Shown piece after piece: positions 1 through 64,000 of a stretch of DNA of 64,000 bases. This DNA is from Dimorphilus gyrociliatus (taxonomy: Eukaryota > Animalia > Annelida), in contig CAJFCJ010000025.1 in the NCBI GenBank assembly GCA_904063045.1, positions 434,001-498,000 on the forward strand, in the 5' to 3' direction. Both the position numbers and the translations under genes were made by a program. The notes beneath the pieces are model-generated. The model was not told where the DNA came from, searched no databases, and saw only the letters and a program-made list of their open reading frames with translations. Numbering within the stretch: the stretch's first letter is position 1; every line of letters begins with the position of its first letter.

Positions 1-353
1 ATGAAAAGTATCACAGTCTTGCAAGCTAATCCTTTGCCTTATTCTTTTTCTACGATCTTTTTTTCTAAAGAAAAGATAAAACTCTATATCCCTCTCTGGT
101 TACGTAACATCGGGACGATTTTCGAACGGGAACTAGGTCAGATAAGAGATGGTTTCCCATTACGGCTCCCAGCGGAGATAGCGTCCCTTTTTTATAACAG
201 ATATGCTGATCTTCCCTTTTTACAAACTGTACGCCCGCCTAATTAAAAAGCGTTCGAAAATCGATAAGCGCTTAGTGCGGGCCGATTTCGTATATAGATA
301 ATCTCGGCCATCTCTTTACCCGAAATTTCCACTGATAACTGTCTGTTTTTCAG

Positions 354-391
354 ATTCGCCGGTACGCCATGCGGGCAGCCGAGAGCCAACG
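354..391 (+). CDS. Candidate 38-nt upstream exon of the E-protein gene ((D)SPVRHAGSREPT, phase 1 in, phase 0 out)
   Basis: Acceptor ctgataactgtctgtttttcag| and donor ACG|gtaagc. The phase-0 exit would join exon 11108. No homology recognised. Confidence 0.4.
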
Positions 392-630
392 GTAAGCGGG
401 TGTTTGTCAGTTATTGTTGTTTGGCAGAAAGTATGAGTATCCGAAAAAAGAGTAATTGCACAAAATTTTTTGTTAATCCTTATATCAAACATTATTTGTT
501 TGTGAGAAAAATTGAGGTAAAGAAAGGAGTGATGGAATGAGAATGAGAGAGATCTGTAAAACGGTGTATAGTAGGGAGGTGATGTGAATCAGTCGAGATT
601 CTGGAGTGTTGTGTTGTATTTCGGATGGAA

Positions 631-817
631 CATGTGTCTAGATACGTTCCAGAAAGCACATGTGTTACTGTTCAAAGACATCTGTCGCTTTTCACGAATA
701 CTACAGCCGTCTCTAGACGCTTTAGTGATGCTTGATTCTAGGGTTATGGTTATTAAAAGCCGCCTACGTTGTGCAATCTCTACAAACCTGACCCAGTTTG
801 TAGTCGAGGCGCAGATG
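631..817. promoter_or_regulatory. E-box cluster
   Basis: CATGTG 631, CACATG/CATGTG 657-664, CATCTG 679 and CAGATG 812 in a GC-richer island. Confidence 0.35.
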
Positions 818-2900
818 TTCGTAGACATTCTTGACTTTTAACTGAAAAGCCTAAAGAGAAGAGTAGAGCGGAAACGACTATATGCAACCGTATCTATTTT
901 AGTTTTTAGATATGTCTCGAAAAGTCATCCACAGCCCGACTATTCCCTAATTTAATTACAAGAATTAGCTAATTCAGCATTTACGTCCAACTAAATCAAT
1001 AGGCTTTCTATTTATTAAATTAACTACTAACTTGTCACGTGATCAGTTTATACAATCGATTAAGCAATCAACATATCTTATACCAGGAAAATTATAAATA
1101 TTTTGGATAAATAGTTCTCATTTCTATAGCTTAAAAGTCATATCTCTTATCTCTTCAATTTCCATCTGTGTAATTATTTTTATTCTATAATTATACATAC
1201 TGCTACTTAAGAATTAAACTCCTTTCTCTCGAAATGATTATCTCATTAAACGAGTATTTTTCGAACCTGTCGTTGTTCATTATGTTCAACTTGGCTATTT
1301 TGTAATAATTTAAACTTATGCAACAAAGAAAATGGCTGTTTAGAAGACAAATCGCGATACTCTTTAATGACGTCACAGCCGGAAAGTAACTAATCCCATC
1401 CCTCCCATTGTAACCCTTTTTCATATTTGAGAGCAAGGCTGAGACTTTAGGAAACGGAAGAACAACTCAGAAACGAGAAGTTCTTTTTTTTGACATTTTA
1501 GGAACAAAGGAGGAGAGAAATATACCTTCAGGCAAAGTCTGTGAAATTTGAAACGACGACCCCCCCCTCTCTTAACGACCTCGAGTGTCGTAAAGTAATA
1601 AAGATTGGCGAATCGTCGAAAATTGTTTAATAGTACTTTCCGTAATATAGGCGACTCGAATATTGAATGGCCGAGCAACAGCTGCAATTTTGCAGATGCC
1701 GTTCGTCGATGAGAGCGGCGCATCTGGAACGCATCGATCCGCCAATCGGTAGCAGAGTTTCGCAAAGACTCTTTCCGGCTTTATCTTATTGCCGTTGATG
1801 AGTTATAGTAGAAGTTCGGGCCTGTTTTTACTTGACTCTTTCCCTTCTTTTATTTTGGAATATGTCTATGTAAATTACCTTATCCAACTGCCACAAAATA
1901 TTCCAATACCAGCTGATGAATTATAGACGCAGGCCTTATTAGTCCATTTTTTTATTGCAGCTATTGCTGATAACTAGCCAAAATTCACTTGCTGTTGTTA
2001 ACGGGTTAGAGTAGCTCATTTACAGTTTTTTTATTGCAATTGTTGCAGCTTTCCCTCTTTTCCTTATAATATATAAAAAGTTAGAATTTATGATTTTTTG
2101 CAATGCTAATAACTCTTAGGATTATAAGCTTAGGCATTTTATTCGAAATAGGAGATAAATATAGGATGCAAGTACAGCTTTATTACAAGTACTGTTTTGT
2201 TTAAGAGATAATTGGTCATGGCAGTTGATGGAGATTTTGTATAGTCGCTTAATCTTATTGCAAATGATAAACCAAATTTAGGAATATAAAAAGAGAAGCT
2301 AGTTTCTATCTGCAGCACTTAAACAAGTTTACTGTCTATCAGGTCTTTTCTCAAATTTTTAGGATGTGATAAGGGAAGAGTAGATTTCTGTATAATATAG
2401 AAAACATTATATACTTTAATATACAGTACTTTTATTAAATAGAAATCAAGTGTCACGCTATTTCTTAACTAATTAAATTTATAGTATTTAAGTTTTGTAA
2501 AGAAAATAATTTTTCACTTGTCAATGGATTTGTATTTATTTTCTTTTTTCTCCCTCAAAATGTTTATTATGAATATACGAAAGATAATTGAAAAGAGCTT
2601 ATTGCGATAAGGCTTTGGTATGTTTGCTTATGAAAACTATATATATATATATATATATGTTTAGGCATATTTTATATTTAGTAGTCGCACTTTTTTATGG
2701 TTATCCGTTTTTCTATATCAATAATTGAGTCTAGCTATTTGACTGTTTATTGAATGTTGCTACAGACATTTAGGCAGATTGATCATATTCCATTTGATGA
2801 GTTGTACAATAGGCCTCTAACTCTGCCTTTTCTGTTTGTTCGATGTTAGCTCCGCCTTCGAGTCGTAATTGGCTCTTGCAGATTGTTGCAGAGATTTCTG

Positions 2901-3081
2901 CAGCTGCAGCCCTCGCACAGCCTTTTGCAGGTGTCTATACACCTGTCCAGATGCTATAAGACGCTTCTGACAAACAGTTGAGAAATTCCTTAGGTTCAAA
3001 AAGACAAGCCAAGAGTCTCTTACCCAGTTCCATCCCGGACAAAAAAAAGAAAAACATCTGCGTTTGCGGTAGAGGCAGGTG
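2901..3081. promoter_or_regulatory. Dense E-box cluster (7 CANNTG), putative bHLH enhancer
   Basis: CAGCTG 2901, CAGGTG 2928, CACCTG 2940, CAGATG 2948, CAGTTG 2975, CATCTG 3056, CAGGTG 3076. Includes the inverted repeat CAGGTGT-ctat-ACACCTG (2928-2945). Confidence 0.5.
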
Positions 3082-4485
3082 TTTTTCGGCTCGTACGGGA
3101 TTTACATCGCTTTTGGAAAGCGTCGCTTAATGAATTGTAAAAGAATTGCTTGGGTAGAAAATCGAAATTTGACGCGTGCATTCGAGCGAAACGTCTCGAG
3201 AACGTGACAGCAACGTTTTGTTCAACGACGCTTGAACAGTGTCCCCCTTTGAAAAAAATTGATGGCGGAGGGCGGTTGACAAATCCGGGTGAAAAACGAC
3301 AACGCACCGAAAAAGCGTTTTTTCTCTCCTCACTGTTTGTTTTTCCCTCTTTGCTTTCGGGCGGCGGAATCGTTTGAACTTTGAACGTGCGTCGAGTTTG
3401 TCATTAGGCTGAGCGTTTTTTTGTCGGCGTTGACCGATCGGCTCAGATCAAAAGAACTGCCGTTTTTTAATTACGGAGTTTTATCTTTGGAACGAGATCC
3501 TTGGTGTTTAGTAGCTGTATGAAATTTCAACTCGATTTATTGCCTTAATGACACGTTTGCGTCTAAATGGAACGAACGACATTGGTAGATGGGCGTGTCT
3601 ATACGATTAGTCTCCTTAAAATGTGAATAAGAGGAGTTATGAGGATAAGGGTAAAAGGATAGCGAGTCGTAGCTCTCTTTTAGACATTTGCCCTTTCGTT
3701 CTCATTTCAGGGGAGAAGAAAGACTTTGAAATGAGAAGCCGTTGTTGTATTTGTAATGTTAATAGAATTAGATATACGGCTGTCTTTTCGTTGTAGTGTA
3801 TATCTGAGTAAGCAACTCTTAACAGGACATTTTTATGGCAGTTGTGCTCTTCGTCTTTAGCTATTAGATTTCTTTTTAAAATTTATCATCCTAAATAGTA
3901 GAAAATGACTTCTTGGACAATTGCCAGAATACACTGCCCCATTTATTTTCTCCGTTTCAATTCCCAAATTGATCATCTCTCCTTTAAAAACAAAAGTAAA
4001 GGCTATTTAAAAATTTATCTAACTATAAGAAAATAGTAGACTTTTATTAAAGATATCATAATTAGGATAGTGTATAAGACTTAACATTCTTTTCCAATTC
4101 TTATTGCAGTTAATGGATTTTTACAATTAACATTTTGAGAGAAGGGTAGGCTGGATTATTTCCTGTTTGATGAATAATCATCGTTGTTGGCTGTATAATT
4201 GAATTAGACTTAAAAAGCGTTTAGCATCTTTCTCTCTTTTTTTATATAACAGAAAAAGAACATCTGAATATTTTTGTATTTTACAAAAAATTACTGAACA
4301 AGTAAATTCGTAAATTTTACTCCACCAAGTATTTAGATGTATATAATGTACAGTAGCTTGTTGTACTAGATGACGCCCAAGTAGAATTTTAGATTGTACG
4401 AAGCGACATCTACCGACTGAAAGTAAATAATACCTTAAAACTTTCCCTAAAATGTCGTGTCACGAAATCGCTTTCCAACCGTGAC

Positions 4486-4727
4486 GGCGTCGACGTCCGA
4501 CGCCATTTTTCTCAGTGAATTCGGAAACGGTAAATCGTTTCCCCTTTGTGTTTTCCTGAATTCGTAAACAAAGTTAGGCTGTTTGACACATAAACAAAGC
4601 TCGACTTAGTGTAAACAGACGAGCTTTTAATGCGCGTAGCCGAACGTCCTTAATTAAGCCTGCGTAAAAAACGCGGACGCCCCACATTTTTTTTACTGCA
4701 CCACCCGGTAATTAATTGCCGATAGAA
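4486..4727. promoter_or_regulatory. CpG-rich regulatory island
   Basis: GGCGTCG/CGACGCC inverted repeat 4486-4504, YY1-like CGCCATTTT 4501, three RTAAACA forkhead motifs (4564, 4590, 4611), TAATTAATTG homeodomain-type site. Confidence 0.45.
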
Positions 4728-5326
4728 GGATAAGAAGGGTGCTTAAGAGAAAAGCGAATTTGCTGTCAAAGTTTTATGCCCCTCTCCTAAAACTTAGCGT
4801 CAGTTACATAGTCTTTGTTCATTTTCAGAATATTTCGTATTTTCTCCTTTTCTTATAGTATCGCAGCAGTAGCTGTAAGTACGAGAGGATTTTCAATGTA
4901 GAAGAGAAAGAAATTAGAGTAAATCTCATTGAATCTATTGATAGCTAGCAGATGTAAAAATCCCTTAATTATGAAATATCAGATTTAATCTCTACAATAT
5001 AGCCATAATTACAAGAAATCCAATTATATTAAATTCTAATTGGAAAGAATGGTTTTACCACTACAAAAGAAAAATAGAAGAAATATAATAAAAGAACCTT
5101 GTTTAACATTTCAAATTCTCATTATTACAAATAGCCAATAATTTACATTTAATTGGTAAACAGAATCAAAAACAGTTTTTGAAAAGTGATCTTTATTTAT
5201 ATCATTCTTGATCTTTTTATGTTACCGAATTGACCGTTGGAAATTGAATTATTTATTTATGTTAGGCCTAGTTGAGAAATTTATGTTCTTTCGGTTTATA
5301 GCAATAAAATACTAAAAGTGAGAGAA

Positions 5327-5330
<4 letters not shown>

Positions 5331-5370
<40 letters not shown>
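5331..5370 (+). repeat. (GA)20 microsatellite
   Basis: Perfect dinucleotide run. Confidence 0.97.
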
Positions 5371-5374
<4 letters not shown>

Positions 5375-7525
5375 GAGAATGGAATCTTGATAGGTGGGGG
5401 TAAAAAAGCAAAAAAAGGTCAAATTGTATTGTTGTAAATGACTCGTAAATTTAAGACAAGTTCCCCTTAAATATATCACTAGCAGAGTAATTATAATGGC
5501 ACTTCTATAAATTATTCAATAGGTAAGTACTTTAATCTTGGAATAAAATTAAGATGAGGCCTGTCTAAAAAGTTATAAGACTATGGACAAGATACAAATG
5601 TAGATGGCCATATAAACTTAATCTACTTAACTACATCTAAAAAGTTCCTTTTAATTATCCAAGTAAAACCAAAGCCGAATACTTAGGCTGACTGATCTGG
5701 AACAATTCATCACGTGACTAATTTCTAGTTCAAATACTTTTTTTTCCTAAAGTTCCCGTCAATTAAGCAAAAGTGCCAAAAAACAACTTTGTGTCCTATT
5801 TTTATCGTGTACCACTCCGTAATTAATTGCCTGATAGAAAAAGGGGCGAAGTAGCGGCTAATTTTCGCCAAGTTCGCCATCTTCAAGGAATGTTTTAGCG
5901 GCGGTTTATCACGTTGATCTGCGTAAAAAGGGCGGAGAATTCCTTTGATCTGCCCAGATACAATCTAGACGCGTTTCACAGACGCCTAGTCGACAAGGCT
6001 TAATTGCCCGATTAATATAGGAGAAAGTTGGAAATTTCGTACTTTATTTGTATTAACTGGGGAACATATGATGTGGGAAAAAAATGAAAGTCTTATTTTT
6101 TCATATGTCTATCAGGTTAAGTGTGAAAAAAGGTATTGTTTGGCGCAAACTTTCAAGCTTATACTGTTTTTTTTGCCATTTCTGCCAGTGAAGTTTTTTT
6201 TTATTCTTTTACTACTTTACTTTTACCCTCATCCTCCGTACCTCCTTAACCTACTAAACTAGTAAAGTTATTATGCTAATTTATTACATCCTTTTTTTAA
6301 AATTGCGTGTTTTATAGGCTAAGAAATGGTCATTGTTTAGTATTTAAAAACCTTTTAAGAGAATAATGCAGGACAGGTCTTTTAATAGTATAGAGTTGAA
6401 TTTCCAATGAAATTTATTGCCCCTTTCAAGCTTTAATTAACAGCCGCCTACTCATTTTACTATTCTTCTCAATAGTATGTTATTTTACTTTGAAATCCAC
6501 TATTGTTCTCCCAAACTTGTAATAAGTATTGTTTATTTTAGAATGTATAATTCTTTAGAGATACACGCTTTCGTCGCTTTATGCAAATAAGATTAGCTAT
6601 ATTTAAGATGGGCTTCTCTAAGGCGTTTGGTTTAATATTCTCATCACATTTTTTTCAATTAAAAGAATGAAATAATTCAAATAAAATTATTTGAATTGAA
6701 TGTATTGAATGTCAAGGGTACTTAATCTTTTTAATATATTTCGACTTTAATAGAATTGTAAATAGTTTGGTTTTTGTTATGAAATGCGTCTATAGTCTTG
6801 TTGGTATAGCTCTTATAGTTCAAGCACTTGTTATTTTCTTGGCAATTTTATTGAAGGAAGTCCTATCTCTTCATATATCTATTTAGCTATCCTTTATATT
6901 TTACAAACTTGAGGTGTGAACGGTCGTATCCCAATATAATTTATGATCACGTGTACTGTTTTTTTTGGATACTATTGTTAGATTTCTTACTCAAAAGAGA
7001 AAGATAGATAAATAGATAGCATATTTGTAAATAGCTTGAAAGAAATATGCACGAGATAAAGAAAAGAGGTTAATAATTAATCGTAATATATATAACATTT
7101 TAAGAAGGGTATTAAACAGCCGACCTCTGACCGATTCTATAGTGCTAAGCGTGTGTTGTTAGCAACATCGAGCGGTTGATTAAACAATTCTTCGTAATTC
7201 AGAAGATGCTTTATAGTAAGAGTGAACAATGAATTTGGGAGGAGTGAGAAGGGAGGGGGTACGTAGTTAGGTGGTTAGATGAATTTAAAGAGGCAGAATG
7301 AAAATTGACGATTGAGGCGAAAAAAAGGGAGGGTAAGATGTAACAAGTCATCATTATAAGAACTAATTATCATAAAAAAAAATGCTCATTGTACGCGTAA
7401 TACAACAACTTTTATGACTCTACAGAAAAGAGTTTAGGAACGGTAATTTCTCGCTGTAAACGTGTCAAGAGCATTAAAAACTGGCGAAATTAATTTACTC
7501 GATTGACAGCGCGTCGTTAACCGTG

Positions 7526-7605
7526 TGACGTCATCGTATTGATGAACACAATACCGGTCGTGTGTCATTCTTGGCAGGCTGTGTGACGTCATCCGGATGA
7601 CGTCA
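7526..7605. promoter_or_regulatory. Triple full CRE (TGACGTCA) cluster with a 22-bp perfect palindrome
   Basis: TGACGTCA at 7526, 7584 and 7598. 7584-7605 reads TGACGTCATCCGGATGACGTCA. Confidence 0.65.
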
Positions 7606-9306
7606 TTTTACGGCGGTATTATTCCCCAAACCTCCGGGGCTATTTCGCGGGATATAGTGTTCGCTTGTAATTGGAAAAGAAATGGAAATGTTATCGAATT
7701 ACAGCCAATTTATTGACTAACTCATGATAGTACGTATCTTGGGATTAGGTGAAATGTTTAAACATCGGGTAATATAATTGTACATTGACAATATTTTATT
7801 ATAAGGTGTAGCATATTCCATAAATATTGTCCTTGAGCTATAAATACTTTAACCTAACTTTTCCAAAGAGAAAAGTCTTTTTCATCGTTCATATTTAGTT
7901 GTTTCATTCTTAAAGTATTAAATAATGTATTGGAAACGTTTTTAAAAGAACTGACTGGAAAAATATTCAATGAGGAAAACTTACGCCGAGAAAGTTTACA
8001 TATAATAAATAACGTTACGTGAATTAATTACAATAGGAAAAGAAAACTGGGTGGGATTAGATGTAACCGCTCATGAATAATTGTCTCAATAAGCTGTCAT
8101 CTTTCTTAATCTTTGTATTTTTGTTATTTTGACACCTTACTAATTCAGTACGACCGGCTTCCTATTCTCCCTTGTCAATTCTACCTAGCACTTTCAAAAG
8201 CATTGTCGCTTTATCTTTTTATCTATTTTATTCAAAACAACTGCCCGCTGATTAGTATTAAGCCTATTCGTATGCTGCTGGATAATTGTTTGCATTTATG
8301 GATTTAGATTTAATCTATTGATTTTTTTCGCCCAATTAATAAAAAAACACTATTTTCCAATGATTATCGGGAAGATGACCGCAACCGATGAATAATCGTC
8401 AAAAAATTGCCTTAAATGCAAAATAAAAAAAGAAGCTTTGAACTGAATACATAATGAAAAGATTAAGGAGAATCAATTATGCTTATTTTATGTTTTTGCT
8501 CTCCTATTAAGCGTCCAGTTTGGTAATATAATAGATAATTAACACCTTAGATGATAAATTCTAGTCGAATGTATGGGAAACAAAAAAAAGAAGTAACCAA
8601 CTTTTCTGTTAGGAAAAGGAAAAGAGATGCAATAAAAAAAAAGTATTGGGAAGAGATAATCTTGTATATTATTCAGATTTGTACCTCTATCTAGGGTACT
8701 AATAATTAAGAGTTAACAGAATTAAATGATGGAATTAAATGAAGAATGATAGTAATTAATAAGTGGAACATTGTTAGAAATAATGTAATTTACATGAAAA
8801 CAAAACAAAAAAAGGAAAAAAATTATTCGCTAGCGTTAAAAGCGGGGTACCCTAATGAGAGGGGGCAGTCGGCGTCTTTGTGTTGTAAAAGATGAAAAGC
8901 GTTCGGACTCGACCGTCGTCACATTCCGTAAACAGGAACGAATTGAAAATGTAAATTGTACTCTTTTCCCGCGGCACGCGCGTCTCAGAACAAAGAGAAC
9001 AAAATTTTTTTTCTGTCTAAAAAAGAAAAAAACCGGAGCAAACAACCCAAACTACGTTTAGTTTTGCAGCTGTTTTCCTCATCAATTTCTACGGCCGTAT
9101 TCCGGACGTTGTATACGCACTATTAAATAACCGTAATAAAAATTTTTTCTGTATGGGCAAAGAAATAATATAGCGGATTGACTCGAAAGCAGGATAAAAA
9201 GAATAGAAAAGCATCGGGATAGGGAAGAAAAATATCTAAAATGAGAGTTGAGATAGAGTAGCATTTAGGGTCAAGTGCATGATTAGAGCGGCGTAAATTG
9301 TCTACT

Positions 9307-9405
9307 GCGCACCTGAGTCGTCGACGGAGACGCCTATATGATTCGTTTTGGGAAAGAAACGTCTCTTTCTCGACAAGGCATCACGTGACAGAGGCTCAGG
9401 TGCGT
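9307..9405 (+). other. Multi-stem hairpin, candidate structured RNA element
   Basis: 13-bp outer stem (9307-9319/9393-9405), 5-bp stem (9320-9324/9370-9374) and 7-bp stem (9326-9332/9360-9366). All three non-Watson-Crick pairs are G-U on the + strand. Confidence 0.45.
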
Positions 9406-10293
9406 TTCACCTTCCAATTTTCCGTCTACTGCAAATCCTTAATTTGTAGGGAAAAGACAGAAAGTGAAAGATAAATAGACAGAAAGAGAGAAACAAGGGT
9501 AAAGAAGAAAAAACATTTTCAACGGAGAGAAAATATATAAATGAGAACAATGTATAGAGTTTGTCGCTTATTTTAAATACTATTTGACATCGCAGTATGC
9601 GAGTTCTTTGCGCGTTTGTCGCGTACCTCGAATATTTGTTGATATTGGAACAGACGGACGCGTGTTTTAGATATTTGGACAAAAATTTATGGGATGTCAA
9701 TTTTATGTTAGACAACTGCGTTGTTTAGTCAACTAATGTTTCTATAGGGGCTTTTTTATTTTTTTCATATCTGAACTATCTATTCATAATTTTTTTTTAA
9801 AATAACATCATTAGAATAATAATAAGACGTATTCTTTATTTAATGATATTTTTTATTTAAAATGGTTGGAAATTCATATCAAACAATTGTGTAATTGGAC
9901 GAAATGAAATTAAAAATGTCTTAGGGAACTCGCTCCAACTGCAGTAATGTGTATAATTTAATTTATCTAATAGTCACCATTTTCGTTTGTTCTTTCTTCC
10001 AATTCTATAACTCTGTAATATATCGTTCATTCTAAAAATATATACAGTATTTATTCTGTATTTCTATCGCTGCAAAAATTGGTTATGTTAATTATTTTTT
10101 GAATATTTTCCCACTTTTAAACTTCTCATATGATGGTTAAGATCTTTGTAAGGATTTGTAGAGAAGCAACTTTACTCTTGTGGAAAATTATATGATTGAG
10201 CTTAAGGCGTCACTAGGCGTCACATTAGAGCGTTATTCGCGTGACTCTGTCCGAGCATCTCGCCTTTGCATGTCACTAAAGTCAGTCCCCGGT

Positions 10294-10359
10294 ATGGATT
10301 CGATGGCGCTCTATCAGAAATGGATTTACTTCTATGGTCCTCAATTCTATTTGCATCAC
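10294..10359 (+). CDS. Candidate alternative first coding exon of the E-protein (MDSMALYQKWIYFYGPQFYLHH)
   Basis: Inr-like TCAGTC at 10282, ATG at 10294, perfect donor CAC|gtaagt at 10360. Phase 0 matches acceptors 11108 and 17999. Confidence 0.5.
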
Positions 10360-11107
10360 GTAAGTGTTGCGGAAAGATACCTTATTTTGGGGCTTCCTTA
10401 AATAAACTAAGTAGTCTGTTTAAGGAATTAAGTTAGTTTCAGTTAGCGTGTTTGTGCTTAATACTTAATCCTAAATACTGCTAATATTAGAGCTTATTTT
10501 ACAGATAAGAGGCAACATTTTGTCTTACTATAATATCTTAGGAAAAGGAAAATTTTCTTCTAAGTAAATCATATAACTTTTTATTTCGATACTAGACATA
10601 CGTTGAATGTAAATTCATATGGCTTTAATTCGTAAAAATTATTACCTCACTTCGTCTGTATTCAATAAGGAAATAGCTTTAATCAAAATTATATTATTAT
10701 AATCCTATTCATCATCTTCATCAAGAATTTGACATCAAAACAGCAATAATGTTGTTAATCCGTGAAGAATAACGACTATAATCCACCTATATACCCGCAT
10801 ATATACGTAGCATGGTTAAAATGTGTGAACGTTGTTGATTTTCCACGGCTATTTTAACAGATGTGGAGACGTTTATTACTATCGACGTCTGTCCCAATAC
10901 TAGAATAATTGTTACTTGAAGGAAATAGTAAGATGTTTCTCATAGGCCTATCTGTAAATGATGATATGTCGCATGAATGAAATCTTTTACGTGTTTTGTT
11001 AACTTTTTATTTTATGACAAAAAAGAATATTTTCGTAAACTCTCGTTTATCTTTTAACTGACTAATGGTTTTTTTTCTCTCTCCTCGTCCTTCTTTAACA
11101 TCAATAG

Positions 11108-12155
11108 AGGATGGTAGCGAGCAACAACATATCTCCGAAACACGGCCCACATTCGCCATATTATCACGCTCCTTCATCCGACATTCGAACTAATGGTACT
11201 ATAAAATATTCGGAGGCTAGACAACGACGGAAAAGTGGCTCGGTGAGTAATTATTAGTAGTCTCAAATAGTGTGAGCTAAAGAATTAATGAATCGAACAT
11301 TTTTAAAACGCGAATCGAATAGGCTGAATGAGTTGAATTGATGAACAACATCTGTTCGAGTCATATTTGACTTGTGCGTAGTAAGGTTGCCAAGCAACCG
11401 TTTTTTAATGTTTATTTTACGGTCGTTCGTTTTTCTATTTTGAAAAATATTTACTACTCGGATCAGGGTTCAAGAAAACCTTAGGGCTCCTTTTCATTCC
11501 ATCTTTAATATCTTTTCCTACAAAGCTTACCAGTTCGTTTAGCCGTTAACATCGGCATATGATTACTTTCGGTTGCGTTCAGCCATCCACGTGCAATGTA
11601 CGTAGGGGAAAATGATACGATAAAGAATCCTTTTCTTATCAATTAAAGTCTCGAACTCGAGAAGAATTTTTTTAAGAAAACTAATAGAACAATTTATAAC
11701 CTAAAATATTTACAACAGAAAAGGCTAATCTGTGCCAATTAATCATTTTTTTTAATTATCACATCCTAGTTACATATTGCAAATGAAAAAACATAAACGA
11801 AAGCCAGAATGGTAAAAGGTCGAAGGAAGCAAATAAATATTTTTTGTACGAAATATAAAATAATGTCCCCGAAAATCTACGCCCATTTTTTTCCCGTTCT
11901 TTCTTCTTTTTCCCTCCCCTCGGCTGCCCCCCATACTCAACTCCACCCCTCTCTATCTTTCACCCTCTCAAAACTCCACCTCCTTTATTCTATCAAGCAT
12001 GAAATTTTTTTTGATTTTTTTTTTTTTAACTTTACATCATTCACAATATTTTTAAGATAATTTTTTTCTTTATTACTTTAAAGGAAGATAAGTAAAAAGA
12101 AGTAATTTTTTTTTCTTTTTTGCCCTTTGCCACGTTCAAAAAAATATTGAACAAA

Positions 12156-12201
<46 letters not shown>

Positions 12202-13311
12202 TTTTTAAAGAAACAACTAACAAACTATGTTTAAATGGTAACTATAGTAGAGAGAAAGTTTAATTGAAAAACGTGACAAAAAAAAACGTTTAATTTTTAC
12301 AATCTATATATGCTTATTCAATGTTTTTTTTATATTTTAAACATAAATTTATATAGAGTAAAAAATACTTAAAATCGAATTGAATATATTGAACGAAATA
12401 AGTATATATATAGTCTATTCATATATTGTAATAATTAAATAATGTTTTTTATTCTCCCGCCAAAATTACTTATCTCTTTTTTTGATCTTCTTTTTTTCTT
12501 TTCTCCTACCCGCCTCTCCTCTCCCCTATTTTTTATTACTATCTATTCTATATTTAAAAGAAAGGGATAAGAAAAAAAAGGGAAAAGAAAATCTTGTGGA
12601 AATGAAAAGAAAGAGAGAAAAAGTTATTTAAATATTTTTCAAGTGTTTCCTTTCATTTTTTTAAAATAGGTGGAAAATAAGGAAAGAGATAAGTTTGAAA
12701 CTTTTCCACTTATAGTCATATTTTATATATAAAAGAAAATAATTTACTCAGTTGACTAAGTATCCTTTATAAATAGAAAAATTGATTATTAGTCATAGCG
12801 TTCTTACTTCTAATATCGTTCGCGAATATTCTTCTACCCAATAACATTTAAAAGAGTAAATCTTTAGAAACATATTTATTTAGCTTTAACCGATTACTTT
12901 TGGCTAACTTAATCGTCCCTTTCGCTTATTCGGGGTTGATAAGGCGATTTGTAGAGTATGCTAATAGAAGAGGGGGAGTTGTAGGCCTATGATAGTTTTT
13001 TTTCGGTGGATATGTTAAGTTCATCTAGTTATTTTTTATCGATTGAAGATTTCTTTCTGGTTAAAAAATCACGGGCGAAGGAAAGAGCTTAAATCCAAAA
13101 AGAAATAAAGCCGATAGAGCCGATAGTTTATATATTTATACCAGTTAAGATGTTATATAAATATCGGAATATCTTAGATATTTATGATTTAAATTAGAGA
13201 GAATTTATTAAAAACTGATTCCGATGAATTAATTATATAACAATCTAAAAATTCTCATACTTAAACAAAAGATAGATATATTTATATAAATATACAAGAA
13301 GAGAGAGAGAC

Positions 13312-13349
<38 letters not shown>

Positions 13350-16300
13350 CAAAGGGATATACGCTGGGAGGGAATATATACGAAATATATAAACGCGTGT
13401 ATATTCGTGGGTTGGTAGATAGAGTAATAAAAGAAAATGTTTCTTCAATACACCTAGGCAGAAGAATGGTAAATTTAGTATAAAATATATAAATAATATG
13501 AATAACACTTTTGAGCTCTTTTCCTATTGCCTGTACACGGAAATATATGTACATTTTATATTATAAGTAACGCCGCTTTGGCCTGTAAAAAAGAGCTTAA
13601 TTTGCATATGAAAAGAGCGATACGTATTGAATGGAAGTGCGGCGTGTGTCGAACAGCCAATCAGCGTACACCGACGCCATTGTATGCGCACATTCAACGT
13701 CCGGCGTTCAATCGGTTTGAACGCGTATTTTACCTCTTCGGATTTTATCCGACCTGATATTTTATATTGATCATGGTCGATATTGGTGCGATGCGATTAA
13801 ACAGAAACATGGCTTTCGAAACAAATACTGACGGTTTCCAACTTCACCCAAGACAGGTTTGTTTTTATTCGTATAAAATGGGATAAGGAGATGTAAATGG
13901 AGTCGTCCATAGGCCTTTATGTCGCCCGCATTTATTTTATGAGTGACGCCATCATTCCTCTTTGTTAGTGTTAAAAAGCAGGGATGAAAACAGTGCGGGT
14001 TTGTCTCCACAGCCTCCCACTACGATTATAAACAAGAATTCTCCCTCTATTTAGAAAGTAGGGGAACTTTTTGCGAAGGGAACAAAGGCGGCGGCACGCG
14101 CACTGCTCGCTTTTGACTGAGTTTCAAATACGCTGGGCCTAAGTTTTTTAACATCGATTTTTCAATAATCTTTTGTGAAAACGACTTTTTTTTTTATTTA
14201 ATTTCTGGCCTAGCAGTTTTTCAAACAAATTTGAACACGGGTCACGTGATCGTCGCGTGCCTAGAGCGTGTCGCGGTTTTTTTTTGTTTGAAAAAGGAAG
14301 CATTTTGGTCTTGTAATGTTCGAGAATCTTTTTATCGGATTTCCCGCTAAAATATCGATTCCTGAGACTTCTAAACTCTTGAACGGGAAACTTAAAAGTA
14401 GAACGAATTCTTCCCCTTCGCTTCAATAATGGAAGGGAATCGAGGTGCCAGATGGCGAGGGTTACGCAACGATTGTTTACGGCTCGAGTATCGGGTGGTT
14501 GATGGAAAAAAATATAGGAAAATTGTTCGATGCTTTAGGGTGTTCTAGTCACAATTCTCTTTTGGCCCTTTCCTCTTTCGAAATTGACACGAATTAAAAA
14601 CGTTTGGATCGGAACCGGAAATACTTTGTCTGTCTAGACTTGGGTTATTACCTGTAAAAAGTGGGTTAGAGAGTGAGATGCAGCCCAATTTGGCCCCTTT
14701 TTCACCTTCTAACCAACAGATATTTTTGAAGAAGTTATGCCGTCTATATTTTGTCTTTTGTTTCACCTAATACCTCCTAGGGGGTATTCTTTGATTATAT
14801 TTCGAGAACGTTGGTAATATGAGATCATAATTACTCTTTGAGCGGAACAGGAAACATTTGTCTCCGAATCAGCATATTTCCTCTACATACCAATTTATTA
14901 AGCGTCACATTTTTTATAGAAACTTTTAAAAGTAGTCCGCATACATTGGGGCTATTATTTTTAAAACTTTAAATGCATTTTCTAAATACCTCTGACCGAT
15001 TTCTTTCCTCTTTTTTTTTACCCTTAATTTTCTCCCCCTTTTATCCATCTATTTCGTAATTCCATTTAAGAAAAAATGTATTAAATATTACAACAGGAAA
15101 CGCTCTATAAGTAAGGTAAATAAGCAAACATTCCACTTTAATGTTGTTTCAATACTATTATACATATTTCTTTTATAACGAGCGTCCCCCGTTACTTTCG
15201 TACTTTTGTTAAAGGACCGCCCGCTTGCATATTCTTAGAATTTATTATAAATAATTATAAAGCGAGAATTTTGTAACAAAGCGATTTGTTCAGTTGAAAG
15301 AATTATACAATTTGTTACCTGTGAATTTAATTATGAAACGAATTGATTAAACCATATCGGAGCGCGACCAATTGCTTATCAGTTAAAGCGTACTAGTACA
15401 GGACTCTGAGGTGGAATACAAGATTGTTTTCATATGTAGATAATCTTTTCGCCTCCTTTCTCAAAAAATCACTTAATTTTCTTATAAGCCGGAAACGGAA
15501 GCATTCGGTGTAAACTATTCCTTTACACCAAGAATAAAATGGCTTAAATAGTCATATTCCCTCGTTATTTTTCTTTTTTTGATAGCTAATTAAAAACACG
15601 CAAGAACTATATTTAAGCCCCGCCTATTTAGACGCCTGTTTATCAATACCGACACAGCGGACGCCTATTAGCCGGTTATATTTTTTCATAATGTAAAGAC
15701 GGTTAGAAAAAAAGCGTTGGTGCAGTAGGATGGATCAGATTTCGTCCGACAGCGCCACTGGGCGGCTAAATAACGAAAATCCCCCATCTTTTTTATACCA
15801 TTCGGTGCGTGTAGCGTGTACTGAGAGGAAGCAGCGTCTACGAGAAACTTCTCTTAACAGCTGTTTTTTATTAGACTTCTGTTGATATCTGATTTTTGTT
15901 GTCCAGCTGTTTCTGTTATGCGGATATAACTAGTCATGTTCTACTATCCGGCTAGGCAACGTTATTGTTCCACTCAGGTTTGTTATGCTTTCTTCCTCGA
16001 AATACATTCTACCATTCCAGGTGGCGCTGGTTGTTTACGTTAAATGCAATATTTTTTAGCTTAAAAATATTAGATGCACTTTTGAAAATCTTGTTTGAGG
16101 TCTTGGTCAGGTGCACTTTTTTTAAACGGCCACCTGTCATTGTTTACTGTAACGTCTCATCAGCTTGTAGGTTTACTTAGGCGATAAGTTGGATCAATAT
16201 TTGAGAATTTGAAAACTGAATAAAAGAAAAAAAGAGGATCTCGTATAGAGTTCAAACTTGTTAATGGACCTATCTAAATAAGAAAACAAGACCTAGTTTA

Positions 16301-19300
16301 TACGATTCAAAAAACGAGAAAGGTTACTCGTAAAAAACAATTGCATTACATCAATCTTATTTTTGAACAAAGTTTCTTTGTTAGAGAAATAGAAAGAAAA
16401 TAGGAGAGAGAGAGAGAATGAATGAATGAAGGGGTAAACTAGAAAGCGGGCGAACTAAAAAATCATCCAAGTACTGAGTCGAGTTATCAGTTAAAAATTT
16501 ATGACTATTAAAGGGCATGAAATAATTGTTGACTAGTATTGTTATTGTTCTCTTAATTATTTGAATTATTTATGAAAATAGTACAGGAAGATAGGGTTGT
16601 AATATCTATTATCAATTCTATATTCTAGCTTATTTTCTTTCTCATTCCCCTCTGTCTTGTCTAGATTTCTTTCTTCACCCTCTTCTCTTGTTTTATAACT
16701 AATACCTTTCGATTTGAACGGCCTACTGGCGAATCTTTTTTTGTTTTAAAAAAACAAGGAGAAGCTCTTCGGCAAAAAAACCCCGGCAATTAGGCGGAGT
16801 AAAAGAAAATACGGTTAAAATCGCGCGTAAAGTTCATCGGGTATCTAGAGGCTACGTATGACCTATTGCCAACAAACTCCTGCGCTCTTTCTCTCGCTCT
16901 CTTCAAGTTAAACTTTTCTCCTATCTACCTTTTTATGATCTTAATATACTAGTTAAAGTGGAGCAGATGGCCCATCTTATCAGCGGGAGACTTTGTCTAG
17001 GTTGATAAGAATTTGACGCGACGTCCGGACACGCGGAACGTCTAGTCGGGTAACCGAAAACGATTAATTAAACGGAAGGAAGTCGCTTTGTAATCGTATA
17101 GCTAGGGTTGTTTGTCTTCGCAACTGGAGAAGGGCGGCCCGAAACTTAGGTGTCAATAGATCGTGGAAAAGTACAGTTGGAAAGTTTTTAAAAGTATAAA
17201 ATCTAAAGGTTGACTAGAGTTTGTACTAATAGGCTCTTTCATCATACTATGTAATTAAATATAAAAAAAAGTGAGCCGTGAAGAGTCCTAAGATAAGGAT
17301 AAGAAATGTAGCAACGTTAAGGGCAATAATGCCGTCATCGGTTCGCCCTTTTCTAAATCAGGAATGCACCTCTTTGTCGGTAGTCATGATGGTTGTAGGG
17401 TTATAGCGATAAAATTCTCCGGTGTCAATAGATCGTGGAAAAAGGCGTAGTAGGGAAACGTAATTCGTTAAAAATGTTGTAGTAATGGCACGATAAGCGA
17501 TAAGATGGAAACATTTATACGCGAACCGCTACATCAAAGAAGATCTTAATGACCGAGATCTGTAACGTAGCTAGAGATTTGATGCGTTCCAGATCGGCAG
17601 TCGGTGATTGATCGAGGTTGGGATTGAATGTTTTCCTCATTCTTATAAGTCTTACGTATTCTTATTTAATTCACCTTTACTACATTATTTCCTTTGATGA
17701 GAAAATATGTCGGGATGGTTTGGAACTTATGCCGCATATAAAGAATTAAACTCTTCGCTGCCCCCTTCAACTTTTTAATTCTTTCCTCTCCGACCATTTC
17801 AGTTGTATTCAAAGCACATTGAAAATTGTTTCTTTCTTTCATTCGCGAACGACCCTTAGGGAGGATTAGAGGGGATTAAAATGTTTTAAATAAGATCTCT
17901 CTGTATGAAATATGATAATTAAATAAATACAGTTGAACAATTTTTTTTAAAGATATAATGCTTCTCCTATTCATCTTTTCCTTCTATTTTTTAAGCAGGT
18001 CTATCCAAATACGGACGACTTCAATCGTGACTCTTCTCAATACGTCCCAGGAAAAAGTTTGTACGCCGAACCATACTATGCAGGCGCCGAAGCTTGGATG
18101 GGGAATAACAATATTCCTAGTACTTCTTACTCTTCGATGCTACCTACTCCTCCTGTTCAATATAGTGCACAATCGGGATACAGTACAGACGGATTGGTAA
18201 GTCATCTCTAGAGGTTTTATGCGGCAGATGTTGATAAAAGCGTTTTTATCAAGTCTAAACTACCGATTTACGTGACTCGGTTCAATTTTTGTAGATTTTT
18301 ATAACGACGCCTGAAGTTTTTTTTATCGCAAAGAGCGTTTAAAATTGATCAAACGTAGATTAAACGAAATATATTCATATATACAACGTGTATGTATAGA
18401 TGTTTATACATATCTTTATGTACACGTGTATGTCATTTATAATATACATGTATGTGTAATAGATTTCACTTTTATCCATACATCAAAAACTTAACGTAGC
18501 TTAAAGCAATAAATTTTAGAGAATAAATCTATTACAAATGCTTTAACGGGGTTACTTAACTACGTTTATAAAAAAGAAAAGCGAAATGTACGTGACTCAT
18601 ACACTGTCTAAAAGATTTCAACAGCATGTAAAACCCGATAGCCGAATGATTGGAGTGGTGAAACGGCGTTTTTTATTACTTAAACTGATACGAACCGTTG
18701 AAATATTCTATTATTTATTTATTTATTTTTTAACAGAGTTATGCTGCTAGCGGTTTACCACCAATGAATTCATTCGCCAATACCCAAGTTCCTTATGGAA
18801 ATTCATCACCGAACGGGGTTGTCCCAAGTTCACAATCAGGGGATACTCTTGGTATTGGAAAAGCTTTAGGAACTGTAAGTTGTTAAATTATCTTTTAATT
18901 TGTATAGAATAACGACAAGGGATACTCGTTGCGTATATCATAGCGGAAAATTTTATAAAATAAAGATAAAAGACCGTTTAGTATTGCTAATAGAACACCA
19001 TTTTCTATTTTTCCTAGTACGGCCCTTTGTAAAGTATGCCGTGAAAAGGAATTTCTGCAATGTTTTTCTAATATTTAATTTCGTTCTGCTATTGAAATCT
19101 ATCTATGAAAGACTAAAAAGAGGAAAGGGAGTGCGAGCTAGTTTCTTGCTCTTCCTCGTTTTCTTTCTCTATCATTTTAAGAAATTGATTAAAATAATAC
19201 CTTTTCTTATCCTTAGATATATAATCCTGCTGGGGACCAGCCGTCAAATCCCGTATCGTCTCCACCTCCGCTTACCGGTTCGATGTCTTCCTTACATACA

Positions 19301-19930
19301 CTGGTAAGTTAAGTTATCTAGTAGTAAAATAGTTAAACCTAATACAAAACGCACGAAAACGAAACTAATCGTCCAACAGAGTTTATTTATTTTGAAAGTC
19401 GACTCTCTTACCTTTTTTCTTTTTTCTTGGTTTTATAAAAAAAATTGGCCGAAACTAGATATTGTACTAACTGTAATAATTTTTAATATATCCAGACATC
19501 TTTTTTTATTATTCTTTTTATTTATTACCATTTTTATTATTTTAATCGTATTATGCATGAACTTTCTGATTGATTAACGTACTGACCCCTTGTAAAACAA
19601 ACAAAATAGCAAAATCCAATTGAAGATCGATTAGACGACGCTTTCGAGACGCTACGCGATCATTCGCAGGTAATATCCTCTATCTCTCTATCTATCTCTT
19701 TTCTCCCTTCTTCTTTCGCTCTTTCTCTCTTTCTCCCTCTCTCTCTCCTTATCTCATGAGGCGGAAGGATTTTTTATTTCTAATTTAGTAACTGCTTTAG
19801 ACATTTTACAATGGTTTATAGTTTTTGTTGCATAGAAACAATTGAAAGAAAATTAATTTTATCGGCTTTGTTTGTATTGTTTATTAGTTGCATGCCAGAT
19901 CTTAGTAATTCTTATTAATCTCTTGATTAA

Positions 19931-19966
<36 letters not shown>

Positions 19967-22900
19967 TTATATTATATGCAAAGAAAACCATTATAATTAA
20001 AATATATTCTTAATTTATTGAAATTCGTAAGAATGCCATTGAATAAACACATGTATTTCTATTCTACAGCAAAGTAGATTCGAAGAACGCCTAGACGACG
20101 CCATTCACGTTTTAAGAAGTCATGCTTCTGATCCGAATAGCATGCAGGCTGGTGCTATGACTACAATGCCCGCTTTGCTACATCATGGAGCTGGTCCACC
20201 GGGCTACCCTCCAGGAGCACTTCCATCACATATGGACATGGTAAGAAATCATTATCCAGTTTCCTAATTAATGAATTAGACACGTTCGTGAAAAGTAACT
20301 AATCAATGTCTTAAGTTGAGAAAAGTGACACGAATTTATTTTTCTTCTCTCCAAACTGGTCCCCTCATTAATTAACGTCCGCCAAAAAGCGTAAAACTCA
20401 CGAACAACGCAGAATGGCGCCGATTCGCCTTGTTTTTCCAAACGAAATTCGAACTGGCGATGAGTTTGCGAAGCGCGAAAAAGCGTTTTCGCAGACTATT
20501 TGTTTTTGTCGGGTGAGATTAATGCCCGGGCGTTTGTTTTTTGTTTATTTATATCGCCATTCGTCAGAGATATAATACGCCGAACCTTTTCTATAAGCCT
20601 TAGGTTTATTTTTTATTTCTCCTCTTCAACTTCAATCTTTTTTTTTATTCCTTTTTCCTATTTTATTTAACTTTTTACTCTTTTCTTATTCGACTTAGAT
20701 TTATTACTCTTTTAATTTATAATTCATAATAAATGAATAGTTTATTGAACAAAGGTCTTGAACTATTGACATTGTAACAATTCAAGCGCTATCTTTCAAT
20801 CAGCCTTCTTTAGGCTTAATGCTATTAGCAACCCTTGTATTTCTATTGTTGGACATCTGTTTCTATACTTTAAAGAGCATGCCGACTTATAAAGAAAACT
20901 TTGTTTCAGGCTGGAGGACACCTTTTACAAAACGATCATGATCGAAACTATCCAGGAATGCGGCCATCCTCTGTAATGACGGAAGTATCCAGCGTGGATT
21001 CGGAAACTTCCAGGAAAGATATGTCGGACATTAAGCATGAGGAAAACGGTTCTAGATCCAACAGAGCTGTTGTTAAAGAAGCCGTTGCTAAGGCGACAGC
21101 AGCTTCCGCTTCTGCTGGGCCAACCTGTGCTAAAAGAGCTAGGAGGAGTGAAACTGAACGATCTTGCGAACTCGGTTAGTATTTAAAAAAACAACATTTT
21201 TAAAATTTTTTAGTTGAGTACTGCGTTACTTTGAATATACCCCTACGGCGTCGACCATTTACCTCTTTTTTATGTGCTTGGCTACTTTATCAAGAAGCGT
21301 TTTTTTCCCTCTTTTCCTTTTTTTGCTCTCCTTTTGAAGGGAATCAGAGGAAAAAATAGAGAAACAGATTTGAGTTCTATTCAAAAGTAGTTGAGGCGTT
21401 CCCTTTTTATCCTTCAAACGACCGTTGCCGCAATATTTCCCACCCCTTTAAGCTATTAAGAGACGCCGCGCCATATTCTCGATTTTCGATACAAAAAAAG
21501 ATACAAATCTCTTTCACTCTTTGTATTACCTTATCGTTAATCATCTCATTTTCTAATTTACCTCTTAGTTAGTTACTTATATGTATTTTAATGTATGAAA
21601 AAAACATGTTCATCATTATTACACTACATTCTATTAATACTTCTTATCTCAACACAGATAACTCTTTTACAGATAATTCGGATGATCCACCCGAAGTAAA
21701 AGCTGAAAGAGAAAGAGTACGACGACAGGCAAACAATCAACGAGAACGTTTGAGAGTTAGGGATATAAACGAAGCGTTTAAAGAATTAGGTCATATGGTG
21801 ACTCTACATACTTCTACCGGTCAACCGTTAACCAAGTTGATGGTTCTCCAACAAGCGGTTAACGTGATAACGACACTTGAACAGCAAGTGAGGGGTAAGG
21901 TTTAACTTTCTAGTTATTCGATATGCTTTGTAGCTTTCTATTAAAGCGCCTGTCAATAGGTATTAACGGCTTAAAGGTCACAGATTATCGCCAGATACAA
22001 AATAGCGTTAAAGATTTACTTTCTTCTTCACTTTTCTTATCTTAAAATGGGCGAGAATAAGTGTGGAAAAGATGCGTGGTGGGAGGGGATGTTAGCGTGT
22101 AGGGAGGCTAGAGAAAAAAGGGAAACGCGCGTGGGACAGAGGTAGGGGGTAAACGGGTAAACGGGTAAGAAAGTGACCAGACATCTTTTTAAGTTGGAAG
22201 CGGAAAGATTTTCTTTTTTCTCTTTAATGATAACAAAACGATCATCTAAATTCCCAAGGCTATACATTTAAAAGAAATAAAAAAAAAATCCCCCGCTTGT
22301 AAAAGATGAACTAATTAAAAAGATAAAGAATATATAAACTAGAAGCTTGATGTAAGAATATTTGAAAAGTTGTTCTATTAAGAATTATATCTTGACCTTT
22401 CCATTTGCATTTCTGTATTCGTCAAGAGAACTTGAAAAAGGTCGTAAAAGCATAAATTTCTCAATTAAAATGTAAAATATTTCGTTGAATTGTTATATCA
22501 TGATATTTCTTACTAGGATAGATTATTTTTCTAATGTAATGATGAGTCAAATAACTTAACAGGCTCGCCTGTAAACAATTTTATATTAGAAATATGATAG
22601 CTGAATAGTCGAAGGTGTTTCTAGCTGACCTTTTTATCGTTCCTATTCATCGGCTTTCTTTCGGCAACTTTCAAATGTTATTATCGTTAAACTCTTCCTC
22701 TCTTTCTTTTTCTTTCCTCTCCTCATTTTAATATTTTACTTATATTTTCATTTGCTCCTCCCTTTACAGAAAGAAATTTAAACCCGAAAGCAGCCTGCCT
22801 AAAACGAAGAGAAGAAGAAAAAACTGACGAATTGCCTGGAGGGCCTACATTACGGCCCGATGAGCTAATCCAACCGCATTTATCCAGTGAGTTTTAAACA

Positions 22901-24599
22901 TATCCAAATAATTTTCTTTTGGGGTGCCGGGCATGGTTTTTCTATTAGAAATTTCCACTTCCGGTACAGTTTAAAATCATTTTAAAGACTCTATTTATAT
23001 ATATGTGTATATGTTATAAAAAAAAAACAATTCTTGCATGTATGCCAAATTTTTCTATGTCACAAATTTATTGGGGTACAAGGTTTTCTTTCTTATTTTA
23101 CGCTTTCTTTTCGTGTGTTGCGGTGGCAGTTGTCGTTGTTTACTGTTGGATAAGGAGATTTATTCAAATTTTTTCCAAAGGGTATTAAATAGATCTTTCA
23201 TCAGAAAGAAAGATGTCTGGTTTGGGAAAGCTTTACCCGCTTTTTTTTCTTTTGAGGTGGATGAGAAAAAAACAAAGCGATTTCTATATAGTTTTATCAT
23301 TTTATATATAAATATATTGTTGTTTTTAAAAAAAAAAAACCTAATTTTTAATGCAACAATGGAAAAAAAATTAATTATCATATTCAATAATCTTTTCTAT
23401 ATTGAATTTAAATACGCAATTAATCATTTTATTATGAAAACTATATTAAATCGATAAAACATTGCATAGAAACCTATTAAATAAATCTAAAAAGTATAGC
23501 TTTTATACTTTTTTTATGTATGAATATAAAATATATGTATATATCTATACATATATATTTTATTTATACATGTATACATTTAGTTCATGTAGTTGAACGT
23601 AAAGAGAAGTGACAACTGCCTCGCGCGTAAAAGAAACTTAAAAAGGGATATTTTGTATATATATATATAAAAATTGAATAAAGAATGATAAAAATACATA
23701 CATTTGTGACATAAGAAAGAAAAGGGCATGCGTTAATTATCAATAAACGATTATTAAGAACGTATCTACCCTTTTTTCTTAACAGATACATCACAGCAAC
23801 AAACGCAACGATTGTAAAAATCAAAACAAAAAACACACAAAAAATAGATATATATGTATATATATATATATATATATATAAACTGTATATGTATATATAT
23901 ATATATATATATTTATTTAGACATACCTAATATATCTGTTACATATATGTATAATATACATGTGTAGACGTATATATATATATATATTGAAAAGTATATA
24001 TATGTGTGTATATGCATTTACATCGTCTATATTTATATAGATAGATATTCATATCTGTATATATGTGTATTTGCATATATATTTCATATACATATATGTA
24101 TATACTTAACTATATATACATATGTATGTATTATATGTATAAATATGTAATAACTCTAGAGAGACAATTTGCTCAGCTATTGCCAAAACAAGAGAGTTCG
24201 TTCGTCACTTCTCTTACGTGCTTCTGTTTTGAGTTCTGTAAAAAAAAAACACATATAAACATAAAGAAAAACGAACAATTTTTGACTATTGCGTTAGCCG
24301 GACGACGCGGGCGCCGTCCAGGAACGACAACGGCTGGAAGGGTTTCTCCACGACCGCAATATACGTTCGAATTGGTCGCCGAACAACAGCAACAACAGCA
24401 AATGCAATACGGAGCTATGTACGAAACTCCTTTTGTCCAGGAGATGTTCGTTCCTGTTAGTTCTAGTATGCCTCATCCAATTCTGATACAGGAAGAGCAG
24501 AATATAGAGGATGTTGTTCCGGAAGATGACCCCGCTGTTGAAGTTCGACCGGCATTATCGGCTACGCCAACGCTTCGTGAAGAAGAAGACGGCGACTGA
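11108..24599 (+). CDS. da: Class I bHLH E-protein (daughterless / TCF3-TCF4-TCF12 orthologue); N-terminus not resolved
   Basis: Phase-consistent GT-AG exons: 11108-11242 (basic RQRRK, NLS-like), 17999-18196 ([11 protein letters not shown]), 18737-18874 ([15 protein letters not shown]), 19217-19303 (IYNP..SSPPPL), 19610-19669, 20070-20240 ([14 protein letters not shown]2), 20910-21174, 21658 or 21673-21894 (b[32 protein letters not shown]), 22770-22886 ([18 protein letters not shown]), 24298-24599 (stop TGA). These motifs are diagnostic of E-proteins. Confidence 0.95.
12161..12192 (+). repeat. (TC)16 microsatellite followed by a T-run
   Basis: Direct reading. Confidence 0.95.
13600..13724. 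promoter_or_regulatory. Promoter-like island inside an E-protein intron
   Basis: Octamer ATTTGCAT 13600, CCAAT box AGCCAATCAG 13655, 8-bp inverted repeat GCGTTCAA/TTGAACGC 13704-13724; CpG-rich. Confidence 0.4.
15730..15804 (+). CDS. Second candidate alternative first coding exon of the E-protein ([25 protein letters not shown])
   Basis: ATG at 15730 after TGCAGT, 25 open codons, donor TCG|gtgcgt. Phase 0 matches the 17999 VYPN exon. Confidence 0.33.
17149..17442 (+). repeat. Exact 22-bp direct repeat GGTGTCAATAGATCGTGGAAAA, two copies
   Basis: Copies at 17149-17170 and 17421-17442. Confidence 0.9.
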
Positions 24600-24703
24600 T
24601 TGTTTTAGATCTCGTTCCGTTTCTTCTTGTTTTTCTCTATATTTTTATATATATATATGTATGTGTGTGTATATATATATATATATGTAAATGTATATCT
24701 CCC

Positions 24704-24734
<31 letters not shown>

Positions 24735-25283
24735 CTCTCTTAATTTTTCTTCACCGGAAAAAAAGTTTTTTGTTTTATTTGTTTTTTTTTGCAAAATCTT
24801 TTCTTTCCTATTATGTATAAGGAACGCCAAAGACGGTTTTTTTTTATTTAATTATTTATTCGTTAAATTATTATATATATATATATATTTATATATTTAT
24901 ATATATATATATATATATTATATGTTTAAAGAAAAAAACCTGAAAAAAAATATTAATTCTTCATAAAGAGAAAAAAAGCGTTAAAGACTTTTGAAAAATT
25001 GAGCGTTCATGCATAATAATTAGGACTTAGAGTTGAATTCTGGCCAATTAGTTTTTTAACTGTTTATTTATGTATACTCGAACTGATAAAAAAAAAATTC
25101 ATTTGTAAATAATCACGAATGTTCCGTTTATACTTTTTGATATGTTTTTTTTTGCCGATCTGAATGACGTGTTCCGTACAGAAAGAAAATATATACATTT
25201 GATTCTTTCGTAATTGAATATTCAAGTGTATACAATTTTGTATATAAGTATATTCATCTATAAATATATACATAAATGTAAGA

Positions 25284-25319
<36 letters not shown>

Positions 25320-26900
25320 CTGTATAGAAATTACTGCTTTGTTGCATATTATTATGATATAAAAATGTTAATTTGTCACTGCCTGGTTTCAAAAATAGAA
25401 TATCATTTTTGTTTTTCGTGCCAAAATCTGTTATATCACGTTGGATTGGCTATGAGTGTTTTTCATTTTTTTTCTATATGGTAATTAGGGTTTTAAAAAA
25501 AAATACAGATAAATATACCCTTAAAAGTTTGCTTTTCTTTTCTACCTTTACATTTATGTCCACCTTATAACTTTTAATTTTCTGCCTCTTGTGAATATTT
25601 TTATTCTTTTTTGTAAAATAATTCTCTTTCCTTATCCCACCTTCTCTCTTCGCTCTCATTCTCTCTTTCTCTCTTTTGAGTAACGTTAACAAAAAGGGAA
25701 ATACTTGAAAAATTATAAAATAAGTTAGTAGACAAATAAAAAAGAAAAAGTGTATAAATTTTCACTTTTTTAGACTAACTGCCTTGCTCAATAATAAGAA
25801 CAGATGAAGTGTTGATTTTTCGAATTTTCAATGGAATCTTATTACTTTCATAGTGAAGAGTGAATGTCTTACAACTCGAAGAGGTTTTTTCTTTTAACTT
25901 TTAAAATATTATTTCAAAGAGAGTGGTTCCTTTTTTTAATAAGCTCGTTGAAACACTTCACGTGTCCTCATGGAATAAAGCTGCTTTCTTCTTAAGTTTT
26001 TAAGGCAATAAATGTGATTATGTGTGTGTTTATATATGTAAGCTTTCGAGAGCAACAAGTGCTGACATCTTTCATCTAAAAAATATCTCTTTTATCTATA
26101 TAAAAGTAAAGAATTCAACGCGAAACGTTTCTGATTTATTGCCCCATTTCACCTTTCTAGAACGTATATAAATCTAAAAGTAAAGATAGAGAGGTGATGG
26201 AGAGGAAGAGAGAGAGAGAGATAGAGGAAAGAAAAGGGTCAAATTAGGAAAAGGGGATGCTTACAAGGAGTGAATTAAATATTGAAACCATTTTCAATTT
26301 TAATCGATGTCTGCCTAAAAATTTGAACATAAAATTCACTCAGTTATATTGATACTCTTAACAGGTGCTACCGGCTTAACTCTTTCCTTTATACAAATAT
26401 GAATAACTCATAGTTGATCGCCTATATTGATTGTTTCTTTACAAAATATTCTCTTATTTCTAGACATAAAAAATAAATAAAAAAAAGAAAATAAATTACT
26501 TTCAAATATCATTTTTCTACCTTTTCATTTAACATTTTTTTTTATAGAAAAATCCATATTAAATGCTTTTACAATATTTCTTATTTTCTTTTAAATAGCA
26601 AAGAAAGAGAGTAAAGAAATATCCTCTGCTAATAGAAAACTAGATCTTGAACAAGTCGCTCATTTTCTATTATAAAATAAGAGTAGTGCTTTTCCCTTTT
26701 TGAAAAGGCAGTTAAAAAGACCGGTTCAGCTTCTTGTAAGCTTTTTATAGATGCACTGAAATGGAACTTTGTATAAATAAATTTGTTTCTATTCATATCA
26801 AACTGTATACAATAGAAAGGAGTAATAGGCCTATTAAATTTAGACTGTCCTCTCCCTTCCTACTTATTTACGGACAGAGCATTTCTAATGAAATCATAAG

Positions 26901-29900
26901 ATGAAGACTGAAGACGAATTAAGCATTCCACTGACTCCTGAAAGCCAGCGATCAAATTATTCATCCATTGATCAGGATTTAGACAAGAAATCAAACAAAG
27001 ATGTCGATAAGAAGAATAAAGAGTTATCCATTTCCTTTAGTCAACTATTTAATTATGCCGATTTTTGGGATATTATCTTGATTGTATTCTCTTCTTTGTT
27101 AGCTTGTTTGCATGGAATATCGATTCCTATTCTTGTTAAAAAAATAGGCGAAGTTGTCGAGGATTTCGTACAGCAGACGAACGAAAGTGAAATTCGTAAG
27201 GAATCAAAACAGATAGCCGCTCTTGGATTTGGAGTCTTTATTGTCAGTTTTCTACAACTGGTAGGCTGGAAAATATCCTCTCAGAGGCAAAGTTATAAAA
27301 TTAGAGAAGCTTTATTTAAAAGAGTGCTACAAAGAGAGATTAGTTGGTTTCAGCCTGCAAATTTAAAAACAGCAGAAGGTTTAATGTCGAAGACTCTAAG
27401 TTCCTTCGAAAGAGGTATGGGTGATAATCTAGGTTTAGTTATTCATTGGTGTATCACCTTTGGAGTTGCTTTGGTTATTTCATTCACTCTCAATTGGAAG
27501 TTAGCCATAGTTCTATTTGCCGCAAGCTTTGTCATTGCCTTCATTAGTTTCTTAAATAAGGTGATATGGTGTAAACTCTCTTTACGGGAGAGTGAATGCT
27601 ACAGTCAAGCTGATGATGTTGTGCAACAAGCCCTAGATAACATTGACACTGTTACTGCTTTTGATGGCTCTGAGAAGGAATCTTTGAAATATAATGATAA
27701 ACTTCTCAACGTACAAAATATTTCATTAAGAAAGAATACAACATTCGGTGTTTTTCTTGCTGTTATGCTTCTCTTGGAGTTTGGCAGTTATACTTTAGGT
27801 TTTTGGTATGGTCCAAAAATTCTCTATGACAACAAAAAATACGATTTAAAAAAGATAATTACGATTATTTTCCTTATGAGAATTATTTTACTCTTGTCAA
27901 TTGAGAGGATATGCGCGTATTTAAAGCTTGTTAATGAATCAAAGGTTTCCGCTGCTTCCTTATATCCATTATTGCTGACAAAGCCAAGTTTTAGGGATGG
28001 CGAAGTTCTGCCGAGCATCAAGGGAAACATATCATTCGAAAAAGTTTTTTACAAAGTTGATAATGAAATAATGTTAAATGACTTCTCTTTCCAAATCGAA
28101 AGCGGAGAGACATTAGCTATTGTTGATATATCTAGAAAATCTACTCATCACATCTTTGAACTACTTCTAAGATATCATTTTCCAAATAATGGTCTTATTA
28201 AATTGGATGGATACGATATATCAACCCTTAATTGGAAATGCCTACAAAGAGCTTGCGGATTTTTACCAAAACTTCCGGAGGTATTCTCAGTATCTGTTGA
28301 AGAGAATTTAAGGTAAAAGTTTGCTTTTCCTTTTTATTTTTACCAAACGGCCTATAGTCTTTCTACTTTTGTACTTTTACTTATGTTTTCTATTTATCTA
28401 TTTCATAATATTCTTTGAACCGAAGGAATTTGTAATTTTCCATTGATCATTTCTAATATTCTAAGCTCTTATTGAAAACCCATAGATGTCGCCACAGTAT
28501 ATTTTTTATATTAACATTTTAACCAAAAACTAAAATCACTTTTTCCAATTAGATTCGGCAACGAAAATGCAACGATAGATGAAATAACCGAAGTATGCCG
28601 GTTAATGGGTGTTTTTAACTATATAAATAGCCTTCCACGTGGCTTTGAGACAATATTAGATAAGGAAATATATTTACCAGCAATTGAAGCCAAAAAATTA
28701 ACTTTCGCTAGATTATATTTGAGAAACTCTAAAATTGTCCTTCTTGATCAACCATTCTTTAACTTAAAAAATTCTGAAGCTACGATTATTCAGAAGTTAA
28801 TTGACGTTATTAGACAAGATAGAACTGTTATTATACTTGAAAATGACTTGGAAAAAGTTAAAGATTTCGAAAGATTAATTATCACATCTGGAGGAGAGAT
28901 TCTAGAGGAGGGTACTATTGGTGCTTTACAAGCTGACGAAGAGAGTCTATATTCAAGGCTAACTAGTACTGAAGGAGAAAAAGACAATGCAGATGAAGAA
29001 GATACTTGTTCCGCTTACGATTCAATGGAAATGTTTGAAGCGGAGGATGGTATCGATAGATCTAACTCGAATTTACATGGACTTTTAAGAAAGAATTATA
29101 CCAAGACTTTTGCCCTGGTTTGTGGAATATTGTTTTCGTTAATATGTGGGGCTGTCATTCCGACTTTTGCCATTATCTTTTCAAAGATTCTGGGAAATTT
29201 AAAAGATATCGAAAAAAGAAACTACTTTTCATACCTTTTCTTAGCTCTTGGAGGAATAGCTTTCATTGCATTTTCACTTAAAGCATATTTCCTTTCTAAA
29301 TTTAGCATTGCTACTACAGCTCGACTTAGAACTACGTTTCTAAAAGGTCTTCTAAACCAGGACATTGCATATCTAAAAAATCCTAATACGAATATTAAAG
29401 ACTTGATTGATTTATTAACCGAAGGTATAGAAGACATAGAAAATTTAATCAAGAATAGGATGGGAACATCCTTCCAATCATTGGCAGGTAAAAAAAGTTT
29501 AAAATATATATATAGCGTATACTTACCTGGATATTCTCTTTTATTAATAAAAATATCCTATTTGTTTTTTAGCCTTCATATCGGGATTTGTAATAGCATG
29601 CATTTGTTCTTGGAAAATTGCCTTACTAGGTCTAGGGTTTCTCATCTTTACCTTTGTTATTCTTCACCTTGAGTCAAGATTAAATTCCTCAATGTTAAAC
29701 GATAATAAAGCTGGTACGGAAAGCGTTAAATTAATATTAAATGAAACGTTTCAAAATGTAAGGACCGTTACTCAATTTGGAAAGGAAGACTGGATGATTC
29801 GAAGATTCAAAGCGGTCTTTGATAAGAATTACTGCTGGAATATTGTTAAATGTATTTTTTTATCTCTTCTACGAAGTCTGGTTTTTTCCCTTATCTTTTT

Positions 29901-30950
29901 CGCTCTAGCTGCCTCGTTTATCTTATCAGTCAAACTGATAAGAGACGACAAAATAGATTACGTAGACGTCTTTAGGTCGATAACGGCCATCCTCATAGGC
30001 ATCCTTGTGGCATTATATTTCCAGGCTATTGATCGGTTTAATTACTCAAGGTCAATAGATAATATCAAAAAGCTATTAGCCTTATTGTGCAAAAAACCAT
30101 CCGCATTGGACGCCCAATCAAAAATAGGAATTCGGCCAGGCTCAGTCTATGGAATCCTATCCTTTCAGGATGTTTGGTTCTCCCATCCCGCTACGCCGGA
30201 TGTTCCTATCCTGAGAGGAGTAAATTTCAGAGTGAAAAAAGGAGAATCTCTAGCTTTGGTAGGTGACGTTGGAAAAAATACCTGCTTTAGTCTGTTGGAG
30301 AGATTTTATGATCCTACAAGGGGATTAATATCATTGGATGATAATCCAATAGAGCGATTGAATACGAAATGGTTGAGGAATCAAATCGGGTTGGTTGATG
30401 GAAAAGGATTTATTTTTGATGGCACCATCGCTGATGCCATAGCCTACGGGGATAACTCGAGATTGGTTGATATGGATGAAGTCATTAATGCCGCTAAGAA
30501 AGCTAATGTCCATGATTTTATAGCCAACTTACCACACGTGAGTACCCACATATGTTAATAATATTCTACGTCAATAAAATTCTCTTATTGGTTTGATAGG
30601 GATATTTTTCAATAATTGGAAAACGAGGATATAAGCTATCTCTGAACCACCTTCAGAGAATATGTATTGCCAGAGCATTACTTAGACGTCCAAAAATATT
30701 ATTATTGGACAATGCAACATCATCATTAGATATTGAAAGTGAAATTATAGTTCAAGCAGCCCTGGAGGAAGGTCAGCGGAACAGAACGACAATAATCATC
30801 TCTGACCGGTTGTCGTCCATCCATAACGCTGATAAAATCGCCGTCATTAAGCAGGGTCGCATCGTCGAAATGGGCGATCACTCTACGTTAATAGACAAAA
30901 GCGGAATATATTATTCAATGTATGTTGCCGAAACCAAAACATTTAATTAA
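26901..30950 (+). CDS. Full-length ABCB (P-glycoprotein/MDR-like) transporter, TMD-NBD-TMD-NBD, 1220 aa, both NBDs degenerate
   Basis: Exons 26901-28312, 28553-29487, 29573-30537, 30600-30950 total 3663 nt in frame. ABCB1-like segments include LFNYADFWD, CGAVIPTFAIIFSKI, FSHPATPDVPILRGVNF, ICIARALLRRPKILLLD and SSLDIESE. Confidence 0.93.
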
Positions 30951-32496
30951 ACGCTGTTTATTTTAACTTGTGTCAATATACATGTAATATATACTGTCTT
31001 TATGTTTTTGTAATCAGATTTTTCAGACAATTAATGATTGTGTTGCGGCTGTAGAATTTAATCATAGAGAATTATATATATATATAAAAATAACAAGTAT
31101 TTGTTCACTAAAAGAAAGAAATTAGAGAGTAAATGAAAGTTTTCTTAATCTTTTAAGAGTTGACATAAAAGCTTATCAGATAAGAAAATGTCAAAGGAAA
31201 AGTGACGCCGCTTACTTGTCTATTATATATTTAATGCAGTCTATAAATAATAATTATATCTATGTTAACTATGCTAAAGAAAGACTTATTCCTGAAGGAT
31301 AGTGAATTATAGTCACCTGATGTTACTAACGTAATAAAATAATCTTCATTGGGAAAAAATGGTAGGCCTATTAAAAGAAAGCTCCACTATGTTTTAATAA
31401 TTTAAAAACAAAAATTAGTTTTTCAAAACGTATCTTATTCTTGTTGTAAATATACTTCAAAGTTGAGCACTAGGACTTGGAACTATTAATTTTTCTATTT
31501 TAAAAGATATATATTTTTTATGTAAATATGATATACTTTACAAAAAGAACGTTTTTATATTAGAGACGTTGAAGAAAAAAGCTATTAGTATACAAATTTT
31601 TAAATAATTCATCTCTTAATGCAGCGTATTCATATCATAGCATTCTACAGAAAAAAAGAATTGTTTTTTATTTTTAAAAACAAAACCTGAATTTATGAAA
31701 GAAATAGTAACAAGACGAAATAATAACGTAAATTAGAGGAGAAAGGTTTTTATTCTTTTTTTTCTTTTTTGATAGATAAAAAAAACGTCCATTATTTTTA
31801 TCAAATTCTGCCATACTATGCATATATAAATAACTATGCGTATAAATATTCTCATTAACTAAGCGAGAGATATAAAGAATAATTTAAATGATTAAAAACG
31901 CTCTATTAAATATTGTTACATGTAGCAAAATTTCTAATTTGTAACGTTTAATTATCGTACAAAAAGTGTTAAATAGGATATTTAATATTTAATTAGTGTA
32001 TGGGTATTAATAAATAGAATTATAATGTATATTAAAAAAAAGAGAGAAAAGTGAACTTTCTTTTATCTTTTTCTTACCTTTAATTAGCCTTTCTTTAAAT
32101 TCTTTAAACTTTTTAAATATCAATAGAATAATTACATTTGTTTATTAAATATATATATCTATATATATATCTATATATATATTTATATATTTGAAAGAAT
32201 ACTTAATTATTACTTTCATAGTTATGTGTTTGTTCTTTTTTTGGAAGCGTAAAGTATAACGACGAAATATATTCTATTATACCAGTTTACATAGAAGTGT
32301 TAAAGAAAAAATAGCTAAATTATCGCTCTTTACCAACAAAGAGAGTTTTTTAATTCAATGAAAAAAATCCATTAATAATCTAAAAGCATTTTCAATTGCT
32401 ATTGTCTAATAATGATTTTATTCTAAAATCCAACAGAGAATGACTTTTTTAACGACTATTAAAACGAAATCTTTTGGGATTTAAAAGAGAAAAAAA

Positions 32497-33893
32497 ATGA
32501 GCTTTCAGGAACAAGTGAAAAACTTTTCGAAATCAAAATTAAAGAAAACTTCAACATCGTTAAAAACTGAAGATGGCCGATTAGTACAATTAAATATTCA
32601 TGATCTTTCGTTTAAAGTAAGAAATTTAGAAAATAATTTACCAGGATTTATAGTGGATAATAAACCAGATTTAACGATAAATGAAATACTCCCAGGTTTA
32701 TACTTATGTAAGTATGATTGAATATATTGTAATTATATTTTACAAATAGATAAAATAAGAATGTAAATATCTATTATCGTTGAAAATTTTTTTCTTTTAA
32801 AGATAGAAATAATCATATTTTGCCTATAAAACAGGATGAAAGCTTTCTCTCTCTGTATATACTTTCTTTGTATTATTTATTTGTATTTTATAATTTAATA
32901 GGTTACGAGAAGGGCGAGGAGGGAGGCTATTCAAATAATGGAATTTGATAGAGAGAGTTATATTTGCAAAACTAATGAACTTTACTTGTAATTATAAAAT
33001 AAATCTATTAATAACTTTCTTACAGGAAGTAATAAGCTTTCTGCATTTGCTAATGGCAAAAGATGACGTAGACTTACTTATTGATCTACATAAATTATTA
33101 ACTAATTGTTTCAGACATGTCTAGCAAAGAGTAATGTAAGAAAGTCTTTAATAGTTGTATAATTTTCATTACAAATTATAATAAAGAAAGTTTGCAGTAA
33201 ATTAAAGAGTCAATAAAATATTAGGAAATGGCATAAGAATCATTTTCATTCATTATGAAAAGTTTAACTAAGCAAATAACTCTTAAAATATTCTTAATTA
33301 AAATGTCAATAACCGTTAGGAAAAGTAAAAATTCTTGGAAAACAATATTAATGCATAATATGAAATTCAAATATATTTAAATAATGTTCTTCTCTCCCTC
33401 TCCCTCTCTCTATCTCAGTCTATATCTTTATTTATCATATTATTTTTTTTACCTTCATTATACTTTTATATTTTTGTTATATTAATAAAATGTCTTTTTT
33501 CTTTATTTAGCTGGTCAAGATGTGGCTAGAGATTTAAGTATCTTAAAATCAAGTGGTATAACACATATACTAAATTTGGCGCCAATAATTCCATGCTCAT
33601 TTCCGTCTGAATTTGCTTATAAAACCGTAGAACTTCTCGATGTACCGGAAACTGATCTAATTTCCTCTCTGGAGGACTGTCTCAATTTTATTGACTTAGT
33701 TTTGAAAGATTCGAAAGGAAACGTTTTGGTTCATTGTAATGCGGGTGTCTCTAGGTTGGTGTTTGAATGAGTTTAAAGGGCCCTTTGTATAAAAATGTCA
33801 ATCTAATTCTTTTACATATCCTTTTTTCTGTCTGACTGTCTGTCTGTATTTTTCCTGATTCTTTCATACATACCCACTCTACTTCTCTATCTC

Positions 33894-33930
<37 letters not shown>

Positions 33931-34198
33931 TTTATTGGTGAATGACTACATTAACCAATCGTCAACTGTCACTTAGCAATACCAAATTATTTGAACCTAT
34001 TGATGTTTCATTAGATTTAGAATTTGATGCCTGTTTAATGAATTTTCCAGGGCTCCTTCGATAGTCATTGCCTTCGTGATGAGAAAACTAAAGTTGGATT
34101 ATGACGATGCTCTTAAGTTCGTAAAGGACAAGCGGCCTTGTATACGCCCAAATGACGGTTTTCAGAAGCAATTGAGAGAATTGGGGAAAACTGTTTAA
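32497..34198 (+). CDS. DUSP19: Atypical dual-specificity protein phosphatase 19-like, 200 aa
   Basis: Exons 32497-32707, 33511-33754, 34051-34198 (603 nt). Motifs SGQDVARD, ITHILN, catalytic VHCNAGVSR and RPCIRPNDGF. Confidence 0.9.
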
Positions 34199-35219
34199 AT
34201 TCTTTATCTTCTATATAATCTGATTATTTATATAATACATAATTTGAATGAATGAAAAACTATCAACTCGATTAATGTTTTGTTGATAAAACTAGAAATT
34301 GGTTTATTTTCTCTCTTATTTTTTACAATGACATATGTTTGCATAGCATTGATGTAGATTTGTAACAATTAGTTACAGAGTTGTAATTACTTGTCAAATT
34401 AAACAAGGTAGGTGAATAAACTTTTATTCTATAATCTAAAAGTTGTACTTTGTAATAGAGAAGCTTTTAAATTAAAAATGCATGTAAACCCTTTTTCATC
34501 TGTCTTCCTTTTTTTTATCTAGTTTTTTCTACATTACACTTTACTCTAAGCTTTGTCTCTTGTAAATTTAGTAAGTTGGATGAACTGTACTAGATTTTGG
34601 ATTATTTTGCATATTTTTTTTCTTACTTTTGTCTCCTTTTTTGGATGTTTTATTTATTTACTTTACATAAGAAATTATCCCCTGGACTAGATAGTTTTAT
34701 GTTACATTAAAACCCTATTACAAGAAATATAATAAGACTAGAAAAAGCATCAAACAATAGCTGGAAACATTGGTTGATGACTCGAATCTTTAGGGAAGAG
34801 AATTTAGCCTTTCTATCTAGGTATGAAAGCATCAAAAGCAAAATCATCTTCCTTTTTTGTCTCAAATAGCGCAAAATAATTCTTTCTTGCTTACTCATTG
34901 CGATACATTCATAAACTATTTTATTCTCTTATTACACCTAACAAAACATCTAATAATAATTGTATAAACAACAATAGAAAATTAGGTAATAAAGTTATAT
35001 TAAGAAGTTTTTACATGGAAAAGAGATATTGGATCAAGGTTGCCAAGTGATAAGATAAAGGTTATTATAAATGTATCACAATTTCGTACTTTAGATAAAA
35101 GGACGAAGGCAAAAAGGAAAGGAAAGACAGAAAATACCGAGTAATGCGAAAGGATGTTTTGACAAATAACTACTATAAATATATGTCTATATATATATAT
35201 ATTTATATGTACACTTACA

Positions 35220-36234
35220 TTACGTGCGTCTTGCAAAAGTAGTTATGACAAAATCTTTGATGAAACTGGTTTCTTCTTCTTTTTTTTCTAACTCAAATAG
35301 TGTGTTATTAAATTTTTTACATCAAAGAATCGGCAACTTCAAACCGACAAACCTAAAAATTTTGTTACATATTAGAATTTTTAACATACCATCTCTCTTT
35401 CGTTTAAATATGATATTATCAATATTTATGGTAGGCTGATATTGACAATCTATCTTACTCTATATCCCCCTTTACTATAACCTGGCAAAGTGGTTGGGTT
35501 AAAAGGAATGGGGGAGTGGTTCCTAAAAAGTAGCGTGTAAAGAAGGGAATATGGGATGAAGAAAATAGCTCAAATTTAAAAGAGTAATATTTTATTAAAT
35601 TTAGATCATTCTTAAAGGAGCAATGTAGACGAAATACCACACTGCAACATGTATCTTATTTTCATCTTTTTCAGTAAAATACAATAATCTTTTCTATTTC
35701 TCTCTTCCTCTTCTATTTTTAAACCAATAAACAAAAAAAATGCTATATTTAAAAGAAACCTAATGAATCATTATTTATTAAAGCCAAATGTTAAAAATTT
35801 TCTCTCTTATCCAATGAACGCCTACTCAAATATCAATATTGAATGACAGGCGTTATATAGACTCGTGAAAATTTAAATATTTCTTTTTAAATAGCCAAGT
35901 TTTCTTTGATGTTTTTAGAATATTCACGTATTTAAAGATTCAGTAGGAAGTAAGTAATTTCTACTTTTTTCCGGTTTGAAGACAATATTAAAACGTTTAT
36001 ATAAAAGCTAATTTAACTTAATAACCCTTAATTAAGAAATTGTGTACCGTCTAAATAACGTTATTTTAAAAAATGTACTATTCGTTTTCGTTTGTTATGA
36101 AGCTTTTCAATCCCATATGAGATAAAAGTCCTTCTCTGCATACTGATATCTGGAGGCTGGTTAAACATGTTGTATAGTGTGATAAAACTTTGCGCATATA
36201 TAACCTAAAGATGAGGGAGTAGTTAAGAGTATGG
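35220..36234 (-). other. Candidate small spliced minus-strand transcription unit; coding status unknown
   Basis: Exon-like blocks with canonical signals: 36234 or 36204-36144 (gtatgc donor), 35522-35459 (ctttttag acceptor, gtaaga donor), and 35352 onward (atttttag acceptor). One chain is phase-consistent. No homology recognised. Confidence 0.3.
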
Positions 36235-38334
36235 CTGTTTAAGGCCAAAAAGAAAAGGAATTAGTTCGCCCACAACGGGTCACTGCCTTCTTTACTTAAT
36301 CTCTCTTCTTTTACATTTTTCATTAATAAAACCCTATTTACTTTTCTTTGAACGAACAAATAAATTGCTTATTAGACAAGGTTTCCTCTTACAAACACTT
36401 TCTGATTAATTAATAACCACGCTCTTTAGATTTCATTCAAATAAGAAAAATAGAATATAAAACAATCGATCGCTTAAATTTGTATACCTTTTTAAATTAT
36501 TCACTTTAATTATGATATTTTCATTTATTATTCTATTAAAATACCATTGAGATATTTATCAATTAATTTAATATTTATTCTTTTATAACAATCTACAAAT
36601 CTTGAAATTTCCTATCAATTGAGCTGTCTATTACAAAATTTCATGGAACAGGAGAAAAGGAAGAGAAGGAAAAATGAAAAGAAAAGTAAACATTTATGGT
36701 AGGAATGGAAAAAAATGGAAATGGATAAGAAAGAAGATATACAGATGAATATGAAAAAAAATTCATTATGTAAATTACACAATGTAACTTTGATATTCAT
36801 AGGAAAAATTCCATTCTTGTTACTTTTAGTAGAAGACTACATATGTATATAAAAATAATGCAAATAGTGCAACCTTAGATTCTAATCCTATGTGAAGTTA
36901 TAAAAAGAATAATAGTATTGAATTACAAGGTCACAAAGTCCTACCATGCGACCTTGATTATTATTTTGTGTTATCAAAAAAATTGAAGTGAATAATACAA
37001 ATAAGAGAATGAAGAGGAAGATTAGGGAGAAATTCTGTGCATGCATATACTGTATATACAGCATATACTATTTATAGAATTTATATAGTATATAAAAAAA
37101 GTTCATTATCCTTTAATTAGAAAATATAAGCTTTAGTTATTTATTAAATAAAACTTATCTTGTATTTAAACTTTTACTAAAACAGATTAGTATATTCACT
37201 TACTTTAAACTCGATCTATTAAAAACAATGTCAGAGTTATAGATGATTCTTGTTAAAGGTTATAGACATTATCTCTATGTTTAAGAATATAGTATATACA
37301 CTACTTATATATCACTGTATATATTTTTATGTCATATGTACATGGAATACTATGTATAAAATGTATGTTATTTCCTATTTTAAGACATTTTACTGCTTGG
37401 ATAGATAAAAGGGAAAAAAACTAGAAATATACCTTTTTTTATATTTTTCACCTATTTAAATAGGTACTTTACAAGTAACGCTTATATTAATCGTCAAAAA
37501 TTTACTCTTTATACTAAACAATTAGACGTCAATGGTACAATTAACTTTAATAGGTTATAAAAAGGAATTATAAGTCGAAATATGACAAATCGATTTCCGC
37601 AACGAGAAAATAAGTAGGAGAAGAATCTGTAAATTGTCAAATATATTGTCCTAATTTTTGGATATACCATATAAAGCTTCAACTTTCATATGTTGTTAAC
37701 TTTCACTTGTTTTATAACTGTTATTTTATGTGTAACGATGAATTCTCATTGGACGAATAAATAATCAAATATAGTTTATTTTAATATGTAACAGTTATGG
37801 GATAATTTAAATCTTAAATTTCTAAACAAAGTCGTAAAAAAAAGATGTCTTAGCTTACTTTAGTATATAAATATAGTGATGTGATTCTTACTATTGGAGG
37901 GTTTTGTTCTTTGAGATCTCCTCAGATGTCTAAAATCGTATAACTAACCTGTTTATAGTCGTAATGTGCAAATATATACCATTATCTTATTGAAAAGAAG
38001 CAAAAATGAGCAAAGAACAATAATGAATAATTTTACAACGAACTGACCATCAAAAACAGGAAATACTTCAATTGTCCTGCAACTGTAGTAAATGTTTGCA
38101 ATACTTATTAATAACCTCTTTATATTTATATAAATGAACAGAGTGTACATAAAAATGGAAAGTAGTCCGTTAAAAAGCCCTACTTTACATTGCCAAGTAA
38201 GAGAACAGTGCAAATATAGTATATATAAAGTCGTTGAGTAGTAGAGACTTAATAAGTAACTTTGCTAGTTTTATTGAGTTGTAAATTATAGAAAAAGGGA
38301 TAATTCTATATTTATATATATACAGTATATACAG

Positions 38335-38368
<34 letters not shown>

Positions 38369-41300
38369 CAGTAAATATATTGTATATAGGTTATATGTTA
38401 TAGACGTGTATACAATAAGAAAAGTATCGAACCGTTCCGCCATAATTTACTGTTGCCAAAGGATAGTTTGCTCACACACACCAGAACTAATAAATCCTTT
38501 TTTTTATATTTATTTCCTCAGTTTGACCTTACTAACTGAAATTTTTTATTCCTTTTATTTTTCTATTTATCCTTCTATTATCATCTTAACCCGTTCTCTT
38601 TTTTCTTTCTCTTCAAATTTTACTATGTGTATTGTTTTTCTATCTCTTTTTCTTACTCCCGTTTTGTCTCACCCTCTGCTTTCCCTTTCTCTTTCCCTTT
38701 CTCCTGCCAACTATCAAAAGGGAATGATTTACGAGTATTGACTTTATTCGATCCGCTAGGACTTTTTTTTTGATAGGAACCAAGCGTTACATGACGGAAA
38801 GTTAACAACCAAGAGATTTATCTATTGAAACATATCTGTATATATATTGTATATATTAATATATATATATATATATAACTGTGTTTAACCTCTTTCTAGT
38901 CCTTTAAACGTCACTTAAAAATTCACAAGATTACAAACATGTTCTGTATGTTAAAGAGCCCACTAGGCTTAATTGAATCAAGTTTATTTGCAGGAAGAAG
39001 AAAGATATAAAGAATTTTAGTAATGCTATTATTTACTATTTCAATAAAGAAAACATTACATCTTTATAGTATTTAATATCCGTTTAATTTATTAAGTTAA
39101 TTTATTTAAAAAGATTCTTAACAGCATTTAAAAAGCAAATATATAATTTAAATATATTCTTTATACCTAACCGTAAAGGCAGACATTATTATTAATAGCT
39201 AGCCTTTCATCTTGTATTTTTTACATATATATATATAATATGATCTAAAGAAGACATGTTAATAAAAAGTAGGGAAAGGAGGGAGGGGGGCGAGAGGGGA
39301 AAAAAAGATAATAAAAAAAAAAGAATGCGGATACGAATCAATTTATTCGTTCGGAAAACTTACCCAATTGTTCTATATACACCGTAATTTCTTTCTTTTC
39401 TTTATTGTTTTATGTATTAAATCCAATTTACTATTTTTTATAGAGTTAACGTACTTTCATTTTGTATATTATTGTTTTGTTTTTGTTTTTTTATAAAAAC
39501 AAGAAATTAAATAATAAATGTCCTTGTAAATATTTTTTTTGTCTTTACTTTCCTTGTCCTAAAATAAAAAAAAAAGTTTACAGTTGGTAAGTCGAGCATT
39601 ATTCTTCACTGGTCATTGCATTTCCTGAGATTTATAGAAGAGGATTATAGTCATGCTCAGTTCCACATTAATAGTTTTTTGTTGTGAAAAAAAAATCGAT
39701 TCACTCTATTTTTCATCTTTTTTTTGCTCTGTTTAACAAAAACAACTAAAAATTTATAGAAATAATAAACTCCTGTATTCATAAATCTTTAATTCTTCTC
39801 ATTTATTTATCATCTTCAATGTAGAAAATGATAATGAAAGGAAAAGTCATTTTTAACAGATTCCCTACTTTCTATATAAAATATTTTTTTCTAAAAATGG
39901 GAGAAAAAAAAGGAAATTGTTCACTTAGGCGTAAGAAACAAAATGGATTACAAACAAACACACTTTATTCCAAGATTTAATCTACTTTTTGGCTACTTTT
40001 TTTCCCCAGTATCCAAACAGGAAATAAAAGTTGACGTATAACAAAATATAAGTATGAAGAGGATAGATAGATGGGAGAATGAGAAAGATTGTGAAAAAAT
40101 AAAGGGGAAATGAAGAGACAAAAAGTAAAATTGTAGGAAAAGAGTAAGATATTAAGTTATTAATTATAAGATAAAAATTGCAAATATAGGTTTAAGATGG
40201 AAAATAAACGAAAAAAATACTATAAATAGCTAGATACTATATATGTAAACTATACTATGTATAGTTACTAGTCTTGGCGAAATTTATGTACTATGGATGG
40301 AATGTACTAGATTTAGTATTTAAAGAAAAATGGGAAAGAGGAGAAACGTATAATAAAAGAAAAGTTGAATTATTAAGAAGCGGAGGTGTATATTTGTTAA
40401 TTAGTTAAACAAAGCTCTTAAATATGTAATAGTAGAATAATGTATTTGTGTAACAGTATTTCAAAGCCAATCAACTAATGCAATGTACTAGTTTTATAAT
40501 ATTTCTTCTTTCCCAACTCAAATTTCTCTATTTAGCTATAATTCTATTTTTAGATCTATAAATAATTGTTTTAATATAAATCTATTAAAGAGAGAAATAT
40601 AGAATTTTTATAACTCGAATATTTTTCTAAACAATTAACTATTTATATAAAGTTGAATTTACTAAGTTTTCTTATATTATGCTATTTTATTAAATCAAAG
40701 GGAAAAATTGATGTGATATAAAGGTTATTTCGACGAGTAATATTATGTATTTATTTAATTATTATTATTATCTTGCTCCCTCTTCCTCTTCCTCTTCCTC
40801 ATGCTCTTCTTCTTCTTTTTTCCACTGATTGTTTACTTTCGTTGAAAAAGTTAAAACAAAAAAGACATAACTTCCTCTCTTCCTCTTTTCTTTTTTATAT
40901 ATATTTTAAGTACAATAATACTTTACTCTTTACTTACAATTTGACAGCTTTGAAAGATTAGAGGAAAGATAGTAGTCATTTTAGATGAGGAACTTCAATA
41001 GAATGACTACTTTTGTAAAGAGTACTTGACAAACAAAAGGATAAAAAACGGCTGCTTGAACAGCTGGTTTACGCTGTGTGGTTATGGTAGGTAGGCTTTA
41101 AAAAGAGAAATTGTGGGAAAACAGAGGATAATATTCTAATAGGTTAGGAATAGAAGAATTATGTGTAAAAAATGACGATTTATGTTATTCGATCTTTATG
41201 ACGTGTCCATCAGTTTAATCTAGGGAATTTAAATTAAAGCGAATACTCTATAAAAAAAACTGATCTGTATGCGATAACGAAAAACTCTAGGTCCTTGATG

Positions 41301-43131
41301 TCACGCTTTTCCGATTAATGATAGTTGTTGGAACATTTCCAACAGCCTAATTTAGACGCCTCATCCGGCTAGTTTCACCCCTTAATCCCACAACGTCCCT
41401 AATAGCTAGTCTATGTATTTCAACTTGTTTTTTTTAAAATAACCTATTCTATTGAATTCTCTTGAAAGATTGATAAATTATCTAATGTCCAAATACATAG
41501 ATTTTAAAATGGCGGGTGTTATTGTTAACAGAGATCAACAAATGAGAGAAAAAAAGTGGGAAATTTTTTTGTTTTCTTCTTTTTGTATTCTTACGGTTTT
41601 CTTTTGTCTTTAATTAAATATAAGGAAAAACAAGCTGCTTACGTCGCTTTACGAAATTTCAAGTAAAGTGGGTGATTTCCTTCAAGTGAAAAAAAAACAA
41701 AATCGTTTAATCTTTCGTCTCTCTTTAATTCTTTCTCTATTTCTTTCTCGTTGTATCGATCAAATAATTTATACAAGATTATTTAAATGGTCAATTAACC
41801 TGTTTTATCTTCTTTCCTTCCTTTATCCTCGTCTCTTCGTTGACTTTTTTTTGTCATTTTAATAGCTAAAACAATTTATTATAAGTAAAAAAAAAAGGTT
41901 AATCAATTATATGAAAATGTAATAAAAGAATATAGGATAAAAAAACAATAGTGATATAATAATAATTATTATAATAGCTGGAAAACCTTTTACTTTTCTT
42001 CTACAAGATATTATTTGATTAAAGTAGAAATATATCGAAGAATATCTTAAAATGATGATATATTTCCCTAGAAAGAGTAAGAAGAGTGGTTGGAAAAGAA
42101 TAGCACCCTCAAGTAAAAACAAAATATATATATATCATACAGTAAGTTACAGCTTCTATAAGGAGAAAAAAAACACTTTTTTTTTCGCTGATCTTGCCCT
42201 CTTTTGTAGTTTTAACTTTAACCTTCCACTAGGCAATTTGTACGCATGAGAAGGGGAGAAAAGTGCGATATCCACTAGTCAAATAGATATTTGTTTACAT
42301 GATTTTTTTTTCCTTTTTCTATATTATACGCTTTCTTTTCAATTTTATACATTTTCAACTAATTGTTGACCTAAATATTAACTATTTAATAATAGACGCC
42401 ATTGGTTTTGCGTTTCTTTTTTAATTAATGAAGTTAATATTTATTTGTTCAATATCCATTCGATATGATTATATTTTTTACTGAAAAATATCAATTTAAA
42501 ATTGTGTATTGTAAACTAAAACGCTTCTTCTCTTTGCCTAAGAAAAATGTCTATAATATGCACTATATATACTATTTTTACAAATTATCAATAGGTATGT
42601 TATAAACTATATGATTTGTAAATTTTCTCTGTTTTCTTTACCTAATACTTTTAAAAATCAAATTATAACGTGAAACTGAAGAGGTGAAAGGATTGGAAAA
42701 AGTGTGAAGTGGGTGGAATAGGAGAGCTGCGGGATTATATTATACAGTATATAAACACTTGAAGGTAAGAGAGATAGAATGATAGATAGATAGATGGATA
42801 GATCGGCGGCGGAGAAAAGCATATTATAGAAAGTATGAAAAGAGAAACGCTTACAACTTTATACAGATACAATGAGATAGGAAGAGAGGCTTCTTTTTCT
42901 ATATCCCCATCAAAGTCTACCTAGCTTATTACTACAAGTGTAAATTTACTATGAATTGGTCAGAAGGCCTATACTCAAAACGAATAATATCTGATAATAA
43001 ATGATAAAGATTTTAATAAATTATGCATAAACTAAGCATTTGTACGTAAAAGGAAAATATTACAGGTTTTCAAATGCATCTATCAACGCTAGACGTCGCT
43101 GTTCTAGACATCAACTGTCTCATTCGTCGAA

Positions 43132-44376
43132 ATGGAGGCTAACATTAACACCAATAATTCTGCCAACTGGATTCAATTATGTACTACAAGAGAAGTGGAT
43201 ACAATTCACAGGAGTGACAATGACAAGTTATACCTTGAAGCCGAAAAGTTTGTTGACAAACTTATACCGACTATATGTCTTTTCGGAATTGTTGGAAATC
43301 TCTTGAATATAATTGTATTAACTCGGAAGCAACTGCAAAGTGTTATGGATCGACTGGAAAAATCAGCCCACGATGGACTTTTAGCTTTATCCGTTAGCGA
43401 TCTATGCTATTGTTTGTCAAGTTTCCCATTATATTTACAAACTGATTCCAATAAGTATACGCATATGTTTATGGAAAATTCGTTCATGGTTTACTATTCA
43501 ATGTACAAAGGTTACGTATTCAATGTGTTTATGATGTGCAGTGCCTGGCTGACTATTGTTATGGCTGCAAGTAGGTATGTTGCAGTTTGTCACGCTTTAC
43601 AAGCGAGAAGAGTAATCTCCGTAAAGTGTACAAGAATAGCCATCATACTGTGTTTCGTTGTGTCATCGGTTTTCAATACTCCAGATTTATTCGGTGTTAA
43701 ACGATACAAATGTCATCCACCAATTAACTGTACATGTTATTTTGTTGATTATCCTAATCCTTTCGGAAGCAAAATGATCCATAAAGCATATATTTACCTT
43801 CAGCCTATCTTAATTACTTTTATACCTCTATGTATTTTGTTAGTGTGTAATATCTTTCTACTTATAGAATTAAAAAGATCAGCAAGAATGAGGCGTCTAC
43901 ACGTCATACAAGCAACATCTTCGACTCCTAGGTTGAGAGTAACCTTGACTTTAATCTCTATTATTTTGCTCTTTATTTGTTTCGTCTTTCCTTCGGAAGT
44001 TTTTAAATTTTTGAAATCTGAACCTCAAGTGCATCAAAAGTTCGATAATTCAAAACATATTGCCAATACTATATGTAATGGGATGGTGGCCGTCAATTTC
44101 TCCGCAAACTTCTTCCTCTACTGTTTTGTTAATCCAAACTTTAGGAGTACAATGAGAAACATGCTATGCGGTAGATTAAAGCAGAGTAACGGAATTTATA
44201 GTGGAGTTGGTGGTCATACAATAATAGCCACTTCAATGACAGAAGTAAATGCCATAGGTATAAGAAAAGTAAAAGGAAGCGGAGGGATAGGAGGAGGTGG
44301 AGGAGTAGCAGGAGGAGGAGGAGGGGGAGGAGGAAGTGATAAATGTGAAATGACACTATTGCCCAAGAGTCTCTAA
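43132..44376 (+). CDS. Intronless class A GPCR, FMRFamide/sex-peptide-receptor-like neuropeptide receptor, 414 aa
   Basis: Seven hydrophobic segments. GIVGNLLNIIVL (TM1), LSVSDL (TM2), AASRYVAVCH (SRY for DRY), FIPLCILLVCN (TM5), NFSANFFLYC (TM7). Gly-rich C-tail. Confidence 0.92.
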   Translation: MEANINTNNSANWIQLCTTREVDTIHRSDNDKLYLEAEKFVDKLIPTICLFGIVGNLLNIIVLTRKQLQSVMDRLEKSAHDGLLALSVSDLCYCLSSFPLYLQTDSNKYTHMFMENSFMVYYSMYKGYVFNVFMMCSAWLTIVMAASRYVAVCHALQARRVISVKCTRIAIILCFVVSSVFNTPDLFGVKRYKCHPPINCTCYFVDYPNPFGSKMIHKAYIYLQPILITFIPLCILLVCNIFLLIELKRSARMRRLHVIQATSSTPRLRVTLTLISIILLFICFVFPSEVFKFLKSEPQVHQKFDNSKHIANTICNGMVAVNFSANFFLYCFVNPNFRSTMRNMLCGRLKQSNGIYSGVGGHTIIATSMTEVNAIGIRKVKGSGGIGGGGGVAGGGGGGGGSDKCEMTLLPKSL

Positions 44377-46385
44377 AGAAGATTAAAAAAAATTAAAAAT
44401 AACTTTTTCAAATAAACAAACAAACTGTATGAGAAGAACAGAAAAGTTATGCTTTGTATAACAAACTATTAGTATATATTTATATATATTTTGTTCGTTT
44501 TTCTCGTTGTCCGGTGATGCAGAAGCAATGTATAATGAACAGTATTTTTTTCCGTTCTCTTTTTATACAAAACAATATACAAATGTATAAAATTTTCATT
44601 CAAATCTATGCAATTTATTGCATAAACACTAATATATATATATATATATATATAAATATATATCATTCTTGGAAGCTAAATAAGATTAACTAACTAATTT
44701 AGGTAGAAATCAAAATGGCACAAATTCTTACGAAAGAGGCTGGAAAGGGAGAACATCATTAATAGTAATATCCTATTAAAAAGCTGTGTTTCTCGAGGCT
44801 TTCTTGAGGATTTACTCTCTTCAATTTCACACCTTTTCATTTCCGTTTTTTCTATAAATATACTACATAACAGATATATATATATACATATACTGTTTAT
44901 ATATACCGTATATAGTATATACGTATGCGTGTGTTTCCTACAATCTCCTTTCATGGACTAGAGTGTATACATATTAACTTTCTTTCATCATTTTATTTAG
45001 GTCATTATTATTTTATTTAGGAAAAATCTACGAGAGGACAATATAAAACAAATGATGCTAGCTGCGAATGACATTTGTAATTGATTTGCCTCTAAATTCC
45101 AACTTATCGATTCATTTCAGTTCCTCTGTCAAACTAATAACTATCGACGGACGGTAAGATTTAAATGATTTATCACTATACTTTCTTTTGTCTTCAAAAC
45201 AAATTACTGGCCTTCTTCCTTATCTTTCCACTACAATTTTTACGATGTGGATCGCTTTCGGTAGTTGTTCTCATTAGCCCTTCAATTCTCCACCAACTAA
45301 TAATGAAATTGCAACCGAGATCAACAAGATCCTTTCATTCCATTTGAACCTGCCGAAACCCCATCATCCAGTTTAACTTGCACGAAGAATCTACTAATAA
45401 GAGCACAAGAGAAGCGTTCTCTGTTGCACTTGCCAAGAAAAAGGATCTCCTTGTATTGTCTTAATATATGAAAGGATGATAGAAAAGACAAAAAAGATCA
45501 TGTCTATTCTTTTCGCTCTTTAGAGTAAAAAAGAAAAAATGAGGAATTTATACTGTAAAAACTATTTATTTCATAAGGGAATTTCTTTTTACCATTTTCC
45601 CTATTAGCATTTTATATCGCTTAAAGGAATTTCCTTCAGAAAAAGCCCCAATATTGTTTAAGGGAATCCGCTAAAATTGGAAAAAGGAGAGTGTTTTAAG
45701 AAATTTCTTCTTTCCAAATATATATATATTTTATATAAATATATACTTTACTCCTTACTTATGCATTTATTATAGTTAAGCCCCTGGAATAAAGGCGAAA
45801 TAAAAGAGTGGTTCCTGTCTAAAAATAGCCCGTTAAGCCTAAATCTATGTGATTACAACCTAGAAAATTGTATTTATAACCTCTTAAAAAATCTCTGACA
45901 CTATTTACCTTTTCATTAACTTTTTCAACATTATTTTTACCGCCCACTCGTTGATGGAACACTTCAGTACTCATAAAGATTTTTCGCCATGTTAACACGC
46001 TGTATACAAAGTATATATATATCCATAAATAAATATATGTACAATGTACTCTCACATAATAAGCAACAAGTTTTTATAAATGTATGCATTAACTCGTTTA
46101 CAAACTTGCTTATGCATATAATTTTATTAAAAATCATGTTTTAAAAAAAGAACCTTTTGTTTGTTTATGCAAATATATCTTAGCAGTCATGTCTATTGAA
46201 TATGGATAGAACACGCTTCAATATACAAAAGCCATTTCTATTAGCTTTTGTTCATCTTTATTTTACTGTTTTGCTATGTATATTACTATATTCTTTAAAA
46301 AATTACACTAGACTTCTTTCTTTTACATTTCTTTCTCCTCCTCTTGCCCTCTCTTTATTAGCCCTCTACATCTTCTTTCTTTCTT

Positions 46386-46439
<54 letters not shown>

Positions 46440-46961
46440 GCTCACCCTTCATTTACTCATTCTCTCTTCTGTTTCTTTAAACTCTCCGATATTTTTTCAG
46501 AATTATAGAGGTACAAGCCTATAATCTCCTAAATATCTCTCCATCTTCGAATATTCAGTATTTATAAACTGTAACATAAATTTTATATAGAAACGTTACT
46601 TTAATAACGTCTTTACATAGACATAGAAACTATATGAAGAATACAATATATAAAACCTATATACACATATATATTATATATTTTTAATATTGCTTTATGA
46701 ATCAACCTTAGTAATGAATTAATTATTTATTAAATCGATATAAAGAGTAAAACGTGGTTTATATTGCATATTGGATATGGTTAATGGGTTTTTTAAAGAA
46801 AATATCAACAAGAAAAACCTTTTTTTGTCAAACTACTTAAATCTACATAACATTTGTCCTGAGGTTCCTTAGGAATCAACTCTTTATAGGTTCTTGTTCG
46901 TGAATTTACCCTACGTGTTTTTTCCTTTTCCTTTTTCCCAAAATCTCCTTCATCTCTCTCT

Positions 46962-46965
<4 letters not shown>

Positions 46966-47031
<66 letters not shown>
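46966..47031 (+). repeat. (CT)~33 microsatellite followed by CA/CT repeats
   Basis: Direct reading. Confidence 0.95.
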
Positions 47032-47033
<2 letters not shown>

Positions 47034-48002
47034 ACACACACACACTCTCTCACTCTCTCACTCTTTCATATGTAGTTTAATCTCCTGCTTACCATAGCAA
47101 AAATTTGTTTTTCTGATACTCGACCAATATCTAGTTCTTTCTAGGAACCTCGATTAAAAGAGCCTTAATCTTTACAACTTATACCTAATTCTCTTAAGTC
47201 AGAGCACGCTATATTTAGTTTGATAATTTCCTATATTTATTTTTTTTTGTCATAATATCTTACAAACTAGACCCATTGAAAAGGAGTATAATAAAAATTT
47301 TAACCTTGGCCGACTTAGACCATAATCTTTGGTAAATTGACCAACTCACATCCTATTAAATGTAAGTAAAGCTTGCTTAAATAAGTCTTAGGTATTGTGC
47401 GTATGCAGTACATTCAGTAAGTATCCTATATATAGCTTCCTATAATAATTCATTATTGCTTATTTTCAGTTTTAATAATTTGTATTCATTTTAAATTTAA
47501 TTATTGTATAGAATTGACGACTCTCCATATTCAGACAGCTGCTTACGCCTTCAGTATGACGTAAGATATCTGTCTAAGTCATCAATATTTCATGCTAAAG
47601 AGGAATTGACGTATGAAGTGAACTCATGGGGACATTAAAATGTACGTATAGGCCTATCGAAGGTTACTAAATCTATCTTCATCATTTAATGTGTTCCAAA
47701 TGCGGCTACTATGACAGAGCTAAGCATATTCTGTAATTAATTGTGATTATATTGAACATTTGCACGTCAATTTTTATAATCACAAATCAAAAAAAGATTT
47801 ATCAACTCCTGCCAAACTCTCCTTCCTGTAGTTCTTTTTTTTTTATTTGTTTATTTTCTTGTATTTACTTTATACATTTATAATGTTGGCTATGAATGTC
47901 ATAATTAATTTTTTCCTTTCCTCCCCCCTTTTCTTATCATCCTTACGCACACATACATACTTGAGAAAACTATCACGTTAACTCTCCCTCTCTTTCCCCC
48001 CC

Positions 48003-48033
<31 letters not shown>

Positions 48034-48674
48034 TTCTCTTTCTATCTCTCCATCCTCACCTTCCTTCACTTGACCACACTCTGACCTCTTTTCTTTATCA
48101 CTTGTGACGCCATCTGTGGGCATCTATCTGGAAAACAAGCTTAAACCTGAGAACAAAGAGACCAATGTAGATAAAAGAATTAAGTAATACTTTTAGTCTT
48201 CTCTATGTTATACTTATTGGAAGATGAACATTATTATAAGAATCTTATTGGTAATGATTGCAGAATTCTTTAACGTTTTTACACATTATCTGCTGCAAAT
48301 TTAAACAAATTACATTTTGCTATTATTTATTATTTATATTAATTGTAGACTAGGTCGCATTGAGATTCATTAAGTAGATATTAGATACAGTTAATCAACT
48401 CTACATAATAACAACAAGAAAATACTTTTTGCAATTTTTGTATAAGTGCTATGTACTCTTTGTCTTACACATAGTTTATTAATCAATCAAAAAGTCATAG
48501 TTTCCTACTATTACGGGTACATTGAAGTTAACTTGGTAAATAAATGATAATTTTATTTTTACGAACCAGAATGACAAGTTTACACTTGAAAAACGTCAAC
48601 CTAATCATCTATAAATAGAATGGGCTTTTAGAATATCCGAAAGATGGCGCTGTGTTTAGCTCACTGAGCTCAAC

Positions 48675-48682
48675 ATGCAAAT
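48675..48682 (+). promoter_or_regulatory. Octamer ATGCAAAT upstream of U1, possible snRNA distal element
   Basis: Perfect octamer 72 nt upstream of the U1 start. Octamers are known snRNA enhancer components, though usually further upstream. Confidence 0.4.
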
Positions 48683-48746
48683 CAACCACGAAGTAGACTG
48701 CACACTAAACGGCGAAATATAGACCGCTCACTGACACCAGAAAAGC

Positions 48747-48911
48747 ATACTTACCTGGCAGGGGGAATCGCCGCGATCATGAAGGCGGCTTCCTCAGACT
48801 GAGGCCTTTCCATTGCACTCCGGATTGGTTGACGTCTGCGATCATCTCACATTGAGATGACTCGACTGTACAATTTTTGTTAGTGGGAGATCAGCGTTCG
48901 CGCGGTCTCCT
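48747..48911 (+). ncRNA. U1: U1 spliceosomal snRNA
   Basis: 5' ATACTTACCTGG, stem-loop I GCCGC-GATCATGAAG-GCGGC, U1A loop ATTGCACTCC, stem-loop III TCATCTC/GAGATGA, Sm site AATTTTTG, terminal GCG-TTCG-CGC hairpin; ~165 nt. Confidence 0.98.
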
Positions 48912-51527
48912 TAAAATTAATAGTAAAACCGTCGGACAGGACAGAGCAGCACGTTCTCATGGCGTGCAGAGTTATTTTGCTCATTAGCCTTTCTACGTTC
49001 TTGTGATCTGCAATTTCTGGTTAACAAGTAAAGCGTGTCATGATTAGCGAAGCAACAAAGAAAAGGAGTCTGGACATTTTTTCATAATCCAATAAGAAGC
49101 GAGCACTGAAATATCCACTTCAGCTGGTGTTCACAAAGGATGTGTTATGTATAGCGTAGTTTTAATGTTAAAAAGTTAGGGTAAACGATAATTGAATCCT
49201 GTATCACGTAGGTATCTAAAGAACAAAAGGTAAGATATATTTGTTAATTCATCAGTAGCTTTCAATTTTTCAGATATTGTCTCGCATTATAAGAACAATT
49301 AATGAGCGATATTCAGGTTTTATCTATCTTTTCCTTTAGAACATTTCGTTAATTTCACTTTCCTCTTGTAAAGATGAATATATAATTAAGTACTTATGGT
49401 GTATTCAGAACACGATTTTCGGAGCGTTTACCTTCATTAGTTCCATTAAAAAGCTTAGTTGGAGGTCTTATCATAAAATAGAACGGCCTTATGATCGAAA
49501 CTCTTTGAAGAAATGACATTTCCTTATGAAATTTACTAATGGATTAGTTACTTAAAAGAAATCCACTTGGGCCTATGATATTTTATTTAAGTTATTTAAT
49601 TTCCGGTCGAAATGCAATTTTTGCGAAGAAACGTAGAAGAGAAATGAATGTTTGCTTGAGTTTATTATTTTCTCTGGAAATAGACAAACAGACAGGTCAA
49701 GTACCTGATGTAATAATCTAGTCAAAGAGATTCTTCACAGTTTTTCCAACATCGCTACAACTTTGACTTTTACTTGTATATTAATTTTTTTTTCGAAAGA
49801 GAGAGAGAGAGAGAGAGAGAAAGCCAGAGGCGTCTCTTTTTATACCTCTTTATATATGCCATATAGTATGCCTATAAATTTTTCTGCTGCTTTTCTCTTC
49901 TCTTTTAGCTTTCTTTGATTATCATACAAGTATATATATATAGATCTATAAAGAAAGTAGGCAAGTGTGAATGCAGTTTCTTCTCATTTCAATCTCTTTC
50001 TTTAAGTCATTTTTGCTTAACAATAAAGCAACACTCGAATTTGACGCTTATAAGGTATATGACATCCGCTAACACTCCCCTTTTTATTAATTACTGCTAT
50101 TATTCTGTTTCTACTTTTCTTTGGTATTACTTAGTCGCTAGATGGGGTTGTCAGAATGAAATGCTAGCAATTTTGTCTCCCAATTAGAGCAACTATCTGA
50201 ATCCTATATGAGACTTTGACTTATTCTATACTTCCTCTCAATACTCAAGAGTATCATTGTCATATTTTGGCTCGTGAGGGAGTGCGATGATAGCACAAAA
50301 GCTGATCTCCTTAAGAAGGCATCTTTGCTATATATAAATATACTGTATATATGTGTGCAGTTTCACAGCTCTCATATGCGTACATACTGAAATTGTTTCT
50401 AATAGGAATAAATATAGTGTATGAATAGGATAATAATAGTAAAAGAAATCATAAGTGACAAGTATTTACCTTTCTTTTTTCCCTTATATTTTTTTCTATT
50501 TGGAGAGATGTTGCTTAAATAGAAAACGGAGAAAACTAGTAATTAATTAATTAATTAATCGACTTTATTCTTTTTAAATAGGTTGAAAATGGAGCATACC
50601 TTTTTCTTAAAGCTTATTTTAGAGTATTAAATTTATCTGTTTAGCTATTATTTATAGGAGAATATTTAATACATATGCTCTCTTTCTTCTTCTTCTGTTC
50701 CATCATTCTTTCTTTTCCATTTCACTATACATGCAATGTTGACTATTATTTTAGCTATATATTACAGGTATAAGTCTATGAAAGTTTCTTGTTTTTTACC
50801 TATTAGAGAGTAAAAATGTACATATCTTCTTTCCCTTTTGCCCTTTTATTAATTTACTTAGTTAGTATTTTTATTTTTTCAATTAGATCTATTGCTAATA
50901 TATTTTTATTATTACTACTTCAATTATAAAATAACTCATAAGAGAGAGAGAGAAATAGAACAAAAGATCAAGGCTTATTATGCACTACATTATGCGAATC
51001 ATGTTTTTTTTTGACAATAGATGTCGCTGGTATTAATATACTGGGTGCGCCCCCTATCATAGGGTTCTTTTTTGTTCTTCTGATCAATCTTCTTGGACGT
51101 TAATGAAAACGTCAGAATGTATTATATTTGGGAAGCGTTTATGCAATTTCTAGAATATGCTTATTCCTTATTTGGTGGAGCCTCCTTGTTAGAAGTGTTA
51201 GTAGTGTTTATATAATTATTAAATGATGATGGTGATTGCCAAGCATTAAAGGCCCCTTTGATTAGATGATAAAATAAAACAGCGTAACGTATTAGTCTAA
51301 TTAGAGATATGGTTTGTTAATAAATGGAAAAATCAGAGAAAAATTGTTAGATTTTCAAAGATAACTCAATGAAATTAGGAAACCTGAAACGTTTTCTTAA
51401 TTAATCGATTTACGCATACAGTTGAGAGAGCGGCGTACATTATGCACGGATCTGTGACGTAATAGAGATTCCTTTTTGCAGTTGCTCCCCCTCGCTCGTT
51501 CCGTTGGCCTGAATCTTTGACTCAAAC

Positions 51528-51570
51528 CTGATGAGGTGAGCAAAGTTTTAGGTGACCGAAACGAGGCGTC
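51528..51570 (+). ncRNA. Hammerhead-ribozyme-like core, probably degenerate
   Basis: CTGATGA (51528), GGT..ACC stem II, GAAA (51558), ACG-agg-CGT stem III, GTC triplet. Stem I does not pair canonically. Confidence 0.3.
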
Positions 51571-52074
51571 TATTCTTCAAATTAATACAATCTTTCCTCT
51601 ACCGCCTAATCCTAACTTATTTATTATTGGTGTCAGTATTATTGTGTTATGGACTAGGAATTACGGAAAGAGAGATAGAATAAGACTAGAGAGGCCTTAA
51701 TCAGAGGATTCGAAGGAAATAGAATCATTCGCCTAGTTTGATTATGAGAGCCAATCATCGGTTTTAGCAGCTGGAATCGAAAAATCTATTCCCTTAGCCA
51801 ACTTTACAATTCGATCTAGTAGGGATTTCGCTTTTCCCCTTCAAAATTAAGTACGAACAAGCTCAAACCTTATCCTCCCCCCCCCCCACCCTTCTCCCAA
51901 TGTTCCATGCTGCTATTCGTGTCTCAGATATTATGTTATTATAACTGTTACTATTTTTATTATCATCATTATCATATCTCCAATTTTCTTTTTTAAAAAT
52001 ATTCATTATATTTCAGAAAATATCGACAACTTAATATAGCATGATTAATTTTAAGAGATTTATACCTCAAAAGC

Positions 52075-52462
52075 CCACCAGATGGCGGAAGGGAGTCGTT
52101 AAGTTCCGTAGCCTTCGTATCGCATTTGTCTGTAAACCCTTATTTATCGTAAATTTAAAACCATCACCAGAATTTAAGGGGTTTGATCCATTTTTTGATA
52201 TCTTTTGGCATATCCTTAATATATTGTATAAATGTTACTTTTTCATTAATTTTCTTGGGCGTTTCTTTCGTGGGCGTTGAATCGTCGAGTAGATGCTTTA
52301 AATAAATGGTTTATAAATAAGCTAATTCTAATCATCCGATCGAACTTCTAAAATCGCATTTAGATGGCGCTGAATGTGAAAAAAAAGCTTATCCTGAGTT
52401 GAAAGAAGATAAATAGTAAATTTTTTTAAGTAGATTTCTTAGAATTTACTAGCGCCACCTGA
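52075..52462. promoter_or_regulatory. Cluster of three CTCF-like motifs
   Basis: CCACCAGATGGCGG 52075 (+), TAGATGGCGCTG 52361 (+), TCAGGTGGCGCTAGT 52448-52462 (-). Confidence 0.5.
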
Positions 52463-52935
52463 ATGTCATCTAATTAATTAAGGAAGAGAGAGAAGGAGAG
52501 AGATTCAGTAGAAAAAGAAAGAGAAAATGAGTATAGTAGGTTGACAGGAGCCGAGAGAAGAGAAGAGAAGAGATAGAGAGAGAGATAGGGAGGGAGGGAG
52601 GGAGAGAGAGAAAGCGAGAGAAAGAGAGAGGTAGAAATAGAAAAGTGAATTACCTTATTCACGCATTCTTCGCATCCCTTAATTTCCTCGCATTTCATCG
52701 GGCGTCCTTTCTTTGAGCATATACAAGATCTTGAGCCAAATTGAAATTTTTCACCAGGATGATAAGTCTTCCCCGACAATGATTTACAAACTGTTTACAA
52801 ATGAATCTATTTGATACTTCTTCCCTTTACAAAATGGCTAAGAATTCATAATAAACTGTTACTGTTTTACTCTTATTCGTTTTATAATAAATAAACAACT
52901 ACTGTGTTAAACGATTTGAAAAAAAAACGCGTAAA

Positions 52936-52976
<41 letters not shown>

Positions 52977-54141
52977 AATAGTGCATTTATTCTTTAAGCT
53001 ATCCCTTTCCATTGATAATTAGGCCTACATTGTGCCCAACAACCTTCCGGTCTACAAAAAGGTTGGGAATGGGAGAAATTCTAAGGCAATAATCAACTAT
53101 AAAATTATATGATGTTTAGAAATTTGTACACACTCGATAAAGCAATTAAAGTGACGCCCCGGAGAAAAAAATTTAGGTCTTTTTTGACAGGCAAAAAGGG
53201 ATAGAAATACAATTGTAAATTATGATTTACTTAATGGTTTATATATTTTTTATTTAGGTATAGTTTCAACCGCTTTTGACCTTTGATAATAAAAACATAG
53301 ATAATGAAATATCTGTCTTCTCTATTCCACTTTAGATTAACACTAATAGAAAGCTAAGTAATGAATAGATAATATTATGAAAAAGCTACATACACTGTAT
53401 ATATATATATATATATATATATACGCATACTTAAGTCTTTCATTAGATGTCTATCATTTACTATTTGTATTATTTATGTAGATAATGTTTATAAATGTTA
53501 CTTATCTCTTTTACGTTGTTACGTATGCTTACAAAGATGTTCCTCATAAAAAAAGGCATCCAACAGCTTTCTATACTATTTGTTGTTTATAAAGGTGCTT
53601 TTCATAAGTACTTCCTGCAGCTTTAAACTCTTAAAAACTGCCTTTTAATATTTACCTGTATGAATAAGAAGATGATCGGGTCTGCATTTCATGCCACATC
53701 CGTCAAAACAGCATCTAGAAAAGGTCGCATAAGTTTCTAAACAATCTTTATCTTCAATGCACTTTGCTTTGCTTCTCTCTGCAGTACAGTACTTTTTAAC
53801 GAAACCATACTTTCTCGGACATTCACCGATCCCTAGATACGAAAGATGTTAACAATTAAAACTACAAAAGACAATTAAAAGACATAAATAGGAATAAAAT
53901 TTCTTAATAATTGGCTTATTTGCTTTCGTAATTCTTTGTTTTTTTTTCTCTTCTTTTCACTTCTTAGACATTGATGAGAATTTTTCACAAAGTTTCTCAA
54001 GTGAAAGAACAAAGAAAACATTGGAATGAGAAAAACAAGTTGTTCTTCTAATATCCTCCTAAAACCATTTTTGTCAGTACCTAGCTTGTAACCCAAGGCG
54101 ACCGGAGAAAGCAGGAAGATAAGAAAGCAAGCAGATATCAT
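52164..54141 (-). CDS. Secreted WAP four-disulfide-core protein with a VWC-like module and a Lys-rich C-terminal tail, 168 aa
   Basis: Exons 54141-54081 (signal peptide MISACFLIFLLSPVALG), 53832-53656 (8-Cys WAP: GECP..YC..KCIEDKDC..RCCFDGCGMKC), 52790-52654 (CKSLSGKTYHPGEKFQFGSRSCICSKKGRPMKCEEIKGCEEC), 52295-52164 (..KDIKKWIKPLKFW*). Total 507 nt, all phases consistent. Confidence 0.85.
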
Positions 54142-57100
54142 GATATGTGGAATATTTGCATAACATTAAAAAAACGTCAATAAACATCACCTGACAGCTA
54201 TGCCTGTGGAAGAAAATCAGTTTTTTTCAGCCTGTAGAGTGTTGATTTTGCTCAGCAAATACATGTAGAAATTGTAGTTTTGTTTTATTACACTGCTTTA
54301 AAAGTTTTCACTATTCTTTTCTTTTGTATTGGCTAACAAAAATTTGCTTTTTGCTTTCTTTTTTTTCTTTTCTTTCACTCTTTTTCCATCTATTTCTCTC
54401 TCCCTCCGCCTCTTCCATATTTCTCAGTCCTTCCTTCTCTCGCTCGTATAATCTTTTACTTTTTTCTCTCGTTTATTTGAACGTTTCTTTATATCCATTT
54501 ATCCCCTCAGTGTCTTTTCTTCTTTTAATAAGTTGACTCACTGTGCACACTTCTCTCTATCCTTCCCTTTCCTTTCTCTTCCTTACTGTTTCCTATTTTC
54601 ATTTGTTTCATGCCTCTCGGGCTTTATTGTCTAACTGAGTCTGGCAAAAAATTCTCTTCAATTACTTCCACTATAAATACTTGATAAAAATTAAGGTACA
54701 AAGACTTGCCCTTTTTCCTTTTTTTTTATCACATTTTTACTCTTTATTTTTTTTTCCAAGTTGACTATTCACTATGAGAATACATTCCGCCACACGTCAA
54801 AACCTCGGCGACAGGATCGTATGTAATTAAAGTGTAGGCCTATAAAACCCTAAGAAAAATTATAAATAGATGGTTAGCTGTAGAACTTTTTCCGTTTTTT
54901 TCAATGGCAATAAATTATATTTTATTGTTCTATACTTTTTAAAAGTTAGAATTAATAATAAACATTTATACGAGATAAATGTTACAAGATAGGAAGCAGT
55001 AGCAGAAGAAGAGGATGAAGGAGAGGAATAATAATTCGTCAGGTGCGGAAAAATTGAAATCGTTGTTACGGAATAATCTAATATATGATTTGTTCGATTT
55101 TTTCATTAAAACGTTTTTATCCGATATTTCCGTTGTAATTCTTAAAGAGTAGGATTTTTCTATAAAGAAAGGAAAAACACTAATATTATAACAACTATAG
55201 AGAGGATAATTGACAATCTAACATTATTACTTTAAAGATTTTTCGCTTATTTAAATTAGGGTTAAATATAATTAGATTTTCCTTATAATAGAAAAGAGAA
55301 GAGAAAACAAAAATCATGTAGTTCTACTTAAGCTATTTAGGTCAATATCTTTTAATCTTTTAAATTTTTTTATTTATTAATGAACGAGAAAAAACTTTTG
55401 GATTTCGAAAATCGTTTTAATCCGATCAATTTCTTTTATATAAATAATTTATTGATGAAAAAAGAGGAAATAATGGAGAGGAGGAAAAATGAGAGAGAGA
55501 GAGAGAGAAAGGATAGAAAAGGAGAAAGAGAGTTACATAGAACTAAAGAGAGCGAAAGAGGAGAGGAAAGAATATAATCCACAGAAGAAGAGAAAAGCGA
55601 AAGTTTTCTTTTCAAAAAGATACCTGACTAAAAGACAGAAGAGAGTGGAAATCTAGAAATAAAAAGAATGGAGAAATAGATAGGAAGAGAGAGAGAGAGA
55701 GAGAACAAACTGAAAAAAGAAGAAAGAACAGGAACATTTCATTGTTTTATATACATTTTCGACATTGGGAAAGAATTGCAAAAAAAGAAAACACCTTTCT
55801 ACCTAATTAATCGGTTTCTCTTTCGAAAACTCTAATCTTTCGTCTTTGTGGAATTCCTCATTAAATAATACAAATTCCCAAAGCGCAATAAAGAAGTAAT
55901 TTTAAAGAGAAAAGGAAAAAAAACTAGGAGAATTGTCACCGTATTGCATAAAGTACTATTTTATTATATAAAAAGGAATAATGCTTTTGTTAATTTGCTA
56001 TAAAGGCAACTCGTGATGTAAAAAAAAGGATAATATTATAAATGGTCAATAAAAGTAGTGTTAGCCTTTTTCGAATTTGAGAGTATACTTGTATTTGTGT
56101 GTATATGAAAAGCCATTGTAGAATTATTGTACACAGGTAATGCAGTCGTATAATTATGCGAATAAAGGCGGCTTTGGTGGCGATTGGTTGCTGCAGAGTT
56201 TCCCTGGTACATAGACAAACTGCATTTTGCTGTCGCTCTGCGTTCAGTGATTTTCTCCCGGAAAAAGAAATTGGAATTTCCGCTTTTACTTTTTGAAAAG
56301 AAAAATTAAAAATTAGGCAAAGAAGAAGATTTGCAGAGGAATAGGAAAAGGCTAATATAAGAAAAAAGAAAAAACTATAAGAAAAGAAATAAGGAAAATA
56401 TGGTTGAGGTAGGCCTGTTGTTTATTGGTAAGAGAGAGAGAGAGAGAAAAGGAGCGATTTCATCAAACTAAGTACTCATTTCCTACTCCTAAATGCACAC
56501 TTTTCTCCACGAAACAAGATTATTTTGAAAGGAAGCGTTCTGGCGGCGTCTAATTAAAATTAACGCCTTTCTCCCTCTTCTCCCAAATCTTTTCGGCTTA
56601 GTAATCCATACATTTTTAAGGAAAAAATTTTCTAAATTTCATTACTATCTATTTTCTCAACAGTTTCTCCAAGTTCAAGGTCATTAATAATCCTTATTGC
56701 TCCGTTAGCTCTTTTTACTCAAAAACAAACAAGAAAACAATAAAAGTATAATTACAGTTTAAAGCGTTAAAAGAGACGCTAAAGATTAACATTATATTTG
56801 AAAAGCAAAAAGAGAAAGAGAGAAAAATACGGTATGTTCAATAACAATTAATTATAAATTTCTTTTAGAGTTTTACTTTTCCGAGTTAGATCCTTTGCAG
56901 TTGTGTTTGAATAGTACTTGTAAATTTAGTGTGATATACTACGAAGTACTTTCTAAGCGGATATTACCCTTAATTAGAGTTAATGTGACTGAAAAACGAA
57001 AGAAATCAAATAGACTGTTAATTATAACCAGTTAATGAAAAGGATATGTACAGTAGATCAATATAAAGTATACAATATACGTATTTAGATATGTAGTATA

Positions 57101-58615
57101 GAGTAATAAGACTATATACGGTATTTGTTTATATCTAAAGATGGATAGACATAGAGAAAGATGAAATTCGAATTTACTTTCCAGTTTTTTTATTGACTAA
57201 CTGTTGTATTAGAGTGCGGGAAAGTTTCCTCTGAGTTGTCCTTCGGTCTGATCGCATTACCAACTCACAATGGCTTTATTATTTATTCCTAATGGTTTTT
57301 TTTACAGTATTTAATAAGTTTGCAGTTTATTAAGAGCGTTACCAATCATAAAAGGAGAAGAAGAAAAAAACTTATTTATTTCTTTTATTTATTCATTTCC
57401 TTGTAAATTAAATCTCTTAGGCAGAGGCGTTGTTCAATTCCATAAAAAACTATAAACGTTCTATTGAGTGGGGGCGAAGTCGATTTCTGAAAATGTTCTA
57501 TTTTTAGAAGGCGCGTCGAAGCGTAAAAACGGCGTCGATATTTGTTGCTAAAAAGGGTCGGCGGCTATAGATCAAATATCTACAGCGTCTACCCGCCTTA
57601 AAACGTCCCGACAATTCGTCGAATTACTCTCTAGCGAATTTGCCCTCGGGATACGGATAGGAAAATTCCCTTTTCTTTCCCTATCCCACCGACTTGTTTT
57701 ACCATTATTCTCCTCCACCTAGGCATGCGTATCTAGTTTTCCTCCTCATTTGACTTAAAAGAATACTCTTTGCAAATTTTTCCTGCTATTGTAGAAAACC
57801 CAAAACTTATGACAGACTGGAATAATACGGCCATCTTGACCTTTTTCGGGATAAAAAGAGTACGAGCATTATTCTAATATTATCTTGTATCATATCAGTA
57901 CCGAAAAGCTATTACAGATAGAAATCTCAAAAGCTTAAACATGGTTTTTGTGATCTAAATTAGTCTCTCTCTCTTTATATCATACGCTATGGGGAGGAGG
58001 TATAAAGAGCGTCTTTTTTTCTTTCACGTCTATCCAAGTATACACAATTTGTCCTTGACACTATATTTTCACCAATTTTTTTATTCCATAACAATCTCTT
58101 TATCCAATCTAATTTTTCTTTCCAAAAGTATCATAACCCTAATAAATATATATAAAAAAAATATGAAAAATTAGGCAAACATTCCAATTTATTTCCAGTT
58201 TTTCGTAGTGCCGACATCTAGTTTAAAAATTATTAATTTTTTAGTTTTAACAGAGAGACAAGTCATTACTTTTGTTGTTTGTCTTTCAAGTATTATTCGT
58301 ATTATTATCAGTCTATACATATATATACTATTTAACCTTGACCTAAAGATTGTATATTTGCTTATTATTGCAAATATTAATAAAATATTTTTATTCCAAA
58401 GATTTTAAAAGAAAAAACATGGAATTTTTGAATTCTTTAGTTGTTTGTCTACCTATTTCTAGATGCAAGTAATACTAGATCTGATCCTATGCATAAGGTT
58501 GTTTGGTTAATTTATTTATATAAAAAAAAATGATATTGTAGATGTTGTATAGGAAATTTTCCCTTACCAAAGCAAAAATTTGTAAAATTTTCCTATTCTT
58601 TTATTATTTAAATAT

Positions 58616-58651
58616 AATTTAATTAATTAATTAATTAATTAATTAATTAAT
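58616..58651 (+). repeat. (TAAT)n tetranucleotide repeat
   Basis: About 8 tandem TAAT/AATT units. Confidence 0.85.
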
Positions 58652-59028
58652 TCTTTGACATTTTTTTTTTATATATGATATATAATTTTAATGAAGCTTT
58701 TTAAATTTTTCTCTTCTTCTTCTTTCTTACCCTCCTCTCTCTCTCTCTCTCTCTATTATTATTGTCATTTTAATTGCTATATAATATAATGAATTGACAA
58801 TATATCAGTATTGATTATTTCTTTAAGCAATCTTGACAATAATCGCTTAATTAATCCGAAATATTAGAGATTTAATATTTTATAAAATAGCTATAAAATG
58901 AATTTATATAATTAAAAGACTATACTTTGATTAACTTAACTATCTGCAATTTTTTCCCACCTATTATAAATTGTATGCTTTTTTAACATCATAATAAAGT
59001 CTACTGTTTTTATCAGATATGTAACAGG

Positions 59029-61408
59029 ATGTACTGCAAAGTGTTACTGTTTGTTTATCTCATGGATCTATCATTAACCGAATACGTGAAAGTAGAAACT
59101 GCATATGGACGAGTGACGGGAACTAGAAAAGTTGTAAATGATTTTCGAATTGAAACTTTTCTTGGTGTACCATACGCAAAACCACCCGTAGGAGATCTCA
59201 GATTCCGTAGGCCTATTCCACTTACTCAATATCCACCAGAGGGCATAAATGCCACAAAATTGCCTCCAACTTGTATTCAACCAATTGATACATTATTTGG
59301 TATGCACGAAGGTGTTGAAATGTGGAATCCCAATACAAATATAAGCGAAGATTGCTTGTACATGAACATTTGGAGACCGTGGAAAAGGAAAGGTTTACTT
59401 CCGATTTTGATTTGGATTTATGGGGGAACTTTTGTATCAGGTAGCTGTAGTTTGGATATTTATGATGGTTCTGTATTGGCTGAAAAAGCTCAGGCAATAG
59501 TTGTAGCAATGAACTACCGTACAGGACCACTTGGATTCTTTTATTTAAATGATAGGTTTGTAATATTGAATATTAATAATAGAGATTTGTTTACGTTGCT
59601 TTGTTTCACATTTCTTATCTCGCTTCCTGCTCCATCTCTTTTGTGTATTGTTTTCTCCTATTCAACTATCTCTCTTCATACTGATCAATCATGATGTATT
59701 TTCTTGTATTTTCATGTATTTTGATAAATATCTTTTGTTTTTTATCGTAGTTAATTTTCTTTCATTCATACTCAGAGGTGGAGAAGTTCCGGGTAGTCAG
59801 GGTATTGCTGATCAACAAATAGTCATTAGATACTTCTGGAATTATGCTAAAGATTGGGGTGGTGACAGGAATAGGATAACACTTTCTGGCGAGAGTTCTG
59901 GAGCAGTTTCAATAGGATTGCACATTCTCTCTGACGCCGTCCAGTACGTATCAGGGGTAATATTGAATTCAGCCACTCCTCTAGCAAGATGGGGAGTTCA
60001 ATCCAGAGAAAAAGCGCTAAAAAGGGCTGAGCAATTAAGCAGGAAATTAGGTTGTTGGTTAGAAAATGAAATGGATACAATTAAGTGTCTTCGCTCAAGA
60101 CCAGCAAAGGATTATCTCGATAATCTATATCATGTACAAGAGCATTACTTCGAACCACCTTTTGGACCAACAATCGACGGAAGCATATTAAAAAGGGATC
60201 CGAGAGAAATATTGAAATCTGGAAAATTCAAGAGAATACCAATGATAGTAGGTAACACAAAGGATGAAGGAATGTACTTTTTTATATATGGATTTCCAGA
60301 GGTATATAAAAAGATGAATAGCTCTTCAACATGGGATAGTTCAGACTATTTTTTCTATTTGAGAAAAATTATAAAATCTGTATCAGAGAAATATCATAAG
60401 GCATAAAATTTTCACTATTCATAAGCCTTTACATAATTAAATAGTTAATTAGTAAAATAACTTAAAAAATTGGAAATAATAACAAAAAACAAGACAGAAA
60501 TCTATTGAGAAGATTTCTAATCTTTTATTCTTCTTCATTATTATTAATTATTATCATTTGTTCAAGTTTTTCATGAATAGTGAAAAATTTTTAAGATTGT
60601 TGAAAAGGCAACCGACTTTGAATATAGAACACCGACAGAATTTCGTAATCAACCCAAATTACGCGATATTATGGACGATATTGTAGGTGATTTGGAATTT
60701 GTATGTTCAACGGTTAACTATTCAACTTATTACGCAAGCCAAGCGAATCCTGTATATATGTATAGATTTATGCATAAAAATGAAAAAAACCCCTGGCCGG
60801 AGTGGATGGGTGTAATGCATGGTTATGAAATCGATTATGAATTTGGAACTCCTTTCCGATCGGATTATAAATTTATCAAGTTTAACGACAAAGAACGTCG
60901 ATTGAGTGATAGTATAATAAAGTATTGGAAACAATTCATTCATAATCCAAAGTAAACAAATATCATAATTCAAATTATAATTTATAAACCGGTGTTAATC
61001 TTCTTTAATATATTAAGTCTTTTTTTTCTTTCCCATCTTCTTTAGGAGGCCAATAAAGTTTAATAATAAAAACTATTGGCCTAGATTCGATATGAAAGAT
61101 AGGAAATATTTGAAGTTTAACATCTCAAATTCAGATGAAATTGGCGAAGGTGGACTTCGAACTCGTAAATGTAAATTCTGGGAATCATTCATACCAAATT
61201 TAATCACAAATTTGGATAATTTACCATCAGAATTAGGTAATTTTCTCTCTTCTTTAATTTCTTTCTAATCTTTATCTTTAATGTTTATTGAGTTCTATTG
61301 TTCTCTCTTTTATTTTTTTCTTTCATCAAAATAGGCTATTCCAGTTTGGCTTGTATAAACGTGGCAAACATTTACGTTTTAATTATAGTGCTGCTCAACA
61401 TTACTTAA
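59029..61408 (+). CDS. Cholinesterase (acetylcholinesterase-like, carboxylesterase type B family), likely GPI-anchored, ~583-590 aa
   Basis: Exons 59029-59555, 59776-60379 or 60400, 60596-60951, 61046-61236, 61335-61408. Motifs FLGVPYAKPPVGDLRFRRP, EMWNPNT (W84), SEDCLYMNIW, GESSG (Ser), KDEG (Glu), GVMHGYE (His), and a hydrophobic C-terminus. Confidence 0.93.
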
Positions 61409-62712
61409 TGCACCAGTGAATGCCTTTTCCTCCCTGACAAACTTTCTTTCTCATGTCATCGCACAGCAACGAACTTTTCATCAGCAGGAATATTATAATT
61501 AGTTAATTCGACTCTCTCTCTCTTTCGTCTATCTACCTATTTATCTCACTCACTCTCTCTCTCTCTCTGTCTTTTATGAAAATTGACTTTAGTATGGATT
61601 TTAGCAAAAAGAATGAGAAATAAAAAATACTAATATATAAAAGAATAGTATTTATGTACATGAATGTAATTATATGTTGCATCTTTGCGTCTGTGTACAA
61701 TATTGTATTTAGGTTTGTTGAGAATAATAGAAAAATAAAATAGCGTTGTGAAAAAGGCAAAGACTTCTGTTTTTTATTATATTCCATTAATATTAATATT
61801 ACTGCTCTCTCTCTCTCTCTGTCTCTCTTTCTTTAAATAAATCTATTCACGTTAGATGGCGCAATACTCTAAATAGATGAGGGAGGGACAAACAAAATAT
61901 AAATTCTCGTCTATCTATCTATTTATCTCACTCTCTCTCTCTCTCTCTCTCTCTCTGTTTGAAAAAGTTCTCTTACATTTACATTAGTCTCTTTTTTTAA
62001 GCATATTGGTATATTTATATTCTGTACGTTATTCTTTTTAACATAAAAAATTATGTCACAAAAGAACTATAGCTCCAATTTGAAAGAGTAATTTCCATCT
62101 TTTTCGAAATCTTTTTAGCTATTGCCTATTCTAGAGTCAACCTGCATTTACACCTAATCATTTAATTGACCTTTGGCAAACTTTTAACACAGGGTTAAGT
62201 TATTTTATTATTCATCTAGGATAGATATAACTTACAATAAGATCTAGTGGTAATTAACAATAGAATGAAAGTTGTAAAATAAAGTAAAAGTAAAGGTGTA
62301 TATGTATATTGAATTCATTGATCGAAGTTGACACAATATGATACTTAGATGGCGCTTATTGCTTGTGTTGTCTTTTAGCTAGATAAAACTATTTACTTTC
62401 TTCCCTTTCTACCATTTCTATCTCCCCTTCCATCCTTCCCCACTTTTCTGTCGCTCTTTTACATAAGAAGTATTATTGCCTAAAGATTAAAACAGGTGGT
62501 GAAATATCTACTAATTAATGGTTTGTCAAGAAAATCAAGTACATCTTAGCATTTGCCTAGCTATAAATAAACAAATTAAGTAAACGAAAGAAATGCAAGG
62601 TGAGTTATTATTAATTGTGTCAGTTTTTTTTTGATCTTTTACAAGAATATTATTTTGAACAGACGAAAATAAAAGTGAAATGTTTGCTTAATTTAGTTAC
62701 GACAAGTAAATT

Positions 62713-64000
62713 TTAATTTTCAGCAATTGTCTTTCTAATCCAATCAACAAAAGAAGAAACTCTGGTATAAATTCCGGGAAATCCTGGTCTTGCGCAACCG
62801 TATCCAGTTGAGACGATACCATGGAGTACGAATTGAGAATTTCCCCTATCGTAGCAAACCATAGGACCTCCAGAATCGTACTGACAAGCGTCTTTTCCAC
62901 CTTTGTCATACCTAATAAAGAAACAAGTAGCAAAGTATTTTACTATTATTCATACGTTGACATTTAATTTTGATTTGAAGAAAGGCTTTCTAAAGTAATT
63001 AGTAAAAAACATCATTTTGCGTATATATTTTTACATATATATATATACAGTATATATAATTTATAATTAAGGAATATTAGGCCTATAAGAATTAATAAAT
63101 AATGTTTTATTAGTATTTGTTGCAAAGTTTTTTCCAGATTATTTTAGATAACGAAAAAGGATGATAATGAAAAGAAAAGTACAAAACATACACGGAATTA
63201 TAAAATATATATACATTACAAGTCTAATTGAGTGGGGAACAGAAATATGAAAATATTGAATTTTAATAGATAATCAATTTCTTATGAACTTGCGAATTAA
63301 TTTTTATAGATGAAATACAATCGTGCAAGTAGATGGATTCTGATTACAAATTGTATTCTAAACATAGGAAGTCTTAGCCTAACCAAGGACGTTTCAGAAT
63401 ATTACCATATCTATTATACAGAGTATATATTTATTAGTATATACACACACAGTTATATACAAATGGATAACGTCTATTTATATCAATAATAAGTATATTA
63501 AATATAATTCTTTAGAATTTGTTTTTGAATCAGTTTCCTTTTTTTACCTTTTCCTTTCAGATTCCTTTTTTTATATCTTAGTGCAAAGTCATTTATAATT
63601 TTTTTAGAGCAGTTATCAAAGATACACTTATTTTTATATATTACTTAGTACAATCTGGCTTTTATTAGAATTGCATGAAATAATGAATAGTATTATATAT
63701 TTTGTTATTGTTCTAAGGAAACTAAGCTTTTTTTAAGTTTATTAAAGTATTATAACGCGAATTATTTGTCAATATTTCATAATCGGTCAGTAACCTTGAA
63801 CCAGAATTTGACTCGGAGAATACTTTACTCATTTAGGACCGAAAATAGCAGAAAAGATGTGTGAGATTTAATTTTTTCGACTTTAACAGAATAGGCTTAT
63901 GAAAGAATATAGACAGCTATATTTGTAAAAGTTTATTAGACTTACCCAGCGCAGACAATTTTATCAGAAATTTCCAATTTTGCCTTCTCTATTACACCGT
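62713..64000 (-). CDS. Trypsin-family (S1A) serine protease, 3' part; gene continues beyond the window
   Basis: Exon 64000-63946 (..ISDKIVCAG|gtaagt) and last exon 62911-62713 ([47 protein letters not shown]). Phase 2 is consistent. Confidence 0.92.

What the first reader, a model, noticed from the sequence alone, without database searches (positions are those of the whole stretch)
26901..30950. Intact ABCB transporter with both ATPase sites dismantled: candidate pseudo-ATPase
NBD1: Walker A reads LAIVDISRKST (canonical LVGxSGCGKST), Q-loop has K, signature LPAIE (LSGGQ), Walker B LLDQ (catalytic E to Q), H-loop LENDL (no His). NBD2: Walker A LVGDVGKNT (2-aa deletion), Q-loop VDGK, signature LSLNH, Walker B LLDN (E to N), H-loop SDRL (H to D). 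These residues are established as required for ATP binding and hydrolysis; even asymmetric ABCs keep one consensus site. Yet the 1220-aa frame, both TMDs and all splice sites are intact, which argues against a simple pseudogene. Inference: a non-catalytic ABC acting as a regulator, scaffold, receptor or passive conduit.
Basis: partly seen in the sequence, partly recalled or inferred. Interest (0 to 1): 0.8.

Follow-up and report, generated by a model that had tools for sequence, protein, structure and literature searches.

The report
P-glycoprotein relative lacking both ATP sites
A tiny marine worm expresses, and a distantly related species has kept under selection, a full-size drug-pump-type (P-glycoprotein/ABCB1-like) membrane protein in which every motif needed to bind and split ATP is replaced in both engine domains, so it very probably does something other than ATP-driven pumping.

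Summary
Window 26901-30950 (+) is a 4-exon, 1220-codon gene with the order TMD-NBD-TMD-NBD. Its closest solved relatives are human ABCB1, ABCB4 and ABCB11. Walker A, Q-loop, signature, Walker B and H-loop are non-canonical in both NBDs, and the NBD2 P-loop is two residues short.

It is not a pseudogene:
- Two independent RNA data sets hold the mRNA, spliced at exactly the three predicted GT-AG introns.
- A second species (Logan contigs L001-L003) has the same gene: same intron positions, 1219 codons, 67% amino-acid identity and the same broken motifs.
- dN/dS is about 0.14 with dS saturated. The uncorrected pN/pS is 0.29 (CI 0.26-0.32).
- NBD2 is the most constrained domain (88% identical, ratio about 0.06).
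- A neighbouring GPCR gives dS 1.4 between the same two organisms, which fits orthology.

In a tree the pair lies inside the animal ABCB1/4/11 clade, on a very long stem with short tips.

Best reading: a selectively maintained, ATP-hydrolysis-dead ABCB1 derivative. Its actual role is untested. No third species was found. First readers flagged ABCC4- and ABCA-type candidates elsewhere in this genome; these are unchecked. The joined full-length protein was neither searched nor folded.

The parts
26901..28312 (+). Exon 1. Encodes a conserved N-terminal tail (aa 1-27), TMD1, and the first half of NBD1 (aa 1-470 plus 2 nt of codon 471).
   Evidence: Sequence. Pfam ABC_membrane, E 1e-34. Aligns to human ABCB1 residues 20-488. 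The RNA contig of X2 starts at 26851.
28122..28145 (+). NBD1 Walker A equivalent VDISRKST (aa 408-415). No GxxGxGK.
   Evidence: The orthologue has ADISRKTS.
28269..28271 (+). NBD1 Q-loop position. Lys457 stands in place of Gln.
   Evidence: Lys also in the orthologue.
28313..28552 (+). Intron 1 (240 nt, GT-AG).
   Evidence: Removed in RNA contigs of X1 and X2.
28553..29487 (+). Exon 2. Encodes the second half of NBD1, the linker, and the first half of TMD2.
28674..28688 (+). NBD1 signature equivalent LPAIE (aa 512-516), in place of LSGGQ.
   Evidence: The orthologue has LPTFE.
28734..28751 (+). NBD1 Walker B IVLLDQ (aa 532-537). The catalytic Glu is Gln.
   Evidence: The orthologue has ILIEQ, so the Walker B Asp is also changed.
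28833..28850 (+). NBD1 H-loop equivalent ILENDL. The His position is Asn568.
   Evidence: The orthologue has IITNEL.
29488..29572 (+). Intron 2 (85 nt, GT-AG).
   Evidence: Removed in the RNA contig of X2.
29573..30537 (+). Exon 3. Encodes the second half of TMD2 and NBD2 up to just before the X-loop and signature.
   Evidence: Pfam ABC_membrane plus ABC_tran. Aligns to human ABCB1 residues 845-1163, E 8e-95.
30262..30282 (+). NBD2 Walker A GDVGKNT (aa 1013-1019). The P-loop is shortened by two residues.
   Evidence: The orthologue has GDVGKTA with the same deletion.
30400..30402 (+). NBD2 Q-loop position. Gly1059 stands in place of Gln (VDGKG).
   Evidence: Identical in the orthologue.
30538..30599 (+). 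Intron 3 (62 nt, GT-AG).
   Evidence: Removed in RNA contigs of X1 and X2.
30600..30950 (+). Exon 4. Encodes the rest of NBD2 and the stop codon.
   Evidence: Pfam ABC_tran. Aligns to PGP-1 and ABCB1.
30636..30650 (+). NBD2 signature LSLNH (aa 1117-1121), in place of LSGGQ.
   Evidence: The orthologue has LSLSN.
30696..30713 (+). NBD2 Walker B ILLLDN (aa 1137-1142). The catalytic Glu is Asn.
   Evidence: The orthologue has ILLLNN, so the Asp is also lost.
30801..30812 (+). NBD2 H-loop SDRL (aa 1172-1175). His is Asp.
   Evidence: Identical in the orthologue.
29872..29984 (+). Block A. A coding stretch (TM11/12) about 96% identical at nucleotide level between the two species. Unexplained synonymous constraint.
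30320..30545 (+). Block B. A coding stretch in the NBD2 core, reaching the exon 3 donor, about 95% identical at nucleotide level between the two species.

Best explanation
This is a functional, expressed gene for an ABCB1 (P-glycoprotein)-derived full-length ABC protein that has lost the chemistry of both ATP sites. I call it a pseudo-ATPase.

Shown here:
- The architecture is TMD-NBD-TMD-NBD.
- The transcript is correctly spliced.
- An orthologue in a deeply diverged second species carries the same derived motif states.
- Purifying selection acts on all domains and is strongest on NBD2.
- In the tree the stem branch is long and the tips are short, which fits a burst of change followed by constraint.

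Inferred from established ABC enzymology:
- Neither composite site can hydrolyse ATP.
- Canonical Mg-ATP binding is probably lost too. NBD2 has a P-loop two residues short. NBD1 has no P-loop at all. There is no Q-loop Gln, no LSGGQ, no catalytic Glu and no H-loop His in either NBD.
- The protein therefore cannot run the ATP-switch transport cycle.

My committed guess for how it works: it folds like inward-facing P-gp. NBD2 stays docked on the equally conserved intracellular loop 2, with TM1 and TM11/12 also conserved. It acts without ATP. The more likely role is a ligand-binding or regulatory membrane subunit, as SUR is for Kir6. Less likely is a passive or ion-gradient-driven conduit, as SbmA shows to be possible for this TMD fold. 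The reason for this ranking is that the most constrained part is a cytosolic domain rather than the membrane pore.
For: Motifs.

Expression and splicing. X2 contigs match the window exactly and lack all three introns. X1 is an independent metatranscriptome holding a roughly 1% different allele, spliced at introns 1 and 3, with no indels.

Orthologue. It has the same 4 exons, exon lengths of 1412/935/962/351 nt against 1412/935/965/351 nt, and 67% amino-acid identity.

Selection.
- dN is 0.217 and dS is at least 1.6, so omega is about 0.14.
- Uncorrected pN/pS is 0.29 (CI 0.26-0.32).
- The corrected ratio is 0.06 for NBD2 and at most 0.1 for NBD1.

Calibration. The neighbouring GPCR has dS 1.4 between the same two organisms.

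Key Mg/ATP positions differ between the two species, as expected if they no longer bind nucleotide. The residue after the Walker A Lys is N in one and T in the other. The Walker B Asp is D in one and N in the other.

Tree. The pair sits inside the metazoan ABCB1/4/11 clade (SH-aLRT 99). The stem is 1.83 substitutions per site and the tips are 0.10 and 0.25.

Within-species variants are 13 non-synonymous to 8 synonymous codons, giving pN/pS of about 0.4.

Literature: mutating one catalytic Glu already stops ABCB1, and known degenerate ABC proteins keep one consensus site (PMC7544095, PMC7756269).
Against: - No biochemical data exist. Loss of ATP binding and hydrolysis is inferred from sequence only.
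- NBD2 keeps the Walker A Lys, the D-loop (SSLD) and most of its scaffold, so some non-canonical nucleotide binding cannot be excluded.
- Only two species carry the gene in all the databases searched, so selection rests on one pairwise comparison with saturated dS.
- The within-species pN/pS of about 0.4 is only mildly below neutral (P about 0.03-0.06) and comes from low-depth contigs.
- The run kind of X2 is not on record. Its RNA nature is inferred from the intron-less contigs.
- The proposed role (regulatory or binding subunit) has no direct support. No partner, location or phenotype is known.
- No full-length structural model was made.
Confidence: 0.8

Rival explanations
1. It is a young or unprocessed pseudogene that has not yet acquired stops. 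The motif losses are neutral decay.
For: All catalytic motifs are gone and Pfam no longer recognises NBD1. Within-species pN/pS of about 0.4 is not very low.
Against: The frame is intact over 1220 and 1219 codons in two species separated by dS of at least 1.4. There is a single codon indel. Intron positions are identical. Omega is about 0.14 and no bootstrap exceeds 0.36. The mRNA is spliced in two data sets. NBD2 is 88% identical while synonymous sites are saturated.
Confidence: 0.02
2. It is still an ATP-driven exporter that binds and hydrolyses ATP through non-canonical residues at one site, most likely the site built on NBD2.
For: NBD2 is the most conserved domain. It keeps the Walker A Lys, the D-loop, the Walker B hydrophobic strand and the overall ABC fold signal. 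In canonical pumps the NBDs are also the best-conserved part.
Against: The site built on NBD2 lacks a full-length P-loop, the Q-loop Gln, the catalytic Glu and the H-loop His. Its partner signature in NBD1 is LPAIE. The residue after the Walker A Lys (N or T) and the Walker B Asp (D or N) are not even conserved between the two species. A single Glu mutation arrests human ABCB1 (PMC7544095).
Confidence: 0.06
3. It does not hydrolyse ATP but still binds a nucleotide. It would work as an ATP/ADP sensor or as a nucleotide-glued structural dimer, like the degenerate site of ABCC proteins but at both sites.
For: Degenerate sites in ABCC1, CFTR and SUR bind ATP stably and have a structural role (PMC7756269). 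NBD2 keeps Lys1017 and has a His at the A-loop position that could stack on adenine.
Against: Known degenerate sites keep an intact Walker A. Here one P-loop is shortened by two residues and the other is absent. Both signatures are lost, and the Mg-coordinating positions vary between the species.
Confidence: 0.12

Closest known systems
ABCB1 / P-glycoprotein (with ABCB4, ABCB5 and ABCB11): metazoan full-length ABCB exporters
   Same: The order TMD-NBD-TMD-NBD, the type IV (PF00664) membrane domains and the length (1220 aa) all match. These are the best hits in the PDB (E 1e-87 to 1e-95). In the tree the gene falls inside the metazoan ABCB1/4/11 clade.
   Different: Both ATP sites are dismantled, whereas ABCB1 has two consensus sites and ABCB11 has one. 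NBD1 is only about 27-35% identical to canonical NBDs and NBD2 about 44-58%. The stem branch is about three times the median tip length. The gene has only 3 introns.
ABC exporters with one degenerate site (ABCB11, TAP1/2, all ABCC proteins including CFTR and SUR, TM287/288, TmrAB, Pdr5)
   Same: Non-canonical Walker B, H-loop and signature residues are kept by selection, and a former catalytic site has taken on a structural role (PMC7756269).
   Different: In those proteins the changes cluster in site 1 only. Walker A stays intact and binds ATP, and site 2 remains a consensus ATPase. Here both sites are affected and both Walker A motifs are destroyed.
SUR1/SUR2 (ABCC8/9), ABC proteins that act as regulatory subunits and not as transporters
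   Same: They set the precedent that a full ABC exporter scaffold can be kept for a non-transport, regulatory role.
   Different: SUR has a TMD0-L0 module that binds Kir6, and it still binds and hydrolyses Mg-nucleotides. The worm protein has no TMD0 (its N-terminal tail is only about 45 aa) and no intact ATP site. This is a functional analogy only, not membership.
SbmA/BacA (SLiPT family), an ABC-exporter-type membrane domain without an NBD, driven by the proton gradient
   Same: It shows that this TMD fold can carry out alternating access without ATP (PMC8442886, PMC13316013).
   Different: SbmA is bacterial and homodimeric, and it has no NBD at all. Here both NBDs are retained and NBD2 is the most constrained domain, which argues against a role carried by the TMDs alone.

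Membership tests
Metazoan full-length ABCB (ABCB1/4/5/11-type) proteins | Domain order TMD-NBD-TMD-NBD in one polypeptide, with PF00664 membrane domains. | tested here: met
   Pfam finds ABC_membrane twice and ABC_tran for NBD2. NBD1 is placed by alignment to ABCB1 residues 380-650.
Metazoan full-length ABCB (ABCB1/4/5/11-type) proteins | Phylogenetic placement within the clade. | tested here: met
   In the exon-3 region tree the pair lies inside a 27-row metazoan clade (SH-aLRT 99), near protostome ABCB1-like sequences (94, not starred). The PDB ranking is ABCB1 > ABCB4 > ABCB11 > PGP-1 > plant ABCB > Ste6 > half transporters. The long branch makes the exact sister group unsure.
Metazoan full-length ABCB (ABCB1/4/5/11-type) proteins | At least one consensus ATP site (Walker A GxxGxGK[ST], Walker B hhhhDE, LSGGQ, Q-loop Gln, H-loop His). 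| tested here: not met
   All five elements are non-canonical in both NBDs of both species.
Metazoan full-length ABCB (ABCB1/4/5/11-type) proteins | ATP-dependent substrate export. | not testable with these tools
   This needs ATPase and transport assays.
Pseudoenzymes (catalytically dead homologues kept for another function) | Clear homology to an active enzyme family together with loss of the residues essential for catalysis. | tested here: met
Pseudoenzymes (catalytically dead homologues kept for another function) | Expressed, and maintained by purifying selection after the loss. | tested here: met
   Spliced RNA is present. Shared derived motif states go with omega of about 0.14 between orthologues, calibrated by the neighbouring gene.
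Pseudoenzymes (catalytically dead homologues kept for another function) | Measured absence of catalytic activity. | not testable with these tools
   A biochemical assay is required.
SUR-type regulatory ABC proteins | An N-terminal TMD0-L0 module and functional Mg-nucleotide sites. | tested here: not met
   Only about 45 residues precede TM1. Both nucleotide sites are dismantled.
SbmA/BacA (SLiPT) secondary transporters | An ABC-type TMD without any NBD, as a homodimer. | tested here: not met
   Both NBD-homologous domains are present, and NBD2 is under the strongest constraint.

The most novel reading that the evidence does not exclude
A full-length ABC exporter scaffold has been turned into an ATP-independent protein, and its dead NBD2 has taken on a new essential role such as partner binding or allosteric control. 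This would be a functional class not yet described for ABCB proteins. First readers flagged ABCC4-type and ABCA-type genes in the same genome. If those prove equally dead and equally conserved, dinophilid annelids would have converted ABC pumps into non-pumps repeatedly. In addition, two stretches of exon 3 carry an unexplained tenfold drop in synonymous divergence. They may hide a second, nucleotide-level function such as an exonic regulatory element or an overlapping transcript.
Probability: 0.45. Interest if true: 0.8.

Novelty: new variant of a known kind. Interest (0 to 1): 0.65.

Why it matters
All current models of ABC exporters make the ATP switch at the NBD dimer the engine. Even the many 'degenerate' family members keep one consensus site and an ATP-binding second site.

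Here a natural P-glycoprotein homologue has lost both sites, including the P-loops, and selection has kept it over a long evolutionary distance. It offers a ready-made experiment on three questions:
- What can the P-gp fold do without ATP?
- What is an NBD good for apart from catalysis?
- How are transporters recruited into regulatory or receptor roles?

It also carries a practical warning. Counts of 'multidrug pumps' in invertebrate genomes that rest on homology alone can include non-pumps.

Tried and rejected
- **Pseudogene.** Rejected by expression, by the intact orthologue and by omega of about 0.14.
- **L001 is a paralogue, with gene conversion explaining the low-dS blocks.** Rejected as the main reading for four reasons.
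  - The neighbouring GPCR has dS 1.4 between the same two organisms.
  - The window's own exon-1 ORF is not on record in that run.
  - No second, L001-like copy was laid from runs X1 or X2 at 90% likeness or above.
  - Flanks and introns do not align.
- **Tandem paralogue in the window.** None found.
- **A conserved RNA structure explains blocks A and B.** Not supported. For block A, z is -3.25 in the window but -0.56 in L001. For block B, z is about 0. Rfam gives only a sub-threshold SNORD75 hit upstream of the gene. Inverted repeats are short.
- **A third species.** None found in any of these searches:
  - the exhaustive HMMER search of 1.8e9 representatives;
  - the word search of 5.8e9 proteins with exon 3, limited to fragments of 177-562 aa;
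  - two degenerate-pattern scans of JGI metagenome contigs for the clade-specific Q-loop and P-loop peptides.
- **Naming the organism behind SRR23372228.** Not found in the papers or in the scan's notes.
- **Literature on ABC proteins with two dismantled sites.** Nothing in the library searched.
- **Synteny.** It could not be tested. The L001 flanks (0.6 and 1.9 kb) have no match in the window.
Full report
**What is there.** Window 26901-30950 (+) holds a four-exon gene.
- Exons are 26901-28312, 28553-29487, 29573-30537 and 30600-30950.
- The three introns are GT-AG, 240, 85 and 62 nt long.
- The coding sequence is 3663 nt, which is 1220 codons plus TAA. In one search the exons were concatenated in memory only, to number codons.
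- Pfam finds two complete ABC_membrane domains. It gives only a weak ABC_tran signal for NBD2 (35 and 29 bits) and none for NBD1.
- Each exon's best solved relatives are human and mouse ABCB1 (E 1e-87 for exon 1, 8e-95 for exon 3). ABCB4, ABCB11, C. elegans PGP-1, plant ABCBs and yeast Ste6 follow. Half transporters are far behind.
- No second copy lies in the window.
- According to notes of earlier agents of this scan, the genome is that of the miniature annelid Dimorphilus gyrociliatus. I did not verify the species name independently.

**The motifs.** I aligned residue by residue to ABCB1, PGP-1 and Hydra ABCB1.

| Element | NBD1 | NBD2 | Canonical |
|---|---|---|---|
| A-loop | Tyr lost | His | Tyr |
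| Walker A | VDISRKST | GDVGKNT (two residues short) | GxSGxGKST |
| Q-loop Gln position | Lys | Gly (VDGKG) | Gln |
| Signature | LPAIE | LSLNH | LSGGQ |
| Walker B | IVLLDQ | LLLDN | hhhhDE |
| H-loop | ILENDL (His is Asn) | SDRL (His is Asp) | His present |

- Only the NBD2 D-loop (SSLD) and the Walker A Lys survive.
- Each ATP site is built from Walker A, Walker B, Q-loop and H-loop of one NBD and the signature of the other. Both composite sites are therefore dismantled in all their elements.
- NBD1 is about 27-35% identical to canonical NBDs and NBD2 about 44-58%.

**It is expressed and spliced as predicted.**
- Run X2 is from the window's own organism, and its contigs match the window exactly. 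It holds contigs covering 26851 to beyond 31400 that skip exactly 28313-28552, 29488-29572 and 30538-30599.
- Run X1 is an independent metatranscriptome from a coral sample. It holds a roughly 1% different allele, spliced at introns 1 and 3, with no insertions or deletions.
- X2's library type is not on record. Its RNA nature is inferred from the intron-less contigs.
- The X1 allele differs at 13 non-synonymous and 8 synonymous codons. That gives pN/pS of about 0.4 and P of about 0.03-0.06 against neutrality. These come from low-depth contigs, so this is weak evidence.

**A second species keeps it.**
- An exhaustive HMMER search of 1.8 billion representatives with exon 1 found one close relative, P0001 (64% identical, no gaps). 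Everything else was at 29% identity or below and came from scattered eukaryotes.
- P0001 lies on Logan contigs L001-L003 (runs SRR23372228, 29 and 31).
- L001 carries the whole gene, with exons at 635-2046, 2502-3436, 3692-4653 and 4716-5066. The introns sit at the same codon positions and phases. Exon lengths are 1412, 935, 962 and 351 nt against 1412, 935, 965 and 351 nt in the window. It has 1219 codons and no stops.
- It shares the derived states: ADISRKTS, Q-loop Lys, LPTFE, ILIEQ, IITNEL, GDVGKTA with the same two-residue deletion, VDGKG, LSLSN, LLLNN and SDRL. The loss of both sites therefore predates the split of the two species.
- Positions that would coordinate Mg-ATP differ between the species. 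The residue after the Walker A Lys is N in one and T in the other. The NBD2 Walker B Asp is D in one and N in the other, and the NBD1 Walker B Asp is D in one and E in the other. This is expected if they no longer bind nucleotide.

**Selection.** I made codon alignments exon by exon (1216 codons). They give 67% amino-acid identity, dN 0.217 and dS of about 1.6 (saturated), so dN/dS is about 0.14 by Nei-Gojobori. The uncorrected pN/pS is an upper bound. It is 0.29 (bootstrap CI 0.26-0.32, maximum 0.35). ML estimates per exon are lower or similar.

| Domain | Amino-acid identity | dN/dS (corrected) | pN/pS (uncorrected) |
|---|---|---|---|
| NBD2 | 88% | about 0.06 | 0.11 |
| NBD1 | 65% | at most 0.1 | 0.26 |
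| TMD1 | 62% | about 0.18 | 0.33 |
| TMD2 | 63% | about 0.18 | 0.32 |
| Linker | 37% | about 0.31 | 0.56 |

- As a calibration, the single-exon GPCR 12 kb downstream (43132-44376) has an orthologue in the same run (L004). It is 83% identical, with dS 1.4 and omega 0.065.
- The two organisms are therefore different, deeply diverged species, and the ABCB divergence fits orthology.
- The window's own exon-1 ORF is not on record in that run. Flanks and introns do not align.

**Phylogeny.**
- In a tree of the exon-3 region (54 rows, IQ-TREE quick, LG+C20), the pair (support 100) lies inside a metazoan ABCB1/4/11 clade (SH-aLRT 99), near protostome ABCB1-like sequences.
- The stem is 1.83 substitutions per site, against a median tip of 0.62. 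The branches after the split are 0.10 and 0.25.
- This fits a burst of change when catalysis was abandoned, followed by constraint.
- The long branch makes the exact sister group unsure.

**What it most likely does.**
- Shown: it is an expressed, selectively maintained ABCB1 derivative.
- Inferred: it cannot hydrolyse ATP and probably cannot bind Mg-ATP canonically. A single catalytic-Glu mutation already arrests human ABCB1 (PMC7544095). All described degenerate ABC exporters keep an intact Walker A at the degenerate site and a consensus second site (PMC7756269).
- The most conserved segments are the N-terminal 27 residues, TM1, intracellular loop 2 (aa 243-268), TM11/12 and almost all of NBD2. 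In P-gp, by general knowledge of the fold, intracellular loop 2 docks onto NBD2.
- The strongest constraint thus sits on a cytosolic domain and its docking loop, not on the pore. I therefore favour a non-pumping binding or regulatory role, by analogy with SUR.
- I rank a passive or gradient-driven conduit second. SbmA shows that this is possible for the fold (PMC8442886, PMC13316013).
- None of these roles is tested.

**Rivals.**
- Pseudogene (0.02): refuted as described above.
- Cryptic ATP-driven pump (0.06): unlikely, given the state of both sites.
- Nucleotide-binding but non-hydrolysing sensor (0.12): not excluded.

**Breadth and novelty.**
- No third species was found.
- No paper in the library describes an ABC transporter with both sites dismantled and conserved.
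- First readers of this scan flagged an ABCC4-type and an ABCA-type gene with the same property elsewhere in this genome. These are unchecked leads.

**Left out.** There is therefore no full-length or NBD-dimer model.

**Unexplained.**
- Two stretches of exon 3 are 95-96% identical at the nucleotide level between the species: 29872-29984 and 30320-30545.
- There dS is about 0.2, against more than 2 in the rest of exon 3. Omega is about 0.08 in both.
- Neither RNA folding nor Rfam explains them.

Noticed in passing
window 29872-29984 and 30320-30545 (weaker: 27036-27125): These coding stretches show a tenfold drop in synonymous divergence between the two species. dS is about 0.2, against more than 2 in the rest of exon 3. 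Among identical residues the same codon is used in 36/41 and 62/76 cases, against about 55% elsewhere. Block A holds a perfect 10-bp hairpin (29921-29943), and both of its changes in L001 give G.U pairs. RNA folding is not consistently better than shuffled sequence, and there is no Rfam hit. The cause is unknown: it could be an exonic regulatory element, an antisense transcript or something else.
   Followed up: partly
window 26901-26981 (aa 1-27): The cytosolic N-terminal tail MK(T/N)EDELSIPLTPESQRSNYSSID(Q/R)DL is 25/27 identical between the species, although about half of the identical residues across aa 1-30 use different codons. The next 20 residues are variable. It contains a YxxPhi-type motif (YSSI) and a TP site. 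It may be a sorting or phosphorylation signal.
   Followed up: no
window 43132-44376 (+); L004 818-2128: A single-exon rhodopsin-type GPCR (Pfam 7tm_1 / Srw-like). Its orthologue in the same public run as L001 is 83% identical in amino acids, with dS 1.4 and omega 0.065. I used it here only to calibrate the divergence of the two species.
   Followed up: partly
window 30034-30096: In run X2 the transcript contigs break between 30033 and 30067. The upstream contig ends with 30 nt that map to the opposite strand at 30067-30096. X1 covers the gap and carries an A>G difference at 30044. This is probably an assembly artefact at a variable site.
   Followed up: no
window 31000-43000: About 12 kb downstream of the gene has very low G+C (0.25-0.28) and no ORF of 130 codons or more. 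This is unusually gene-poor for a genome described as compact.
   Followed up: no
window 26664-26710 (+): A sub-threshold Rfam match to the C/D-box snoRNA SNORD75 (19 bits against a gathering score of 50, E 0.24) lies about 190 nt upstream of the start codon. It is most likely chance.
   Followed up: no
same genome, other windows (notes s1-081070 and s1-081554): First readers flagged an ABCC4/CFTR-type gene and an ABCA-type gene in this genome as also having both ATPase sites broken. If that is true, loss of catalysis in ABC proteins is recurrent in this lineage.
   Followed up: no
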